Of a DNA stretch of 64,000 bases, positions 1 to 64,000 are shown one piece after another. The DNA is taken from contig VXMP01000080.1 of the NCBI GenBank assembly GCA_009841075.1, positions 15,734 through 79,733 on the forward strand. Reading direction: 5' to 3'. The notes beneath the pieces were generated by a model. That model did no database searches, was not told the origin of the DNA, and saw only the letters and a program-made list of their open reading frames with translations. This DNA comes from Acidimicrobiia bacterium (GTDB lineage: Bacteria; Actinomycetota; Acidimicrobiia; Spongiisociales; Spongiisociaceae). A program made the translations under genes and the position numbers. Position 1 is the stretch's first letter. Every line of letters begins with the position of its first letter.

Positions 1-748
1 CGCCTTCGGGACCGCCCACCGCGCCCATGCCTCTACGGTCGGCGTACCCGATCGGCTCCGGTCGGCGGCCGGACCGTTGATGGAACGGGAGATCGAGATG
101 TTTCGCCTCCTGCTGGAAGACCCTCCCCGGCCGTTTACGGTCCTGTTGGGGGGAGCAAAAATTTCCGACAAGCTCCCGCTTATCCGGTCGCTGCTCCCCA
201 AGGTGGATGCCATGCTGATCGGAGGTGGGATGTGTTTCAGCCTGCTGGCGACCGAAGGGTACGAAGTAGGTGACTCGATGGTGGAGCCGGACTGTTTTAA
301 CTCCCTACACGACCTCCTGAGGTCTACCGAAGCCGACCGGCTGGTACTGCCCTCCGATGTGGTGACCGCTCCCGAACTAGACGCAACCGCCCCGCCGTCC
401 GTAGTGAATATCTCCGCAATCCAAGAAGAAGCTTGGGGACTGGACATAGGTCCCGCCACCGCCAAACAGTTTGCGGCGGTGATCGGCGGCTCCCGGTCGG
501 TGTTCTGGAACGGCCCTATGGGGTTGTTCGAATGGGAGAACTATCAGGCCGGCACCCGGACTATTGCAGCGGCTCTGGCCGGGTCTCCGGCCCTATCCGT
601 GGTGGGTGGGGGAGACTCGGTAGCGGCCATACGGCTGTTCGGCCAGGAAAATGGGATCGATCATCTGTCAACCGGTGGAGGGGCCGGACTTAAAATGCTG
701 GAGGGACAGACCTTGCCCGCCATCGAAGCGCTGGAGCGTTGGGCCTGA
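1..748 (+). CDS. pgk: phosphoglycerate kinase, C-terminal part (5' end lies upstream of the window)
   Basis: The frame is open from the window edge to the TGA at 746-748. The translation contains LLGGAKISDKLPLI, FWNGPMGLFEWE and STGGGAGLKMLEG, typical of the PGK C-domain. tpiA follows directly. Confidence 0.9.
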   Translation, partial: AFGTAHRAHASTVGVPDRLRSAAGPLMEREIEMFRLLLEDPPRPFTVLLGGAKISDKLPLIRSLLPKVDAMLIGGGMCFSLLATEGYEVGDSMVEPDCFNSLHDLLRSTEADRLVLPSDVVTAPELDATAPPSVVNISAIQEEAWGLDIGPATAKQFAAVIGGSRSVFWNGPMGLFEWENYQAGTRTIAAALAGSPALSVVGGGDSVAAIRLFGQENGIDHLSTGGGAGLKMLEGQTLPAIEALERWA

Positions 749-750
749 TA

Positions 751-1515
751 ATGCGCAAGCCGTTTATGGTCGCCAACTGGAAAATGCATGGCACCCATTT
801 CGACACTATGCAGTGGATCCAGGCGCTTAGCTACCAGATGGAACCATCCGACTACGACCGGGTGGACGTAGGGGTGGCACCTCCTTTTACCTCCCTTCGC
901 ACCGCCCAGATAGTGATCGGTGCCGACGACCTTCCTATCCATCTGGTGGCCCAGAATCTCCATTGGGCGGACAAAGGGGCCTACACCGGTGAGGTTTCCG
1001 CAGCCATGTTGTCCAAGCTGTCGGTGTCCTATGTCATTGTGGGTCATTCCGAACGCCGCCAAATGTTCGGGGAGGACGACCGGACGGTCAACCGGAAGGT
1101 GCGGGCCGCGCTGGCGGCGGACCTGCTCCCGATCGTGGCGATAGGCGAACAGTTGGAAGAGCGCGATGCCGGTCAGGCCGAAGAAGTAATCAACCGCCAA
1201 CTTTCGGGAGCGCTCGCCCGCATCCCCGCAGAACAGGTGGGTCGGATAGTGATCGCCTATGAACCGGTTTGGGCGATTGGAACGGGCCGAACCGCCGAAC
1301 CCGCCGAAGCGCAGAAGATGATCCGGCACATCCGCAGTCGGATCCGGTCGCGCCATCCTGAGGCCGCCGAGGAGGTCCGCATCCTCTACGGAGGATCTAT
1401 GAACCCGGGGAATGTTGCCGCTCTGATGGCCAAACCCGACATAGACGGCGGCCTGATCGGAGGGGCCTCACTCGATCCCCACTCCTTGGCGGGCTGCGTC
1501 AAGTATTGGACCTGA
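751..1515 (+). CDS. tpiA: triosephosphate isomerase
   Basis: Contains ANWKMHGT, VIVGHSERR, IAYEPVWAIGTG and ILYGGS motifs. The ATG at 751 gives MRKPFMVANWKM; the ORF track starts at an upstream TTG at 739. Confidence 0.95.
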   Translation: MRKPFMVANWKMHGTHFDTMQWIQALSYQMEPSDYDRVDVGVAPPFTSLRTAQIVIGADDLPIHLVAQNLHWADKGAYTGEVSAAMLSKLSVSYVIVGHSERRQMFGEDDRTVNRKVRAALAADLLPIVAIGEQLEERDAGQAEEVINRQLSGALARIPAEQVGRIVIAYEPVWAIGTGRTAEPAEAQKMIRHIRSRIRSRHPEAAEEVRILYGGSMNPGNVAALMAKPDIDGGLIGGASLDPHSLAGCVKYWT

Positions 1516-1542
1516 TAGCTTGCCTGGAGGACCTGATTTTCT

Positions 1543-2292
1543 ATGACCAAACCCATCGTTCTGGTACTGGTTAGACACGGCGAAAGCACCTGGAATCTGG
1601 AGAATCGTTTCTCGGGTTGGACCGATGTACCGCTCACCGCTACCGGCCGAACCGAAGCGATCTCGGCCGGAAAGCTTATGGCCGAAGCGGGACTGGCCTT
1701 CGATGTGGTACACACCTCCTTGTTGAGAAGGGCCATCAGCACCGCCCACCTGTCGCTTGACCAAATGGATCTTCATTGGCTGCCGGTCAAACGGAGCTGG
1801 CGGCTAAACGAACGCCATTACGGTGCGCTTCAGGGACTGAACAAGAAGGAAACCGCCGCTCGGCACGGGCCGGAACAGGTTTTTCTCTGGAGACGCAGCT
1901 ACGACGTTCCACCACCTGATCTGGCCGAAGACGATCCTCGTCACCCTCGGTTCGACCCTCGGTATAGGGATGTGCCCGCGTCCGAACTACCCGCTTCCGA
2001 ATGCCTGGCCGATGTGGTCGCCCGCACCGTGCCCTACTGGAAATCGGGAATCGTTCCCGATCTGGCGGCCGGGAAAAGGATGGTGGTGGTGGCCCATGGC
2101 AACAGCCTTCGTGCCCTGCTCAAATATCTGAAAGCCATCGACGAAGAGGCGATCACCCGACTGAACATCCCCACCGGAATACCGCTGGTGGTGGAATTGG
2201 ATCAGGATTTCCGGCACTTAAGAGACCACTATCTGGGAGACCCCGAGGTTGCGGCGGCGGCAGCGGCGGCGGTAGCGGTCCAGGCCGGTTAA
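1543..2292 (+). CDS. gpmA: 2,3-bisphosphoglycerate-dependent phosphoglycerate mutase
   Basis: Contains [26 protein letters not shown] (RHGE catalytic-His motif) and [11 protein letters not shown]. It has the usual Ala-rich C-terminal tail. Confidence 0.95.
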
Positions 2293-2609
2293 CCCGCCTG
2301 AACCCACCCCGATCTATCCGTTTCTGTCCCGATCGGATAGCTTTCCGAAAGGCGATCCTGGGCTACTTCGAGATCGTATTGGCTCTGTAACCCCATCCAG
2401 AATCCGGGGGAATTGCCGAAAAAACGCCCCAAAAGCAGGGCTGTCTCGGCGGTGATAGCCCTTTTCCCCTTCACTATGGAGTGAATCCGGGTGGCATCAA
2501 CCCCCATTTCCTTGGCCAATCGGTACTGACTGACCTGCATGGGAACCAGGAACTCTTCATTGAGAATCTTTCCCGGGTGGATGGGGCTCAGTCTTCTTTC
2601 GGTGCTCAT
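2289..2609 (-). CDS. higA: HigA-family antitoxin (XRE-type HTH)
   Basis: [66 protein letters not shown] is the classic HigA/VapI pattern. No intact toxin gene lies upstream. Confidence 0.85.
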
Positions 2610-2624
2610 CTGGTCTTCGTTGCA

Positions 2625-2675
2625 ATGGTACTCAACTATCTCAACCCTAATGTTGCCGGTACTGTGGCGGTTCCG
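2625..2675 (-). pseudogene. remnant of the HigB toxin C-terminus (about 17 codons)
   Basis: The minus-strand translation just upstream of higA reads RNRHSTGNIRVEIVEYH. This matches the conserved HigB/killer-protein C-terminal ending (..V.I.DYH). A stop codon precedes it, and secG occupies the space where the rest of higB would lie. Confidence 0.4.
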
Positions 2676-2692
2676 CTAATCTGTTAAGTCTT

Positions 2693-2932
2693 GTGACCTT
2701 AGCCATCGCCATAATCACCGTCCTCCATCTGGTGGTCGCCATTGCCCTGGTGTTTCTGATCCTCCTGCACTCGGGTAAAGGGGGCTTGGGCGACATGTTC
2801 GGCGGCGGCATGCAGGCGGGAGGAATGGGCGGATCCACCCTGGCCGAACGCAATCTGGACCGCCTAACCGTCATCACCGCCATCCTCTTCGCGGCCAGCA
2901 CTATCAGCCTCACCATCCTGCTCGGCCAATAA
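2693..2932 (+). CDS. secG: preprotein translocase subunit SecG
   Basis: 79 aa with two TM segments and a Gly-rich loop ([16 protein letters not shown]). GTG start. Confidence 0.85.
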
Positions 2933-3020
2933 ACCTGGGGTTCCTCCGGCCCTAGCGATTAATTCGGTAGGTAGGCTTAAAGGCTATCAACATCCCGTTC
3001 GGCAATCGGAGGCCTTCAAG

Positions 3021-4106
3021 ATGCCACGCACAGTGCAAGGGATAGTGTCCCGTGAGGTTAAACAGCCGGTAACCCTGGAAGAAATAGTCATCCCCGACCC
3101 CGGTCCGGGCGAAGCGGTGGTCAGAATCCAGGCCTGCGGAGTCTGCCACACCGATCTTCATTACCGGGAGGGAGGTATCAACGACGAGTTCCCCTTCTTC
3201 CTCGGCCACGAAGCCGCCGGCATAGTCGACCAAGTCGGCCCCGGCGTTACCGAGGTTGAGATAGGAGATTTCGTAATCCTCAACTGGAGGGCGGTCTGCG
3301 GTCAATGTCGATCCTGTTTGCGTGGTCGGCCCAATATCTGCTTCAGCACCCACAACGCCCGGCAGAAAATGACCCTCACCGACGGCACCGAGTTGTCGGC
3401 GGCCCTTGGCATCGGCGCATTCGCAGAAGCGACCCTGGTGGCCGCCGGCCAATGCACCAAAGTTGATCCGGCCGCCTCTCCAGTCGCCGCCGGGTTGCTC
3501 GGATGTGGGGTTATGGCCGGGATAGGCTCGGCCATGAACACCGGCGGTGTCGGGCCGGGGGATAGCGTGGCGGTGTTCGGCTGCGGAGGAGTGGGCGACG
3601 GTGCCATCGCCGGTGCCAAACTGGCCGGTGCCACCACCATCATCGGAGTCGATATAGACGATCGCAAGCTGGAGTGGGCGAGCGAGTTCGGTGCCACCCA
3701 CACCATCAACTCGGCCGACCAGGACCCGGTTCACGCCATCAAAAAGATCACCGGCGGCAACGGCGTAGACGTGGCGATCGAGGCGATCGGCCTGCCGGAG
3801 GTCTACCAACAGGCTTTCAAGGCCCGCGATCTGGCCGGAACGGTGGTTCTGGTGGGGGTCCCGGCCCCCGATATGACCCTGGAGCTGCCCTTCATCGAGG
3901 TGTTCGGGCGAGGTGGTGCCCTGAAGTCGAGCTGGTACGGCGACTGTCTTCCCTCCAAGGACTTCCCGATGCTCGTCGACCTATACCTTCAGGGGCGGCT
4001 TGATCTGGATCGTTTCGTTTCGGAAACGATCGGGGTGGAGGATGTGGAGGATGCCTTCCACAAAATGGAACGGGGCGAAGTGCTACGTTCCGTCGTGGTC
4101 TTCTGA
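3021..4106 (+). CDS. zinc-dependent class III alcohol dehydrogenase, probably S-(hydroxymethyl)mycothiol (formaldehyde) dehydrogenase
   Basis: Contains [11 protein letters not shown], the zinc-ligand motif GHEAAGIV, the structural-zinc Cys cluster [15 protein letters not shown], and the Rossmann motif VFGCGGVG. It is paired with a downstream MBL hydrolase, as in actinobacterial mscR loci. Confidence 0.85.
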
Positions 4107-4123
4107 TTTACGTTTGGGTTTAA

Positions 4124-4753
4124 ATGCCTCTGGAGATGATCAGGACCGACGGCTTCTTCCGGCTGGACGGCGGGGAGTGGGCGGTGACCAACAACGTCTG
4201 GTTGGTGGGCGACGACCAAGAAGCCCTGGTGATCGATGCCGCCCACGACCATCTTCCGATTATGGACGCCATAGGTGGGCGAAAGGTAACCGCCATCCTG
4301 CTCACCCACGGACATAACGATCACATCAATTCGGCGGTTGCCCTGCGAGACCTGGTGGACGCCCCGATCCTGCTTCACCCGGACGATCGAATGCTCTGGG
4401 ATATGGTTTACGCCGATGCCGAGCCGGATCGCTATCTCCGATCAGGCACCACCATCGGGGCCGGAGGGCACCAACTGGGCGTATTGCATACCCCGGGCCA
4501 CTCGCCTGGTTCCTGCTGCTTCCGTGACCTGGAAAGCGGGACGGTTTTTTCGGGGGACACCCTGTTCAAAGGGGGGCCGGGGGCAACCGGGAGAAGCTTC
4601 AGCGATAAGCCCGCTCTCCTGAGAAGCATCCGCCGCCTGCTCTTGACCCTCCCGAACGAGACGGTAGTGCACACCGGCCACGGCGACAGCACCACTATCG
4701 GGGCCGAACGGGAGGTGATCGTCGAACAGATCGCCGAGCTGGGCATAAACTGA
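4124..4753 (+). CDS. MBL-fold metallo-hydrolase
   Basis: Contains the LTHGHNDH metal-binding motif and TPGHSPGS, in a glyoxalase II-like layout. Confidence 0.85.
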   Translation: MPLEMIRTDGFFRLDGGEWAVTNNVWLVGDDQEALVIDAAHDHLPIMDAIGGRKVTAILLTHGHNDHINSAVALRDLVDAPILLHPDDRMLWDMVYADAEPDRYLRSGTTIGAGGHQLGVLHTPGHSPGSCCFRDLESGTVFSGDTLFKGGPGATGRSFSDKPALLRSIRRLLLTLPNETVVHTGHGDSTTIGAEREVIVEQIAELGIN

Positions 4754-4793
4754 AAGAGAGCCTGGCCTCTCAGAAGGTATACTCGACTCCATA

Positions 4794-4877
4794 GTCGGAG
4801 TGGCGGAACTGGTAGACGCGCTAGGTTGAGGGCCTAGTGCCCGCAAGGGCGTGGAGGTTCGAGTCCTCTCTCCGACA
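4794..4877 (+). tRNA. tRNA-Leu (anticodon GAG)
   Basis: Hand-folded cloverleaf. The acceptor stem is GTCGGAG/CTCCGAC and the anticodon arm is CTAGG-TTGAGGG-CCTAG. It has a long variable arm, the T-arm GGAGG-TTCGAGT-CCTCT and discriminator A. No CCA is encoded. Confidence 0.9.
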
Positions 4878-4899
4878 CACCGCCCGCCACCCTCCCAGG

Positions 4900-5436
4900 A
4901 TGTATCCTCTATTTATGACCTCGGATGATCCCACCGTAAAGATCGAGACGCCGGTCATCCATCCGGAGGCCCTGGTCGCTCCCGGTGCCCATATCTACGG
5001 GAAGGTGGTGGTGGAGGCCCGGGCGATCATCATGTTCGGAGTGGTAATCCGTGCCGAGTTGGATCGTATAGAGGTGGGATACGGTTCAAACATCCAGGAC
5101 AACTCGGTTCTTCATTGCGACCCGGGTTTTCCGTGTCTGATCGGGCGGGAGGTCACCGTCGGCCACGCTGCCGTTCTTCACAGCACCAAGATCGGGGATC
5201 ACGGTCTGGTCGGGATCGGGGCCATGGCTCTGACCGGCTCGGAGCTGGGGGAGGGGGCCTGGCTGGCCTCCGGCGCGGTGCTTCCGGAGGGAAGGAGCAT
5301 CCCTCCCTGGACCCTGGCCATGGGGATACCGGCCAAACCGGTTCGGGAACTAACCGAAGACGAAATCGAAAGGCAACGGTCCGGGGTGACCACCTATCAA
5401 CAATTCCTGGACGCCTATAAGCCGTTGATAGGCTGA
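4900..5436 (+). CDS. gamma-carbonic-anhydrase-like / hexapeptide-repeat (LbH) family protein
   Basis: Contains IHPEALVAPGAHIYGKVVV, NIQDNSVLH and TVGHAAVLH left-handed beta-helix repeats. The track start at 4837 overlaps the tRNA, so the ATG at 4900 or 4915 is the likely true start. Confidence 0.8.
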   Translation: MYPLFMTSDDPTVKIETPVIHPEALVAPGAHIYGKVVVEARAIIMFGVVIRAELDRIEVGYGSNIQDNSVLHCDPGFPCLIGREVTVGHAAVLHSTKIGDHGLVGIGAMALTGSELGEGAWLASGAVLPEGRSIPPWTLAMGIPAKPVRELTEDEIERQRSGVTTYQQFLDAYKPLIG

Positions 5437-5503
5437 CCTTCAACCTTCCCCATGGTCGCTAAACTGGCCCGACCTACCCCCACAAGAGAACTTCCAAGAG
5501 GCG

Positions 5504-5824
5504 ATGAAACCCGGCGAAATTTCCCGTTTGGCATCCGAATTGTTCGAGATGTCGAAGCAATATCTGGCCCAGGAGACGGTCGATCCGATGCGAAGGGTGG
5601 CCGCTTTCGCCGGATACAGCCTGCTGGCCGGGGTGCTGTTCACGCTGGGATGGCTGCTACTGACCATCGCCGGATTACGGCTGGTGTTGGATTTGTTGCC
5701 CGACCATGCCCTGTGGAGCGGACTGGGCTATTTGGCCGCCGCCCTGGTAGCCGTTTTGATCTCCTTCGCGGCTATCGGCTTCGCCAATCGATCCAACCGG
5801 TCCGACCAGGATGAGTCGGCATGA
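5504..5824 (+). CDS. small membrane protein, actinobacterial holin-X/phage-holin-like family
   Basis: 106 aa with an amphipathic N-terminus and two TM helices. It is the first of three translationally coupled small genes. Confidence 0.5.
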   Translation: MKPGEISRLASELFEMSKQYLAQETVDPMRRVAAFAGYSLLAGVLFTLGWLLLTIAGLRLVLDLLPDHALWSGLGYLAAALVAVLISFAAIGFANRSNRSDQDESA

Positions 5825-6012
5825 TCACCCGAGATGACCTCGAGGCACAAGCCCGAAAGCTCGAAGAGGCTGTCCACCAATCCTTGGGATTGATCCGCTC
5901 TTCGATGGTCAAGGCCGCGGTAGGCATGGTGGGCAAAGGAGCAGTGAAGTTGGTGGCCAAGCGAAGACAGTCCCGCAAGAAGGCCGCCAAAGCCGAGGGG
6001 AGAACCGAATGA
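5821..6012 (+). CDS. hypothetical small basic protein
   Basis: 63 aa. Its ATG overlaps the upstream stop (ATGA) and it has a Lys/Arg-rich C-terminus. Confidence 0.45.
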   Translation: MITRDDLEAQARKLEEAVHQSLGLIRSSMVKAAVGMVGKGAVKLVAKRRQSRKKAAKAEGRTE

Positions 6013-6107
6013 GAAGGACACAGACCTGGGTGAAGGTGGTGGTCTGGATTACCGTGATCGGCATGGTGGTGACCTTGGTGGCTAGCCTGATAACGATCGG
6101 GGTTTAG
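6009..6107 (+). CDS. hypothetical 32-aa single-TM peptide
   Basis: Hand-translated as MRRTQTWVKVVVWITVIGMVVTLVASLITIGV. It has an ATGA overlap with the preceding stop and is below the ORF-track length cutoff. Confidence 0.35.
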   Translation: MRRTQTWVKVVVWITVIGMVVTLVASLITIGV

Positions 6108-6109
6108 GG

Positions 6110-6904
6110 GTGGAAGCGGAGGGGAAACCCTTCGGGGAGGGCGAATCGGCCCTTCTTCTGGACGACAAAGGGCGCCGGTACCTTATCCATCTACGTGCCG
6201 ACGGGTCGTTCCAGTACCACCGGGGGACGCTGGGTCATAGCGAGATAATCGGACGGCCGGAGGGAACCCGTTTCGCCTCCTCCAAAGGTGCCCCCCTGAT
6301 CGGCATCCGTCCTCGGCTGGCCGATTATGTCCTCAAGATGAGGCGGGGTCCACAGGTGATGTATCCGAAGGATTTGGGGCCCGTCCTGATGTACGCCGAC
6401 ATTCATCCCGGACTGACCGTCATCGAAGCCGGAACCGGCTCCGGGGCGGCTACGTTGGCGCTGACCAGGGCGGTGGGTTCTACCGGTCGGGTGATCTCCT
6501 GCGAGGTTCGTGAAGACCACGCCGCCATAGGACGGGCCACCATCAGGCGCTTTTTCGGATCGATCCCGGACTGGCTCGACCTGAGGGTGGGAGACGTCCG
6601 GGAGGTGGTGTCCGAGGTAACACATGACCGTCTGATCCTGGATATGCCCGAACCGTGGCAGGTGATCCCCGAAGCCGTCAACACCCTCCGGCCCGGCGGT
6701 ATGGTGGCCGGATACGTCCCCAGTGTTCCGCAGGTCGCCCAGATCCATAGCTACCTGAAATCCGAGTCCCGTTTCGTGGACATCGAAACCTTCGAGGTGC
6801 TGATCCGCACCTGGCATATAGAAGGCCGTTCGATACGCCCCGACCACGGCATGGTAGGACACACCGGGTTCGTAACCACCGCCCGATGTATCAGCCCGGC
6901 CTGA
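6110..6904 (+). CDS. trmI: tRNA (adenine(58)-N(1))-methyltransferase
   Basis: Contains the SAM-binding motif VIEAGTGSGAATLAL and DMPEPW. It sits upstream of the proteasome ATPase gene, as in mycobacteria. Confidence 0.85.
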   Translation: MEAEGKPFGEGESALLLDDKGRRYLIHLRADGSFQYHRGTLGHSEIIGRPEGTRFASSKGAPLIGIRPRLADYVLKMRRGPQVMYPKDLGPVLMYADIHPGLTVIEAGTGSGAATLALTRAVGSTGRVISCEVREDHAAIGRATIRRFFGSIPDWLDLRVGDVREVVSEVTHDRLILDMPEPWQVIPEAVNTLRPGGMVAGYVPSVPQVAQIHSYLKSESRFVDIETFEVLIRTWHIEGRSIRPDHGMVGHTGFVTTARCISPA

Positions 6905-6972
6905 ATCGTGGTTAACAGAAACCGTTCTATAGGTCGTATACTTCTCGAATTATCCGGTCCCCTGGTGGGTAG

Positions 6973-8712
6973 ATGAACAGTCAACAATCGCCATACGAAT
7001 CCGAGCAACGAATCCAGGCGCTGCGCGGCACAGTCCGCGCCCTGGAAGAGGAGATAACCGTCCTCCGGCGCCGCCTCCAAGACGCGCCCCGTCGGGTACG
7101 TATGTTGGAAAGCCGCCTCAGTGACGTTAGAACCCAGCTGGGAGCGGCCCGACAGCGCAACGAAAAGCTGTCTGTGGTGCTGGAAGAAGCCCGAGACCAG
7201 CTGGCCATGCTCCGGGAAGAGGTGGATAAGCTCACTACTGCCCCCAACCCCTTCGCCACCGTACTGGGCATCAACACGGACAGCACCGTGGATGTGATCA
7301 GCGGCGGACGCCAGATGAGGGTCAACGCCCAACCTTCCATAGAGATAAAAGAGCTACAGCGAGGCCAGCAGGTGCTGGTCAACGACTCGATGAACATCGT
7401 GGAGGTAAGGGACTTCGATCGCAAAGGCCAGGTGGTTGCGGTCAAGGAGATCTTGGCCGATGACCGTCTGCTGGTACTGGCCCACGCCGACGAGGAGCGG
7501 GTGGTGGAGCCGGCCGGGCCGCTTCAGGGCGTCCACCTTCGGATCGGAGACCATGTCCGCATCGATCCTCGCAACGGGCTGGCCTACGAGAAGCTGATTC
7601 GCCCCGAGGTTGAGGAGCTGGTGCTGGAGGAGGTACCCGATGTCACCTACGAGCAGGTGGGGGGCCTCAAAGAGCAGATCGAGGCGATCAAGGACGCGGT
7701 GGAACTTCCCTACGTCCATCGGGAATTGTTTGAGGAATACCGTCTGGTAGCACCTAAAGGTGTTTTACTCTACGGGCCGCCCGGATGTGGGAAAACCCTC
7801 ATCGCCAAGGCGGTGGCCAACAGCTTGGCCGTAGCGGTGGCCGAACGAACCGGATACGAAGACGCCCGGTCGTATTTTCTCAACATCAAAGGCCCGGAGC
7901 TGCTCAACAAGTACGTCGGCGAAAGCGAACGACAGATCCGGCTGATCTTCCAGCGGGCCCGGGAAAAATCGGATGAAGGGGTGCCGGTCATCATCTTCTT
8001 CGACGAGATGGACTCCCTGTTCAGAACCCGTGGTACCGGCATCTCTTCCGATGTGGAATCCACCATTGTTCCGCAGTTACTGTCCGAGCTGGACGGGGTG
8101 GAGATGATCCGCAACGTGATCGTTATCGGGGCCTCCAACCGGGAGGATCTGATCGACCCGGCCATTCTCCGCCCGGGGAGGCTGGACGTAAAGATCAAGA
8201 TAGCCCGCCCCAACCAGGCGGCGGCCAAGCAGATATTCAAGATCTATCTGGATGTCGGCCTGCCCTTCGACCAGGACGACCTGGAGCAGGCGGGACACGA
8301 TACGGAGCTGCTGATAGACCGGATCGTCGATCAGGTGGTGGAAAGAATGTACGCCGAAAGCGACGAGAACCGGTTCCTGGAAGTCACCTACCAAAACGGT
8401 GATCGCGAAGTCTTGTACTTCCGGGATTTCTCCTCGGGTGCCATGATCGAAAACATCGTCCGCCGCGCCAAGAAAGCCGCCATCAAGCGGCGGATAGACG
8501 GCCAACCCGGCGGGATCGGGGTTAACGACCTGCTGGTCGGTATCAAACAGGAATTTCGTGAGCATGAGGACCTTCCCAATACCACCAACCCGGATGACTG
8601 GGCGAAGATATCCGGCAAGAAGGGGGAGAGGATCGTCTACGTCCGCACGCTCATTGAGGACGACACCGAGTCGAGGACCATCGAGGCGGTCGGCGGCGGT
8701 CAGTACCTGTAG
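6973..8712 (+). CDS. mpa: proteasome-associated AAA ATPase (Mpa/ARC)
   Basis: Has an N-terminal coiled coil, Walker A GPPGCGKT, Walker B IIFFDEMD, and the C-terminal proteasome-docking tail GGGQYL. Confidence 0.95.
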
Positions 8713-8715
8713 GTT

Positions 8716-10191
8716 ATGGCAGTCCCCAGAGTCATCGGGACGGAGACCGAATACGGGATAACCATCCGCAACCAACCGGACTTCCATCCCACCTTCGCCT
8801 CCGCTCTGGTCATCAACTCTTATCAGGGGGGACGGGTGCGGGTACGCTGGTCATTCGACGAGGAATCCCCCGAACGTGACGCCCGGGGAATCTCTGCGGA
8901 TGATACGGGCCCGGCCGAGTTGGACAGCGGGTTGATCAACGTGGTGCTCTCCAACGGGGCCCGCCTGTATGTTGACCACGCCCACCCCGAATATTCCAGT
9001 CCCGAATGCGCCGACCCTCGGCAGGCGGCCCTGTACGACAAGGCGGGGGAAAAGATAGTGGCCCAGGCGGTGGAAAACGCCTACCAGGTGCTCAAACCAG
9101 GCGAGTATCTGTATGTACATAAGAACAACAGCGACGGCAAGGGCAACTCCTACGGCTACCACGAGAACTATCTGATCGATCGGGAACTACCCTTCTCCGA
9201 CCTGATCCGATACGCCACCACCTGGCTGGTCACCCGCCAGATCTTTACCGGCTCGGGGAAGATCGGTTCGGAGAACGAACGCCCCCCGGTTCAATACCAG
9301 ATCAGTCAGCGGGCCGACTTTTTCGAAGAGGAGGTGGGGCTCGAAACCACCCTGAAGAGGCCGATCATCAACACCCGCGACGAGCCTCACAGCGACGTAA
9401 GCCGGTATCGCCGCTTCCATGTGATCATCGGGGACGCCAACATGTCCGAGATCCAAACCTTCGTCAAGTTGGGCACCACCGCTTTGCTGTTGGCGGCTAT
9501 AGAAGACCGTGCTCTCCCCGACGACCTGGCCCTGGCCGACCCGGTTTCCGCTACCTGGCAGCTGAGCCACGACATCTCCCTAGAGCTTCCCTTGGCCCTG
9601 GCCGACGGGTCCGCCGCTACCGCCCTGGAGTTGCAAATCCGCTACTTCGAATGGCTCTCCGAGTATGCCGAGTCGACTTTTCCCGACCCGGTTTGGTCGG
9701 ATGTCATCAGCGAATGGGGTGCCATCCTTCACGACCTGGAGCAGGACGTGATGCTCACCGCAGACCGGATCGATTGGACCGCCAAACTGCGAATGCTGAG
9801 CGCCTTCCGAAGACGGGACGATCTGGAATGGCACGATCCCAAGCTGGCCTTGGCGGCCCTCCAATACCACGACACCGATCCTCGCAAGGGCTTGGCCTAC
9901 CGTCTGGAGGAACGAGGGAACCTCCGAAGAATGTTCGATGATCAGGAACTACAGCTGGCCACCACCGAACCGCCCCCCGACACCAGGGCCTATTTCCGGG
10001 GTCGATGCGTCAAGAAATACCCTGATTCCCTGGTGGCGGCCAACTGGGATTCACTGGTGTTCGATGTGGGGGCCGAAACCCTCAAACGCGTGCCTATGAT
10101 GGAACCGCTGCGAGGCAATCATTCCTTGGTTGGTGACCTGATCGATTCCTCCTTGGACGCCGCCCGGCTGTTGGAAGCATTGGAAAGCTAA
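8716..10191 (+). CDS. dop: Pup deamidase/depupylase
   Basis: Contains GTETEYG and is a paralogue of PafA. It lies immediately upstream of pup. Confidence 0.9.
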   Translation: MAVPRVIGTETEYGITIRNQPDFHPTFASALVINSYQGGRVRVRWSFDEESPERDARGISADDTGPAELDSGLINVVLSNGARLYVDHAHPEYSSPECADPRQAALYDKAGEKIVAQAVENAYQVLKPGEYLYVHKNNSDGKGNSYGYHENYLIDRELPFSDLIRYATTWLVTRQIFTGSGKIGSENERPPVQYQISQRADFFEEEVGLETTLKRPIINTRDEPHSDVSRYRRFHVIIGDANMSEIQTFVKLGTTALLLAAIEDRALPDDLALADPVSATWQLSHDISLELPLALADGSAATALELQIRYFEWLSEYAESTFPDPVWSDVISEWGAILHDLEQDVMLTADRIDWTAKLRMLSAFRRRDDLEWHDPKLALAALQYHDTDPRKGLAYRLEERGNLRRMFDDQELQLATTEPPPDTRAYFRGRCVKKYPDSLVAANWDSLVFDVGAETLKRVPMMEPLRGNHSLVGDLIDSSLDAARLLEALES

Positions 10192-10267
10192 AGGCTGCGA
10201 TTCGATGCCGGGCAGAATTGTTAACTTAAGAGCCTAAGTCTCTACGAACGGATCCCCCGAGAGGAGC

Positions 10268-10459
10268 GTGATGGCACAGGAAAAAGACCAAATCCCACGC
10301 CGACCCGACCTGAAATCGGAACGGGTTTCGTCTTCTCCTAACATCCCCGAAAAGGCGGATGTACATAAAATCGACGACCTCTTGGACGAGATCGATTCGG
10401 TGTTGGAGGAAAACGCCGAGGAGTTCGTCAAAAACTACGTCCAGAAAGGTGGCCAGTGA
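10268..10459 (+). CDS. pup: prokaryotic ubiquitin-like protein Pup
   Basis: 63 aa and acidic, ending in YVQKGGQ. A C-terminal Gln requires Dop deamidation. An alternative ATG lies at 10271. Confidence 0.95.
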   Translation: MMAQEKDQIPRRPDLKSERVSSSPNIPEKADVHKIDDLLDEIDSVLEENAEEFVKNYVQKGGQ

Positions 10460-11247
10460 ACTCCGACCTGTTCCCCTTCGGTACACCATTCCCCGGGGCC
10501 GGCTTCACCGAGCTGATCAGGTCCCTGGACCTCGGCCCCGACTGGACCTTTGATGCTCAATCAGTACCGGCCGGCCTCCACACCCCCGATGCCACCACCG
10601 TCCTGGCCCTCCGATACGACGGCGGGGTGGTCATGGTGGGCGACCGCCAGGCCACGGCCGGCTACGACATCGCCCATCGCCACGTCCAAAAGGTTTACCC
10701 GGCCGACTCTTACTCCGCAGTGGCTATTTCGGGTACGGCCGGGCTGGGACGGGAGCTGATCCGGTTGTTTAAAACCGAGCTGGAACATTACGAAAAACTG
10801 GAGGGAGTGCGCCTCAGCCTGGATGGGAAGGCCACCTACCTGGCTCGAATGGTTCGCTCGCAACTACCGCTGGCCCTGCAGGGTTTCGTGGTGGTTCCGC
10901 TGTTCTGCGGGATCGAACCGGAACTTGAAACCAGCCATGTGTTCACCTTCGATGCGATCGGAGGCCGCTACGAGGAACAGGATTTCGGCGCGGCCGGATC
11001 AGGCAGTCGGGAAGCCCGCTCCTATCTGAGAACGGTTTACCACCCCGACTGCGACCAGACCCAGGCGATCAACCACAGCGTGGCCGCCCTGGTAGCCGCC
11101 GCCGGACAGGATCTGGCCACCGGCGGACCTGATCTAAGGCGCGGTATCTATCCCAACGTGTTCACTGTCAGCGCCGCCGGCGTGCAGGAAACCGACCCCG
11201 AAATAATCCGGGCGGCCGCCGAGGTGGCTCTGGAGGTAACCCGATGA
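10456..11247 (+). CDS. prcB: 20S proteasome beta subunit
   Basis: A propeptide is followed by the active-site Thr (ATTVLALRYDGGVVMVGD). The GTG start overlaps the pup stop. Confidence 0.95.
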   Translation: MNSDLFPFGTPFPGAGFTELIRSLDLGPDWTFDAQSVPAGLHTPDATTVLALRYDGGVVMVGDRQATAGYDIAHRHVQKVYPADSYSAVAISGTAGLGRELIRLFKTELEHYEKLEGVRLSLDGKATYLARMVRSQLPLALQGFVVVPLFCGIEPELETSHVFTFDAIGGRYEEQDFGAAGSGSREARSYLRTVYHPDCDQTQAINHSVAALVAAAGQDLATGGPDLRRGIYPNVFTVSAAGVQETDPEIIRAAAEVALEVTR

Positions 11248-11951
11248 CCGTCCCGTTCTACGTTGCTCCCGAACAGCTGGTCAAAGACCGGGCCGAGTAT
11301 GCCCGGAAGGGGATAGCCCGGGGTCGATCCATCGTCGCTATGGAGGTCCGGGAAGGGGTGCTTTTGCTGGCGGAAAACCCCAGCCGAACCCTCACCAAAA
11401 TATCGGAAATCTATGATCGGATCGCCTTCGCCGGGGTGGGCAAGTACAACGAGTTCGAATCCCTGCGGGTAGCCGGTATCCGCTACGCCGACATCAAGGG
11501 ATACCAGTACGGACGCCGGGATGTCACCGCCAAAAGCCTGGCCTCGGCCTTTTCCCAGACCCTGGGCAATATTTTCGTGCAGGGACCCAAGCCGTTCGAG
11601 GTGGAGGTGCTGGTTGCCGAGGTGGGTCCCACCATCAACGAAGATCGCCTCTTCAAGGTGACCTATGACGGCACCCTGTACGACAAGCGGGGATACACCG
11701 CCATCGGAGGCCAGGCGGATGAGCTATCCGAACAACTCGGCGAGCGATACCAGGAAACACCGGCTCTGGACGAAGCTCTCGACATGGCGGCCCAGGCCTT
11801 CCGACAGGTTGAGGAACGCGCTATCAGCGGCTGGGAGGCCGCTCTTCTGGAACGGGAAGGTCCCCCCCGACGGTTCCGGCGGTTAAGCAGTGACGACCTC
11901 GAGAGCATCGCCGACGGGGAAGAACCTTCAGAGAACGGAGCGGGGAAGTAA
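11244..11951 (+). CDS. prcA: 20S proteasome alpha subunit
   Basis: Contains [23 protein letters not shown] and [11 protein letters not shown]. It is coupled to prcB by an ATGA overlap. Confidence 0.95.
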
Positions 11952-11964
11952 TCGGGCCGTTGAC

Positions 11965-13308
11965 ATGAAGAGGCGCATCTTCGGCCTCGAAAACGAATAC
12001 GGCATCACCTGCACCCTGCATGGCCGACGCCGCCTCAGTCCCGACGAGGTGGCCCGCATATTGTTCCGCGAGGTGGTGACCTGGGGCCGCTCCTCGAACG
12101 TTTTTCTGGAAAACGGGGCTCGGCTCTATCTGGACGTGGGCAGCCATCCGGAGTACGCCACCCCGGAATGCACCGACCTACACGATCTGGTCGCCCACGA
12201 CAAGGCCGGGGAACGCATCATCGAAGATTTGCAGCGCTCCGCCGAGATCCGACTCCATAAGGAAGGCATCAAAGGAAACATCTTCCTCTACAAAAACAAC
12301 ACCGACTCGGCGGGCAACTCCTATGGCTGCCACGAGAACTATCTGGTCCGCCGTAAGGTGGATTTCCAAAATATGCTGGACATCCTCATCCCATTCCTGG
12401 TCAGCAGGCAGATTTTCACCGGAGCGGGGAAGCTTCAACAGACCTCCAAGGGAACCAAATATTCCATTTCGCAGCGGGCCAACCACATCTGGGAGGGGGT
12501 CTCGTCGGCCACCACCCGGTCCCGCCCCATCATCAACACCCGCGATGAGCCCCATGCCGATGCCGAGCAATACCGTCGACTTCACGTCATCGCCGGCGAC
12601 TCCAACATGAACGAATACGCCACCTTCGTCAAGGTGGGCGTCACCGCGGCCTTGTTGGAGATGATCGAATCGGGCGTGATATTTCGCGACCGTACCCTGG
12701 CCAACCCGATCCGGGCCATCCGAGAAATCAGTTCCGACCCGACCTGTAAGAGGCTGGTAGAGCTGGCCAACGGCCGCAGGCTGTCGGCCTTGGACATCCA
12801 GTGGGAATACTGGGAACAGACCACCAAATACGCCGGGTTTTCGGCACCGATCCAGCAGGCGGTTGATCTATGGGGAGAGCTCCTCACCGGTCTGGAAAAG
12901 GACCCGTTAGGCCTGGACAGAAGGGTGGATTGGGTAACCAAACAGCAGCTGATCGAGCGATACCGCGCCAAACACGGGCTGGCTTTATCCGATGCGAAGG
13001 TGCAGCTGCTGGACTTGAGCTATCACGACGTGACCAAGTCTCGTAGCCTCTACTACCTGCTGCTCAGCCGAGGAGTAGTGGATCGCCTGGTTCCCGAAGT
13101 AGACGTGGCCAAAGCCAAAAAGAACCCGCCTCAAACCCGCGCCCTTCTCAGGGGACGCTTTATAGCCGCTGCCAAGGCCAAGAACCGTGACTACCAGGCG
13201 GACTGGGTTCATCTGAAGCTCAACGATCAGGCGCAACGCACCGTGATATGTAAAGACCCTTTCAAATACGAGGACGACCGGGTAGAGCAGCTGATCGCCG
13301 GCTTATAG
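11965..13308 (+). CDS. pafA: Pup-protein ligase
   Basis: [13 protein letters not shown] from the ATG at 11965. The track ORF starts at 11890, inside prcA. Confidence 0.95.
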
Positions 13309-13334
13309 ACCCACCGTCTAGGATTTACAGGACG

Positions 13335-14261
13335 ATGAGCCGCCCCCTAGAACGCCTAATCAACCTGTTGGCCTATCTGGTGGATTCGCCTAGTCCGGTG
13401 ACCTCGGAACAGATCCGACAGACCATCCCCGGATATGATGATCTGTCGGACAGCGCCTTCCACAAAAAGTTTGAACGGGACAAGGCCAGTTTGAGGAAGC
13501 TGGGTTTCAACCTGACCTTGGTGCCCACCGACATCTGGAAGGTGGAGTTCGGTTATGTGATACCGGACGAAAACTTCCTTTCCATCGACCTCACCGAGGA
13601 GGAGCGCTCTGCACTGGCCTTGGCGGTACATATGGTCCGATCCGGGGGATGGCCGGCCGGGGCCATGCCCCTGCTGAAACTGGGAGGGGCACGGGTGGCC
13701 GATCCCAATCTTCCGGTGGGATACAGCCTGGGCCTGGACAGCGATTATCCGGCCCTGATCTTCCAGGCCATACTGGAACGAAGAGTTTTGAGCTTCAGCT
13801 ATCGGGGACATGATCGGGAATTATGCCCCTACGCCATGCGACACCTGCGCGGTAACTGGTATTTCGCCGGGGCGGAACCCGGTGAACCGGACCAGGTCCG
13901 AACCTATCGGATGGATCGGGCCGAAGGATTCAAACTCCATACCAAACAGCAGGCCTTCAAACCCCCGAAGGGATACCGGGCTCAGGACGTCCTCTCCTCA
14001 ATGCCCTGGGAAGATCCGGTTGCCAGACAGGCCCTGATCCGATGCCACACCCGACTGGCATGGTGGGTTAAGGACCGGTTCCCGGGAACGACCGCGGTGA
14101 AGTATGGTTCCGACCCGGATTGGACCACCCTGGAGGTTCCCTATACCAACTCCGGACTACTGCTTGACCGGTTGATCGACCTGGACGATATGGCGGTAAT
14201 ACTTGAGCCGGCCGATCTCCGGGCCGAAATGATCGATCGATTGAAGGCCCTCGTGGTATGA
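13335..14261 (+). CDS. pafB: HTH/WYL-domain transcriptional regulator PafB
   Basis: Has an N-terminal wHTH and a WYL-type domain (NWYFAG). It is the first of two tandem paralogues after pafA. Confidence 0.85.
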   Translation: MSRPLERLINLLAYLVDSPSPVTSEQIRQTIPGYDDLSDSAFHKKFERDKASLRKLGFNLTLVPTDIWKVEFGYVIPDENFLSIDLTEEERSALALAVHMVRSGGWPAGAMPLLKLGGARVADPNLPVGYSLGLDSDYPALIFQAILERRVLSFSYRGHDRELCPYAMRHLRGNWYFAGAEPGEPDQVRTYRMDRAEGFKLHTKQQAFKPPKGYRAQDVLSSMPWEDPVARQALIRCHTRLAWWVKDRFPGTTAVKYGSDPDWTTLEVPYTNSGLLLDRLIDLDDMAVILEPADLRAEMIDRLKALVV

Positions 14262-15196
14262 CCCTTTCCAAAACCGAACAGAGGCTGAACCGGATCCTGG
14301 GGTTGGTGCCCTGGGTTCTGGCCAACCCCTATCCCAAGGTCGACGAAGTCATTGAGCGTTTCGGTTACTCCGGCCGCAAGGAATTGGCCAAAGACCTGAA
14401 CGTGCTGATGGTCTGTGGTGTACCCGGATATTTTCCCGATGACCTGACGTTTGCCCAAATAAAAGACGACGAGGTGGTCTTGGATTTGGCCGACTATCTG
14501 TCTCGTCCGTTGAAGCTCACCCCTTCCGAAGCCCTGGGGCTGCTCAGCGCCGCCCTGGCCGTGGCCGGTACCTCGGAGGGAAACGAAGCCCTGGACCGGG
14601 CGATCGGCAAGCTCACCAACTCCCTGATGCCGGATGCGGAGCCTCCGGTAGCCGCCGAACTTCCCCGAGAACCGGAATGCCTGTCGACCTTGCGCCAGGC
14701 GGCCGGTGAGGGACAGGTTCTCGAAATAACCTACGTTTCGACCAACATCAACCGAACCACGATTCGGGACATCGAACCGATTTCGGTACACGTCTCCATA
14801 GGCAACTGGTATCTGCATGCGTTTTGCCGACGGGCCAACGATCACCGGACATTTCGGGTTGATCGGATCAGATCGGTCCGGGTCACAGATCAAAAATTTC
14901 AAACCCCATCCGAGCCGCCCGACTTCCGGTTTAAAGGCTATACCCCCTCGGCGGACGCCATCTACGCCCGACTGGCCCTCGGCAGGAAGGCGAGGTGGTT
15001 GACAGAGTATTACCCGGTGGATGTGCTGGAGGACACCGGTGAGGAGCTGATTGTCCGGATTGCCATGTCCGACGCCCGCATAGGTGCACGGCTTCTCCTC
15101 CGGCTGGGTAATCAGGCCCGTCTGGTGAAAGGGGAGGAGGTTAGAGAAGAAACCATCCGGCTTCAACAGGCCATCCTGTCCCGCTACAAGCAGTAG
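14258..15196 (+). CDS. pafC: HTH/WYL-domain transcriptional regulator PafC
   Basis: A paralogue of the preceding gene (NWYLHAFC). Its start overlaps the pafB stop. Confidence 0.85.
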   Translation: MTLSKTEQRLNRILGLVPWVLANPYPKVDEVIERFGYSGRKELAKDLNVLMVCGVPGYFPDDLTFAQIKDDEVVLDLADYLSRPLKLTPSEALGLLSAALAVAGTSEGNEALDRAIGKLTNSLMPDAEPPVAAELPREPECLSTLRQAAGEGQVLEITYVSTNINRTTIRDIEPISVHVSIGNWYLHAFCRRANDHRTFRVDRIRSVRVTDQKFQTPSEPPDFRFKGYTPSADAIYARLALGRKARWLTEYYPVDVLEDTGEELIVRIAMSDARIGARLLLRLGNQARLVKGEEVREETIRLQQAILSRYKQ

Positions 15197-15220
15197 ACCT
15201 TAAGCCGGTAGCATTGGCCC

Positions 15221-15763
15221 GTGTTCGAATCGCTGAGCGGCATGGAAATCCTCACTATTGCAGTGGTCGCCCTGATAGTGTTCGGCCCGCATCGCCTCCC
15301 CGAAATGGCCCGCACGGTCGGCAAATATCTACGAGAGCTCCGTGGTGCGGTTCGGGACCTCCGGGAAGGAATCGAACGAGAGGTCGCCCCGATAAGGGAA
15401 CCCATCACGGAGATCAAAAAGGACCTGACCGGGCCGGTCGGGGACGTTAAGCGAACCCTGACCGAGACGGCCGATGCCGCCAAAACCGTGCAGAAGGACA
15501 TCGAAAGCTCGGTTAAAGACCTGGATCAGCCCGGTACCGACCCCTCCGAGGCCGCGCCCTCGGCCCGATGGATAGCACCTGAACCCTCGGTGGGGGTTTC
15601 GCCTGGTGAGGTCTGGGAGGGAATGAACGATCCCCTTCCCGAGCAGGTTATCCCGCCCCCGACCGAAGACACCCGTTCAGAGACTTCACCGGAAGACCAA
15701 GACCGATCGGCGGATTCTGGCGAAGAGGACGGTACCGCCGGTCGGGCCAAGCAATCAGAATGA
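15221..15763 (+). CDS. tatA: twin-arginine translocase TatA/TatB-family subunit
   Basis: Contains ILTIAVVALIVFGPHRLPEMAR, a TM segment plus an amphipathic helix. The long acidic tail (180 aa total) is TatB-like in length. Confidence 0.8.
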   Translation: MFESLSGMEILTIAVVALIVFGPHRLPEMARTVGKYLRELRGAVRDLREGIEREVAPIREPITEIKKDLTGPVGDVKRTLTETADAAKTVQKDIESSVKDLDQPGTDPSEAAPSARWIAPEPSVGVSPGEVWEGMNDPLPEQVIPPPTEDTRSETSPEDQDRSADSGEEDGTAGRAKQSE

Positions 15764-16479
15764 CCGAAGGGAACGACCCCAGTAGCCAGCCCTTGATGGG
15801 GCATCTCGACGAGCTGCGGTCCCGCCTGATCAAAACCTTCATCGCCATTGGGGTCGGCACCGTGATCGCGTTCTTCTTCCGCAACCAGATGCTCGCCCTG
15901 CTTCAGGATTCCTACAGCAACACCGCCGGGCGGAGTCTGGTGGTCACCGGCCCTACCGACCAATTCTCGATCGCCATGCGGATGTCGATCTTCGGCGGAT
16001 CGGTCCTGGCCAGCCCGGTCATCGCCTATCAGGCCTGGTCCTTCATCAACCCGGGCCTGACCAACCGGGAACGAAGGTGGGCCATCCCGGTGGTGGCCGC
16101 CCTGGTGACCCTGTTTTCGGTCGGGGTGGCCTTCGCCTATTGGAGCCTGCCCCGGGCGGTAGATTTTCTGGTTTCGATCTTCTCCGATCTGGAGAACCTG
16201 TGGACGGTCGAGCTGTACACCCGCTTCGTCATCCGCTTCCTGCTGCTGTTCGGCATCTCCTTCCAGTTTCCGGTGTTCATTTTCGGGGCGGCGGCGGCCG
16301 GGGTGGTCACCTCCGCCCGTTTGGCCGCCGGGCGGCGCTGGGCGGTGGTAATTATTGTGGTGGTAGGGGCGGTGGTCAGCCCTACCGGAGATCCGGTCAC
16401 CCTCATCCTGCTTTCCACCCCGCTCTATCTTCTCTACGAAGGAACCATCTGGCTGATCCGCCTGACCCTCAGGAAATGA
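15760..16479 (+). CDS. tatC: twin-arginine translocase subunit TatC
   Basis: Has six predicted TM segments and HLDELRSRLIK. It is coupled to tatA. Confidence 0.9.
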   Translation: MTEGNDPSSQPLMGHLDELRSRLIKTFIAIGVGTVIAFFFRNQMLALLQDSYSNTAGRSLVVTGPTDQFSIAMRMSIFGGSVLASPVIAYQAWSFINPGLTNRERRWAIPVVAALVTLFSVGVAFAYWSLPRAVDFLVSIFSDLENLWTVELYTRFVIRFLLLFGISFQFPVFIFGAAAAGVVTSARLAAGRRWAVVIIVVVGAVVSPTGDPVTLILLSTPLYLLYEGTIWLIRLTLRK

Positions 16480-18512
16480 AGGTTCATTCCTTCTTTGATT
16501 CTCTCCCTTTCCGACCGGACCCCTTTCAGGTGCAGGCGGCCGAAATGGTGGAAATGGGCCGGTCGGTGGTGGTTACCGCCCCTACCGGCACCGGTAAGAC
16601 CCTGATCGCCGAGGCGGTTATCCACCTGAGCCTGTCCAACGCCAAACGGGTGTTCTACACCACCCCGTTGAAAGCCCTTTCCAACCAGAAGTTCCGGGAT
16701 TTCGGGCAGATCTACGGGACCGGGCGGGTCGGGTTGCTCACCGGTGACAACACCATCAACCATGACGCCCCGATCGTGGTAATGACCACCGAGGTGCTTC
16801 GCAACATGATCTACACCGGCACCGACCTAACCGCCGTGGATGCGGTCATACTCGACGAGGTCCACTACCTGCAGGATCGTTTCCGGGGGGCGGTCTGGGA
16901 GGAGGTGATCATTCACGCCCCACCCCATATCCGGCTGGTTTGTCTGTCGGCCACCGTCTCCAACGCCGAGGAGTTCACCGGCTGGCTCCGTACCCGTAGA
17001 GGACCCACCGAATTGATTATCGAGGATCGGCGTCCGGTACGTCTGGAACGATGGTGGTCGGTGTGGGACCGTTTCGAACGCGATATCCACCTACTCCCGC
17101 TCTACATCGAGACGCCCGCCGGGATGAAGCCGAACCCGGCCATTACCCGACTCCTGGCCAGGCGAAGCGGACGGAGACGCCGATTTTCCGTCCCGAATCG
17201 GGTGGCGGTGGTCGAACATCTGGCCTTCCTCGACCTGCTTCCGGCTATCTACTTCGTATTCTCCCGCGTCGGGTGCGACGACGCCGCCGACCGAGTAGTG
17301 TCGTCCGGCAGCCGACTAACCGACGATGACGAACGGGCGGAAATCCGCCGTCGGGCCCAGGAGGGCACCAACCATATCCAGGACGCCGACCTAGGGGCCC
17401 TGGGCTACGACCGCTGGCTGTCTCGGCTGGAGAAGGGGGTGGCCTCCCACCATGCCGGGCTGGTACCGGCTTTCAAAGAGGTCACCGAACAGCTGTTCTG
17501 TGACGGTCTGGTCAAGCTGGTGTTCGCCACCGAAACCCTGTCGCTGGGGATCAACATGCCGGCCCGAACCGTGGTCATCGATCGGCTTTCCAAGTTCACC
17601 GGGGAAGGCCATGAGCTGCTGCTGCCGGGCGAGTTCACCCAGCTGACCGGACGGGCGGGACGGCGGGGGATAGATACGGTCGGTCACGGGGTGGTACTGC
17701 ACTCTCCCTATGTTCCGTTTGAGCGGATCGCCTCCATCGCCCAACTCGGTAGCCACCCGCTCCGCTCCAGTTTTCGTCCCACCTACAACATGCTGGTCAA
17801 TCTGGTAGCCAATTACTCCAGGCAACAAGCCGAACGGCTTCTCTCCGCTTCTTTCGCCGCCTTCCAGGACCGACGGGCAAACCGGCCCCGTCCCAAAAAG
17901 CAGAAGCGCTCTTCCCGTTCCGGCGGTAGCCCCCTGTTGGACCGTTTTCATCGGTCACGGCGTCTCCTGGAAGAACTCGGCTATCTGAAGGATTGGAAGC
18001 TCGAACCCAAAGGTGAGGCGCTGCGGGTGGTTTACAGCGACCTCGACCTGCTGCTGGTCGAGGCGATAGGTTACCGGATTTTCGGAGGACTGGAGGTGCA
18101 GGAGCTGGCCGCCCTGCTTTCCACCTTCGCCTTCGAGCCCCGTCGCGACGAGGACGAGTTCGAGGGTTGGCCCACCGAGCGGCTGGAGAGGGCCTGGGAG
18201 GGCCTGGGTCATCTGGCCGAAGAGGTTTTTCACGCCGAGGAAAGTCACCGGCTGCCGTTGTCCCGCTCACCCCATCCCGGGTTTGCCCGGCTCGCCTACG
18301 ACTGGGCGGGCGGGGTCGACCTGGACGAGCTGATGGAAGACAACCCTCTGGAGGCGGGTGATTTCGTCCGCACCACCCGAACCGTTTTGGATCTTATACG
18401 TCAGGTCGGTGACGCAGCCCGGGTACTGGATATCGAAGATCTTGAGCAGACGGTAAGGGAGGGGAGAAAGGTCATCGACAGGGGAGTGGTGGCGGCTCGG
18501 GGCCTGGCATGA
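16476..18512 (+). CDS. helY: Ski2-like DEAD/DEAH-box helicase HelY
   Basis: MKVHSFFD.. from the ATG at 16476, which overlaps the tatC stop. Contains APTGTGKT, ILDEVHY, SAT and HHAGL. The upstream 133 codons of the track ORF are stop-free read-through inside tatC. Confidence 0.9.
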   Translation: MKVHSFFDSLPFRPDPFQVQAAEMVEMGRSVVVTAPTGTGKTLIAEAVIHLSLSNAKRVFYTTPLKALSNQKFRDFGQIYGTGRVGLLTGDNTINHDAPIVVMTTEVLRNMIYTGTDLTAVDAVILDEVHYLQDRFRGAVWEEVIIHAPPHIRLVCLSATVSNAEEFTGWLRTRRGPTELIIEDRRPVRLERWWSVWDRFERDIHLLPLYIETPAGMKPNPAITRLLARRSGRRRRFSVPNRVAVVEHLAFLDLLPAIYFVFSRVGCDDAADRVVSSGSRLTDDDERAEIRRRAQEGTNHIQDADLGALGYDRWLSRLEKGVASHHAGLVPAFKEVTEQLFCDGLVKLVFATETLSLGINMPARTVVIDRLSKFTGEGHELLLPGEFTQLTGRAGRRGIDTVGHGVVLHSPYVPFERIASIAQLGSHPLRSSFRPTYNMLVNLVANYSRQQAERLLSASFAAFQDRRANRPRPKKQKRSSRSGGSPLLDRFHRSRRLLEELGYLKDWKLEPKGEALRVVYSDLDLLLVEAIGYRIFGGLEVQELAALLSTFAFEPRRDEDEFEGWPTERLERAWEGLGHLAEEVFHAEESHRLPLSRSPHPGFARLAYDWAGGVDLDELMEDNPLEAGDFVRTTRTVLDLIRQVGDAARVLDIEDLEQTVREGRKVIDRGVVAARGLA

Positions 18513-19393
18513 ACCCGTGGCAGGTTCTGGTTAACCCGAGGGCCGCCCGGGGCCGATCGGCACCGGCCAAAATCGAAGCCGCTCTCGAAGCCCGATCCCT
18601 ACCTGCCGAGGTGGTGGTGGTAGATGGACGGGCCATGCTCCAAAGCACTATCCGAGCCGCTGCCACCGCCGGTCGCCACCGGCTGGTAGCCGCCGGAGGA
18701 GACGGTACCGTAAACCTGGTTGTCAACGAGATCATGGCCCAGAGTTGGGAAACCCCTCCTCTATTAGGCATTATCCCGGCCGGTAGCGGATGTGACCTAC
18801 TTCGCACCTTCGGGATCGGCCCGGACATCCACCGGGCAGTGGATCGACTGGTCGAAGGATCTCCCTATTCGGTCGATGTGGGACTGGCCATCGGAGAGTG
18901 GGGGAGAAGATACTTCTTCAACGTGGCAAGCGTGGGTGCTACCGCCTCCACCGCCCAAGCCGCGTTGCGTTTACCGGGTCGGCTCGGACCCTTGCGCTAT
19001 GTGACGGCGGTAGCCGTATCCTTCCCAGGCTGGCGACACCGTCAGGTGCAGGTCGAGGCCGGACAAAGGCGGTTCACAGGAAGTGCATTGACTGTGGTTG
19101 CCGCCAATGCCCAGTTCTTCGGGGGAGGTTTCAACGTCGCCCCGCGGGCCTCCATGGTGGACGGCCTGCTTGACGTACAGATTTTCACCTGCTCGAAAAA
19201 ACAGGTTGCCGCCCTGATGAGAAAGGTGAAGGGCGGCAACCACCTGGCCGACCCGGCGGTCAAAAGGCTGGTAGCTTCCGAAGCCCGGATCGAAACCGAT
19301 CAGCCCTGGCCGGTCGAGGTCGACGGAGAACCGATCGGGCAAACCCCTCTCCTGGTGCGACTGGGGGAAGGCCGGATAAACCTGATGGTATAA
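18509..19393 (+). CDS. diacylglycerol/lipid kinase family protein
   Basis: Contains the AAGGDGTVN motif and has the YegS/DagK catalytic-domain layout. Confidence 0.85.
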   Translation: MNPWQVLVNPRAARGRSAPAKIEAALEARSLPAEVVVVDGRAMLQSTIRAAATAGRHRLVAAGGDGTVNLVVNEIMAQSWETPPLLGIIPAGSGCDLLRTFGIGPDIHRAVDRLVEGSPYSVDVGLAIGEWGRRYFFNVASVGATASTAQAALRLPGRLGPLRYVTAVAVSFPGWRHRQVQVEAGQRRFTGSALTVVAANAQFFGGGFNVAPRASMVDGLLDVQIFTCSKKQVAALMRKVKGGNHLADPAVKRLVASEARIETDQPWPVEVDGEPIGQTPLLVRLGEGRINLMV

Positions 19394-19498
19394 ACCTGAC
19401 GAATCTCCCTCTTGCGATCAAATCCGGGGAAAGTCTTCGGATTTATGATGAAATGCGGTATATTCTCGCCGCGAATCAGACCCAGGGGGTAATTCGGA

Positions 19499-19903
19499 AT
19501 GGACAATCAATTACCAGACCAACTCGAAGAGGACGAAGACTTGGACTCCGAAGCACTGGCAGACCCGGACGACCTGGATGACGAACAAGTCGACCCGGAC
19601 GATGACGTAGACGCTGAAGAGGGGGAAGAAGAGGACGGCGAGGACGAGGAAAAGCGGGTTGACGGCATCTCCTTGGACGCCTTGGAAGTCGAAGAGCTGG
19701 ACGAGGTGGAAAAAACCGAATCCGCCACCATGCTGGTGGACGAGACCACCGAGATCAGAGAAATCCGCCGATCCGAAATGAACCTTGACATCGAAACCGA
19801 GGGGATGAAGGGCGACGAGTTCGTCTGTAGGTCGTGCTTCCTGCTGCTGAAGCGGGTGCAGCTGGCCGAAGGTCAGGATCAGATCTGTCGGGACTGCGCC
19901 TAA
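19499..19903 (+). CDS. DUF4193-family protein
   Basis: Has a highly acidic N-terminal half and a C-terminal Cys pair motif (CRSCFLLLKRVQLA..ICRDC). Confidence 0.7.
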   Translation: MDNQLPDQLEEDEDLDSEALADPDDLDDEQVDPDDDVDAEEGEEEDGEDEEKRVDGISLDALEVEELDEVEKTESATMLVDETTEIREIRRSEMNLDIETEGMKGDEFVCRSCFLLLKRVQLAEGQDQICRDCA

Positions 19904-19948
19904 GGAGGGTTGCGGCCGGCATCCCCATCTTTTTCGGGCACCCTCCTA
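19904..19948. repeat. GGAGGGTGC hairpin (short relative of the 29037-29138 inverted repeat)
   Basis: AGGAGGGTTGC and GCACCCTCCT arms flank a 24-nt loop. The right half (TCCCCATCTTTTTCGGGCACCCTCCTA) is near-identical to 29113-29140. Confidence 0.6.
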
Positions 19949-19985
19949 ATTTGCTAACCAAGCGGGGTGGCTAGCCTTCCCGTAG

Positions 19986-20519
19986 ATGTCCATTTCCGTT
20001 ACCGCCCGGCTCGCCACCTCCGAGGATATGTTCTTTTTGACCGACCTCTACCGCAAGCTGGAGGCCGAGATGTCGGCTATCCACCCCATGTGGCCTCGGG
20101 CGGACGGTTTGGACGAACCGATCGAGGCAGCATTCCTGACCTGCATCGAAGACCCGGATTCTCTGCTCCTGCTCGGCGAGATCGAGGGCTACCCGCTCGG
20201 TTTCATCCTCGGCCGCTCCCGACCGCTGTTGGCCCACGAACCCGGGGTACGGGTGGGTGCGATACAGATGGTTTTCGTCGAGCTCGAGGCCCGCGAAGTG
20301 GGGGTAGGGGAGGTTATGAGGGACACGTTGATGAAGGATTTCCGCCGTACCGGCCACAGCCTTTTCGATTCCCATGTGCTGCCAGGCCATCGTTTGGCCA
20401 AGAACTTTTTCGAGGCGGGAGGGTTCGCGGCCCGTTCCATCATTATGCATCACAGCGACACGGAGGGCGGGGGAAGGCGGATTCGGGCCCTCTACCAACC
20501 GCCGCCCGGCTCGGAATAA
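19986..20519 (+). CDS. GNAT-family N-acetyltransferase
   Basis: 177 aa with the acetyl-CoA-binding-region pattern (VELEAREVGVGEVM). Confidence 0.7.
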   Translation: MSISVTARLATSEDMFFLTDLYRKLEAEMSAIHPMWPRADGLDEPIEAAFLTCIEDPDSLLLLGEIEGYPLGFILGRSRPLLAHEPGVRVGAIQMVFVELEAREVGVGEVMRDTLMKDFRRTGHSLFDSHVLPGHRLAKNFFEAGGFAARSIIMHHSDTEGGGRRIRALYQPPPGSE

Positions 20520-20927
20520 ATGGCTTCCGATGCCTCACCCATGGTGGGGGTGGGGGTGGTGGTTATCCAGGAGGGCCGGATGCTGCTGGTGGAGCGGGGA
20601 AGAGGAGTCGGCACCGGATTATGGGCGGTTCCCGGCGGCAAGGTCCGTTACGGGGAGCGTCTAACCGAGGCCGCTATCCGTGAGGTCAAGGAGGAAACCG
20701 GCCTGGAGGTGGTGCTGGGAAAGGTGATATGGGCGGGAGAGGCCTTGGACCCTTCACTGCCACCGCAACATCATGTGGTGATAATCGACTACACCGGTCG
20801 GGTAGTGGGCGGGGAGTTGGCCGCCGGCGACGACGCCGCCCGGGTCGAGTTTGTCCCCATAGAGGACCTACGCTCCCGGCCACTCACCCCTACCATGTTT
20901 GATCTGCTGGATAAGCTGGGAATTTAA
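20520..20927 (+). CDS. NUDIX hydrolase
   Basis: Contains the Nudix box GGKVRYGERLTEAAIREVKEETGL. Confidence 0.9.
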   Translation: MASDASPMVGVGVVVIQEGRMLLVERGRGVGTGLWAVPGGKVRYGERLTEAAIREVKEETGLEVVLGKVIWAGEALDPSLPPQHHVVIIDYTGRVVGGELAAGDDAARVEFVPIEDLRSRPLTPTMFDLLDKLGI

Positions 20928-20942
20928 GCAGTCCGCAGTTGA

Positions 20943-21722
20943 TCAGGTAGGTTCCTCCCAATTCATCCCCATTTCCTCTGTCATTCCGAAGCTCCCCTCG
21001 TAGGCTTCTTCTTCCAGATTGCGAAGGCGGTTGTTCAACGGGCCACGGAAAAGTAGCGTCACCACCACTCCGAACAGGAACCCCGCCACATGGGCCTCCC
21101 AGGCAATCCCCGAGCCTCCTCCGGCCAGAAGGAACTGCGAGCCCAACCATAAGGTCAGGAAGAATATGGCCGGGATGCGGAACAGATAAAAGAAGGCCAG
21201 GCTTAGGATCTTTGCTCTCGGGTAGAGGACCACATAGGCACCCATTACCCCGGCTATCGCACCGGAAGCGCCTACCAAAGGGGCGGTCGAGTCGGGATTA
21301 AGCGCCACGAAGCCGTAGGTGGCTACTATCCCCGAAATCAGGTACAGCAACAGATAGCCGCCCCGCCCGTAGGCATCTTCCACATTGTTCCCGAACAGCC
21401 AAAGGCTCCAGGCGTTGAAGAGCAGGTGAAATGGACCGGCATGCAGAAAGAGCGAAACCAACACGCTGAGCGGCACCGACTTCTGGGGAAAAATGGGGTC
21501 GCCCTCGGCAGTGGAGCACCTCCCGGTCTGGTACTCTTCCAGGGTCAGAAGCTGGTTGGTGGTTACCTCACACCCGATCGCAGCATGGCGAAGGGCGAAT
21601 TCCGGGGAATCGTCCAGGTTGAACGGGGTGAGCAGTAAAAACACCGCCACCAAAACCCCGATCATTATCAGGGTCAGGACGGGTCGGCTCAGCCCCGGAT
21701 TCTCGTCACGTATTGGAAACAT
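20943..21722 (-). CDS. rhomboid-family intramembrane serine protease
   Basis: A multi-TM protein with the catalytic Ser motif GASGAIAGVMGAY and the downstream catalytic His (AWEAHVAGF). Confidence 0.9.
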   Translation of the reverse strand: MFPIRDENPGLSRPVLTLIMIGVLVAVFLLLTPFNLDDSPEFALRHAAIGCEVTTNQLLTLEEYQTGRCSTAEGDPIFPQKSVPLSVLVSLFLHAGPFHLLFNAWSLWLFGNNVEDAYGRGGYLLLYLISGIVATYGFVALNPDSTAPLVGASGAIAGVMGAYVVLYPRAKILSLAFFYLFRIPAIFFLTLWLGSQFLLAGGGSGIAWEAHVAGFLFGVVVTLLFRGPLNNRLRNLEEEAYEGSFGMTEEMGMNWEEPT

Positions 21723-21863
21723 TTCTCCCCATCAAATATAGGACTCCTCCGATTATGCACCCACTCGGGCGTTAACCGGTGCGCCTTGCCAGGTTAATAA
21801 TCCAGGTGTCTACACAAGAGACATCTATCCGATCCCTTCCCCACCGACAATAATGAAGGCCAA

Positions 21864-22073
21864 ATGAACTCTGAATTGCGCCAAGAACCCGACCCACCGC
21901 CGGAGGACACATCCCCCGACGATGCCTCTCTTGAACCCTACATTCGGGCGGTGGAGGAGCTGGACGCCGCCCGATCGTCGATCCCTTTGGCGGCTTTGGC
22001 CGAACTCCTGGAGGCCCGCCTCGCCGGAAAAGACGCCCCCGAGGCTCGGAAAATCCTCGACGAGCTGCTATGA
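21864..22073 (+). CDS. hypothetical small acidic protein upstream of tlyA
   Basis: 69 aa. Its stop overlaps the tlyA start (ATGA). Confidence 0.5.
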   Translation: MNSELRQEPDPPPEDTSPDDASLEPYIRAVEELDAARSSIPLAALAELLEARLAGKDAPEARKILDELL

Positions 22074-22840
22074 AACGGCGACTGGATGTGGAGATGGTCC
22101 GCCGCCGGCTGGTCGACTCCAGGAGCGCCGCCGCCCATGCCATCCGTCAAGGCCAGATCATCGTCACCGGCATCCCCCTTCCGAAACCGGCCACCCTGGT
22201 CGGCCCCGACATAGCCTTACGCTGGATAACCCCTCCGCCCCGTTACGTCAGCCGGGGAGGAATCAAGCTGGAAAAGGCCCTGGAGGTTTTCGCCCTGGAT
22301 GTGGCAGGACTCACGGCGGTGGACGTGGGGGCCTCAACCGGAGGCTTCACCCATTGCCTGCTGAAACACGGCGTAACCAAGGTAGTGGCCGTTGACGTCG
22401 GATACGGGCAGCTGCACGAACACCTTCGAGACGACCCTCGGGTGGTGGTAGTCGAGCGAACCAACATCCGCCATGCCGACCCCGAGCGGTTGGGGGCCCC
22501 CTTCGACCTGGTGGTGGCCGACGTATCGTTCATTTCCCTGCTGAAGATCGCCGCCCCGTTGGTGAACCTGGGAACGCCCGAAACGGACTACATTCTGCTT
22601 ATCAAACCACAATTCGAGGCCGACTACGGTTCGGTGAACCGCCGCGGGGTACTTACCGACCCCACCGTATGGAACCGGACGGTAGCCGACACCTTGGCCG
22701 GGCTATCCGAACGGGGGCTGGGTGCTGTCAACCTGATCCGATCGCCCATCGAAGGGGCCAACGGGAATAGGGAGGTGCTGGGTCGGTTCCGTGCCGGTCG
22801 GTCGGACATCGACCCGCAACAGCTGATGGAGAAAATGTGA
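22070..22840 (+). CDS. tlyA: TlyA-family rRNA (cytidine-2'-O)-methyltransferase
   Basis: Has an S4-like N-terminus (RLDVEMVRRRLVDSRSAA) and an FtsJ-type SAM motif (VDVGASTGGFT). Confidence 0.9.
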   Translation: MKRRLDVEMVRRRLVDSRSAAAHAIRQGQIIVTGIPLPKPATLVGPDIALRWITPPPRYVSRGGIKLEKALEVFALDVAGLTAVDVGASTGGFTHCLLKHGVTKVVAVDVGYGQLHEHLRDDPRVVVVERTNIRHADPERLGAPFDLVVADVSFISLLKIAAPLVNLGTPETDYILLIKPQFEADYGSVNRRGVLTDPTVWNRTVADTLAGLSERGLGAVNLIRSPIEGANGNREVLGRFRAGRSDIDPQQLMEKM

Positions 22841-23661
22841 CGAAGGTCGCCGTGGTACCGCACATCGGCCAGCCCGAAACCGTGTCCAGGACTGGCGAGA
22901 TGGTGTCATCGCTCCGAGATCGAAACGTCGAGGTAGTAGCCGCCCACGATGCGGCCGGGCTCCTGGGCGTGGAACCGACCTCCTTTGGACCGGACGAAGG
23001 CCTTGACCTGGTAATAGCGATCGGGGGAGATGGAACGGTTCTGAAGGCGGTTCGGTTGGGAAGGGGGAGCGGCGCACCGATAGGCGGGATAAACCACGGC
23101 AACCTGGGTTATCTGGCCGACCCGCTACCCACCGACCCTTCCTCCCTTCTCGATGGGATCGCCGCCCGGGATTGGTTCACCTCGGAACGGATGTTGCTGA
23201 CCGCCTCGATTAACGGCGGCGATCCCATCGTCGGCCTGAATGATGTGGTGATCGAAAAGGTGAAAAACCAACGAACCATTCGTCTGGCCATCTCCATCGA
23301 CGGGGAAGCTTTTATCAATTACCCGGCCGACGGGGTGGTGGTTGCCACCGCCACCGGATCCACCGCCTACAACCTGTCGGCCGGCGGCCCGCTCATCGAT
23401 CCGGCCCTGGATATGCTGGTTATGACCCCGGTCGCCCCCCACTTTCTTTTCTCCCGGTCTATGGTATTCCCGCCTTATCGCCGGATCCGGTTCGACGTCA
23501 TGGAAGACCGTCCGGCGGTAGTCGGAGTGGACGGTCGGGAGATAGCGAACCTGAACCCGGGGGAGCAGGTCGAAGTCGAAGGCGGAGGCCGGGTGTCGAT
23601 CGCCCGCTTCGCCGACCGATCCTTCCCCACCTCGGTCAGGCAAAAGTTCTCGTTGACCTGA
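22837..23661 (+). CDS. nadK: NAD kinase
   Basis: Contains the GGDGTVL motif and TATGSTAYNLSAGGP. Confidence 0.9.
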   Translation: MTKVAVVPHIGQPETVSRTGEMVSSLRDRNVEVVAAHDAAGLLGVEPTSFGPDEGLDLVIAIGGDGTVLKAVRLGRGSGAPIGGINHGNLGYLADPLPTDPSSLLDGIAARDWFTSERMLLTASINGGDPIVGLNDVVIEKVKNQRTIRLAISIDGEAFINYPADGVVVATATGSTAYNLSAGGPLIDPALDMLVMTPVAPHFLFSRSMVFPPYRRIRFDVMEDRPAVVGVDGREIANLNPGEQVEVEGGGRVSIARFADRSFPTSVRQKFSLT

Positions 23662-23663
23662 TC

Positions 23664-26971
<3,308 letters not shown>

Positions 26972-27064
26972 AGGGATCTCTAATCGGAAGCCTTCTTTGG
27001 GGAACCTCTCGTGGTGCAAGGTAGCTACCGCACCTAAGAGGATCACCCCTTTAGAGTTCTGATT

Positions 27065-28009
27065 ATGCCGGATGAGTTGAGAACCGACCCGGCCAGGCTG
27101 AGATCGGATATCCATAGTACGGGGGCTTTATGGGGCCTTATGAAGGAGTATCTGGTCATCCTGGGGATCGAACGAGGCCTAAGAGAGAACACCGTCTTCG
27201 CCTATCGCCGTGACCTGGAGGAATACCTTATTTTTCTGAAGGGTCGCCCCCCGACCCCGGCCCTGGTGGATAAGTTCCTGGTCGAGCTGCACCGAAAGGG
27301 CCGTGCTTCTACCACGATTGCTCGCAAACTGGCTGCCTTGCGAGGCTTCCACCGGCACCTTATTGCCGAGGGTAAAGCCGAAGACGATCCCACCCGACTA
27401 ACCGAAACCCCCAGAAGCCGGATGACCCTCCCCAAGGCATTGGATGTGCACGAAGCGGTCCGGCTGGTCGAAACCCCACCCACCGACACCCCGCTGGGAC
27501 GGCGGGACCGGGCGCTGCTGGAAACCCTCTACGGTTCGGCGGTTCGGGTGAGCGAGCTGGTCGCCCTTAACCTGACCGACCTTGATCTGGACACTGCCGG
27601 CACCATCGTCACCGGCAAAGGCGGGCGGCAACGACTGGTGCTGTTGGGGAAACCGGCGGTGCAGGCGATCCGAACCTATCTGCCGGACCGGCTGGATTTA
27701 TGCGGGGAGAGAAGGGATCACGACATTCTTTATGTCAACGCCAGAGGTGCACCACTTACCCGCCAGGGCGTGTTCGGCATCGTTCGTAAGCACGCCATCG
27801 CCGCCGGGATTCCCTGCTCCCGCATCTCTCCTCACGTGCTCCGTCATTCGGCAGCCACCCATATGGTGGAGGGAGGGGCTGATCTGCGTACCGTGCAGCA
27901 GTTCTTAGGGCATGCCGGTATTTCCACCACCCAGGTCTACACCCGCATGTCGCTCCAGCATCTTCAGGAGGTCTACGTTGAATCCCACCCTCGGGCGTTA
28001 AGAGGGTAA
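27065..28009 (+). CDS. xerD: site-specific tyrosine recombinase XerD
   Basis: Contains LRHSAATHMVEGGADLRTVQQFLGHAGISTTQVYT (R-H-R-Y catalytic set). It sits in the chromosomal pyrG-xerD context. Confidence 0.9.
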   Translation: MPDELRTDPARLRSDIHSTGALWGLMKEYLVILGIERGLRENTVFAYRRDLEEYLIFLKGRPPTPALVDKFLVELHRKGRASTTIARKLAALRGFHRHLIAEGKAEDDPTRLTETPRSRMTLPKALDVHEAVRLVETPPTDTPLGRRDRALLETLYGSAVRVSELVALNLTDLDLDTAGTIVTGKGGRQRLVLLGKPAVQAIRTYLPDRLDLCGERRDHDILYVNARGAPLTRQGVFGIVRKHAIAAGIPCSRISPHVLRHSAATHMVEGGADLRTVQQFLGHAGISTTQVYTRMSLQHLQEVYVESHPRALRG

Positions 28010-28010
28010 C

Positions 28011-28496
28011 TTGACCGATTTCCTGCATCTGGTGAAGCGGTTCTGGGACGTAACCCTGGCCGCCCGTCTTTCCCCGAGAGAGCAGGCCGAGGTAGCCGAA
28101 CTTCTTAACCCCGGCGAGGAGACCAACCTGTTCTGGGATCAACCTCCCTCCGATCAGAGACACGGCCTGGTAGCCGCACGGGAGGTTAAAGCAGCCCATC
28201 CTCAGAGAGACGATCTGGCCAGAAGCGCCCTTCTCCATGACATAGGGAAACGTCATGCCCGACTGGGACCGATCGGAAGGTCGCTGGCTACCCTGCTCGG
28301 ACAATTCGGTTGGACTCCTTCCACCCGTTACGCCACCTACCTGGATCACGGCCCGATCGCCGCCCGGGAATTGGAAGAAGCCGGAGTCGAACCTTTGGTA
28401 GTGGAGTACGCCCGGCATCATCATGGAGAGCGGCCCAACCTCATCTCACCCGAAGACTGGGAACTCCTCCAAACCGCCGACCGGGCTTCTTCCTAA
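28011..28496 (+). CDS. HD-domain protein
   Basis: Contains the HD signatures RHGLV.. and LLHDIGK. TTG start. Confidence 0.7.
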   Translation: MTDFLHLVKRFWDVTLAARLSPREQAEVAELLNPGEETNLFWDQPPSDQRHGLVAAREVKAAHPQRDDLARSALLHDIGKRHARLGPIGRSLATLLGQFGWTPSTRYATYLDHGPIAARELEEAGVEPLVVEYARHHHGERPNLISPEDWELLQTADRASS

Positions 28497-28515
28497 GGTT
28501 CTCAGAAACCGCTTC

Positions 28516-28925
28516 TAACCAGGTAAAACACTACGAGAACGCGAAAAAAGCCACACCTCACCCGGCTACGCCGGGTCCCCGCCCCCGCCTCACACCACCT
28601 GATTCGGAGCGTGGTCAGCCATGCCCGGACTGAAGCCGGGAGACTGCGGTTCGGCTGTCGCTCCATACAAATATGTTCCCTCAACTGCCGGGGATCCGAT
28701 CGGGATACCATTCCTCTAACCCGGCCTTCGGTGCTTGGCAACCCACTACGTATCATGGAACACCGACAAATTCAACCCCCTTATTTGAGAACGCGAAAAA
28801 ACGCTTCCCAAGCAGCTCAAAATCACCTCAAAGGGGAGTTCGTTGGGGCTTCGGTTGGAGTACCTCGAAAGGCCGATTCAAGAAGGTTTCCCGAAGACAA
28901 ACCCGGGCCAAGTTCCCGAACGCAT
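28516..28925 (+). repeat. copy 1 of a ~400 bp non-coding interspersed element (candidate structured RNA or MITE-like element)
   Basis: It aligns block by block with 57567-57972 in the same orientation. Shared blocks include CTCACCCGGCTACGCCGGG, GGAGCGTGGT.AGCCATGCCCGGACTGAAGCCGGGAGACT, TTGCCGGGGATCCGATCGGGATACC, ACCCGGCCTTCGGTGCTTGGCAACCC and CTACGTATCATG. GAACGCGAAAAAA occurs at 28537 and at 28789. Confidence 0.85.
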
Positions 28926-29036
28926 CAAAGGGTTTTCGCGTTCCCTTTCCGGCCAGGGGTATGGTGTGTCGATCGGTTCTCGAATGAACCCTTTTCGAAC
29001 GCCTACCATTAAACCTTCTAAGTCCGATATAAGGTA

Positions 29037-29138
29037 GGAGGGTGCTGAAAAATGTCCAATTGGCCCGCCGGCAGGAAACGAAATCCCAGTTAGATGAAAA
29101 TTGTGGGCCAAGCCTCCCCATCTTTTTCAGCACCCTCC
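29037..29138. repeat. perfect 16-bp inverted repeat (GGAGGGTGCTGAAAAA / TTTTTCAGCACCCTCC) enclosing 70 nt
   Basis: The arms lie at 29037-29052 and 29123-29138. An inner TTGGCCC/GGGCCAA pair extends the hairpin. It ends 10 nt before the scpA start. Confidence 0.85.
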
Positions 29139-29148
29139 TAGACCTCCA

Positions 29149-29907
29149 ATGAGCTATCAGGTCGCCACCCCGGTTTTCAACGGCCCGATCGATCTTCTTC
29201 TTCAGCTAGTGAGCCGCCGCCACGTTGACGTAATGGAGGTCAGCCTGTCGGCCATCATCGAAGAGTTTTTCTCCCTGACCGAATCCGACCACACCGACCT
29301 CAACCTTTCTTCCGAGTTTGTCCTGATCGCGGCGATGCTTATCCACCTGAAAACCCGTTTTCTATTTCCCGAACCCGAGGCCGTGGACCTCGAGGAGGAG
29401 ATGGCTCTGCTCGACCGGCGCGACCGACTGCTGGCCCGCCTGCTGAGCTTCCTGACCTACCAGGATGTTGCCTCCGTCTTCCAACATAGGCTTCAGCACG
29501 GCAGTCGGTACGTCGGGCGCTCCTACGGCATCGACATCGAACTCGACATCGAGTCGGCCCCCATCCTCCCCGCAACGGTCACACCGGACCGGCTGGCCGA
29601 GATCATGGCCGACCTCACCGCCTGGGAAACCCAAGAGGCCGCCCTGGTTATGGATCACCTTGATTTCGACCTTCCGTCCGTGGAGGACGCCATGGCCGAT
29701 GTACGGGTCAGGATTGCAGATGCCCTGGAAACCACCTTCGAGGAGCTGGTGGCGCACTGTCTCAACCGTACGGAAGTGGTGGCCTACTTTCTGGCGGTTC
29801 TGGAGCTGGTCCGCTGGGGGCTGGTTTCGGTTAGACAAGAAGACCTGGATCGCATCGCCGTCAGCCCGCCGAGAGAAGACGAACCGGTCCCTTCACAGGA
29901 GATATGA
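29149..29907 (+). CDS. scpA: segregation and condensation protein A
   Basis: MSYQVATPVFNGPIDLLLQLV from the ATG at 29149. The track start at 29101 lies inside the inverted repeat. Confidence 0.9.
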   Translation: MSYQVATPVFNGPIDLLLQLVSRRHVDVMEVSLSAIIEEFFSLTESDHTDLNLSSEFVLIAAMLIHLKTRFLFPEPEAVDLEEEMALLDRRDRLLARLLSFLTYQDVASVFQHRLQHGSRYVGRSYGIDIELDIESAPILPATVTPDRLAEIMADLTAWETQEAALVMDHLDFDLPSVEDAMADVRVRIADALETTFEELVAHCLNRTEVVAYFLAVLELVRWGLVSVRQEDLDRIAVSPPREDEPVPSQEI

Positions 29908-29911
29908 AGTT

Positions 29912-30481
29912 TTGAACCCCTCTGCCGCCTTGGAGTCCATCCTGTTCGTCGCCGAAACCCCGATTTCGGAGTCCGACCTGGCCCAGGTTTTGGAGATACC
30001 GCTCGTCGACGTCAAGGGCCTGCTTTCCGGCTTGGCGGAGACACTAGAGGCAAACGATCGGGGTATTGTCCTGCGCCAGGCCGCCGGGGGTTGGCGCCTC
30101 TACACCAAACCGGAGGCCCTGCCCTACCTGGAGCGATTCGCCCCCTCCGCATCCGCCTCCGGGATATCTTCCGCCGCTCTCGAGGTACTGACGATCGTGG
30201 CCTACCGTCAACCGGTCACCCGCAGCCAGCTGGCCGAGCTGCGAGGGGTGGACTCCTCCTCGGCGGTCCGCACCCTGGTGCGTAAGGGCCTGGTCGTAGA
30301 GAACGGGCGGCTGCCCATCCCTGGCAACCCACGAATCTACGGCACCACCGATCGATTCCTTGAAGCAATGGGTATGGCCTCCTTATCCGATCTTCCACCT
30401 CTCACCGATCACCTACCCGGCCCGGAGGCGGCGGAGAAGCTGGACCAACGCCTTTCCAGGTCGGATGCAACCGACGAATAG
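29912..30481 (+). CDS. scpB: segregation and condensation protein B
   Basis: NPSAALESILFVAETPISESDL.., with a TTG start 5 nt after the scpA stop. The long track ORF from 29465 is read-through inside scpA. Confidence 0.85.
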   Translation: MNPSAALESILFVAETPISESDLAQVLEIPLVDVKGLLSGLAETLEANDRGIVLRQAAGGWRLYTKPEALPYLERFAPSASASGISSAALEVLTIVAYRQPVTRSQLAELRGVDSSSAVRTLVRKGLVVENGRLPIPGNPRIYGTTDRFLEAMGMASLSDLPPLTDHLPGPEAAEKLDQRLSRSDATDE

Positions 30482-31223
30482 CGGCGAGCGCCTGCAGAAG
30501 GTGATCGCCCGGAGCGGGCTGACCTCCCGACGAAGGGCCGATGCCATGATCCTGTCCGGTCGGGTATCCGTAAACGGCCAAACCGCCCCACCCGGTCTTC
30601 GGGTTAACCCCTCCCAAGACCAAATTTTGGTGGACGGGGTTCACCTTCCGGTCGATCCCGACCAGGTCTATTACCTGCTGAATAAGCCGCCAGGGGTTAT
30701 CAGTACTACCTATGACGGCCCCGGAAGAAAGACCGTGGTTGATCTGGTCCCCGTCCATCCCAAGGTCTTTCCGGTCGGGCGGCTGGATGCCGAATCTACC
30801 GGTTTGCTGATCCTGACCAACGACGGCCCCTTCGCCAACCAGGTCACCCACCCCCGCCATGGCGTGAACAAAATATACGAGGTGCTGGTCAAAGGGGTGG
30901 TTTCGCCGTCCGGCCTGGCTCGACTACGGCAAGGGGTGGAGCTGGAAGACGGGCCGGCCGTACCGGTGAAGATACGGATCATCGACACTTCCGGGAACAC
31001 CACCCATCTGGAGTTGACCATGTCGGAAGGCCGCAACAGGGAGGTTCGGCGACTCTGCGACGCGGTAGGGTTCCCCGTAACCGACCTTCATCGGGTGGCG
31101 ATCGGTCCGTTACGAGACCGAACCCTCAAGACGGGCAGTTGGCGAAATCTGAAAATAGACGAGGTGCGGGCCTTCTACAAGCATTCGGCTCGTGGGAGGC
31201 GGCCTGCCAGGAGGGGAAGATGA
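30465..31223 (+). CDS. rluB: 23S rRNA pseudouridine synthase (RluB/RsuA family)
   Basis: Has an S4 domain (RLQKVIARSGLTSRRRADAMI) and the catalytic motif GRLDAESTGLLILTNDG. The ATG at 30465 overlaps the scpB end. Confidence 0.9.
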   Translation: MQPTNSGERLQKVIARSGLTSRRRADAMILSGRVSVNGQTAPPGLRVNPSQDQILVDGVHLPVDPDQVYYLLNKPPGVISTTYDGPGRKTVVDLVPVHPKVFPVGRLDAESTGLLILTNDGPFANQVTHPRHGVNKIYEVLVKGVVSPSGLARLRQGVELEDGPAVPVKIRIIDTSGNTTHLELTMSEGRNREVRRLCDAVGFPVTDLHRVAIGPLRDRTLKTGSWRNLKIDEVRAFYKHSARGRRPARRGR

Positions 31224-32473
31224 ATACCTACCCGGTTGTTCCCCGTCCGGTCAAAAACAGTGCGGTGCGGCCGCCGGGCTCCAAAAGTATCACCAATCGG
31301 GCTCTGATCTCCTCCGCCCTGGCCGCCGGAAGGTCCGAACTTATCGACCCTTTGATCAGCGACGACACCCGCGCCATGATGGGCTGTCTAAGGGAACTGG
31401 GTGTAAGGATATCCGTAACCGACCGGAGCATTACCGTGGAATCGGCTGGCCTGCTCCGAGGCGGCACAGACCTTGACGCCGGTGCGTCCGGAACCACCGC
31501 CCGATTTATCACCGCCGCCGCCACCCTGGCCGACAGCCCCAGCCGGATAGACGGAACCCCGCGAATGCGGGAACGCCCGATCGGCCCTCTGGTGGCGGCT
31601 CTCCGGGCACTGGGGGCGGGGATTGAAGCCGATCGGAACGGGGCATACCCGCCGGTCCGGGTGGAAGGCGGAGGGTTGGTCGGGGGCCGGGTCACCATCG
31701 ACGGGAGCCTGTCCAGCCAGTTTGTCTCGGCGGTGCTGCTCAGCTCTCCGCAAGCGGAAACGGATGTGGTTCTGGACCTGGCGGAAGGCACGGTATCGCG
31801 GCCCTACCTGGACACCACCTTGGAGGTCATGACTGCCTTCGGTGCCGACGCCCGCTGGATAGATTCTGGCACCATAGTCGTGGCGCCTACCGGATACCGA
31901 CCCACCCGCTTCAAGGTAGAGGCCGACGCCTCGGCGGCTGTTTACCCGTGGGTGGCCGCCGCTATCACCGGTGCAACCATCACGGTTACGGGTATCCCGT
32001 CCGACAGCTCCCAAGCCGACCTGGAAGCGCTTACCACCCTCCGACGGATGGGATGCACCATCACCTCCACCTCAAAAGGCATTTCGGTGACCGGCCCCGA
32101 CCAACCGATGGGAGTAGAGGCGGACCTTAACGACTGCCCGGATGCTTCCCTGGCCCTGGCGGTGGTAGCGGCTTTCGCCTCCTCCGGATCACGATTCACC
32201 AACCTCGCCAACCTCCGGGTTAAGGAAACCGACCGGCTGGCCGCCTTGGAAGCCGAGCTGACCAGGCTGGGTGCGGTAGTCGAGACCGGACCGGATTGGA
32301 TATCGATCCGGCCTGGTCGCCCTCGCCCGGCCCTGATCCGCACCTACGACGACCATCGGATGGCCATGTCGTTTGCCATCGCCGGTCTGGTCCAGCCCGG
32401 AATTGTGATCGAAGACCCGGCCTGTGTAACCAAAACCTGGCCTGGGTTTTTTGACATGCTGGAGAGCCTATGA
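31220..32473 (+). CDS. aroA: 3-phosphoshikimate 1-carboxyvinyltransferase (EPSP synthase)
   Basis: Contains PPGSKSITNRALI. It has an ATGA overlap with the rluB stop. Confidence 0.9.
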   Translation: MNTYPVVPRPVKNSAVRPPGSKSITNRALISSALAAGRSELIDPLISDDTRAMMGCLRELGVRISVTDRSITVESAGLLRGGTDLDAGASGTTARFITAAATLADSPSRIDGTPRMRERPIGPLVAALRALGAGIEADRNGAYPPVRVEGGGLVGGRVTIDGSLSSQFVSAVLLSSPQAETDVVLDLAEGTVSRPYLDTTLEVMTAFGADARWIDSGTIVVAPTGYRPTRFKVEADASAAVYPWVAAAITGATITVTGIPSDSSQADLEALTTLRRMGCTITSTSKGISVTGPDQPMGVEADLNDCPDASLALAVVAAFASSGSRFTNLANLRVKETDRLAALEAELTRLGAVVETGPDWISIRPGRPRPALIRTYDDHRMAMSFAIAGLVQPGIVIEDPACVTKTWPGFFDMLESL

Positions 32474-33126
32474 CCGCCCCGACCTGGGAAAGGTGGGTGG
32501 TGGCGATCGACGGTCCCGGCGGAGTAGGCAAGTCCACCGTGGCCAGGGGAGTGGCCCAAGCCCTCGGCTACGAAAGCCTGGATTCGGGTGCCTTTTATAG
32601 GGCGGCCACCTTGCTGATCAAGCTTCATCGAATCGATCCCGAGGACGAAGCGGCGGTGATGGTGACCCTGGCCGGTGCCGACCTTGCCTACCGTGACGGA
32701 ACCATTTTCCTGGAAGGGGTGGACGTAGGCCGGGCCATCCGCACGGTGGCCATAACCACGGCCACTTCCCCTCTGGCCGCTCTCCCCGGCGTCCGGCTGC
32801 TGGTGGTGAAGCGCCTCCGTAGGTGGGTGGCCGAGCGGGAAGGTCGAGTGGTGGTGGAAGGACGCGACATGGGGACGGTGGTCTTCCCCGCCTCGGAACT
32901 CAAAATCTATCTGGATGCCGACCCCGAGATACGAGCCGCTCGCCGCGCCGGTGAAACCCGGGCCACCGTTCGGGAGGTGGCCGCCAGGCTGAAGAATCGC
33001 GACCGCCAGGACTCCACCAGAACTTTGTCCCCGCTGGCCGCCGCCGATGATGCCCACCGTATCGACACCACCACGCTCAATGCCGACCAGGTCATCGCCA
33101 GGGTTCTGTCTTTCCGAGCCGGGTAA
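32470..33126 (+). CDS. cmk: cytidylate kinase
   Basis: Contains the P-loop AIDGPGGVGKST and LDSGAFYR. Confidence 0.9.
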   Translation: MTAPTWERWVVAIDGPGGVGKSTVARGVAQALGYESLDSGAFYRAATLLIKLHRIDPEDEAAVMVTLAGADLAYRDGTIFLEGVDVGRAIRTVAITTATSPLAALPGVRLLVVKRLRRWVAEREGRVVVEGRDMGTVVFPASELKIYLDADPEIRAARRAGETRATVREVAARLKNRDRQDSTRTLSPLAAADDAHRIDTTTLNADQVIARVLSFRAG

Positions 33127-33207
33127 GCACTAATACAAGGGGTGTTTCCCCTCGTTATCGGACTTTCCCAACGAACTTAGGCTTAAGAAGTACACAAATC
33201 GGTGCCT

Positions 33208-33258
33208 TGAACCTAAGGTTCAGGGGGAGCGTAATCTCACTACGAACCTTAAGGTTCG
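33208..33258. promoter_or_regulatory. two GAACC-N-GGTTC palindromes in the der leader
   Basis: TGAACCTAAGGTTCA lies at 33208-33222 and CGAACCTTAAGGTTCG at 33243-33258. A third copy, TGAACCTGAGGTTCG, lies at 57538-57552. Confidence 0.5.
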
Positions 33259-33278
33259 GGAAAGGGCCGGCCTGGGCT

Positions 33279-34598
33279 GTGGCTTCGAAACCTCTGGTAG
33301 CGGTGGTGGGGCGACCCAACGTGGGTAAGTCGACACTGGTCAACCGTTTTGTAGGTGGCCGGGCCGCGGTCGTGCAGGAAAGGCCGGGGGTAACCCGTGA
33401 CCGGCGGGAGTTCACCGCCCAATGGAACAACCGGGATTTCGTAGTAGTCGACACCGGCGGTTGGCAGCTGGGCAAGGACGCCTATCTGGTAGAAGACATC
33501 TGCGCACAGGCGGAGACGGCTATCGCGACTGCCGACCTGATCGTGTTCGTGGTTGACGTCACCGGCGATATCACCTCCGACGATGCTGCCATCGCCCGTC
33601 TGCTCCGGCCCGAGCAGGATAGGGTCATCGTGGCGGCGAACAAGGCCGACAACGACTCCTTGGGAAGGGAGATCGGGTCTTTCGCCGGGCTGGGTCTGGG
33701 TGAGGCGTTGCCGGTTTCGGCTATCCACGGCCACGGGGTAGCCGAGCTGCTGGATGAATTGGTGGGTAGGTTTCCTGAAGTGGTCGGACTACCTGGTCAA
33801 GACCATGACCAGCCGCCCGAGATAGCCATCATCGGTCGACCCAACGTGGGGAAGTCCACCTTGCTGAACCGGCTGGTAGGGGAGAACCGGGTAGTGGTCT
33901 CGCCGGTACCCGGCACCACCCGCGATCCGATCGACGTGGAAATCCGGTTAGGGGACGCCACCTATAGGCTTATCGACACCGCCGGGATGCGCCGCAAACC
34001 CAAAATTTCCGAAGACGTAGAGTTCTTCTCGGTTCTCCGGGCCCGTGAAGCCCTCCAGCGAGCCCAGGCCGGGCTTCTGCTGATCGACACCCTCGACGGG
34101 GTAACCCAACAGGATCAACGAATAGCAGAGCTGGCCGCCAGGTCGGGAGCTTCTTTGATACTGGTGTTGAACAAATGGGACGCAGCCGACCTCGAACAAA
34201 AAGAGTTCACTACCGGCTCGCTCGGGGCCAGGCTGGGTTTTGCCGCCTGGGCACCGGTCATCCGGATATCCGCCCTCACCGGTGCCCGCCTGCATCGGCT
34301 GGGTCCGGCCTTGGAAACGGTGCTCACCAACCGGGCTCGGCGGATTCCAACGGGCAAACTCAACCAGCTCATCAACACCTTCGCCGCTCAGCATCCGCCT
34401 CCGGTCCGCAAAGGTCGCCGCCCTAAAATCCGCTTCGTCGCCCAATCCCGATCGGCTCCTCCCACCTTCGTGCTATTCGTCGGCGGCGGAAAAATAGACC
34501 AAACATATCTGCGCTTTCTGGAAGGACGGCTTCGCCAGGAATACGACTTCATGGGAACCCCGGTCCGGATGGTGGTACGGCGCGGTTCGGGCAAATAA
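33279..34598 (+). CDS. der: ribosome-biogenesis GTPase Der (EngA)
   Basis: Has two tandem GTPase domains (GRPNVGKST twice; DTGG and DTAG) and a KH-like C-terminus. The GTG at 33279 gives the usual short N-terminus; the track start is at 33207. Confidence 0.9.
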   Translation: MASKPLVAVVGRPNVGKSTLVNRFVGGRAAVVQERPGVTRDRREFTAQWNNRDFVVVDTGGWQLGKDAYLVEDICAQAETAIATADLIVFVVDVTGDITSDDAAIARLLRPEQDRVIVAANKADNDSLGREIGSFAGLGLGEALPVSAIHGHGVAELLDELVGRFPEVVGLPGQDHDQPPEIAIIGRPNVGKSTLLNRLVGENRVVVSPVPGTTRDPIDVEIRLGDATYRLIDTAGMRRKPKISEDVEFFSVLRAREALQRAQAGLLLIDTLDGVTQQDQRIAELAARSGASLILVLNKWDAADLEQKEFTTGSLGARLGFAAWAPVIRISALTGARLHRLGPALETVLTNRARRIPTGKLNQLINTFAAQHPPPVRKGRRPKIRFVAQSRSAPPTFVLFVGGGKIDQTYLRFLEGRLRQEYDFMGTPVRMVVRRGSGK

Positions 34599-34608
34599 TC
34601 CGGTGGGT

Positions 34609-34755
34609 ATGACCGTGCCGAGCCCACCCGACGGAAGCAGCCCGCCTCCGGGTGCACCGCTCAGCTTCAAGGTGATGGTCGGGCTGGCGGTACTATATCT
34701 GGGCTGGCGGCTGGTACAGGGAGTGGTCGCCTTCTTCCAGTGGGTTTTCCGCTAG
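34609..34755 (+). CDS. hypothetical 48-aa small membrane peptide
   Basis: Hand-translated as MTVPSPPDGSSPPPGAPLSFKVMVGLAVLYLGWRLVQGVVAFFQWVFR. It has one TM segment and is below the track cutoff. Confidence 0.3.
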   Translation: MTVPSPPDGSSPPPGAPLSFKVMVGLAVLYLGWRLVQGVVAFFQWVFR

Positions 34756-34762
34756 GAGTACA

Positions 34763-34839
34763 TGGTCGGGCTGGCGGGATTTGAACCCACGACCTCTTGA
34801 CCCCCAGTCAAGCGCGCTACCAAGCTGCGCCACAGCCCG
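34763..34839 (-). tRNA. tRNA-Pro (anticodon GGG), CCA encoded
   Basis: The reverse complement CGGGCTGTGGCGCAGCTTGGTAGCGCGCTTGACTGGGGGTCAAGAGGTCGTGGGTTCAAATCCCGCCAGCCCGACCA folds as a cloverleaf. The anticodon loop is CTGGGGG. Confidence 0.9.
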
Positions 34840-34921
34840 TTGTTCAACCCCAACTTTAACACCAACCACACCGACCTATCCTTCCTTTGGATAAACCGGT
34901 GAACCAACCCATTCTGCTAGC

Positions 34922-35545
34922 TTGCCGGATACCCTCGTTAAAGGGAGCGATGGTTTGACCGACAGAAACCCCTTGGAGATAACCGAACCCGATGCCGGGC
35001 TTTGGACCTGGCCCAACCTGATCTCCCTGTTAAGAATCCTTGCTTTACCGGTCTTTCTTTGGATACTGCTCGAGGCCGATAATCCCTTCCTGGCTGCGGT
35101 TCTTCTCGGCCTCATCGCGGTAACCGACCTGTTTGACGGGATGCTGGCCCGTCGACTCGATCAGGTGTCGGAAATCGGCAAGATGTTGGACCCGGTGGCG
35201 GACCGACTGGTGGTACTCGCCGGGGTGATCGGGGGGATGCTGGCCGGTTTGGTTCCGATTTGGTTGGGAATCTCGCTGCTGGCCAGGGAAGCCATTATCG
35301 CTCCCACCACTATTTTTTATCTGATACGCCACCGCATCCGGGTACCGGTTCGCAAGATGGGTAAAACCGCTACCGCCCTGATCTTTTTTGCGGTGCCCTT
35401 CTTCTATCTGACCGGCACCGACTTTTTCCCGATCTTCTGGGAGGTGTTGGCCACCCTCCTTGGGGTGCTGGGTTTAACCCTCTACCTCATAGTTACCTGG
35501 CAATACCTGGTAGATCTCCGTCAAAAAACCCCTACCCTTAACTAA
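34922..35545 (+). CDS. CDP-alcohol phosphatidyltransferase (PgsA-like)
   Basis: Contains the motif DGMLARRLDQVSEIGKMLDPVADR (D-G-x2-A-R-x8-G-x3-D-x3-D) and multiple TM segments. TTG start. Confidence 0.85.
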   Translation: MPDTLVKGSDGLTDRNPLEITEPDAGLWTWPNLISLLRILALPVFLWILLEADNPFLAAVLLGLIAVTDLFDGMLARRLDQVSEIGKMLDPVADRLVVLAGVIGGMLAGLVPIWLGISLLAREAIIAPTTIFYLIRHRIRVPVRKMGKTATALIFFAVPFFYLTGTDFFPIFWEVLATLLGVLGLTLYLIVTWQYLVDLRQKTPTLN

Positions 35546-35569
35546 AACCTTTAACTACACTCCCCAAAT

Positions 35570-36019
35570 ATGTCTGATCCAGATCCTCGCCCACCCGAAG
35601 AAGAACGAGCCGACAACAAACCGCCCGACAACGGATTCTCAACCGACGACACCACCGAGATCCTGATCCCCTTCGACGATCAGGGTCGTCCTATCCCGAC
35701 GGCGGAAAGTCCCAAGGATAAGGGACCCCACTACCAGCTGATGGTCCGAACCGGTGCCCAAGCCGGGCGGTCCTGGTCTCTACCCAGGGGCCATTCCCGG
35801 GTGGGACGACTTCCCTACAACGACATAACGCTCGACCATATCACCGTTTCCCGCCGACATTGCCGGATCACGGTCACCACCGAAGGAGTCTCCCTCACCG
35901 ATCTGGGATCCACCAACGGCACCTACGTAAATGGTTCCCTGGCAGAGAGATCCCTCCTGATCGACGGTGACGAGTTGATGATCGGAACCTTCCGGTTGCT
36001 GCTGGTTCAGAGGCAATGA
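35570..36019 (+). CDS. FHA-domain protein (GarA/OdhI-like)
   Basis: Has a Thr-containing N-terminal tail (STDDTTEIL) and an FHA core (GRLPYNDITLDHITVSRRHCRI..LGSTNGTYVNG). The gene context (pgsA-like, FHA, MerR, DUF151, MerR) resembles the mycobacterial garA region. Confidence 0.75.
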   Translation: MSDPDPRPPEEERADNKPPDNGFSTDDTTEILIPFDDQGRPIPTAESPKDKGPHYQLMVRTGAQAGRSWSLPRGHSRVGRLPYNDITLDHITVSRRHCRITVTTEGVSLTDLGSTNGTYVNGSLAERSLLIDGDELMIGTFRLLLVQRQ

Positions 36020-36708
36020 CCGATCATCCGGTCTATACCATCGGCAAGGTAAGGGAGATCCTTAAAGAGGAGTTCGCAGAACTGAGTACCTCCAAAATTC
36101 GTTTTTTGGAATCCAATGGTCTGATCCACCCGGGTAGGTCATCCTCCGGCTATCGGCAATATCAACCTTCCGACATCGATCGCCTCCGCTACATCCTGAG
36201 AAGGCAGCGTGACTTTTTCCTGCCGCTCAAGGTGATCAAACGGGAATTGACCAAGATCGAACAAAACGAAACCGGCGGTTTGGTCGGATCCGACCCGGAC
36301 AACGGAGGGCTTCCTGACCTATCGGATGAGAAATTCGACCTCAAGGAGCTGGCCCGACGCTCCGGCCTATCCCTTTCCCAGGTCAGTCTGCTCGACCAAC
36401 ACGGGCTATTCCTATCGGATGGGTCGGACGGTGACCGGGAATACAGCACGATGGATGTGGTGATCGCCCGACAAAGCGGGGTTCTGCTGGAAGAGGGTCT
36501 GGAGCCCCGACATATTCGCCAGGTTCGACATGCGGCCTCCCGCCAGGCGGAGATGCTGAACCGACTCACCCTCGCTCTTCGCCTGAGCCGCAATCCGGCC
36601 GGCCGGCGTCAGGCCCGCGAAACTCTCAAGCGGGGGGCGGAGGCGATCCGATCTCTTCACCAATCCTTCCTTGATGCGGAGGTGAAGTCCCTCCTCGACC
36701 CGGATTGA
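36016..36708 (+). CDS. MerR-family transcriptional regulator
   Basis: Has an N-terminal MerR HTH (YTIGKVREILKEEFAELSTSKIRFLESNGLI). It has an ATGA overlap with the FHA gene. Confidence 0.85.
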   Translation: MTDHPVYTIGKVREILKEEFAELSTSKIRFLESNGLIHPGRSSSGYRQYQPSDIDRLRYILRRQRDFFLPLKVIKRELTKIEQNETGGLVGSDPDNGGLPDLSDEKFDLKELARRSGLSLSQVSLLDQHGLFLSDGSDGDREYSTMDVVIARQSGVLLEEGLEPRHIRQVRHAASRQAEMLNRLTLALRLSRNPAGRRQARETLKRGAEAIRSLHQSFLDAEVKSLLDPD

Positions 36709-36716
36709 CCCGCGCC

Positions 36717-37913
36717 ATGCGGACTATCCGTGCCGGGGTAATTCCGGCGGTGATAGTTCTGTCAGCCCTGTTGGGAGCGGCCCTTCCAGGAGATGCGCAG
36801 CTATGGAACGTGCCCAACCTGGTCGCTCCGGAACCGCCGGAAATCAGCGCCGAGGCTTGGATACTCTACGACGACACCTACGGGCAGGTACTGGCCGAAA
36901 ATCAGGCCGATCAGCGTAGATCGATAGCCTCTACCACCAAGATCCTCACCGCAATGGTGGTACTGGAAAACTCTCGGCCGGATGAACCGGTCACGATCAC
37001 GAACCAGGCCGCCTCGATAGGAGAATCGGAGATCGGGCTGGTGGGAGGAGAAAATCCCTGGAGGGTAGAAGAACTACTGGCGGCGCTGATGCTCAGGAGC
37101 GCCAACGACGCCGCTGTTGCACTGGCCCAGCATGTGGGAGGTTCGGTGAGCGGGTTCTCCGAGATGATGAACCGCAGAACCGCCGAACTCGGCCTGACCA
37201 ACTCCAACTTCACCAACCCGCACGGCTTGGACGAACCGGAGCACTACAGCACCGCCCGCGACCTCTTAACCATCTCCAGGGCGGCCATGGAGAACCCTTA
37301 TTTCACCCACATAATCAGCATTAGAAGCTTCAGCCTTCCCCCCACCCCCGACGGAACCCCTCGGCTTATAGTCAATCGCAACGACCTGCTTGCCACCTAT
37401 CCGGGTACTTTGGGGATTAAAACCGGCTACACCGGCCAAGCCCTTCAAACCCTTTCCGCCGTGGCCGAGCGCCAGGGGCGACGCATCTACGCCGTGGTGC
37501 TGGGCTCCAATCAACATTTCGAAGATGTGGCACGGCTATTCGACTACGCCTTTGCGAACTTCTCGCCGCTGACCTTGGTGCCGGTTACCTCCGACCGGAA
37601 GCGTCCGCTGGCAGGAGGCATTGCCATCACGCCGGGGACAGACTTTCAAGTTTTTATTGAACCTATACCTTCCGTTCAACCTGAAACTTCGCCCCCGGCT
37701 ACTACCGCCCACTTGAACGAGGAAACCGTTACCGAATCAACCGTATCTACGGTCGAGGTCGGCGAGATAGAAACGACCACCACGGTAACGGTGCCTGAAC
37801 CTGCCGCCGGTACACCAAGCTCTGTGCCCCGCCTCATCCGCAGCATAGAGTTACCCGGGATCGGTGATTCCCTATTCTGGCTAGGTAACTATTGGCGATG
37901 GTTTAACAGATGA
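36717..37913 (+). CDS. D-alanyl-D-alanine carboxypeptidase (PBP5/DacB-like serine peptidase)
   Basis: Has a signal peptide and the SxxK (ASTTK), SxN (SAN) and KTG (KTGYT) motifs. Confidence 0.9.
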   Translation: MRTIRAGVIPAVIVLSALLGAALPGDAQLWNVPNLVAPEPPEISAEAWILYDDTYGQVLAENQADQRRSIASTTKILTAMVVLENSRPDEPVTITNQAASIGESEIGLVGGENPWRVEELLAALMLRSANDAAVALAQHVGGSVSGFSEMMNRRTAELGLTNSNFTNPHGLDEPEHYSTARDLLTISRAAMENPYFTHIISIRSFSLPPTPDGTPRLIVNRNDLLATYPGTLGIKTGYTGQALQTLSAVAERQGRRIYAVVLGSNQHFEDVARLFDYAFANFSPLTLVPVTSDRKRPLAGGIAITPGTDFQVFIEPIPSVQPETSPPATTAHLNEETVTESTVSTVEVGEIETTTTVTVPEPAAGTPSSVPRLIRSIELPGIGDSLFWLGNYWRWFNR

Positions 37914-38467
37914 TCGCAACCGAGGTGATCACCCCGAAATCCCTGGCGGAGAGAAACATCGAGTTGGCCAAGCAAATAGCCGAGGACTACCGAGGTCTTC
38001 GTCCGGTACTGGTGTGCGTAATGTCGGGTTCGTTGCCGTTTTTGGCGGACCTGACCCGACAGATGAAGATCGAATGCGAAACCGACTTCATCAAGCTGAC
38101 CAAATATGGGGAGGGGAGCGAAGTCCGCCTGACCATGGACACCGCCACCAACCTGCACCGCCGTCATGTGCTGATCGTCAAAGGCATCGTGGACACCGGG
38201 TTTACCACCCGTCTGCTTCAGAGCATGCTGGGAGAACGAAACTGTGCCAGCCTGCGGACCGTAACCCTGCTCGACCGGGCCAATAGCCGGATACTGGACG
38301 TCCCGATCGAATACCGCGGCTTTGAGGTCGGAGAGGAGTTCCTGGTTGGATACGGTTTGGACTGGAACGGCACCCTCCGCAACCTGCCCTCCATATGGGC
38401 AATACTTGACATGGCCGGTTTCGCCTCCGACCCGCACGCCATCACAAATCCGATGGATAGTGATTAG
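37910..38467 (+). CDS. hpt: hypoxanthine phosphoribosyltransferase homologue with atypical PRPP motif
   Basis: It aligns along its length with HPRTs (DFIKLTKYG, VGYGLDW). However, the PRPP-loop reads VLIVKGIVDTGFT where HPRTs normally have VLIVEDIIDSG.T. Confidence 0.7.
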   Translation: MIATEVITPKSLAERNIELAKQIAEDYRGLRPVLVCVMSGSLPFLADLTRQMKIECETDFIKLTKYGEGSEVRLTMDTATNLHRRHVLIVKGIVDTGFTTRLLQSMLGERNCASLRTVTLLDRANSRILDVPIEYRGFEVGEEFLVGYGLDWNGTLRNLPSIWAILDMAGFASDPHAITNPMDSD

Positions 38468-38476
38468 GCTCGCGTT

Positions 38477-38968
38477 ATGGAAGAAACCGTTCCGATGGAT
38501 CTGGTCGGGGTACGGATCGAATACCCGACCAACCAACCCATCGTCTTGCTGCGCGAATCTCACGGTACCCGCTACCTGGCCATCTGGATCGGTGCCGCCG
38601 AAGCCACCGCCATCGCCTACGCGCTCGAAGGGGTGAACCCACATCGTCCGTTCACCCACGACCTGCTTCGTATCGCCACCGAACTCCTGGGCGGAGAAGT
38701 GACCCGGGTGACCGTTACCGAACTACGCGAAAGTGTCTACTACGCCGACCTGGTGATCACCCAGAACGAAAAAGCCATCCATGTCAGCTCCCGCCCTTCC
38801 GATGCCATAGCCTTGGCCGCCCGGACCGGAGCACCGGTTTTCGCCTCCATAGACGTCCTGGACGAGGCCGGGATTGAGATCAAAGACGACCAGGAAGAAG
38901 CGGAAGTGGAGGCCTTCCGTGAGTTCTTGGAGGACCTTTCCCCCGAAGACTTTCAGTCCGGTTCCTGA
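38477..38968 (+). CDS. bifunctional nuclease family protein (DUF151)
   Basis: Contains IVLLRESHGTRYLAIWIGAAEATAIA and RPFTHDLL, with an acidic C-terminus. Confidence 0.8.
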   Translation: MEETVPMDLVGVRIEYPTNQPIVLLRESHGTRYLAIWIGAAEATAIAYALEGVNPHRPFTHDLLRIATELLGGEVTRVTVTELRESVYYADLVITQNEKAIHVSSRPSDAIALAARTGAPVFASIDVLDEAGIEIKDDQEEAEVEAFREFLEDLSPEDFQSGS

Positions 38969-39168
38969 CCCCCCGCCTCCGGGTTCCCGCCGAAATCGCG
39001 GCGGATTCCGGACAAAAAAGCCTTGAAATCGGCCCCAAGCCGTCTAGGGTAGTTCTCGCAAGCAGATAATTACCCGACTGTAAGTACCGGCTCCAGAAGT
39101 TTCGGTATCGGGCGGGTAGGCGGTTTAGCAGCGAAACCCGAATCAACGATAGGAGTCAGGGCCTAGGC

Positions 39169-39702
39169 ATGGACCAGGAGAAACTTTCCGAAGAATCTCC
39201 CACCGAGGTAGACGGCTATCGAGCACCTCAGGTCTGCAAACTGGTCGGCATCACCTATCGCCAGCTCGACTACTGGGACCGTACCGGCCTGCTTAGGCCT
39301 TCCCTGAAAAAAGCCGAGGGGTCAGGAACCCAGCGCCTCTACACCTTCTCAGACGTAGTGCAGCTTCGGGTCATCAAGCGTCTGCTCGACACCGGACTTG
39401 ATCTCCGCAAGGTGCGCATGACGGTAGATTGGTTACGAGAAAACGTTCATATCGACCAGCCTCTGTGGGAGACCAGCCTGCTGAGCGACGGCTCCAACCT
39501 CTGGATCAGCCTGGACGACGAGGACACCCAGGAGTTTCTCATGGACGCCCTAAGTCGGGGTCAGGGGGTTTTCGCTATAACGGTGGGGAAGATCCAGCGC
39601 GATCTGGAAGGGGAGCTGCTGGAATTCGCCAAGAAGGCGGTGCAGGCCCCACTCCCTTTAGCTGAGGAACTGAGCCAGGAACCGTTCGAGGGGTTCCGGT
39701 GA
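39169..39702 (+). CDS. MerR-family transcriptional regulator
   Basis: Contains the MerR HTH YRAPQVCKLVGITYRQLDYWDRTGLLRPS. Confidence 0.85.
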   Translation: MDQEKLSEESPTEVDGYRAPQVCKLVGITYRQLDYWDRTGLLRPSLKKAEGSGTQRLYTFSDVVQLRVIKRLLDTGLDLRKVRMTVDWLRENVHIDQPLWETSLLSDGSNLWISLDDEDTQEFLMDALSRGQGVFAITVGKIQRDLEGELLEFAKKAVQAPLPLAEELSQEPFEGFR

Positions 39703-39799
39703 GAGGTCGGCAACCTAACCCACCTGTAAAACAATCCGCTACCAGGACGGCCATCCTCTGACCATTCTCGATCCAAGCCCGGTCGGTACCTCCCCGCCT

Positions 39800-40195
39800 G
39801 TGGTAGACTTTGCTCATCAAAGCGAGTCCGAGTTCTCCCGTCTGCTCGACTTCTACCAAATACGCTGGGAATACGAACCGGAATCGTTCCCCATCGAATG
39901 GGACGAGGAGGGTCGGGTGATCCAAAGCTTCACCCCTGATTTCTACCTTCCGGACGATGGCACATACATCGAGATCACCACCATGAAACAGAGCCTGGTC
40001 AACCGTAAAAACCGCAAGGTTCGTCTGTTCCGATACCACTATCCCGAGCTGTCTGTCAAGCTTCTATATCGGCGGGACTACTACCATCTGGTGCTCAAAT
40101 ACGGGCTGGACATCGGACCGCTACCCGACCCTGAACTTTTACCAAAACCTAAACCTGGATCCCCTAAGGTTCTAAAGCTCCCGACCCAGGGGTAG
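39800..40195 (+). CDS. hypothetical protein
   Basis: 131 aa with a GTG start. It has a weak restriction-endonuclease-like D..E..K pattern (PDFYLPDDGTYIEITTMK). No firm family assignment can be made by eye. Confidence 0.45.
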   Translation: MVDFAHQSESEFSRLLDFYQIRWEYEPESFPIEWDEEGRVIQSFTPDFYLPDDGTYIEITTMKQSLVNRKNRKVRLFRYHYPELSVKLLYRRDYYHLVLKYGLDIGPLPDPELLPKPKPGSPKVLKLPTQG

Positions 40196-40266
40196 TTAGG
40201 CGATCGTCCGGCGAATGTAAACTGGCCGGACACACCGAACTTCCGGTCACCATTGTTTCTCACCCA

Positions 40267-41094
40267 ATGATCAGCCCGCCCTACACCCACCTGGATATAG
40301 TCACCACCCGCCGTGGGGTGACCGAATTGCGCCGCCGCTGGGAAGCCGTCGACCCGTGGGCGTCCCTTTTGATCATCCACGGCCTCGGGGAGCACTCCGG
40401 TCGACATCATCTGGTCGGAGCACGGCTGGCTGCCGCCGGAATCGATACCCGGGCGTTTGACCTGGAAGGCTTCGGGGGGTCGGGTGGCAACCGCGCCGAC
40501 CAAACCGTCTGGTCGTTTTATCTTGACCAGATCATGGACAACCTGGCCTCCCTCTTCCATCAGAACCTTCCGGTAGTGGTTCTGGGCCACTCTATGGGCG
40601 GTCTGCTGGCCCTTGATTACGCGCTATCCCGTCATCGCCAACCCGACCTCTTAGTGCTTAACGCGCCGGCCACCGACGCCGTGGTTCCCGCCTGGAAACG
40701 AAAGTACGGGCCGATCCTGGCCCAGGTTTTGCCCACTCTTAGTCTGTCCAATCCGTTCGACCTATATCAGATTTTTAAAGATCCCGCCGTAGCCGCCGAC
40801 TACATCAAAGACCCCCTGAGTCAGTCCCGAACCACAGTCCGGCTCGGCACCCATATGCTCGGGGCGATGAAACGGGTCAACTCATCCCTCCATCGGTTCA
40901 CCACCCCTTGCCTCCTAACCCATGGGGAAGACGACACGCTCATTCCGCCGTATATGAGCCTCAAGCTGGGTCAACTACCCAACGTGGAACGCCGGGTTTA
41001 TCAGCGAATCCGCCATGCCTCCCTACAGGAAAGGGAGGGCGGTGTAATAGTGGAAGACATCGTGGCATGGATCCGGGATCGGGTCGGCCTCTAG
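40267..41094 (+). CDS. alpha/beta hydrolase (lysophospholipase/monoacylglycerol-lipase-like)
   Basis: Contains HGLGEHSGR, the nucleophile elbow GHSMGG, and C-terminal HGEDD and H residues. Confidence 0.85.
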   Translation: MISPPYTHLDIVTTRRGVTELRRRWEAVDPWASLLIIHGLGEHSGRHHLVGARLAAAGIDTRAFDLEGFGGSGGNRADQTVWSFYLDQIMDNLASLFHQNLPVVVLGHSMGGLLALDYALSRHRQPDLLVLNAPATDAVVPAWKRKYGPILAQVLPTLSLSNPFDLYQIFKDPAVAADYIKDPLSQSRTTVRLGTHMLGAMKRVNSSLHRFTTPCLLTHGEDDTLIPPYMSLKLGQLPNVERRVYQRIRHASLQEREGGVIVEDIVAWIRDRVGL

Positions 41095-41156
41095 AACCGG
41101 ACACCGGTAGTTCTTTTCTACCCGGACTGTTAGGACCGAGCCGGGTTAAGGGGATA

Positions 41157-42011
41157 ATGCTGGTGGCCACGGCCGGAGCCCTCTGGAGCACTTTGGGCCT
41201 GGGAGTGCGGATAATGGACTCCTCCACCCCCTGGCAGATACTCTTCTATCGGGCGGTACCGCAGCTCGTTTTCATCACCATCTGGGTGGCTATGCGCCGA
41301 GGCCACAACCTGGTCCGGTCTTTCACCGACATCGGCCTGAACGGGGTTCTGGCCGGAGCCTGCGTCTCTATGTCTTCGATAGCCTTCGTCAACGCCCTCA
41401 CCCTGATCACTGTGGCAGAGGCCATGTTCATATTCAGCATGGCACCAATTCTGGCGGGCCTGCTGGGATGGCTGGTGTTGCGAGAGCCGATCACCCGGAT
41501 CACCTGGGTGGCAATGGGCCTGGTAATGGTCGGGATCGGGATAATGAACGGCCCCGGACACGCCGAGGGCCTTTCGATCGGGACGTTTCTCGCCTTCATA
41601 GGGGCATCCGGTTTCGCCGGGTTTACCGTACTTCAGCGCCGCCGACCTAACATCGACATGTTGCCCGCCGTGGCCGTATCGGGCCTGATCACGATGGCAA
41701 CCATCGGATGGAAGACAGTCGGGGTACCCGTCCCCGACCTGACCGACCTGCTGGTCGCCCTATGGCTGGGTGGGGTAGCCCTGGCGGGAGGCCTGGCCCT
41801 CTACACGATAGGGGCACGCCAGGTACGATCCGCCGAATCGGTCGTAATTTCCATGACTGAAATCATCCTCGGCCCGGTCTGGGTGTGGTGGCTACTAGAC
41901 GAAACCGTAACCTTCGCCATACTGTCAGGCGGAGCCGTAGTAGCAAGCGGGGTAGTTATCCAAGCCCTCCTAAACAAACCCACCCCACCAGACCCCAGCC
42001 CGACACTCTAG
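41157..42011 (+). CDS. EamA/DMT-family transporter
   Basis: About 10 TM segments in two EamA-like halves. The ATG at 41157 follows an AAGGGG Shine-Dalgarno sequence. The track ORF from 40908 overlaps the hydrolase gene. Confidence 0.8.
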   Translation: MLVATAGALWSTLGLGVRIMDSSTPWQILFYRAVPQLVFITIWVAMRRGHNLVRSFTDIGLNGVLAGACVSMSSIAFVNALTLITVAEAMFIFSMAPILAGLLGWLVLREPITRITWVAMGLVMVGIGIMNGPGHAEGLSIGTFLAFIGASGFAGFTVLQRRRPNIDMLPAVAVSGLITMATIGWKTVGVPVPDLTDLLVALWLGGVALAGGLALYTIGARQVRSAESVVISMTEIILGPVWVWWLLDETVTFAILSGGAVVASGVVIQALLNKPTPPDPSPTL

Positions 42012-42183
42012 CTGTACTAACTGGAGTGGTCAGCTACGAACCTACATTCCCGCCCCAGGATGGGGTTCCTTTCAATAGGCAATAGGTGGGAGGCCTATGC
42101 CAGAGGAACTGTAATACTGCATTAATCAATCTGGATTGCCATTACCATTATGCATACCGTAGCTAACATGATATAATAAGTTT

Positions 42184-43977
42184 GTGATCAATAACAATGG
42201 CATCCAAAAAAATACTAGTTATCAATCTTGTGAATTCGCTGCTCTTTATTTAGAGTCCATAGAAATACGTAATTTTCGCGGGATCGAAGAGTGCCGGATG
42301 ACGTTCGAGAGTGACCTGACCGTGTTGGTTGGGCCGAACAACATCGGAAAGTCACGGGTCATGAGAGCATTGTCTCTCGCCCTCGGCACCGCCTCAGCCA
42401 GTCGGGATGACTTCACGGTGGGTAAGAACCTTAACCCTCTGATTGACGTAGTGTTCGCTCCCTCCGAACCTCCAAGCGCCAGTGGCGAGGAGACTTTCGA
42501 CGAACGTCTGCGCGGCCGTCTTAGAGACGCGATTGCCCTGGTCACAAGCGAACCGGATCGCGAACGCTTGGCGTGGCGAACCCGCATCCGGCGATCGCTC
42601 GAAGGCCACGGGGCACGCATCGAGCATCTTCGGCTGACCTATAACGAAGGCAAGGGTCGCTGGAGTGCTCCCCTGGAGCATGCAGCTGCACACGAGGTGA
42701 GATCTGTAATAGCTGCGGATTTGGTGAACACCGGACGAGACCTCGCTGGAGAGATGAGAAGACCAGGGTCGCCCATCAGGCAGGTGCTCTACGACTTGGA
42801 CATCAGAGAAGACGAGCGCGCTCTGATCGAGAACGATCTCTCTTCTCTGAGCTCGATGATCGTAACTGCAAGCGGCTCGCTGGCGGCCGTTCGGGATTCG
42901 CTCGCAACGCTTGATGAATCGGTGGGAGGCGTGGGCGCTCCAAGCCTTCAGCCGCTTCCGATACGCTTGGAGGAGATGTCGAGATCTATGTCGATTGAAC
43001 TCGACGCCGGGGCTGGACCGCTGCCCATGCGAATGCAGGGTGCCGGTGCACGGAGCCTCGCCTCGCTACAGGTTCAGGGCGTTCTATATGATCGGCGTCT
43101 CGGCCGCGACGGTGATGCGCCCGCACCTCACCCGGTGAGCCTTATTGAGGAGCCGGAAGCCCATCTCCATCCACAAGCCCATTTCGAGTTGCCAAGCCTG
43201 CTGACGCGAATCCGTGGCCAGGTGATCGTTACGACACATTCCTCACACCTCGTGTCAGAAGCGAGTCCAAGATCCCTGCGATTGCTGCGAAACGACAGCG
43301 GTCTCGTCCAGGCGATCGACCTTCACGTGACTGGCGAGCAAGCACCAGACCGTTCCCGAAGGCCGAGCCTGCATAAAACGGAAATGGAGAAGATCCGCAG
43401 GACGGTGGAGAGACCCTTCGGTGAGCTGGTCTTTGCGTCCGCCGTAGTCTTGGGTGACGGCGCAACAGAACGCGCTCTTATTCCAGCCTTGGCCCGACAT
43501 TGTTATGGCTCCAGAGCGCAGGGACTCTGTGTAGTTGACCCGGGGAGCATGGGGGCCGGCTTAGCCGCCGCGGTACTTAAATTCGCCAATCTGGTGGGGC
43601 TTCCCTGGCTGCTGTTCGCCGATTCCGATGAGAAGGGGAGACGATCTGCCGAGAAACTCGTCCGTAGATACGGACGAGAAGGGGTGGATCATATTGTTTG
43701 GATCGGCACACCCGACGATGACGGCAGAGAAAAAGCAACCGAACACATGATGCTTAAATCTCATCTCAACCTGTGCCGAGATGTGTGTCTTGATCTGGGC
43801 TACGATGGTTCAGGAGGCGAGCGTTCACTTTTGAAATTCATGAAGAATCATAAGGGAACTATTGGTAGCCTCTTAGCGACAGAATTGATCAAATCGCATC
43901 CGTGGCAGACCGAGGCTGAGCAGTGGCCCGTTCCGCTCAGAGAACTGATGAACCGGCTGGGTACCATATTTCGTTAG
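42184..43977 (+). CDS. gajA: OLD-family ATP-dependent endonuclease, GajA-like (ABC-type ATPase plus TOPRIM)
   Basis: Contains IEIRNFRGI, Walker A GPNNIGKS, Walker B/H-loop LIEEPEAHLHP..TTHS, and the C-terminal TOPRIM signatures VVLGDGATE and LFADSDEKG (DxD). A UvrD-like helicase gene follows it, and an AT-rich promoter-like spacer precedes it. Confidence 0.8.
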   Translation: MINNNGIQKNTSYQSCEFAALYLESIEIRNFRGIEECRMTFESDLTVLVGPNNIGKSRVMRALSLALGTASASRDDFTVGKNLNPLIDVVFAPSEPPSASGEETFDERLRGRLRDAIALVTSEPDRERLAWRTRIRRSLEGHGARIEHLRLTYNEGKGRWSAPLEHAAAHEVRSVIAADLVNTGRDLAGEMRRPGSPIRQVLYDLDIREDERALIENDLSSLSSMIVTASGSLAAVRDSLATLDESVGGVGAPSLQPLPIRLEEMSRSMSIELDAGAGPLPMRMQGAGARSLASLQVQGVLYDRRLGRDGDAPAPHPVSLIEEPEAHLHPQAHFELPSLLTRIRGQVIVTTHSSHLVSEASPRSLRLLRNDSGLVQAIDLHVTGEQAPDRSRRPSLHKTEMEKIRRTVERPFGELVFASAVVLGDGATERALIPALARHCYGSRAQGLCVVDPGSMGAGLAAAVLKFANLVGLPWLLFADSDEKGRRSAEKLVRRYGREGVDHIVWIGTPDDDGREKATEHMMLKSHLNLCRDVCLDLGYDGSGGERSLLKFMKNHKGTIGSLLATELIKSHPWQTEAEQWPVPLRELMNRLGTIFR

Positions 43978-43991
43978 GGAGACCGGAAAAG

Positions 43992-45764
43992 ATGACTAAT
44001 TTCTGCTTGACCACAAAACAGGAGCAAGCGGTTGCCAGTCGAGCACGTGCGCTCACCGTCGTCTCAGGACCTGGAACGGGCAAGACCGAGGTCGTAGCGC
44101 GGCGGATCGAGCGAATTCTCTATCAGTCGCCGCTTGAGGAGTTCAGAGTTTTGGCCCTCTCGTACACGGTACAGGTCGCTGACGGCCTAGAGGATCGGCT
44201 CGCCGGCCGCCTCGGAGACCTCCACCGACTGGTAGACGCCCACACTTTCTACGACTTCGCTCTCCGTGTCGTTCAGCACCACGGGACGCTGGTCGGGCTT
44301 CCGCTGGTGCCGAAGATACTCAGCCGAGACGAAGACCGGTGTGAACTCCTCGCGGCATGGCTCGATCGAGGAGGTTACAGACATCCGGCCGACCCGGTCG
44401 AGACCTTCCGCAGGTTGGACTTGGACCGAGCCCATGGCAAAGAGACCCGCCACATAGAAATTTGGCGGCGCGTCCTGGCCGAAGCCGGGGCGCTGGACTA
44501 TCAGGCGATGCTCGAACGGGCCACCGAAGTGCTCTCGCTCAGGGGTGCCAGCCGGATCTACCGAGGTATATACAGGCACGTCGTGGTAGATGAGGCCCAG
44601 AATCTGACCAGGTCGCAGTACAGACTGCTCACTTCGCTCATCGGCCCTCCGGTGGGCACTCACCTCCCTGCCACGCTCGTGGGCGACGAGCGGCAGTCAA
44701 TTGTCGACTTCGCCGGGGCAGACGACACCCTCATAAGCGCGTTCGAGCATCGGTATAGCGCGGAGCGAATCGAGTTGGACACCAACTTCCGATCCACTCA
44801 ACGTATCAACCAAATCACTCGGAGGGTCGCTTCCGGGTTAAGCATTCCATCGGACACCTCCCGAGCCCATTACGAAGCCTGCGGCGAACTGCAGATCGCC
44901 GAGTTCGACTCTGAGGCCGACGAGGGAATCGGTGTCGCGTCTTGGATTGAGAGGCAACTCGACTGCGGACTACCGAAGGAGGCTGTCTTACCTGATGAAC
45001 CCACTTCGGTTGCTCCCGAACAGATAGCAGTCCTCGGTCGCTCGGCCACAGCACTGATTCCTACCCGGGATGCCCTTGATAAGTTGGGAATAGTGCACGT
45101 TTCTGCCAGCACTGCCGATGCCTGGGTAACCAGCCTCCCTGCGCAAACAGTTTTGGGTTTCATAAGATTCAAGAATGCCCCCGACCATCTCTCCACCCGC
45201 CGGCACCTGGCACGTCTATGTGGCAAGAATCCCTATGAGGAGTGGGACGATGTGTCGGAGTTGTTCCGCCAAAGCCCGGATCCCTGCTTGGCAGAACTTG
45301 CCCGGATTGGAACGGTTTCTACTCCTCAAGAACTCGTTTCAGAACTGCATCAACTGGATATCAGGGATCCCGATTGGTTGGACGACATTCAACAGATCAG
45401 TGATTCCTTAACCTCATTTGTTGATCAAGTTCCAGTTGGCTTGCGGTCCTTTCCACAGTTTAAAAACCACATTGACCGATGCCAACGAGGTAACCCACTT
45501 GATCCCGGTGTGCGCTTGCTAACCGTACACAAGTCCCAGGGACACGAATTTAAGAGCGTAGCCGTGGTTGCTTGCAACGAAGGCCAGTTTCCGGATTTTC
45601 GAGCCAACACCCCCGAGGACAGAGAAGCAGAACGGCGCACCTTCTATGTTGCGGTCTCCAAGCCATCTCGATCCTTGCTTGTCACCCGCGCCCGCAAGCG
45701 CAGAACAAGAAACGGTACCTGCCACACCAATCCATCACCCTTCCTGGACTGGGTACGCGCCTAG
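43992..45764 (+). CDS. gajB: UvrD/Rep superfamily-1 helicase, GajB-like
   Basis: Contains Walker A SGPGTGKT, motif II VVVDEAQNL, and TVHKSQGHEFKSVAV. The ATG at 43992 lies 14 nt after the gajA stop and follows a GGGAGA Shine-Dalgarno sequence. Confidence 0.8.
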   Translation: MTNFCLTTKQEQAVASRARALTVVSGPGTGKTEVVARRIERILYQSPLEEFRVLALSYTVQVADGLEDRLAGRLGDLHRLVDAHTFYDFALRVVQHHGTLVGLPLVPKILSRDEDRCELLAAWLDRGGYRHPADPVETFRRLDLDRAHGKETRHIEIWRRVLAEAGALDYQAMLERATEVLSLRGASRIYRGIYRHVVVDEAQNLTRSQYRLLTSLIGPPVGTHLPATLVGDERQSIVDFAGADDTLISAFEHRYSAERIELDTNFRSTQRINQITRRVASGLSIPSDTSRAHYEACGELQIAEFDSEADEGIGVASWIERQLDCGLPKEAVLPDEPTSVAPEQIAVLGRSATALIPTRDALDKLGIVHVSASTADAWVTSLPAQTVLGFIRFKNAPDHLSTRRHLARLCGKNPYEEWDDVSELFRQSPDPCLAELARIGTVSTPQELVSELHQLDIRDPDWLDDIQQISDSLTSFVDQVPVGLRSFPQFKNHIDRCQRGNPLDPGVRLLTVHKSQGHEFKSVAVVACNEGQFPDFRANTPEDREAERRTFYVAVSKPSRSLLVTRARKRRTRNGTCHTNPSPFLDWVRA

Positions 45765-45988
45765 CCCCCACAGCCATCCCGATCATTGAATTGGTCGGAA
45801 CGCATTTCGTCGAGGTCTCCATACCAACCTACGCCTTCCATCTCTAATTGGTCTTCTACGCTCATCTGGCCGCTCGCCAGGAGGCGCTCCAACGCAAAGT
45901 GAACCGTCTCCTGGTTGGTCGGTAATCCGAAATCACTCATGACGCGGGCGATCAGATCGTCCTCTATGTCAATGTTGATTCGAGACAT
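45761..45988 (-). CDS. vapB: VapB-type (ribbon-helix-helix-like) type II antitoxin, orphan
   Basis: MSRINIDIEDDLIARVMSDFGLPTNQETVHFALERLL..GDLDEMRSD matches the VapB/DUF2191 antitoxin pattern. No PIN-toxin ORF follows. Its 3' end overlaps the gajB stop by 4 nt, in convergent orientation. Confidence 0.75.
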   Translation of the reverse strand: MSRINIDIEDDLIARVMSDFGLPTNQETVHFALERLLASGQMSVEDQLEMEGVGWYGDLDEMRSDQFNDRDGCGG

Positions 45989-45991
45989 TCC

Positions 45992-46003
45992 GCATAATTA
46001 TGC
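45992..46003. promoter_or_regulatory. perfect 12-bp palindrome GCATAATTATGC next to the vapB start
   Basis: It lies 4 nt upstream of the vapB start codon, in the vapB/hsdR divergent spacer. It is a candidate antitoxin autoregulatory operator. Confidence 0.4.
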
Positions 46004-46123
46004 ACGATGGTTCGCCATTCCGCAGACGTTCTGGTAAACGCCTGGTGCGCCGGTGTCACTGGTCGGGTGTACCCTCAAACATTATGAGCGCGAATATCTC
46101 TATCCCGGATGGTGTAGTAATAG

Positions 46124-48937
46124 GTGATGGATTACATCAAACCTGAAGACCAGGCACGTATTCTGATTGACGGGAGCCTGACCGCTTGTGGCTGGGAAAT
46201 ACAGGACTATCGGTCCGCTGCGGTGGCAGCTGCCCCGGGCGTGGCGGTTCGTGAAGCCCGAACCGAAGCCGGACCTGCGGACTATGTGCTGTTCGTGGAC
46301 GGACAGGCGGTGGGGGTCATCGAGGCCAAGAGGGAGGGCACTACACTCACCGGAGCCGAAACACAGACCAGCAAGTACCAGACCGCTTATCCGGAGAACT
46401 TACCTGCCTTCCGGGTAGATGGTGACCTGCCATTCGGATACGAGTCCACCGGAACGGAAACCCGCTTCACTTCCCTGCTCGACCCGGTACCCACCTCGCG
46501 GGGGGTGTTCGCTTTCCACCGGCCCGAGACGCTGGCCCGGTGGGTTAACGACTATGCGGACGGAAGCGGGGTATCCGGAATCCGTGGCGGGTTGCACCTG
46601 CTGCCCGAACTGGAGGAAACCGGTCTATGGCCCGCCCAGGCCCGAGCTATTCGTAATCTGGAGAAGTCTCTGCAGGACAATCGCCCTCGGGCGCTGATTC
46701 AGATGGCCACCGGCTCCGGCAAGACCTTCACCGCGGTGAACGTCTCCTATCGACTGCTCCGCCACGCGGGTGCCCAGAGGGTGCTTTTCCTGGTGGATCG
46801 GGCCAACCTGGGCCGCCAGACCATCACCGAGTTCGAGAAATTCGACACCCCAGACGACGGACGCAAGTTCACCGAGTTGTACAACGCCCGGATGCTGGAC
46901 TCGTCCGACTTCCATATCGACCGCGAAGCAGCCACCAAGGTGCACGTGTCCACCATCCAGCGTATCTACTCCGTCCTCCGCGGCGAGCCGATCGACCAGG
47001 ATCTGGACGAGCAGACCGGATTCGAGATCGCACCGGAGCGTCCGGTCGAGGTCACCTACAACGAGAAGCTGCCCATTGAGGCCTATGACCTGATCATTGT
47101 CGACGAGTGCCACCGTTCCATCTACGGGGTATGGCGGCAGGTTCTGGAGTACTTTGACGCCTTCCTCATCGGCCTGACCGCTACGCCCGGCAAACAGACC
47201 TTCGGCTTCTTCCACCAGAACCTGGTGATGGAATACAACCACGAGCAGGCGGTGGCCGACCGGGTGAACGTGGACTTCGACGTGTTTCGCATCCGCACCG
47301 AAGTCGGCGAGGAGGGCGGTACGGTGCCCGCCGGCTTCGTAACCGAGTTCCGCGACCGCGAAACCCGCCAAACGCGCTTAGACCAGATCGACCAGGACAT
47401 TGACTGGGACGCCTCTGACCTGGACAAAAAGGTGGTAGCCCCCGATCAGATACGAACGGTGGTCCGCACCCTGCGGGACTCAATGCCCGAGATGTTCCCC
47501 GATCGCGTACTGAGAGAGGACGGCAGGCTCGAACATATCCCCAAGACCCTGATCTTCGCCAAAACCGACAGCCACGCCGACGACATCGTTCAGATTGTCC
47601 GGGAGGAGTTCGGCCTCGACAACCTCGGCGCGGTGAAGATCACCTACACGGCCAGGCTATCCGGCCACAAACCGGATGATCTACTGCAGAGGTTCCGTAC
47701 CAGCTATGAGACTCGCATCGCGGTCACGGTGGACATGATCGCCACCGGCACCGACGTCAAGCCCATCGAATGCGTGGTGTTCATGCGCATGGTTCGCAGC
47801 CGTAATTTCTTTGAGCAGATGAAAGGTAGGGGAGTGCGGGTGATGCCTACCGGAGACCTGCTGATCGTCACCCCCGACGCCCAAGCCAAGGAGAGGTTCG
47901 TCTTGGTAGATGCCGTGGGCGTGACCGACACCAACCTCCACGACACCGTTCCGCTCGAACGCAAACCCGGCATGGGGTTCGACCGACTTCTCAACCTGAT
48001 CGGCCTGGGCGACACCAGCGAAGACGTGATCTCATCGGCAGCCTCCCGCCTGGCCCGGCTCGACAAGCGCATCACCCAAGCCGACCGGGAGGAAGTAGAG
48101 GAGATCGCGGGCATGGGTCTCGGGGAAATCGCAAGCCGCATGGTCGACGCGCTCAACCCCGACCATCATTACGAAGCGGCAAAGGAGGAGGCCGGAAGTG
48201 AGGAGCCGAACGAAGGGCAAATCGCTTCGGCCCGAACAGAGATGATCAAAGCAGCCCTGGAATCTCTGACCAGCAACTCTATGCTCCGGCAGAAGCTGAT
48301 CGAGGTACGCCGCAGCTACGAACAGATCATCGACACCGCTACCAGGGATCGGGTGATCTCAAGCGAGTATTCCCGGGAGGCCACCGACCACTCCCGTAAT
48401 CTGGTGGACTCTTTTGAACAATTTATAGAGGAGAACCGTGACGAGATTAATGCATTGGAAATCCTCTACCGCCGGCCTTACAAGGCCCGACTGACCTACG
48501 CCGACATCAAGCAGCTGGCCAACGCCATCAAAAGACCACCCCGGGCCTGGACCCCCGATGTGCTGTGGAGGGCCTACGAAGTGCTGGACGAATCCAAGGT
48601 GCGAGGGTCGGGGCCGAGGATCAACACCGATCTGGTCAGTCTGGTCCGCTACGCGCTAGGCGAATCGGAGGAGCTGGTCGCCTACAAAGAGCTGGTGGAG
48701 GAGCGGTTCGAGGCCTGGCTGACAGGGCAAGCCAACCTAGGCCGCAGCTTTGATGATGGCCAACTCGCCTACCTACATCTCATCAAGGATCACCTGGTAG
48801 CCAACCTTTCTGTTGAGCCAAAAGACCTGATGGAAGCCCCCTTCAGCACCCACGGCGGCCTGGGCCGAGCAAGCCGACTCTTTGGAGAGGAACTGAACCC
48901 TCTGCTTACTGAACTCACCGAGGAATTAGCAGCATGA
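46124..48937 (+). CDS. hsdR: type I restriction enzyme, R subunit
   Basis: Has an N-terminal PD-(D/E)xK motif (DYVLFVDGQAVGVIEAKRE), the SF2 motor motifs QMATGSGKT and IIVDECHRS, and a long helical C-terminal domain. Confidence 0.95.
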   Translation: MMDYIKPEDQARILIDGSLTACGWEIQDYRSAAVAAAPGVAVREARTEAGPADYVLFVDGQAVGVIEAKREGTTLTGAETQTSKYQTAYPENLPAFRVDGDLPFGYESTGTETRFTSLLDPVPTSRGVFAFHRPETLARWVNDYADGSGVSGIRGGLHLLPELEETGLWPAQARAIRNLEKSLQDNRPRALIQMATGSGKTFTAVNVSYRLLRHAGAQRVLFLVDRANLGRQTITEFEKFDTPDDGRKFTELYNARMLDSSDFHIDREAATKVHVSTIQRIYSVLRGEPIDQDLDEQTGFEIAPERPVEVTYNEKLPIEAYDLIIVDECHRSIYGVWRQVLEYFDAFLIGLTATPGKQTFGFFHQNLVMEYNHEQAVADRVNVDFDVFRIRTEVGEEGGTVPAGFVTEFRDRETRQTRLDQIDQDIDWDASDLDKKVVAPDQIRTVVRTLRDSMPEMFPDRVLREDGRLEHIPKTLIFAKTDSHADDIVQIVREEFGLDNLGAVKITYTARLSGHKPDDLLQRFRTSYETRIAVTVDMIATGTDVKPIECVVFMRMVRSRNFFEQMKGRGVRVMPTGDLLIVTPDAQAKERFVLVDAVGVTDTNLHDTVPLERKPGMGFDRLLNLIGLGDTSEDVISSAASRLARLDKRITQADREEVEEIAGMGLGEIASRMVDALNPDHHYEAAKEEAGSEEPNEGQIASARTEMIKAALESLTSNSMLRQKLIEVRRSYEQIIDTATRDRVISSEYSREATDHSRNLVDSFEQFIEENRDEINALEILYRRPYKARLTYADIKQLANAIKRPPRAWTPDVLWRAYEVLDESKVRGSGPRINTDLVSLVRYALGESEELVAYKELVEERFEAWLTGQANLGRSFDDGQLAYLHLIKDHLVANLSVEPKDLMEAPFSTHGGLGRASRLFGEELNPLLTELTEELAA

Positions 48938-50232
48938 ACGATTTACCACCCGGATGGGCGTGGGCAGAAGTGATCGACATAGCAAAGCTGATACGAGGAG
49001 TTACCTTCAAAAAGCAAGATGCCGTCCAAAAAGGCGAGCCTGGTTATGTGCCGATCGCTCGTGCAGGCAACCTTGAGCCTGGCAGGACGAAATTCGACGA
49101 TAACCTCATATTCGTATCCCGAAATCTTGTTAAAAAGGACCAGTTTCTTCGCGCTGGCGATGTTCTTATTGCGACCTCAAGCGGCAGCTTATCTGTCGTG
49201 GGGAAGTCCGCCATTGTGTCCAAGAACTGGGAAGGTGGGCACGGAGCGTTTATGGCTGTAATACGAGCCCTACCTGATATTAATATAGCCTATCTCGGCT
49301 ACTACCTTCAATCTCGCGTGGTACGGAAGAAATGGCAGGAGTTAGCAGCGGGCACAAATATCAACAATCTCAAAAAGAATGACCTACTTTCTACGGTTGT
49401 TCCAATAGCACCATTAGCGGAGCAGGAACGGATTGTTGAGCGGATTGAGGAGATATTTTCTCGTCTGGATGCCATCGAAACGTCTCTGAAATCCCTAAGC
49501 GACCGGCTGGGGCTGCTGCGCTCCGCCATCCTCGCCGACGCCTTCCACACCAACCGCGACCTACCGCCCGGCTGGAAACGAAGCGCACTTGAGAAGATAG
49601 TCACTCCTAGAAAGGGGAAGGTAATATCAGATTACGACGATCTTCGGCCCTATCTGAGCTTAAATAACATACAAAGCAATACTTGTAATATCCTAAATTG
49701 GGAACACTCCTCTGACTATAGGTCACAATCTTCAAGGCTGTTTCCAGGAGATGTGGCATATGCTCGTCTTCGTCCTTACTTGAACAAAGTCGTAAATATT
49801 GATCGCGAAAGTTTAGGTTCTGCCGAACTCATCGTATTGCCAAGGTCTGAGTCTCTATTACCTAGGTTTCTGACCTTACTGTTAAGCAATCAATCCTTTG
49901 TCGAATACGCAACCGCTAACAGTACTGGAGATCGGCCTCGTCTCAAGTGGCAGACGATGAAGCAATACAAATTTGATCTTCCTCCTATTGAGCACCAAAG
50001 TCATATTGTCGAACTTATAGAATCTAACTTCTCGCTCATTCATGTCATTGAAGAATCCATAAATCATGGATTAGACCGAATAGCAGACCTCCGTCAATCA
50101 GTTTTAGCAGAGGCGTTTTCGGGGCGGTTGGTTCCTCAGGATCCCGATGATGAGCCTGCCTCCGTTCTGCTAGAACGCATCGCCGCCTCCCGTCCGGCTA
50201 AGCCCAAGTCCCGAAGGAAGGCCCGATCATGA
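48934..50232 (+). CDS. hsdS: type I restriction enzyme, S (specificity) subunit
   Basis: Has two TRDs, each starting LPPGW, separated by the conserved helical regions (LAEQERIVERIEEIF.. and IEHQSHIVELIES..LRQSVLAEAFSGRLV). It has an ATGA overlap with hsdR. Confidence 0.95.
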   Translation: MNDLPPGWAWAEVIDIAKLIRGVTFKKQDAVQKGEPGYVPIARAGNLEPGRTKFDDNLIFVSRNLVKKDQFLRAGDVLIATSSGSLSVVGKSAIVSKNWEGGHGAFMAVIRALPDINIAYLGYYLQSRVVRKKWQELAAGTNINNLKKNDLLSTVVPIAPLAEQERIVERIEEIFSRLDAIETSLKSLSDRLGLLRSAILADAFHTNRDLPPGWKRSALEKIVTPRKGKVISDYDDLRPYLSLNNIQSNTCNILNWEHSSDYRSQSSRLFPGDVAYARLRPYLNKVVNIDRESLGSAELIVLPRSESLLPRFLTLLLSNQSFVEYATANSTGDRPRLKWQTMKQYKFDLPPIEHQSHIVELIESNFSLIHVIEESINHGLDRIADLRQSVLAEAFSGRLVPQDPDDEPASVLLERIAASRPAKPKSRRKARS

Positions 50233-51683
50233 CCACTGATCAGAAAGTGCTGGTGGATCGGCTGTGGAGCTTTTGCGATGTGCTCCGCGACGACGGCCTC
50301 TCCTATGGCGACTACGTGGAGCAGCTCACCTATCTGCTGTTCCTGAAGATGGCCGACGAACAAACCTCGCTACTTGGGAGTGATCCGATCATACCGCCGG
50401 ATCTCGACTGGAAGTCGCTTCTAACCAGATCCGGCCCCGACCTCGAAACCCATTACACCCACATTCTGGGCACCCTGGCCCGAGAGAAGGGCGTTCTGGG
50501 GGTGATCTTCTTCAAAGCCAAAAACAAGGTCCAGAGCCCGGCCAAGCTGGAGCGGCTTATCAAAGAGTTCGTGGACAAGCACGAGTGGCTGAGCCTGGAA
50601 GCCGACCTCAAAGGAGACGCCTATGAGGGCCTGATCGAAAAAACCGCCCAGGAAGGTGCCAAAGGAGCGGGCCAATACTTTACCCCTCGGGCGCTGATCT
50701 CGGCCATCGTGGACGTGATGCTCCCCGGCCCTGCGGAGTCTGTCTGCGATCCGGCCTGCGGAACCGGCGGCTTCTTTCTAGGTGCCTACCAGTCGATCCT
50801 GGAACGCTACCCAAACCTCGATCCCGACCAGCGCGCCCATCTTCGCTCCGGTGCCTTTACCGGCTGGGAGATAGCCGACCTCCCCGCCCGCCTCTGTGCC
50901 ATGAACCTGCTGCTGCACGGCATTGAAAGCCCCGACTCCGACTCGCCTATTCATGTGGATGACGCACTTCGAGAAGACCCGGGCAAGCGCTTCGAACTGG
51001 TGCTCACCAACCCCCCATTCGGTAAGGCCTCCGGAGCCACCTACGAGCGGGAGGACTTCTGGACCCAAACCAAAAACAAGCAGCTCAACTTTGTCCAGCA
51101 CGTGGTCACCCTTCTGGAAGTCGGAGGCCGAGCGGCGGTGGTGGTTCCCGACAACGTGCTGTTCGAGGGCGGAGCCGGCGAAACCATCCGTCGCCGCCTG
51201 CTCCACGAGTGCGACGTGCATACTTTGCTCCGCCTCCCCACCGGCATCTTCTATGCCCAGGGCGTCAAGGCCAACGTCATCTTCTTCGAGCGCCGGCCAG
51301 GTGCCCCCCAAGCCCACACCCGCGAGCTGTGGGTCTATGACCTGCGCACCAACCAGCGCTTCACCCTCAAGCAGAACCCCCTCACCCGAGCCCACCTCGA
51401 CGACTTTGTGGCCTGCTACCAGCCCGACAACCGCCACCAACGCATCGAGACCGACCATTTCAAGCGCTTCACCTACGACGAGTTGATCGCCCGCGACAAG
51501 GTGAGCCTCGACCTCACCTGGCTACGCGACGACAGCCTGCAAGACACCGAGAACCTTCCCCCGCCCCACGAAATCGCCACCGAGATGCTCGAAGACCTTC
51601 AATCCGCCCTCTCTGAACTCAACGCCCTAACTGAGCTGCTCGAACCGACCGAAACACCTCCGCTAGGCTCTGCTAACGACTAA
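50229..51683 (+). CDS. hsdM: type I restriction enzyme, M subunit (N6-adenine DNA methyltransferase)
   Basis: Has an HsdM N-terminal domain, the SAM motif DPACGTGGF and the catalytic motif NPPFG. It has an ATGA overlap with hsdS. Confidence 0.95.
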   Translation: MTTDQKVLVDRLWSFCDVLRDDGLSYGDYVEQLTYLLFLKMADEQTSLLGSDPIIPPDLDWKSLLTRSGPDLETHYTHILGTLAREKGVLGVIFFKAKNKVQSPAKLERLIKEFVDKHEWLSLEADLKGDAYEGLIEKTAQEGAKGAGQYFTPRALISAIVDVMLPGPAESVCDPACGTGGFFLGAYQSILERYPNLDPDQRAHLRSGAFTGWEIADLPARLCAMNLLLHGIESPDSDSPIHVDDALREDPGKRFELVLTNPPFGKASGATYEREDFWTQTKNKQLNFVQHVVTLLEVGGRAAVVVPDNVLFEGGAGETIRRRLLHECDVHTLLRLPTGIFYAQGVKANVIFFERRPGAPQAHTRELWVYDLRTNQRFTLKQNPLTRAHLDDFVACYQPDNRHQRIETDHFKRFTYDELIARDKVSLDLTWLRDDSLQDTENLPPPHEIATEMLEDLQSALSELNALTELLEPTETPPLGSAND

Positions 51684-51732
51684 GCGCTCTAAAATGTCCC
51701 ACCCTCGTTGTACGTTTATAGACAACCGAAAT

Positions 51733-51754
51733 CAAAGGCAGAACAAAGGCAGAA
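51733..51754 (+). promoter_or_regulatory. tandem 11-bp direct repeat CAAAGGCAGAA x2 ending 3 nt upstream of the DUF5131 start
   Basis: Read directly from the sequence. It lies in the 74-bp AT-richer spacer between hsdM and the DUF5131 gene. Confidence 0.4.
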
Positions 51755-51757
51755 GCT

Positions 51758-52567
51758 GTGAGCAACCAAACCGGCATCGAGTGGACCGAGACCACCTGGA
51801 ATCCAACCACCGGGCGCGATCTCATATCTCCAGGTTGCGACAACTGCTATGCCCTCACCATGGCAAAGCGCCTCCATGACATGGGTCAACCCAAGTACCA
51901 GAAGAACGGCGACCCTCGCACCAGCGGCCCCGGTTTCGGCTTGACCCTCCATCCCGACACCCTGGAAGCCCCGTACCGATGGAAGGCCCCGAAACTCATC
52001 TTCGTGAACTCGATGAGCGATCTGTTCCACCCGAAGGTCCCGCTCGACTTCATCCGTCAGGTCTTCCAGGTGATGGCTGACACCCCCCGCCACACCTACC
52101 AGGTACTCACCAAGCGCTCCAGTCGTCTCGCCACCCTCGCTCCCGAACTCGACTGGCCCGAAAACGTCTGGATGGGCGTCAGCGTGGAAAACGACCGTTA
52201 CGCCTTCCGCGTCAACCACCTCCGCACCGTCCCCGCCGCCATCCGCTTCGTCAGCGCCGAACCTCTGCTCTGTCCGTTACCCGACCTGGACCTATCGGGT
52301 ATCCACTGGGTAATAGTCGGAGGCGAAAGCGGTCCCCGCTCCCGCCCGATGCAAGAATCCTGGGCAATAGACCTAAGAGACAAATGCGCCGCTGCAGACG
52401 TAGCCTTCTTCTTCAAACAATGGGGCGGCCCCACCCCCAAGTCGAGGGGTCGCTGCCTTCAAGGAATCCGGTACAGCAACATCCCCAGGCAGCGTTCTAT
52501 AGGCCGATTTACAGGAACCGACTTTCGGCACCAGAAGCGCAAAGAGGCAGTTCTGGGAGAGCCTTGA
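51758..52567 (+). CDS. DUF5131 / phage Gp37-Gp68 family protein (three-Cys-motif family), function unknown
   Basis: Contains IEWTETTWNPTTGRDLISPGCDNCYA, IFVNSMSDLFH, VIVGGESGP and FFFKQWGG, all hallmark blocks of the family. The first motif Cys is Arg here. GTG start. Confidence 0.85.
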   Translation: MSNQTGIEWTETTWNPTTGRDLISPGCDNCYALTMAKRLHDMGQPKYQKNGDPRTSGPGFGLTLHPDTLEAPYRWKAPKLIFVNSMSDLFHPKVPLDFIRQVFQVMADTPRHTYQVLTKRSSRLATLAPELDWPENVWMGVSVENDRYAFRVNHLRTVPAAIRFVSAEPLLCPLPDLDLSGIHWVIVGGESGPRSRPMQESWAIDLRDKCAAADVAFFFKQWGGPTPKSRGRCLQGIRYSNIPRQRSIGRFTGTDFRHQKRKEAVLGEP

Positions 52568-53619
52568 GTCTGGGCGAAGCCATCACAACTGCCCGGTGCG
52601 CCCGTGGGCTGACGCAGAAGGTGCTCTCCGCTCGGCTGGGTATTACACAGGCGGCCCTGTCCAGACACGAGAACGACCTGCGGGAGCCCTCAGAGGAGAG
52701 GTTGAAGGAGATAGCCTCCGCTCTAGGAGTGACATCAGGGCTGCTTCTAAGGGCCGGAAGGATGCGTGGAGCTATAGCCGTCGGTGCACACATGCGCAGG
52801 CGGGCCACCGCTCGCCCAACCGTGTGGCGTCGCCTTGAGGCTCAGCTAAACCTTCATCGGCTGCATGCCAGGCGCATACTGGAACATGTTGACCTTTATG
52901 CCGACCTCACCATCCCCTGGTTCGATCCCTTCGCTTTCGATCCGGTGACAGCCGCCCGCCTGCTTCGGGCAGAGTGGGGCCTGCCTGTGGGTCCGGTACG
53001 TGATCTCACCGGATGGATCGAGAAGACGGGCTGTTTGATTTTTGAGAGCGACTTCGGCACCGGCCGCGTCGACGGTCTTTCGCAATGGGTCGACCCCTAT
53101 CCGGTAATCATGCTCAACTCCACGGCACCGACCGACCGGCGGCGGCTCACGCTTGCCCATGAACTGGGACATCTATGCCTACACAGCCAAGGAGTTCCGG
53201 ATGACTATGAAAGCGATGCCACTTCTTTCGCGGCGGAGTTCTTGATGCCAGCGGAAGTGATCCGTCCTCAACTTCGCAACGTCACCACCGGCCGACTCCA
53301 TGACCTCAAGCGTTACTGGGGTGTGTCCATGCAGTCTCTGATCGAGCGCGGGTTCCACCTCGGGGTGATCCCGGCCAAACAACGGACCTATCTATACAAG
53401 AGGTTTAGCGCGCTCGGCTGGCGCACCCACGAGCCGGTCAGCGATGAATTGCCACCGGAGCGTGCCCGACTGGTCTCGGACATCGGGCAGGCCATGCTGG
53501 AGCGCGGCCTAACCGCATCCGAGATCTCGGCGATCACCGGCTATGCCCCGGAGTCATCAGATAACCCGTTCCTCAACTCAGGCCCACGCCTCCGGATAGT
53601 CCGAGCCCGACCAGAATAG
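52564..53619 (+). CDS. fused XRE-family HTH / ImmA-IrrE (M78) zinc-metallopeptidase protein
   Basis: Has an N-terminal HTH (ARGLTQKVLSARLGITQAALSRHENDLREPS) and the peptidase motif LAHELGHLCLH with the downstream ..AAEFLMP. The TTG start overlaps the DUF5131 stop (TTGA). The track ORF from 52384 is read-through. Confidence 0.85.
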   Translation: MSLGEAITTARCARGLTQKVLSARLGITQAALSRHENDLREPSEERLKEIASALGVTSGLLLRAGRMRGAIAVGAHMRRRATARPTVWRRLEAQLNLHRLHARRILEHVDLYADLTIPWFDPFAFDPVTAARLLRAEWGLPVGPVRDLTGWIEKTGCLIFESDFGTGRVDGLSQWVDPYPVIMLNSTAPTDRRRLTLAHELGHLCLHSQGVPDDYESDATSFAAEFLMPAEVIRPQLRNVTTGRLHDLKRYWGVSMQSLIERGFHLGVIPAKQRTYLYKRFSALGWRTHEPVSDELPPERARLVSDIGQAMLERGLTASEISAITGYAPESSDNPFLNSGPRLRIVRARPE

Positions 53620-53663
53620 TTGGTACGGCAGGGCCCTCACCAGGCCTGAACGCCGGTAGCAGG

Positions 53664-54524
53664 CTATTGCTCGGGGACGATGTCGGCGGTGTCGGGTTCG
53701 GGGGGTTCGGATAGTTCTTCTGCGGCGGCGGTTACCTGATCGGACAAGAGGGCGAACTCGAAGGCGGCCGACTCGAAGTCCTGCAGTCCGGCTTGGCGGG
53801 TTTCGCCGGTGTCGGTGGACTGGAGCCCTTCCTGCATGGTTCGGGCCGAGGCGATCATCTCGTCTAGCGAATCCACCAAGTCTTGATGGAAGTGGTCGCT
53901 TAGGCTTGCGGGGGGATCGGTGGTATTCAGCTGCACGGGCAGCAGACCAATCTGGAATACCAGATCGTTCATATCCTGGAGGGTTTGTTCGTAATCAGTC
54001 CGGCCTCGGTCCCAGTCGTCATTGATTTGTCGCCCTCGGGTGCGGGCATCCGCTACCTCCAGGGCTATATCAGAGATCCGATCTGCGTAAAAGGTCAGAG
54101 CCTGAACCGTCTCGGTCGGGGTGGTAGCGACTGTCGAAGACGGCACCACCTCCACCGTTTGGTCACGGCTGATGAGGGTGCGAACCCCGAGTACCAGGGC
54201 GACGATCACCAGGATCACCGGCAGAACTCGGCTGATCGAGAGGGCGTTGAAAACGGATACTTCCCGTCTTCCGGACGATGGGGTTGGATCGGAGGGAGTG
54301 TCCGAATAGGTCGGGGCGGTAAAAGAACCGGAGGACCGTACCTCGTGCAGGCAGGCCGGACACCTGGTGGCACCGGTAACCCAGGATTGGCCGCAGCCAG
54401 GACAGAAGCGGGGGGTCTCGGAACCGGATCGGGGGGTGATCATCTCCTCGGTTACCGGTATCGGGTCGGCCGGGCGTAGCCTCGACCAGCGAGAACCCTC
54501 CCTCTCGCCGCCATCCGGTGGCAT
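53664..54524 (-). CDS. zinc-ribbon, single-pass membrane protein of unknown function
   Basis: Has a CPGCG..CPAC zinc ribbon, one TM segment (VLPVILVIVALVLGV) and a helical acidic C-terminal domain. The ATG at 54524 avoids the overlap with mshD that the track start at 54671 creates. Confidence 0.6.
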   Translation of the reverse strand: MPPDGGEREGSRWSRLRPADPIPVTEEMITPRSGSETPRFCPGCGQSWVTGATRCPACLHEVRSSGSFTAPTYSDTPSDPTPSSGRREVSVFNALSISRVLPVILVIVALVLGVRTLISRDQTVEVVPSSTVATTPTETVQALTFYADRISDIALEVADARTRGRQINDDWDRGRTDYEQTLQDMNDLVFQIGLLPVQLNTTDPPASLSDHFHQDLVDSLDEMIASARTMQEGLQSTDTGETRQAGLQDFESAAFEFALLSDQVTAAAEELSEPPEPDTADIVPEQ

Positions 54525-54612
54525 ATTTCGATCATCCCGACCGGCCAAAACGTAACGCTCCCGAAAGCTAAACCTGAAGGTTAGGAGAATAGTTTGTACT
54601 CTCTCTATCACC

Positions 54613-55497
54613 ATGCTATTACGACCGGCCGCCCCTAACGAACTGGGGACTCGGCTCGCCGAACTAATCATTCGGGTGGAACAGGAGCAGTCGGCCCCTC
54701 CGTTCGGCGAGGTGCTGATGTCGGCTATGCAGGATACGGCGACGAAATCACCCGGCTTCGCCTGGGAGGAAGAGGGGCGGCTCTTGTCCTACGCTTTCGC
54801 TTCTGTCAACCCGGACGGACGGGTTTGGACGCTGGAAATAGCCGACAGTTCCGGCCAAGGGGAGCGGTTTCTCGAGGCGGTAGCAGAAGGTTTGCCGACT
54901 GTCGGGATCGATGAGGCGGTGCTCTGGCTCCACACCTCGGCTATCGAACCGCCGCCTTCCTTGTTCACCCACGAACGCGACCTCTATCGGATGGGTACCG
55001 ATCTTCCCATACCGGTGGTGCCCGAACCTCTCCCAGAGGTCAAACTAACCGGATTCAACGTGGAGCGGGACGCCGAGGCGTTGATCGCGGTCAACAACCG
55101 GGCCTTCGAAGGCCACCCTGAACAGGGCAATTGGTCGAGAGACGACCTGGAACGTCGGGTTTCGTTACCTTGGTTCGACCCAGAGGGGGTTCGGATCGCC
55201 TGGTTAGACGGACGTTTGGCTGCCTTCCATTGGACCAAGATTCACGAACAATCGGAGTCGGCTGGGGAAGTGCTGGGCGAAATCTATGTGCTGGCGGTTG
55301 ACCCGGCTTTCCATCAAAGGGGGCTAGGTCGGGCAATCGCCTGGGATGGCCTGGAATATCTTTATCGGGAACGCCAGGCCAAACGAGCGATCCTGTATGT
55401 TGACGCCGCCAACCTGTCCGCAGTCAACCTTTACCGGAAACTCGGCTTCCAGGTCGAACACACCGACCGTGCCTATCGATGGAGGAAGGTCTCATGA
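54613..55497 (+). CDS. mshD: mycothiol synthase (tandem GNAT)
   Basis: Contains NNRAFEGHPEQGNWSRDDLERR..PWFDPEGV..FHWTKIH..GEIYVLAVDPAFHQRGLG, characteristic of MshD. Confidence 0.8.
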   Translation: MLLRPAAPNELGTRLAELIIRVEQEQSAPPFGEVLMSAMQDTATKSPGFAWEEEGRLLSYAFASVNPDGRVWTLEIADSSGQGERFLEAVAEGLPTVGIDEAVLWLHTSAIEPPPSLFTHERDLYRMGTDLPIPVVPEPLPEVKLTGFNVERDAEALIAVNNRAFEGHPEQGNWSRDDLERRVSLPWFDPEGVRIAWLDGRLAAFHWTKIHEQSESAGEVLGEIYVLAVDPAFHQRGLGRAIAWDGLEYLYRERQAKRAILYVDAANLSAVNLYRKLGFQVEHTDRAYRWRKVS

Positions 55498-55582
55498 TTC
55501 CTCTGTGCCCACCTTTCTGCAGGCCGATTGATTCCGGTTGCCGATGGCTTGATGATTACGATGGTTTATTCCAATCCCACCC

Positions 55583-57532
55583 TTGGATGAAAACACTTTG
55601 AGCATCGAACTTGTTCTGCCCGACGGCACCGTCACCTGCCATAAGGAGGGGGTAACCGGCCTGGCCATAGCCGGATCGATCGGCCCGCGTCTCGCCGACG
55701 CCGCGATAGCTGTATCAGTGGACGAAGAGTTGATGGACCTCAACCGCCCGATCTATTCGGGAGGACAGTTCGCGGTTATTACCCAAGGCTCCGAGTCGGG
55801 CCGAGACATTCTGCGCCATTCCGCCGCCCATGTAATGGCCCAGGCCGTACTCAACCTCTTTGAGGGGGCGACCTTCGCCATCGGGCCGGCGATAACCGAC
55901 GGTTTCTATTACGACTTCGACCTAGACCGCCCCTTTACCCCGGAAGATCTGGAGGAGATCGAAAGGGAAATGGATCGGATCATCGCCGAAGATCAACCTT
56001 TCGAGCGGGAAGAAATGTCCCGTGAGGTCGGTCTGGAGTTGTTTCGCGACCACCCGTACAAGCTGGAGATCATCCGCTCGGTGGACGACACCGAGGTGGA
56101 TTCCGGCGATATCATCTCCGTGTATCGCAACCACGAGTTCGTAGATCTATGTCGTGGGCCACATTTACCTTCAACTGGAAGGTTAAAGGCATATAAGCTA
56201 ACCCGAACTGCCGGGGCCTACTGGAGAGGCGATGAAAAGCGCCCCCAGCTCCAACGCATCTACGGAACAGCCTGGGAGTCACGGAAGGCCCTCCGCACCC
56301 ATCTGCACCGGATAGAAGAAGCTGCCCGAAGAGATCACCGCAAATTGGGTCGGGAGCTCGACCTGTTTTCCTTCCCGGAAGATCTGGGGCCTGGTCTGGT
56401 GGTGTGGCACCCCAAGGGGGGCATGCTGAGACGATTGGTCGAGGATTACAGCCGCCGAGTTCATCAGGATTTCGGCTTCGATTTCGTCTTTTCGCCCCAT
56501 CTGGCCAAGGCCGGTCTCTGGCAAACCTCCGGTCATCTGGATTTCTATGCCGAGAACATGTATCCGGCTTTGGATATGGATCAGGACGAGGAATATCGGG
56601 TCAAGCCGATGAACTGCCCCTTCCATGTCCTTATCTACCGTTCGGACGCCCGTTCCTATCGAGACCTGCCGATCCGTCTGTCCGAGCTCGGGTCGGTTTA
56701 TCGATACGAACGGTCCGGTGTGGTGCATGGCCTGCTTCGGGCTCGTGGCTTCACCCAGGACGACTCACACACCTTCTGCACCAGACAACAGCTGCCGAAC
56801 GAGCTGCAACTTCATCTTGATTTCGTGCTTCAGCTGCTGAGGGATTTCGGGTTCAAGGATTTTCGGTCCGAGTTGGCTACCCGACCCGAAGAGAAGTGGG
56901 TTGGAGAACCGGAGCTTTGGGAGCTGGCGGAGCAGAGTCTGGCCGAAGCCCTGGAAACGGCGGGAATCCCCTTGCGGATCGCTGCCGGTGAAGGGGCCTT
57001 CTACGGGCCGAAAATAGACGTACACGTGGAAGACGCCATCGGGCGGGGCTGGCAGATGTCCACCATCCAGGTGGACTTTTCCCTGCCGGAACGGTTCGGG
57101 CTCGAATATGTAACCTCGGAGGACACCAGGGAGCGTCCCGTGATGATCCACGCCGCCAAGTTCGGTTCGGTGGAACGTTTCCTCGGGGTTCTCATCGAGC
57201 ATTACGCCGGGGCTATGCCCATTTGGCTTTCCCCGGTTCAGGCCACCATCGTTCCCGTAGCCGACCGGCACGTCGAGTATGCCTTGGAGATAGCCGATCA
57301 ACTCCGTGGCGAGGGTTTAAGGGTGGAGACCACAGTTGGCCCCGGCAAGCTGGGAGAGAAGATTCGCCGGGCCATTACCCAGAAGGTTCCGGCCATTTTG
57401 GTGGTGGGCGATCAGGACGTCGAGAACGGCACGGTAGGCCTTCGACTCCGTTCACAAAAGGGGGAGAGAAGGGGAGTCCCTAGAGAAGAGGCTGTGTCAG
57501 ATCTGCTCTCTGCCGCCCAACCTCCCCACTAA
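55583..57532 (+). CDS. thrS: threonine--tRNA ligase
   Basis: Has a TGS N-terminus, the editing-domain motif HSAAHVMAQA, and class II core motifs (FRDHRKLG, MNCPFH, YRYERSG, GAFYGPKID). TTG start. Confidence 0.95.
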   Translation: MDENTLSIELVLPDGTVTCHKEGVTGLAIAGSIGPRLADAAIAVSVDEELMDLNRPIYSGGQFAVITQGSESGRDILRHSAAHVMAQAVLNLFEGATFAIGPAITDGFYYDFDLDRPFTPEDLEEIEREMDRIIAEDQPFEREEMSREVGLELFRDHPYKLEIIRSVDDTEVDSGDIISVYRNHEFVDLCRGPHLPSTGRLKAYKLTRTAGAYWRGDEKRPQLQRIYGTAWESRKALRTHLHRIEEAARRDHRKLGRELDLFSFPEDLGPGLVVWHPKGGMLRRLVEDYSRRVHQDFGFDFVFSPHLAKAGLWQTSGHLDFYAENMYPALDMDQDEEYRVKPMNCPFHVLIYRSDARSYRDLPIRLSELGSVYRYERSGVVHGLLRARGFTQDDSHTFCTRQQLPNELQLHLDFVLQLLRDFGFKDFRSELATRPEEKWVGEPELWELAEQSLAEALETAGIPLRIAAGEGAFYGPKIDVHVEDAIGRGWQMSTIQVDFSLPERFGLEYVTSEDTRERPVMIHAAKFGSVERFLGVLIEHYAGAMPIWLSPVQATIVPVADRHVEYALEIADQLRGEGLRVETTVGPGKLGEKIRRAITQKVPAILVVGDQDVENGTVGLRLRSQKGERRGVPREEAVSDLLSAAQPPH

Positions 57533-57566
57533 ATCAGTGAACCTGAGGTTCGTGGTAAAGCCTCTA

Positions 57567-57972
57567 TAACCTGGGAAAACACTAACAAGAACGCGAAAAT
57601 CGGCCCATCTCACCCGGCTACGCCGGGCCCCAGCCCCCGCCACCGCCGCCGAAGAAGGAGCGTGGTGAGCCATGCCCGGACTGAAGCCGGGAGACTACTG
57701 TTTGGCTTTCGCTCCATTGAATGTTCCCAAAATTGCCGGGGATCCGATCGGGATACCTACCTCTTACCCGGCCTTCGGTGCTTGGCAACCCCCTACGTAT
57801 CATGACTTTTCAAAAAGGTCAACCCCTAATTTTGGGAACGCGAAAAAAATCCCCCAAGCACCTTAGGCCAACTAAATCAAGGCCTCGTGCACTTCGGTTG
57901 GAGTACCCCGCAAGACCCGGTTGGAACAGGATCATCAAGACAAACCGGAGGCTTTCCCCCCCCGAACGAGTC
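57567..57972 (+). repeat. copy 2 of the ~400 bp non-coding interspersed element
   Basis: It is co-linear with 28516-28925. GAACGCGAAAA occurs at 57589 and at 57836. It lies in the convergent spacer between thrS and a minus-strand membrane-protein gene. Confidence 0.85.
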
Positions 57973-58006
57973 TCTCCGAACCAATTTAGAGGTTTCTGTC
58001 GCTCCT

Positions 58007-58495
58007 TTAAATCTGGTCGGAGGGTGGTTCGATCTGTTCGGTGTAGACCTCGTCGATGGGTTGGCCGGTAACGGCGTCCAGTCGGACCAGGGTGCGGGAC
58101 CTGGGCGGATTCTCGGCCGAATAGAGGATCACGTTCCAGGCCGGACGGGAAGATAGGCCCTCGAACCCGAGGGCTGCAGAAGCATGGCCCACCGGAGCCT
58201 CCGACTGCACCGCCGCCGCTATCAAGGCCTCTTCCTGCTGGACAACCAGAGGCCAGGACGTCATGAAATGCAGATAGGAGAGCAGAAAAAACCCGGCCCC
58301 TACCCACAGTAGGCCTCCGCCCAGGTTGGCCAGGGCACCGAGCACCGCCAGAATCCCCCCGACCAGGTAGATGCGCGATCCGATCATACGCCTGGTAGGT
58401 GAGGGGAACCTATAGGGGCCGATCTGGCTGGAGTCGAGGTCGTCCGGAACTCCTGCCTGTTGTGCTACCTCATCCGGGATGCGGATCCCGTCCAT
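58007..58495 (-). CDS. hypothetical membrane protein (two TM segments)
   Basis: 162 aa. Its start overlaps the citrate synthase stop. Confidence 0.55.
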   Translation of the reverse strand: MDGIRIPDEVAQQAGVPDDLDSSQIGPYRFPSPTRRMIGSRIYLVGGILAVLGALANLGGGLLWVGAGFFLLSYLHFMTSWPLVVQQEEALIAAAVQSEAPVGHASAALGFEGLSSRPAWNVILYSAENPPRSRTLVRLDAVTGQPIDEVYTEQIEPPSDQI

Positions 58496-59769
58496 CAGCG
58501 GTCGGATCGGGTCGGAAAATCCCGCTTCGGATATCCGGTATAAAGCTGACGGGGACGCTTTATAGGGGCGTTTGATTCCCGCATCATTTCCCTGAGCTGC
58601 GACAGCCAGCCGGGGAGCCGGCCCAAGGCAAACAGCACCGTAAACATCTCGGTCGGGAAACCCATCGCCTGATAGATGATGCCCGAGTAATAATCCACGT
58701 TGGGATAGATGCGTCTGGAAACAAAGAAGTCGTCCGCCAACGCCTCCTTCTCCAGCCTCATAGCCAGGTCAAACAGTCGGCTGCTGTTCTTGTCCACCAT
58801 ATCCCTGGCGTAACGCTTGATGATCAGGGCCCTGGGGTCAACGTTTTTATACACCCGATGCCCGAAACCCATCAGCCGGAACGGATCCTCCCGATCCTTG
58901 GCCCTATCCATGAACAGACGGGTGTTACCTCCGGCCGCCAGGATTTCCTCCAACATCTCGATAACCCTCTGGTTGGCACCGCCATGCAGCGGGCCCGACA
59001 AGGCCAGAACGCCCGCGCAAATCGACGAGTAGACGTCTGTCCGACCGGACCCCACCAGCCGAACCGCCGAGGTGGAAAGGTTCTGACCATGATCGGCATG
59101 GAGGATGAGCAGGGCTTCCATGGCTTTGATATGGGCTTCGGTAGGCCGATAATCGCCCTGGCCGGGGTGGAAGGTCATGTTTAAGAAGTTGGCCACGTAA
59201 CCAAGATCGGGGTCGGGTTTTATATAGACCTGATCGTGGCCGCTTCGGTAGGACCAGGCCACCAGCGTGGGCATCATGGCTATCAACCGGATGAAGTCAG
59301 AAACGTAGGCTTCCGACCCTTTCGGCCGATCCGATCGGGAAGAGCCCAAAAGGGTAACCGACACCGCCAATTTCTGCATCGGATGGGTCCCGTCCGGAAC
59401 ACTTTCCAGCACCTTTTCAAACCCTTTAGGCAGGGCGCAGTGCTCTGAAACCCGATTACGGAAATAATCCAGCTCTTCGTCGGTGGGAAGCTCGGCGTTG
59501 TCAAGCAGGTAGGCCACCTCAAGAAAAGAGGAATGGTCCACCAGCTGATCGACCGGATAGCCCCGATAGCGCAGAACTCCCGCTTCGCCGTCTATGAAGG
59601 TCACCGAGCTGGTCGTTTCGGCGGTGTTGGCGTAGCCCGGATCCAGGGTAACCAACCCGGTGGCCGCCCTAAGGCCCTGTATGTCTATCGCCTGCTGTTT
59701 ATCGGTTCCCGAAGCTACCGGTAGATCGATAACCTCCTCTTCGTCTAAGCGAAGGGCAGCCTTCTCCAT
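58495..59769 (-). CDS. gltA: citrate synthase
   Basis: Contains LILHADHGQN, GPLHGGAN and GFGHRVYKNVDPRA. Confidence 0.95.
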   Translation of the reverse strand: MEKAALRLDEEEVIDLPVASGTDKQQAIDIQGLRAATGLVTLDPGYANTAETTSSVTFIDGEAGVLRYRGYPVDQLVDHSSFLEVAYLLDNAELPTDEELDYFRNRVSEHCALPKGFEKVLESVPDGTHPMQKLAVSVTLLGSSRSDRPKGSEAYVSDFIRLIAMMPTLVAWSYRSGHDQVYIKPDPDLGYVANFLNMTFHPGQGDYRPTEAHIKAMEALLILHADHGQNLSTSAVRLVGSGRTDVYSSICAGVLALSGPLHGGANQRVIEMLEEILAAGGNTRLFMDRAKDREDPFRLMGFGHRVYKNVDPRALIIKRYARDMVDKNSSRLFDLAMRLEKEALADDFFVSRRIYPNVDYYSGIIYQAMGFPTEMFTVLFALGRLPGWLSQLREMMRESNAPIKRPRQLYTGYPKRDFPTRSDR

Positions 59770-59789
59770 AGTCGGGCCCTTTTCCCCTC

Positions 59790-61835
59790 TTAATCCTCGG
59801 CCTTGGACGCCGCCACCACCCGCTGGACCTCTTGAGGCGGGGCGGGCTCGTAGCGGGCGAACTCCAGCTCGAAAGACCCTCGCCCGCCGGTCATGGAGCG
59901 AAGATCCACCGAATAACGCTGCACCTCGGCCAAGGGCACCTCCGCTTTCACGATCCGGCTGCGGCCATCGGCGTCCATTCCCATAACCCGTCCTCTTCTG
60001 GCGTTTATGTCCCCGATGATGTCGCCCATGTAGTCGTCGGATACGCGAATCGTGATGGTAACAATGGGTTCGAGGATGGTAGCCCGCAGGTCGGGAGCGG
60101 CCGCCCGCACTGCCATGATCCCCGCCATACGAAAGCTGAGCTCGTCGGAGTCCACCGAGTGATACTTGCCGTCATAGACGGTGGCTCGAACATCGATCAC
60201 CGGATAATCGGCCAGAATCCCTCGCTCGAAAGCTTCCTGGATGCCCTTATCCACCGCCGGGATCAGACCCCGTGGAATCGATCCCCCCTTGATCTGGTCG
60301 ACGAACTCGTATCCCTCCCCTCGGCCATTGGGTTCGAACTTCACATAGGCCACCCCGAACTGACCTCTACCGCCGGACTGTTTCTTGTGTTTGCCTTCCA
60401 CATCGGCTCGACCGAGGATGGTCTCCCGGTAGGGGATGCGGGGCATTCCCGTGTCCACCTTCACCCCGAATCGGCGGGAAATCCTGGCGAGGGTGGCGAT
60501 AACATGAGCTTCGCCCAAACCGGACATCACCGTTTCGCTGGTCTCGGCCCGTCGTTCAACCAGCAGAGTAGGGTCTTCCTCCTGCACCCGTGCCAAAGCG
60601 GTAGACAGTTTGTCTTCGTCCTGGGTGGAACGAGGCGTAACCGTTACCTCATGCACGGGACGGGGAACCTGCACCGGTTCCATAACCACCGGAGTGCCGG
60701 GGGTTCGTAGCGTGTCGCCCACCCGCAGATGGTCAAGTTTGGACACCGAACCGATAGAACCGGTCATGAGCTCCGCCAGTTCCTTATGATCTCCGCCCTG
60801 CAGCGAGAACAGGCTGGACATTTTGAGCTTTTGTCCGGATTGGGTTTCGAGAACCGTGTCGGAGTTGAACGAACCGGAAAACACCCGGAAGGTATTGACC
60901 CGGCCCACATACTGATCGCCCGAGGTCTTGAACGTGTAGCCCAGGACCGGGCCGTCCGCATCGACACTCGGCTGCTCACCCGCTACCGGCGGCATGGTCC
61001 GTTCCAAGGGGGTGGGGCCGAAATCGCTGATGAACTCGACCAAGGTGTCGATCCCCACCAGAGCGCCGGCCGATCCGACCAGCACCGGAAAAATCTCCCC
61101 TTCGATCATCCCGTTGTGGATTACCTCGACCATTTTTTCGAGTGACGGTTCCTCGCCTTCGAAATAGGCCTCCAGAAGATCGTCATCGGTTTCGACCACC
61201 GACTCGACCAAAGCGGAACGGGTCTCCTCGAAAATCTGGTTTATCTCCGCCGGCACCTCGATCGGTGAGCCTTCGGTCTGGTCGGGTTTATAGCTGTAGG
61301 CCCGTCCCGAAACCAGCCGCACCACTCCTTTAAGGTCGCCCTCTTCGCCTATCGGTATCTGGATGGGGGCGATCCGCTTGCCAAAGGCCTCTGTCAATCC
61401 GTCCAGGGTGCGGGCGAAAGAAGCGCGGTCCCGGTCCAGCTTGTTGACGAAAACCGCCCGGGCAACACCTTCTCGGCGGGCGGCCTCCCAGAGGATTTCG
61501 GTCTGTACTTCCACCCCGTCCACGGCCGACACCACGAACAGCGCCAAATCCACCGCCCGTAAAGCAGCCAGTGCTTCGCCGATGAAATCCGCATAACCCG
61601 GGGTGTCGATCAGGTTGACCCGCATACCGTTCTGTTCGAAAGAAGCTACGGACAGTCCGAGCGAACCCTGGCGTTCGATCTCTTCGGGCTCAAAGTCCAT
61701 GACCGTGTTGCCGGCGTCTACCGTACCCACCCGGTTAATCTCACCGGCGTGGAAAAGAAGCGCTTCGGCCAGGGAGGTCTTCCCCGAGCCGCCATGACCG
61801 AACAGGCCAACGTTTCGAATATTCTCCGGTCGCAT
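59790..61835 (-). CDS. elongation factor G-like GTPase (EF-G paralogue)
   Basis: Has the G1 motif GHGGSGKT (diverged from AHIDAGKT), DTPG and NKLD, followed by EF-G domains II-V. Confidence 0.85.
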   Translation of the reverse strand: MRPENIRNVGLFGHGGSGKTSLAEALLFHAGEINRVGTVDAGNTVMDFEPEEIERQGSLGLSVASFEQNGMRVNLIDTPGYADFIGEALAALRAVDLALFVVSAVDGVEVQTEILWEAARREGVARAVFVNKLDRDRASFARTLDGLTEAFGKRIAPIQIPIGEEGDLKGVVRLVSGRAYSYKPDQTEGSPIEVPAEINQIFEETRSALVESVVETDDDLLEAYFEGEEPSLEKMVEVIHNGMIEGEIFPVLVGSAGALVGIDTLVEFISDFGPTPLERTMPPVAGEQPSVDADGPVLGYTFKTSGDQYVGRVNTFRVFSGSFNSDTVLETQSGQKLKMSSLFSLQGGDHKELAELMTGSIGSVSKLDHLRVGDTLRTPGTPVVMEPVQVPRPVHEVTVTPRSTQDEDKLSTALARVQEEDPTLLVERRAETSETVMSGLGEAHVIATLARISRRFGVKVDTGMPRIPYRETILGRADVEGKHKKQSGGRGQFGVAYVKFEPNGRGEGYEFVDQIKGGSIPRGLIPAVDKGIQEAFERGILADYPVIDVRATVYDGKYHSVDSDELSFRMAGIMAVRAAAPDLRATILEPIVTITIRVSDDYMGDIIGDINARRGRVMGMDADGRSRIVKAEVPLAEVQRYSVDLRSMTGGRGSFELEFARYEPAPPQEVQRVVAASKAED

Positions 61836-61927
61836 CCTCCTCCGCTTCCTTCTCTAGGGCACCCGAGTGTAGGTAATAATACGATGCTTACTGACTGTGG
61901 TACCTTCCTGCCAGAGAGGATCCACAA

Positions 61928-62527
61928 ATGATTGAAGTCTGGGCCCGGAAATATGTCGATCGGGTAGTAGCGCCGATCGGTAGCTTCCTGGCCGGCCTCG
62001 GGGTACGACCCGCTCATCTCACGATAACCGGACTGGTTGTAACGCTAACCGGATCAATCCTGCTAGCCCTGGGCAACGTGATCCCCGGAGCCTTGGTGAT
62101 TCTAGCCGGTTCCGCCCTGGACGGATTAGACGGCTCGGTAGCCCGCGCCTCCGGTTCCGCCTCGCCCCGCGGGGCTCTACTCGACTCGGTGTTCGATCGT
62201 ATCGGTGAAACCTCCATGTATGCCGCCTGTTCGTTCTGGCTGACCTCTCGGCTCTCCCCTCAGGAAGGCGACCCGGCCCTGGTGGTGCTGTGTGTGCTGA
62301 GCCTGGGAGCGTCGTTGCTCATCTCATATCTGCGGGCCAAGGCCGACGTGGGACGGGTGGAAGGTCGAGGGGGGCTGATGGGGCGGGCGGAGCGGATCAT
62401 CTTGTTCACGGCCGGCTTTCTGTTCGATCAGGTCTCCGCCATGCTTTGGTTGATGGCCGTCCTCACCTGGCTGACCGTCTTCCAACGCTTCTTTAACACC
62501 TGGCGGCGGCTCTCGCCGAGTGACTGA
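61928..62527 (+). CDS. pgsA1: CDP-alcohol phosphatidyltransferase, probably phosphatidylinositol-phosphate synthase
   Basis: Contains DGLDGSVARASGSASPRGALLDSVFDR. An acyltransferase and a GT4 mannosyltransferase follow it, giving the pgsA1-patA-pimA order. Confidence 0.8.
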   Translation: MIEVWARKYVDRVVAPIGSFLAGLGVRPAHLTITGLVVTLTGSILLALGNVIPGALVILAGSALDGLDGSVARASGSASPRGALLDSVFDRIGETSMYAACSFWLTSRLSPQEGDPALVVLCVLSLGASLLISYLRAKADVGRVEGRGGLMGRAERIILFTAGFLFDQVSAMLWLMAVLTWLTVFQRFFNTWRRLSPSD

Positions 62528-63404
62528 ACGCCTTGTCTACCTGGCCTACCGGGCGGGTGCCGGGATCGTCGGGGCCTTCCCGGAGCCGTTAATTCGCCGT
62601 CTGGGCCGATGGGCGGGATGGTGGGCCTGGCTATGGGCCGGGGCGCGTAAGGAAATGGCCCTCCGCCATATGCGAAGGGTCTTGGGCGAAGTCGACGGAC
62701 GGGTGGTTGAATCGGCCGCCCGGGAAATGTTCTGCGCCTACGGACGCTACTGGGCGGAGACCCTTTGGTTCCGTCCCCGCCGGACCGAGAGGGTGAAATC
62801 CCGTTGCACTTTGGAGGGTCTGGATCATGTTCGAGCCGCCCAGGCGGAGGGAAAACCGATCGTGGTCGCCCTACCTCATGTGGGCAACTGGGAGATGGCG
62901 GGCACCTTGGCCGAGGAGGCCGGGGTACGGATAACGGCGGTGGCCGAAGCTCTCTCCAACCGTCGTCTCGCCAACTGGTTTATCGACCTGAGGGCGCAGC
63001 TCAACATCTCGGTGGTTCTGGCCGAGGGGCTCTCCGCCATGCGTGCCCTAAGACAAGCTATTTCCGAAGGTCGTCTGATCGCCTTGGTGTCCGACCGTAA
63101 TATCGGGGGGCAGGGCGTGGAAGTGGAGTTTTTCGAGGAGAGAACGACTCTGCCGGCCGGTCCGGCCGCCCTGGCCATCCGACACCAGGCCGTGCTGCTT
63201 CCGGTGGTTTCATACTTCAAGCCGGGGGCGGGCCATCGGGTGGTGGTGGACGCTCCGGTGGAGGATCCTGGCCCGGATCATCCCGACCGGATGGGTGAGA
63301 TAACCCAACAACTGGCCTACCGGTTCGAACAGATCATCAGAGAGGCACCCACCCAATGGCATCTGGTCCAGCCCAACTGGCCATCCGACTATCAATACCT
63401 ATAA
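62520..63404 (+). CDS. patA: LpxL/HtrB-family lipid acyltransferase (PIM acyltransferase PatA-like)
   Basis: Contains the PHVGNWE acyltransferase motif. The GTG start overlaps the pgsA1 end. Confidence 0.75.
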   Translation: MTERLVYLAYRAGAGIVGAFPEPLIRRLGRWAGWWAWLWAGARKEMALRHMRRVLGEVDGRVVESAAREMFCAYGRYWAETLWFRPRRTERVKSRCTLEGLDHVRAAQAEGKPIVVALPHVGNWEMAGTLAEEAGVRITAVAEALSNRRLANWFIDLRAQLNISVVLAEGLSAMRALRQAISEGRLIALVSDRNIGGQGVEVEFFEERTTLPAGPAALAIRHQAVLLPVVSYFKPGAGHRVVVDAPVEDPGPDHPDRMGEITQQLAYRFEQIIREAPTQWHLVQPNWPSDYQYL

Positions 63405-63417
63405 GGAAGCACCGGGT

Positions 63418-64000
63418 ATGAGGATCGCGGTGGTCTCCCCCTATGCCCTAAACGTTCCGGGCGGGGTTCAAGCCCAGGTGATCGGCCTGGCCCGTCATTT
63501 ACGACTACAAGGTCACGACGCCTACGCAGTCGCGCCCTCGGCCGGTTTCCAAGCCCATCGGGTAGACGTCGGCGGTTCGGTTTCGCTGCCGATCAACGGT
63601 GCCAGAGCCCGGGTCGCCCTATCACCCAGGGTGCTATCCAGGGTGCGGGAGGCGGTTTCGGATGCGGATGTGATCCATGTGCACGAACCGATGGTCCCGC
63701 TGGTGGGGTGGGGGGCGCTGGGTAGAGACATTCCCACCGTGGTTACCTTCCACGCCGACCCGTCCCGATTGTTCCGAATCGCCTACCGATGGGGGAGCAG
63801 ACGGATAAGAACCATGCTGGGTGACGCCGCGGCCACGGTGGTCAGTCCCATCGCCAAAGGGGCTATCGAGCATCTGGGTCTTGAACCGGTAGAAATCCCC
63901 AACGCCTTGGATGTCGGGTCGTTTCAGGTCTCCCGCCCCCGTAACCCCTGCCAGGTGGCCTTCGTCGGACGACCCGACCCCCGCAAGGGTCGTGATCTGC
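63418..64000 (+). CDS. pimA: GT4 glycosyltransferase, PimA-like, N-terminal part (3' end beyond the window)
   Basis: MRIAVVSPYALNVPGGVQAQVIGLARHL.. from the ATG at 63418, after an AAGGAAG Shine-Dalgarno sequence. The frame is open to the window end. Confidence 0.8.
   Translation, partial: MRIAVVSPYALNVPGGVQAQVIGLARHLRLQGHDAYAVAPSAGFQAHRVDVGGSVSLPINGARARVALSPRVLSRVREAVSDADVIHVHEPMVPLVGWGALGRDIPTVVTFHADPSRLFRIAYRWGSRRIRTMLGDAAATVVSPIAKGAIEHLGLEPVEIPNALDVGSFQVSRPRNPCQVAFVGRPDPRKGRDL

Follow-up and report, generated by a model that had tools for sequence, protein, structure and literature searches.

The window, the whole 64,000-nucleotide stretch of DNA analysed here, corresponds to C50:15734-79733 of a draft genome (G000) of 2.3 Mb in 90 contigs. 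The spacer between an HD-domain gene and scpA contains a segment (28516-28925) that was claimed in the initial annotation to recur in the same orientation at 57567-57972, and a pairwise alignment bears this out with 83% column identity over ~520 columns. In 11 relatives the HD-scpA spacer is of ~50 bp and free of the element; the lineage-specific insertion as a whole extends in G000 from ~28488 to ~28960. The 5' leader of this first copy overlaps the upstream HD-domain gene and provides its TAA stop codon at 28494-28496. The insertion has replaced the final codons of the gene, the end of which differs between G000 and the 11 relatives (ADRAVLGGS* versus ADRASS*). Another small repeat lies on the same HD stop codon in four relatives. 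The core of the second copy starts 7 nt past the stop codon (57530-57532) of an upstream gene, which we take to be of the size of a threonyl-tRNA synthetase, the label being based on its length of 649 aa alone.

The repeat unit was defined from an alignment of the G000 copies together with the copies of the relatives, and its conserved core measures ~255 nt. From 5' to 3' the unit comprises the 5' leader, the motif GAGAACGCGAAAA, the hairpin P1, a C-rich tract (CCCCNCCCCCGCC..CCACC), the nested helices P2-P3-P4, a ATGTTCCC linker and the hairpin P5, followed by a conserved, helix-less block of ~60-90 nt (GGTGCTTGGC, ACGTAT, GTGAC, TTCAACCCC) and by a second GAGAACGCGAAAA, at which conservation among the G000 copies falls off. 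On the minus strand, the 3' block of copy 1 reads TTGAAT-17 nt-TACGTA. The segment first delimited is real, but the family unit spans ~28488-28803, and the sequence beyond 28802 is an optional module only. This module is found behind ~8-10 of the 63 copies in the genome and never by itself; its terminal inverted motif, at C50:44666, corresponds to window position 28933. The relatives carry tandem 35-bp hairpin units on the 5' side (2.6 copies with 83% matches, as detected by TRF), the number of which varies even among matching-site copies of related species. The repeat is a mosaic of recurring modules present in variable number, as seen for the 35-bp units and the optional 3' module. The coordinates of the features are collected in Table 1.

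Table 1. Features of the two copies of the repeat in the window (window positions) and the basis of each assignment
Feature	Position	Strand	Basis or remark
5' leader module, copy 1 (CCTAAGGTTC...TAACCAGGTAAAACAC)	28488..28535	+	29-copy multiple alignment; conservation begins at CCTNAACCTAAGGTTC
5' boundary motif GAGAACGCGAAAAAA, copy 1	28536..28550	+	sequence reading, motif census
Hairpin P1, CCCGGC-TAC-GCCGGG	28562..28576	+	covariation
Invariant C-rich tract (TCCCCGCCCCCGCC..CCACC)	28577..28599	+	alignment columns CCCCCGCC and CCACC invariant
Nested stem domain, P2 > P3 > P4	28606..28664	+	covariance model R1, alignment A5
P2, GGAGCG/CGCTCC	28606-28611 / 28659-28664	+	encloses P3
P3, CAGCC/GGCTG	28616-28620 / 28653-28657	+	encloses P4
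P4, CCCGG-ACTGAAG-CCGGG	28624-28640	+	invariant
Hairpin P5, GCCGGG...CCCGGC	28687..28725 (arms 28687-28692/28720-28725)	+	two-sided changes
Conserved palindrome CCGATCGG inside P5	28696-28703		
3' block (GGTGCTTGGC, CTACGTAT, ATTCAACCCC)	28730..28786	.	sequence conserved, no supported helix
3' boundary motif GAGAACGCGAAAAAA, copy 1	28787..28801	+	sharp 3' edge of the family unit
Optional 3' module, copy 1	28802..28935	+	ends in inverted motif GGGTTTTCGCGTTCCC, 28920-28935
Core, copy 2	57539..57850	+	nhmmer match C50:73272-73583; R1 match 57586-57719
5' motif, copy 2	57587-57599		
P1, copy 2	57613-57627		
3' motif, copy 2	57834-57849		
Optional 3' module, copy 2 (CTTCGGTTGGAGTACC.. block common to copy 1)	57851..57972	+	pairwise alignment columns 370-440

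Copy number and distribution

A total of 63 matches to the repeat were identified in the genome, by blastn and by nhmmer alike. The element is thus interspersed, as had been proposed, and not a duplication of two copies. These matches include 29-30 full-length internal copies and ~30 located at contig ends. Since about 30 of the 63 abut contig ends, the repeat is a main cause of the assembly breaks in G000. In sponge-metagenome DNA runs, the depth was flat at ~45x over the genes and, when summed, 60-150 times greater over the repeat. The assembled G000 copies are at most 89% alike, so that near-identical pairs were not usable for placing the 5' end; the youngest copies have probably collapsed at the contig ends.

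The repeat is present in all the 12 genomes of the GTDB genus, with at least 14 matches in each, and the profile recovers the full core even where the BLAST match is of 85 bp only. A pattern scan detected 27 further copies in metagenome contigs. When 301 genomes of the class Acidimicrobiia (135 genera) were searched with the covariance model R1, only two genomes, both belonging to this genus, gave matches, and an exact scan of genome contigs for a 27-mer specific to G000 returned none. Copy 1 and seven related loci found no match in Rfam at either gathering or relaxed thresholds, in line with its initial description as novel. Elements of the sister genus (G015, G020, G023) share the 5' end (motif, CCCGGCTACGCCGGG, C-rich tract) and the 3' end (CAATACCC..GGAACGCGAAAAAAA) and have a different interior; G000 also carries a second, smaller repeat family of this layout.

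Hairpins and coding potential

A covariance model (R1) was built for the 5' domain and 92 matches, 85 of them distinct, were aligned. In this alignment, the fitting of which to the model flatters pairing, 94.7% of the cells formed standard pairs, as against 87% in shuffles and 36-49% with the partners slid; none of 500 shuffles matched the observed value on any of five measures, and two-sided change was seen in 11 of the 24 pairs. The four hairpins named at the outset (P1 to P4) were all located, and their description as conserved stem-loops is supported: four of the five hairpins, namely P1, P2, P3 and the additional P5, are backed by compensatory changes, and P4 shows no variation at all. 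The clearest case is P1, in which all 7 modelled pairs have changed on both sides among the 85 distinct sequences and 97.9% of the cells are paired, with variants such as CCCAGC/GCTGGG and CCGGTGC/GCACCGG. Covariation is modest in P2 and P3 (98.4% and 90.1% paired, respectively, with two compensatory pairs each). In P5, 4 of 6 pairs show two-sided change between lineages, which carry at least four helix versions, namely GCCGGG/CCCGGC, CCGGCC/GGCCGG, CCGGTA/TACCGG and CCGGCTG/CAGCCGG. The helix versions of P1 and P5 are unmistakable by eye. Compensatory changes of this kind, together with the clarity of the P1 and P5 versions, indicate that the hairpins are real and under selection, which by itself does not make the repeat an RNA.

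Beyond the 5' domain, a strict all-pairs scan supported P5 only, and no covarying helix was detected by the strict scan in the 3' block (28730-28786). An all-pairs scan that allowed columns to be skipped produced many spurious helices. The structures predicted by RNAalifold on MAFFT alignments were poor or misleading because P1 is shifted between the lineages, and the long-range CACC/GGUG pairing among them shows no two-sided change.

The repeat is non-coding, as was recognised from the two copies in the window. Reading frames are open in at most 9 of the 29 copies, the length of 391 of the 425 gap runs is not divisible by three, and the variable sites are distributed over the codon positions without periodicity (44/42/40). 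A protein-coding reading was rejected on these grounds, namely unkept frames, non-triplet indels and absent codon periodicity.

Genomic context, mobility and competing explanations

All the full copies are intergenic. With gene positions taken from a crude in-house ORF caller, convergent genes flank 15 of the 29 full copies (background 15%). In 33 of 47 cases, the gene on the 5' side of the repeat is co-oriented and turns its 3' end towards it, the median distance being ~55 nt.

The initial suggestion of a non-autonomous mobile element is borne out by presence/absence polymorphism between species at the HD-scpA, L061 and L067 sites. The L061 site, queried with chimeric flanks, holds a copy in G009 and G001 but none in G011, G002, G008, G007 and G005; at the L067 site, which is too diverged for the junctions to be read, G011 and G006 have a copy and G007 has none; at a third site, a copy is present in at least nine species. 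L061 provides the only filled/empty pair that could be read at the nucleotide level. Here ACCGTCTC and CGTCGAGG directly border the insert, and neither a target duplication nor inverted ends are seen; GAGAACGCGAAAA is missing from the empty site, and the 3' motif from the inserted copy. Identity reaches 97-98% between paralogues of one genome, as against 83-92% for the matching-site copies across species, the flanks of which are 77-91% identical. The identity of the paralogues stops right after the 3' motif and reaches 40-100 nt upstream of the 5' motif. Taken together, the presence/absence sites and the similarity of the paralogues show that the repeat behaves as a mobile or a converting one. 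The features of a MITE were not observed, the ends being direct repeats of the motif and the resolved filled/empty pair being devoid of target duplication.

One copy of the repeat has itself served as a target. At L074 in G007, an IS110 element of ~1.46 kb lies between ...GGGCCCTCC and (A)CCCCGCCGCC, inside the invariant C-rich tract. At two loci in G008 that lie near an IS110 gene, the match to the repeat profile begins at the identical position, and these half-copies would be compatible with an IS110 insertion. The IS110-family elements IS621 and ISPpu10 are reported to target REP-type repeats (PMC11208160; bioRxiv 10.64898/2026.03.19.712850). By analogy, the C-rich tract may be the landing site of an RNA-guided IS110, the RNA guidance being taken from the published work on the IS110 family.

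Several explanations other than an interspersed repeat were weighed. That the repeat is a multi-copy structured small-RNA gene, perhaps mobile and read from the minus strand, is unlikely in our assessment, the initial annotation having offered an unclassified sRNA family as a candidate, although it accounts for a number of observations in the relatives. The proposed RNA would start just downstream of a TTGAAN-17-TAnnnT box, near GCCAAGCACC, run through P5, P2-P4 and a G-rich tail, and end at a P1 terminator. All the supported helices do lie between this promoter-like box and P1, and the box, which is itself conserved and helix-free, occurs on the minus strand of the 3' block in 18 of 18 relatives and in 11 of 15 metagenome copies. 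In the relatives, P1 is immediately followed by TTTTT on the minus strand and was called a terminator by the scan. The sister genus, which keeps the ends around a different interior, carries TTGACC-17-GATAAT at the corresponding position (10 of 12 consensus matches), and the units of genus g4 (G019) likewise terminate in a G-rich tract and a hairpin. Among the G019 units, L151 and L152 have a T-run and L153 and L154 an A-rich tail.

The G000 copies, however, speak against a small-RNA gene. At the position of the -10 box, all 30 of 30 carry TACGTA-type hexamers (mostly TACGTA, some TAAGTA) and hence no TAnnnT, the final T being absent; none has a T-run beside P1; and this signal-less genome still holds the densest set of copies found (63 in 2.3 Mb, the counts for the relatives being lower bounds). 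A sigma-70 scan of the E. coli type gave no promoter in copy 1, L063 or L057. The RNA-specific signal is weak: the folding z-scores are unremarkable and non-significant on both strands (-1.08 and +0.67 for the strands of copy 1, -1.15 and -1.22 for a relative), the ratio of G.U to A.C pairs (28:13 at the haplotype level, many at helix ends) favours, if anything and weakly, the plus strand, the matching-site copies diverge as fast as their flanks, and Rfam offers no match. The small-RNA reading stays mainly for the relatives, for which it is a minor possibility.

It is quite unlikely that the repeat represents, in this genus, a class of small mobile units found throughout the family, each a self-contained unit of transcription, and that the G000 copies are a silenced offshoot of it. 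Such units would each consist of a TTGAA-N17-TAnnnT box, a structured insert that varies, a G-rich tail, a hairpin serving as terminator and GAGAACGCGAAAA. If this were true, the RNAs of the units would share a role, possibly pairing via the G-rich/C-rich tract that is read by IS110 bridge RNAs.

The distribution of the boundary motif raises the question of a cassette moved by site-specific recombination at GAGAACGCGAAAA, attC- or dif-like, which would leave solo sites behind; we consider this improbable. Direct copies of the motif do flank the core and, as described above, paralogue identity ends at the 3' one. A census of the motif in G000 gave 25 sites at the 5' ends and 28 at the 3' ends of element copies, and 32 sites outside the copies of this family, ~10 of which are the ends of the second related family. 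The 13-mer GAGAACGCGAAAA occurs 38 times in G000 and is enriched in all the four genera of the family (4-64 per genome), including those without the core; it is absent from G004, a member of the same genus, and from three genomes of other families, and the reversed control gave no occurrence. In both G019 and G014, tandem units of 250-690 bp have the motif at their borders. However, an empty site without the motif argues against GAGAACGCGAAAA as a recombination site, as do the inserted copy without the 3' motif and the extension of paralogue identity upstream of the 5' motif, and no recombinase was found linked to it. Several of the solo motifs are placed ~80-160 nt (several of them 125-129 nt) upstream of co-oriented genes, among which are two of the WhiB-like type and a group coding for small coiled-coil membrane proteins, a placement that fits a promoter-region or regulator-binding signal. 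The motif may be the site of a regulator or part of a promoter/terminator module shared by the repeats.

A transposase-less IS110 miniature with a bridge-RNA-like scaffold, moved in trans by IS110 recombinases, would account for insertion without target duplication or inverted repeats; IS110 genes occur in 7 of the 12 genus genomes, and the size of ~300 bp and the two stem domains loosely recall a bridge RNA. We nevertheless hold such an origin to be very improbable: nhmmer with the repeat profile over 12 fetched IS110 loci found only the flanking target halves and nothing inside the IS110, the IS110 in L074 has ends that do not resemble those of the repeat, IS110 genes are absent from G000 and from four other genomes with many copies, and the insertion sites share no visible common target sequence.

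The IS200/IS605, TnpB or IscB remnant with a guide (omega) RNA scaffold that the initial annotation offered as a candidate, to which the subterminal hairpins and the lack of inverted repeats and target duplication would be suited, is close to refuted. The Y1/RAYT transposase (PF01797) was found in none of the 12 genus genomes, the control genomes giving matches; TnpB (14 matches) is present in 3 of the 12, G000 not among them; no repeat was detected within 1.5 kb of TnpB at the 12 loci fetched from these 14 matches; and HEARO and the other guide-RNA families in Rfam were unmatched. RAYT, TnpB and IS110 were each rejected as the source of the repeat, by absence, non-linkage and want of shared sequence.

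Relation to known repeats and significance

We consider the repeat, with moderate confidence, to be an interspersed repeat of the REP/BIME/ERIC kind that is non-coding, mosaic in build and restricted to one lineage. It shows the properties by which REP-type repeats are recognised, being non-coding, extragenic and dispersed, with palindromes maintained by compensatory changes and a mosaic of modules. As no RAYT is present in the genus, its membership is one of kind, that is, of behaviour, and not in the REPIN-RAYT system. The best-supported reading is that of a new, lineage-specific family of this kind, unusually long and modular, that serves as an IS110 landing pad.

Understood as an interspersed repeat of this kind, each copy would be assembled from an optional run of 35-bp hairpins, GAGAACGCGAAAA, P1, the C-rich tract, P2-P4, P5, the 3' block and GAGAACGCGAAAA. 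The repeat encodes no enzyme and must therefore be copied in trans, presumably to new intergenic sites by a trans-acting factor. Copies would persist where they are least harmful, directly behind genes, where they may be taken up into the 3' untranslated region and in some cases provide the stop codon, as seen for the HD gene. The hairpins plausibly act as transcription stops or as protectors of RNA ends, and in the relatives P1 with its T-run has the classic form of a terminator acting on the opposite strand. The invariant C-rich tract appears to have been adopted as an IS110 landing site in one relative, and half-copies in a second relative are compatible with this. The long conserved unpaired stretches, which go beyond classical REPs, could reflect a specific RNA or protein partner.

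The REP/BIME repeats of Enterobacteria and Pseudomonas resemble the present family in being non-coding, extragenic and of high copy number, in lying behind genes or between convergent ones, in their mosaic of hairpin units and other motifs with compensatory upkeep of the hairpins, and in serving as landing sites for the IS110 family, as with IS621 and ISPpu10 on REPs. Unlike a REP, which is a 35-nt palindrome, the present repeat has a ~255-nt core with five helices and long invariant unpaired stretches; its genus has no RAYT, and the family is confined to one genus and its sister genus.

The ERIC (IRU) sequences of Enterobacteria and the Correia (NEMIS) elements of Neisseria are kin in type, being longer (100-160 bp) structured intergenic repeats. 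Both are transcribed together with adjacent genes, and promoter or terminator signals can occur within them. They are imperfect palindromes with terminal inverted repeats, the Correia elements also with TA duplications, whereas neither feature is seen here at the resolved site, and the present repeat is two to three times longer. Miniatures derived from IS110 (MITEPpu9, the ssr9 module of ISPpu9) similarly have neither transposase nor inverted repeats; the repeat, in contrast, bears no sequence relation to the IS110 of the genus and is a target of IS110, not a derivative. HEARO and omega RNAs (of IscB and TnpB) are likewise multi-copy, structured and non-coding, with a length of a few hundred nucleotides, but here there is no match in Rfam and no linked nuclease gene.

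The repeat has practical consequences for the genome. About one in six contig ends falls within it, which accounts for the fragmented draft, and ORFs annotated inside it are spurious, while some gene ends and stop codons are derived from it. The family-wide 13-mer GAGAACGCGAAAA constitutes a separate intergenic signal. Current understanding would be changed only if the RNA reading were true. As an interspersed repeat, the family would, by analogy with the published IS110 systems, provide an actinobacterial, sponge-symbiont example of a long structured repeat that acts as the landing pad of an RNA-guided IS110 and, since no RAYT/TnpA is present, a candidate in which a new mechanism of repeat movement may be found.

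Boundary motif and its solo occurrences

The 13-mer GAGAACGCGAAAA, which flanks the non-coding ~255-nt repeat core as direct copies, is strongly enriched in each genus of the bacterial family (4-64 occurrences per genome), including genera without the core. Its reversed control gave 0 occurrences, and the 13-mer itself had 0 occurrences in three genomes from other families. Solo sites in G000, the Acidimicrobiia genome of this study, often lie ~80-160 nt upstream of co-oriented genes, which include WhiB-like genes and genes for small coiled-coil membrane proteins. A family of small proteins of 86-133 aa combines one N-terminal membrane helix with heptad-like repeats (RIDKVDQ, DAALRKEI), and each of its genes is 125-129 nt downstream of a solo motif.

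Tandem arrays of 250-690-bp units, with the motif at the start of each unit, were observed in the related genomes G019 and G014. Each unit closes with a TTGAAT..TAAAAT/TAAACT box, a G-rich tract and a hairpin. In one array the promoter of a RecQ-like helicase gene, together with its first ~30 codons, recurs six times ahead of the intact gene.

Coordinates of the motif, associated elements and other repeats (G, genomes; C, contigs; L, fetched loci)
Feature	Location	Remark
GAGAACGCGAAAA motif	window 28536-28550	
GAGAACGCGAAAA motif	window 28787-28801	
GAGAACGCGAAAA motif	window 28920-28935	inverted
GAGAACGCGAAAA motif	window 57587-57599	
GAGAACGCGAAAA motif	window 57834-57849	
Small heptad-repeat protein family	G000 C53:997-1883	outside window; two genes in tandem
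Small heptad-repeat protein family	G000 C64:7165-7663; C68:41670-42196	outside window
Tandem arrays (L151-L155)	G019:C1:1766800-1769800, 910100-911500, 2229900-2232400, 939900-942400; G014:C1:155600-156400	
35-bp tandem units	L033 1345-1435; upstream flanks of L054-L070	
IS110-family element in repeat	L074 1227-2692	G007:C1 near 438332
Further IS110 loci with repeat	L076, L082 (G008)	repeat copy near an IS110 gene
TAGTTGCTAGTTG... small repeat	L042, L044, L048, L052	HD-scpA spacer of G002, G011, G003, G010
Second repeat family	G000 C3:2419, C16:5750-5969, C34:11137-11348, C44:14434-14644, C59:16272, C68:21203, C86:36677-36888	outside window

Elements adjoining and interrupting the core

Tandem 35-bp units, each consisting of GAACCTGAGGAACAG and a 16-18-nt palindrome, sit ahead of the core in relatives, and their number differs between matching-site copies of related species. 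In one repeat copy, the invariant C-rich tract between hairpins P1 and P2 is interrupted by an IS110-family element of ~1.46 kb, whose right end carries TTGACA, as expected for a promoter that would form at the circle junction.

Other repeats and abundance of the core

A second repeat family of lower copy number in G000 shares the layout of the core family: motif, GGGCTTCGCCC hairpin, CCCGCCCCCACCTCCACC, ..., GGTGTTTGGTA..CAACGTAT..GACA, motif, with a motif-to-motif spacing of about 210-220 bp. The spacer between the HD-domain gene and scpA, where copy 1 resides in G000, holds another small repeat in four relatives. This repeat (TAGTTGCTAGTTG...) is about 100-260 bp long, has periodic arms of the CCAGTGGCC type and lies on the HD-domain gene's stop codon; the end of the gene is thus a hotspot at which unrelated repeats accumulate.

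Summed contig depth across copy 1 (window 28532-28775) was ~60-150x that of the flanking genes in three public runs, X1-X3, which appear to be DNA from sponge holobionts. Such an excess fits a repeat present many times in several strains or species that occur together.

What the first reader, a model, noticed from the sequence alone, without database searches (positions are those of the whole stretch)
42012..53663. ~11.6 kb multi-system defence island without mobility genes, embedded in core actinobacterial synteny
Between the EamA transporter gene and the zinc-ribbon/mshD/thrS block, nine genes form three units. These are gajA-gajB; a minus-strand orphan vapB; and hsdR-hsdS-hsdM followed by the DUF5131 and XRE-M78 genes. 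Each unit is internally tight, with 4-nt overlaps (a 14-nt gap in gajAB). The units are separated by short, visibly AT-richer spacers at 42100-42183, 45989-46123 and 51684-51757. The flanking genes are housekeeping. I see no integrase, transposase, flanking tRNA or direct repeats, so the insertion mechanism is not evident. Stacking of known immune systems is the classic context in which uncharacterised neighbours turn out to be new defence genes.
Basis: partly seen in the sequence, partly recalled or inferred. Interest (0 to 1): 0.7.

Follow-up and report, generated by a model that had tools for sequence, protein, structure and literature searches.

The report
Strain-variable, partly decayed defence island
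This 11.6-kb stretch is a real anti-phage defence island (an intact Gabija system and an intact type I restriction system, plus three broken remnants), carried by only a minority of strains of one uncultured sponge-associated actinobacterium; it is an ordinary example of its kind with an unusually readable history.

Summary
Nine genes lie between EamA and the zinc-ribbon/mshD/thrS block, with the stated overlaps and no integrase, transposase, tRNA or flanking repeat. HMMs confirm GajA/GajB, HsdR/S/M, VapB, DUF5131 and an HTH+M78 (RmrA-like) protein.

The island is accessory. In two sister species EamA and the zinc-ribbon gene converge and overlap. Within the same species (flanks 99.4-99.9% identical), 12 contigs carry a two-gene short form instead: an unknown 206-aa gene ("X206") plus the same XRE-M78.

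Three refinements:
- XRE-M78 is resident in all strains. Its native partner, conserved across Actinobacteria, is X206. The window lost X206 through a 655-bp deletion between two GGGA repeats, so the DUF5131/XRE-M78 4-nt overlap is a deletion scar.
- DUF5131 normally pairs with TcmP (PADLOC candidates PDC-M30/M41). Here TcmP is absent, the first Cys of the three-Cys motif is Arg, and the stop codon is borrowed from X206.
- Related hsdRSM-DUF5131 modules carry a complete vapBC. Here only vapB remains.

Gabija and hsdS are compositionally foreign; hsdR, hsdM and DUF5131 are host-like. Turnover looks like flanking homologous recombination plus illegitimate deletion. This is a new member of a known kind, of modest interest.

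The parts
41157..42011 (+). Left flank: EamA-family transporter, a core gene.
   Evidence: Pfam EamA 4.9e-20. Orthologs at 65-69% identity in L001 and L002, where the gene converges on and overlaps the zinc-ribbon gene.
42012..42183 (.). Left junction and gajA upstream region. Homology with the short-form strains ends at 42036/42037.
   Evidence: blastn breakpoints. GC is 0.442 overall and 0.345 for 42100-42183. A perfect TATAAT lies at 42172-42177, 6 nt before the GTG start.
42184..43977 (+). gajA: OLD-family ABC ATPase with a TOPRIM nuclease domain (Gabija).
   Evidence: PADLOC GajA 4e-73; Pfam AAA_15, AAA_21 and OLD-like_TOPRIM. CAI z = -2.9.
43992..45764 (+). gajB: UvrD-like SF1 helicase (Gabija).
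   Evidence: PADLOC GajB 6e-74; Pfam UvrD-helicase and UvrD_C. Closest PDB sequence matches are UvrD and PcrA.
45761..45988 (-). Orphan vapB antitoxin gene. Its stop overlaps the gajB stop.
   Evidence: Pfam VapB_antitoxin 2e-9. No vapC-like sequence anywhere in the window. Homologs at 47-51% identity sit in complete vapBC pairs inside related type I RM operons, L083 and L046.
45989..46123 (.). Divergent intergenic spacer between vapB and hsdR, containing an imperfect palindrome at 45981-46014.
   Evidence: Sequence, inverted repeat I5, GC 0.519.
46124..48937 (+). hsdR: type I restriction subunit with an EcoEI_R_C C-terminal domain.
   Evidence: Pfam ResIII, Helicase_C, HSDR_N and EcoEI_R_C; PADLOC REase_I 1.6e-45. 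80-82% amino-acid identity to L033 and L034.
48934..50232 (+). hsdS: specificity subunit with two target-recognition domains; compositionally foreign.
   Evidence: PADLOC Specificity_I 2e-68. GC 0.486, z = -5.7. Only 30-35% identity to L033 and L034, whereas hsdR and hsdM are 80-86% identical.
50229..51683 (+). hsdM: type I N6-adenine DNA methyltransferase.
   Evidence: PADLOC MTase_I 2e-184; Pfam N6_Mtase and HsdM_N.
51758..52567 (+). DUF5131 (Gp37/Gp68 family, radical-SAM superfamily). It has no TcmP partner, carries C20R (codon 51815-51817), and its last 13 nt are shared with the end of X206.
   Evidence: Pfam DUF5131 2.6e-95; PADLOC PDC-M41B and PDC-M30B. No TcmP in the window. Position 20 is Cys in 19 of 19 homologs. 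Junction sequences.
52441..52558 (+). 3' end of DUF5131 that also survives as a 118-bp remnant in the short-form strains. GGGA at 52555-52558 marks the X206-deletion scar.
   Evidence: blastn 94% identity over 118 bp. Removing 655 bp from L023 reproduces window 52468-52754 with 3 mismatches in 287.
52564..53619 (+). XRE HTH + M78 (ImmA/IrrE) peptidase, RmrA-like. Present in all strains of the species; it is the orphaned partner of X206.
   Evidence: PADLOC RmrA 2e-49; Pfam HTH_3 and Peptidase_M78. Present in both the short and long forms. X206 homologs lie directly upstream of its homologs in L038, L040 and L041.
53664..54524 (-). Right flank: zinc-ribbon/unknown gene, then mshD and thrS (core genes).
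   Evidence: Orthologs in L001 and L002. Gene calls of 286 aa.

Best explanation
The region is an accessory, strain-variable defence island in an uncultured Acidimicrobiia lineage whose closest relatives include Candidatus Spongiisociaceae sponge-symbiont MAGs. It sits between a convergent pair of core genes (EamA and the zinc-ribbon gene) and is a stack of modules with different histories:
- **(a) Gabija (gajAB).** Intact and compositionally foreign.
- **(b) A travelling type I RM module.** In relatives it reads hsdR-hsdS-(vapBC)-hsdM-DUF5131-TcmP. Here hsdRSM is intact, but vapC and TcmP are gone and DUF5131 carries C20R.
- **(c) A resident two-gene module, X206 + XRE-M78.** It has RosmerTA-like architecture. 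This strain has deleted X206.

Shown:
- The gene content and family assignments.
- Absence from sister species.
- The within-species long/short polymorphism.
- The breakpoints and the microhomology.

Inferred:
- Gabija and the RM system are the working immune components. Gabija would act as an ATP-regulated nuclease-helicase complex and the RM system as methylation-based self/non-self restriction.
- The three relics contribute little, except that XRE-M78 may still act as a repressor.
- Content changes through homologous recombination in the conserved flanks after DNA uptake, plus illegitimate or microhomology-mediated deletions. No dedicated mobility enzyme is needed.
For: - **Family assignments:**
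- **Absence from sister species.** Synteny is perfect from g36016 to g62520 in L001 and L002, where EamA and the zinc-ribbon gene overlap by 56-62 bp and no island is present.
- **Same-species short form.** Found in 12 distinct contigs; the long form is found in only 3-4 assemblies.
- **Deletion scar.** Removing 655 bp flanked by GGGA from L023 reproduces the window sequence.
- **Native partner of XRE-M78.** X206 homologs (45-55% identity, E 1e-51 to 1e-69) lie directly upstream of XRE-M78 homologs in three unrelated actinobacterial contexts, including Prauserella marina. Matching longest-contig sizes for at least 10 X206/XRE-M78 homolog pairs point the same way.
- **TcmP pairing.** TcmP is adjacent to DUF5131 in about 50 of 80 metagenome loci but absent from the window.
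- **C20R:**
- **vapBC in related modules:** complete vapBC pairs inside related RM-DUF5131 modules.
- **Mosaic composition:**
- **Recombination patch.** 13 mostly synonymous SNPs are confined to 52854-53250, in flanks that are otherwise about 0.1% diverged.
Against: - No function was tested; the activity of Gabija and the RM system is inferred from intact domains and motifs only.
- The order of arrival of Gabija and the RM module is unknown, because no intermediate alleles were found.
- Ancient junctions relative to the sister species cannot be placed to the nucleotide, because flanks are only about 65% identical.
- All genomes are MAGs or metagenome contigs. Three or four independent assemblies do agree at 100% identity.
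- The DUF5131 ORF is still open, and its count of unique substitutions (3) is not outside the range seen in homologs (0-4). Inactivation therefore rests mainly on C20R and the missing partner.
Confidence: 0.8

Rival explanations
1. DUF5131 and XRE-M78 form a native, functional two-gene system: a RosmerTA-type pair in which a radical-SAM-like protein plays the toxin or effector. The 4-nt overlap would then reflect translational coupling.
For: - The two genes share a TTGA overlap.
- XRE-M78 matches RmrA HMMs at 2e-49.
- RmrA-type antitoxins pair with many unrelated toxins and are toxin-first in 58% of cases (PMC10440598).
- Three metagenome loci read TcmP-DUF5131-XRE-M78, and L035/L036 place an XRE-M78 beside an RM-DUF5131-TcmP block.
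Against: - The overlap and the DUF5131 stop codon are identical to the X206/XRE-M78 joint of the short-form strains, and are explained by a 655-bp GGGA-flanked deletion.
- The conserved partner of this XRE-M78 subfamily is X206.
- The XRE-M78 proteins next to DUF5131 elsewhere are only about 30% identical, lie about 150 bp away, and still have TcmP present.
- C20R removes a motif cysteine.
Confidence: 0.08
2. The block is the remnant of an integrative mobile element (ICE, prophage or integrative island) whose integrase and att sites have been lost or lie outside the region examined.
For: - Gabija and hsdS are compositionally foreign.
- The left spacer is sharply AT-rich.
- Defence islands often ride on mobile elements (general knowledge).
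Against: - There is no integrase, transposase or relaxase among the nine genes.
- No tRNA is adjacent and no flanking direct repeats are present.
- There is no similarity to phage or plasmid records beyond two short hsdR patches.
- The insertion site is a convergent gene pair, not a tRNA.
- The flanks show a patchy SNP pattern typical of homologous recombination.
Confidence: 0.07
3. The region is ancestral to the lineage and simply lost in the compared relatives, that is, a core region rather than an accessory island.
For: - The short form retains a DUF5131 remnant, so loss has certainly happened within the species.
- hsdR, hsdM and DUF5131 have host-like composition.
Against: - Two sister species, and four further family-level relatives, have no trace of it, with perfect flanking synteny.
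- In L001 and L002 the two flanking genes overlap, which leaves no space for a lost island.
- Gabija and hsdS are compositionally atypical.
- Related RM-DUF5131 modules occur in other genomic contexts.
Confidence: 0.03
4. The long form is a mis-assembly or chimeric bin that joins DNA from different organisms.
For: The source is a MAG, and two assemblies break inside hsdS.
Against: - The junctions EamA|gajA and XRE-M78|zinc-ribbon are spanned at 100% identity by an independent ENA scaffold from sample SAMN12347671 (20.8 kb).
- A second sample (SAMN12347672) spans the left junction and a Logan assembly spans the right junction.
Confidence: 0.02

Closest known systems
Gabija (GajA/GajB) anti-phage system; class 2 OLD-family nuclease with a UvrD-like helicase
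   Same: Two adjacent genes. The first carries an ABC ATPase and an OLD-like TOPRIM domain; the second is an SF1 UvrD-type helicase. Both give strong PADLOC GajA/GajB HMM matches, and Walker A/B, DxD and DEAQ motifs are visible in the sequence.
   Different: The proteins are too distant from the solved Bacillus GajA/GajB sequences to be found by phmmer against the PDB. The host is an actinobacterial sponge-associated lineage. Activity is untested.
Type I restriction-modification system (HsdR with the EcoEI-type C-terminal domain)
   Same: Complete R, S (two target-recognition domains) and M subunits with translationally coupled overlaps. Catalytic motifs are present (NPPF, DPACGTGGF, DECH, MATGSGKT).
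   Different: The gene order is R-S-M. A DUF5131 gene follows hsdM, as in a small clade of related modules (L033, L034, L042, L046, L050, L083). The hsdS recognition domains are highly diverged from those relatives.
PADLOC candidate systems PDC-M30 and PDC-M41 (DUF5131/Gp37-Gp68 + TcmP, NCBIfam TIGR04474)
   Same: The DUF5131 protein matches PDC-M41B and PDC-M30B at 1e-106 and 1e-101.
   Different: The obligatory partner TcmP is absent from the whole window. The first motif cysteine is Arg. The native C-terminus and stop codon have been replaced. The candidate systems themselves have no demonstrated function.
RosmerTA (RmrT toxin + RmrA HTH/Zn-peptidase antitoxin; Millman 2022, 10.1101/2022.05.11.491447; Ernits 2023, PMC10440598)
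   Same: XRE-M78 matches 14 RmrA HMMs (best 2e-49) and keeps HELGH. In sister strains and other Actinobacteria it is preceded, with a 4-nt overlap, by a small unknown protein, which is the toxin-first architecture.
   Different: The upstream partner X206 matches no RmrT HMM, Pfam family or NCBIfam family. In the window itself the partner is deleted, so no toxin gene is present.
VapBC type II toxin-antitoxin
   Same: A 75-aa protein with the VapB_antitoxin domain. Homologs pair with a PIN-domain VapC in L083 and L046.
   Different: There is no VapC in the window. The space downstream of vapB is occupied by the 3' end of gajB.
Chromosomal hotspots and defence islands maintained by flanking homologous recombination (integrase-free)
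   Same: Variable defence cargo lies between conserved core genes. Alternative alleles coexist in one species, SNP patches occur at the edges, and there are no mobility genes.
   Different: Only two alleles were seen at this spot, and the common one is a deletion derivative rather than a different cargo.

Membership tests
Gabija | GajA: OLD-family ABC ATPase with a C-terminal TOPRIM nuclease domain | tested here: met
   PADLOC GajA 4e-73 (residues 22-498). Pfam AAA_15 8.6e-26, AAA_21, and OLD-like_TOPRIM 2.3e-6 at residues 417-482.
Gabija | GajB: UvrD-like helicase encoded immediately downstream of GajA | tested here: met
   PADLOC GajB 6e-74; Pfam UvrD-helicase 1.4e-29 and UvrD_C; 14-nt gap between the genes.
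Gabija | Protection against phage infection | not testable with these tools
   Needs expression and phage challenge.
Type I restriction-modification | HsdR, HsdS and HsdM all present and full length | tested here: met
   REase_I 1.6e-45, Specificity_I 2e-68 (two Methylase_S stretches), MTase_I 2e-184. Lengths are 937, 432 and 484 aa.
Type I restriction-modification | Sequence-specific m6A methylation of host DNA | not testable with these tools
   Needs methylome data from the long-form strain.
VapBC type II TA | VapB antitoxin | tested here: met
   Pfam VapB_antitoxin 2.1e-9.
VapBC type II TA | Adjacent PIN-domain VapC toxin | tested here: not met
   tblastn with the VapC of L083 finds nothing better than E = 0.39 anywhere in the window. 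The downstream space is gajB.
PDC-M30 / PDC-M41 (DUF5131 + TcmP) | DUF5131 (Gp37/Gp68) protein | tested here: met
   PDC-M41B 2.6e-106; Pfam DUF5131 2.6e-95.
PDC-M30 / PDC-M41 (DUF5131 + TcmP) | Adjacent TcmP partner (TIGR04474) | tested here: not met
   No TcmP-like sequence in the 64-kb window. TcmP is adjacent to DUF5131 in about 50 of 80 other loci.
PDC-M30 / PDC-M41 (DUF5131 + TcmP) | Intact three-Cys motif (C-x6-C-x2-C) in DUF5131 | tested here: not met
   C20R (codon CGC); Cys in 19 of 19 close homologs.
RosmerTA | RmrA: HTH + M78 Zn-peptidase antitoxin | tested here: met
   14 RmrA HMMs, best 2.3e-49. Pfam HTH_3 and Peptidase_M78. HELGH is present in the sequence.
RosmerTA | Adjacent RmrT toxin gene | tested here: not met
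   In the window the upstream partner is deleted. In sister strains the partner X206 matches no RmrT HMM at E <= 1.
Integrative mobile element (ICE, prophage or integrase-borne genomic island) | Integrase/recombinase, att direct repeats, tRNA or other specific target site | tested here: not met
Defence island at a recombination hotspot | Two or more defence systems clustered between conserved core genes, with presence/absence variation among close relatives | tested here: met

The most novel reading that the evidence does not exclude
Two uncharacterised modules touch this island and may be real immune or addiction systems.
1. **The radical-SAM-like DUF5131/TcmP pair.** It repeatedly travels inside or directly after type I and type III RM operons, for example hsdM-DUF5131-TcmP and Res-TcmP-DUF5131-Mod. 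This suggests an RM-linked DNA modification, repair or back-up function.
2. **X206 + XRE-M78.** This pair is conserved from Acidimicrobiia to Streptomyces, Micromonospora, Gordonia and Prauserella. It may be a new RosmerTA-like family whose toxin has a PD-(D/E)xK-like nuclease fold.

The window would then be a natural toxin-deletion allele, which indicates which partner is dispensable.
Probability: 0.3. Interest if true: 0.55.

Novelty: new member of a known kind. Interest (0 to 1): 0.35.

Why it matters
This is a clean natural example of how defence islands turn over without mobility genes in an uncultured, sponge-associated actinobacterium.
- The same species carries a full island in a few strains and a deletion derivative in most.
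- The breakpoints are resolved to the nucleotide, including a 4-bp microhomology scar that makes two unrelated genes look like an operon.
- It is a caution against reading tight gene overlaps as evidence of a functional unit.

It also points to two conserved but unstudied modules worth testing elsewhere: DUF5131/TcmP linked to RM systems, and X206/XRE-M78. The immune systems actually intact here (Gabija and type I RM) are already well known, and enrichment of such systems in sponge symbionts has been reported (PMC5649159 and PMC8163846).

Tried and rejected
- **Flanking direct or inverted repeats as att sites.** Only short chance-level matches were found.
- **Promoter and terminator scan.** Counts were at shuffle expectation.
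- **Rfam, on the island and on the whole window.** Only the two tRNAs were found.
- **Megablast of the island against plasmids and phages.** Two short hsdR patches on plasmids and nothing in phages.
- **vapC remnant search.** Noise only.
- **TcmP search in the window.** Noise only.
- **Is DUF5131 generally RM-linked?** Rejected as a general rule. Only 2 of 47 upstream neighbours in the metagenome sample were HsdM. The link is confined to the closest DUF5131 clade and a few type III cases.
- **Is ORF179 (between DUF5131 and XRE-M78 in L033) an X206 homolog?** No.
- **PDB sequence search for GajA and GajB.** Only distant OLD/PtuA and UvrD/PcrA matches.
- **Foldseek of the X206 model.** No match at E <= 1e-3. 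The nuclease trend among weak hits is a lead only.
- **Relaxed constraint on DUF5131 from unique substitutions.** Inconclusive: 3 in the window copy against 0-4 in homologs.
- **Intermediate alleles (RM without Gabija, or the reverse).** None found.
- **Sample accessions in the literature.** Not found.

Full report
**1. Observation**

- gajA 42184-43977 and gajB 43992-45764, with a 14-nt gap.
- vapB 45761-45988 on the minus strand.
- hsdR 46124-48937, hsdS 48934-50232 and hsdM 50229-51683, with two ATGA overlaps.
- DUF5131 51758-52567 and XRE-M78 52564-53619, with a TTGA overlap.

Pfam and PADLOC HMMs confirm every family:

| Gene | Best matches |
|---|---|
| gajA | GajA 4e-73 |
| gajB | GajB 6e-74 |
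| hsdR | REase_I 1.6e-45, with an EcoEI_R_C domain |
| hsdS | Specificity_I 2e-68 |
| hsdM | MTase_I 2e-184 |
| vapB | VapB_antitoxin 2e-9 |
| DUF5131 | Pfam DUF5131 2.6e-95; PDC-M41B/PDC-M30B 1e-106 |
| XRE-M78 | RmrA 2e-49 |

The gajA start at GTG 42184 is preferable to the gene-caller's 42298, because the HMM matches begin at residue 22. A perfect TATAAT lies 6 nt upstream of that GTG.

No mobility signature was found:
- The only tRNAs are far away, at 4794 and 34763.
- No junction-spanning repeats are present.
- There is no Rfam family.
- No phage or plasmid relative exists at the DNA level.

Of the three "AT-richer" spacers, only 42100-42183 (GC 0.345) lies outside the range of ordinary intergenic DNA in this window (0.47-0.61). 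The other two (0.519 and 0.459) are unremarkable.

**2. Host and accessory status**

A ThrS-anchored scan of one genome per species places the window in uncultured Acidimicrobiia. The closest relatives include Candidatus Spongiisociaceae MAGs.

In the two closest species (L001 and L002, ThrS 81-83% identical) every flanking gene from 36016 to 63404 is syntenic. The whole block is missing from both. There, the EamA gene and the zinc-ribbon gene converge and overlap by 56-62 bp. Four further relatives also lack it.

**3. Within-species polymorphism**

Exact-protein look-ups for MshD and EamA recover many contigs of the same species, with flanks 99.4-99.9% identical.
- Twelve distinct contigs carry a short form: EamA, an unknown 206-aa gene (X206; 181 aa in some strains), XRE-M78, then the zinc-ribbon gene. 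They include a 2.43-Mb contig.
- The long form, identical to the window, appears only in ENA scaffolds from two samples and in Logan assemblies.

The breakpoints are as follows:
- Homology ends at window 42036, which is 25 bp after the EamA stop.
- The short form then contains a 118-bp remnant of the 3' end of DUF5131 (window 52441-52558).
- Next comes about 650 bp unique to the short form (X206).
- Homology resumes at 52555, which is 9 bp before the XRE-M78 start.

XRE-M78 is therefore present in all strains. The strain-variable segment is about 10.4 kb. The common short form is itself a deletion derivative of a longer ancestor that carried DUF5131.

**4. The DUF5131/XRE-M78 overlap is a scar**

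In the short form the sequence reads ...GCAGTTCTGGGA|CGCTCCGGTTAA...[X206]...GCAGCGGGA|GAGCCTTGAGTCTGGG. The window reads ...GCAGTTCTGGGAGAGCCTTGAGTCTGGG. Removing the 655 bp between the two GGGA repeats of L023 reproduces window 52468-52754 with 3 mismatches in 287.

The DUF5131 ORF in the window therefore ends with X206's last three codons and X206's TTGA overlap. The direction of the change (deletion here, not insertion there) is supported by outgroups. In three unrelated contexts the homolog of this XRE-M78 (58-73% identity) is immediately preceded by a 205-227-aa protein. These contexts are L038/L039, L040 and Prauserella marina L041. Each upstream protein is homologous to X206, at 45-55% identity and E 1e-51 to 1e-69. 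At least ten further X206/XRE-M78 homolog pairs share identical longest-contig sizes.

The native module is thus X206 + XRE-M78. This is the toxin-first architecture described for RosmerTA, where an ImmA/M78 antitoxin pairs with many unrelated toxins.

What is known about X206:
- It matches no Pfam, NCBIfam or PADLOC model.
- An AlphaFold model built on 52 homologs is confident (pLDDT 83).
- Foldseek finds only weak matches (E 7e-3 to 0.1, TM 0.27-0.35), mostly PD-(D/E)xK nucleases such as the SPARDA nuclease, EcoRV, HincII and Hjc. This is a lead, not a result.

Loss of X206 with retention of XRE-M78 is what one expects if X206 is the toxic partner (inference).

**5. DUF5131 is a partner-less relic of a travelling RM module**

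DUF5131 belongs to the radical-SAM superfamily and is extremely conserved, with thousands of homologs at 70-86% identity.

Its regular partner is TcmP (NCBIfam TIGR04474, which corresponds to PADLOC PDC-M30A/M41A). This was confirmed in L034 and L035. TcmP is also adjacent in about 50 of 80 metagenome loci. The window contains no TcmP.

The closest DUF5131 clade sits directly after a type I hsdM that is 73-86% identical to the window's:
- L034: hsdR-hsdS-hsdM-DUF5131-TcmP.
- L046: hsdS...vapB-vapC-hsdM-DUF5131-TcmP.
- L083: hsdR-hsdS...vapB-vapC-hsdM-DUF5131.
- L033, L042 and L050 also show the link.

Type III versions exist too (L035-37; L102 reads Res-TcmP-DUF5131-Mod). Across all DUF5131 loci, however, the RM link is a minority pattern: only 2 of 47 upstream neighbours were HsdM.

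The window's copy carries C20R, which replaces the first cysteine of the C-x6-C-x2-C motif. That position is Cys in 19 of 19 close homologs. With TcmP gone, a motif cysteine lost and the native C-terminus replaced, this copy is most likely inactive (inference). Its count of unique substitutions (3) is not exceptional.

**6. vapB**

vapB is a true orphan. Its stop overlaps the gajB stop, and no vapC-like sequence exists in the window. Its homologs (47-51% identity) form complete vapBC pairs inside the related RM modules L083 and L046. vapB probably arrived with the RM module, and vapC was lost where Gabija now abuts it (inference).

**7. Composition and mechanism of turnover**

Thirty-five host genes give GC 0.609, GC3 0.709 and CAI 0.673. 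Against that background:

| Gene(s) | Deviation from host |
|---|---|
| gajA | CAI z = -2.9 |
| gajB | CAI z = -2.4 |
| hsdS | GC 0.486, z = -5.7 |
| hsdR, hsdM, DUF5131 | z about 0 (host-like) |

The host-like composition of hsdR, hsdM and DUF5131 is compatible with exchange among related lineages. hsdS shows the usual swapping of recognition domains: it is 30-35% identical to relatives whose hsdR and hsdM are 80-86% identical.

Compared with the nearest short-form strain, the flanks differ at about 0.1%. Thirteen mostly synonymous SNPs cluster at 52854-53250 inside XRE-M78. The first 37 bp of the DUF5131 remnant carries 7 mismatches, and the next 81 bp are identical. These patches indicate homologous recombination between diverged alleles.

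Two deletions complete the picture. One is the 655-bp microhomology deletion. The other is the 10.4-kb deletion, which has no obvious junction homology. Recombination and deletion together are enough to explain gain, exchange and loss without a dedicated mobility enzyme (inference).

**8. Verdict**

The finding is real, and the island interpretation is supported. Two of its five modules are intact, well-known immune systems (Gabija and type I RM). Three are relics: vapB, DUF5131 and XRE-M78 without X206.

It is a new member of a known kind. Enrichment of RM, TA and other defence genes in sponge symbionts has been reported (PMC5649159 and PMC8163846).

The points of interest are secondary:
- A nucleotide-resolved, population-level picture of an island being eroded.
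- A deletion scar that mimics an operon joint.
- Pointers to two unstudied conserved modules, DUF5131/TcmP near RM systems and X206/XRE-M78.

Noticed in passing
window 28480-28900 and 57530-57960: Two copies of a roughly 400-bp intergenic element, 85% identical. They have GC-rich hairpin-like cores and an internal GAACGCGAAAAAA repeat near both ends. There is no Rfam match. The 57868-57958 part is indel-variable between strains. It may be a MITE-like repeat or an unannotated small RNA.
   Followed up: partly
window about 49429-49528 (middle of hsdS); loci L133/L134 and L028: Two independent assemblies of the long form break inside hsdS: one contig ends at residue 165 and another starts about 100 bp later. 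This hints at several hsdS alleles within a sample.
   Followed up: no
window 33127-33206 (between cmk and der); L123 951-1560, L125, L126: Some conspecific strains carry two small overlapping minus-strand genes (103 and 101 aa, no Pfam) between cytidylate kinase and the Der GTPase. The cassette is absent from the window. This is a second small strain-variable, TA-like cassette.
   Followed up: no
L005 2443-6543 and L003 5508-6537 (orthologous to window 38968-39169): Relatives have 1-4 kb of extra DNA between the orthologs of the BFN-domain gene and the MerR gene. This is another variable spot close to the island.
   Followed up: no
window 42172-42186: A perfect TATAAT lies 6 nt upstream of the gajA GTG start, and -10-like hexamers lie just upstream of the hsdR and vapB starts. 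This suggests leaderless transcripts, which are common in Actinobacteria. The consensus promoter scan did not flag them.
   Followed up: no
L102 816-8291; L035/L036 1-7688; L095: DUF5131 and TcmP are embedded in type III RM operons (Res-TcmP-DUF5131-Mod; XRE-M78-Res-Mod-DUF5131-TcmP). This is a recurrent but minority association of this candidate system with RM genes.
   Followed up: partly
L023 7335-7955 (X206) and homologs P0241-P0333: X206 is a conserved family of about 205 aa, known only as 'hypothetical protein', found in Acidimicrobiia, Streptomyces, Micromonospora, Gordonia and Prauserella. It lies directly upstream of an XRE-M78 gene in the four contexts read (this species' short form, L038/L039, L040, L041). 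Invariant residues include R50, W55, D58, R83, R97, K99 and H101. The model is confident, with weak PD-(D/E)xK-like fold matches.
   Followed up: partly
L038/L039 3764-5824: In one outgroup the X206/XRE-M78 pair sits beside a 686-aa reverse-transcriptase gene (RVT_1) and a 1278-aa DEAD/DUF559 helicase, a defence-island-like neighbourhood.
   Followed up: no
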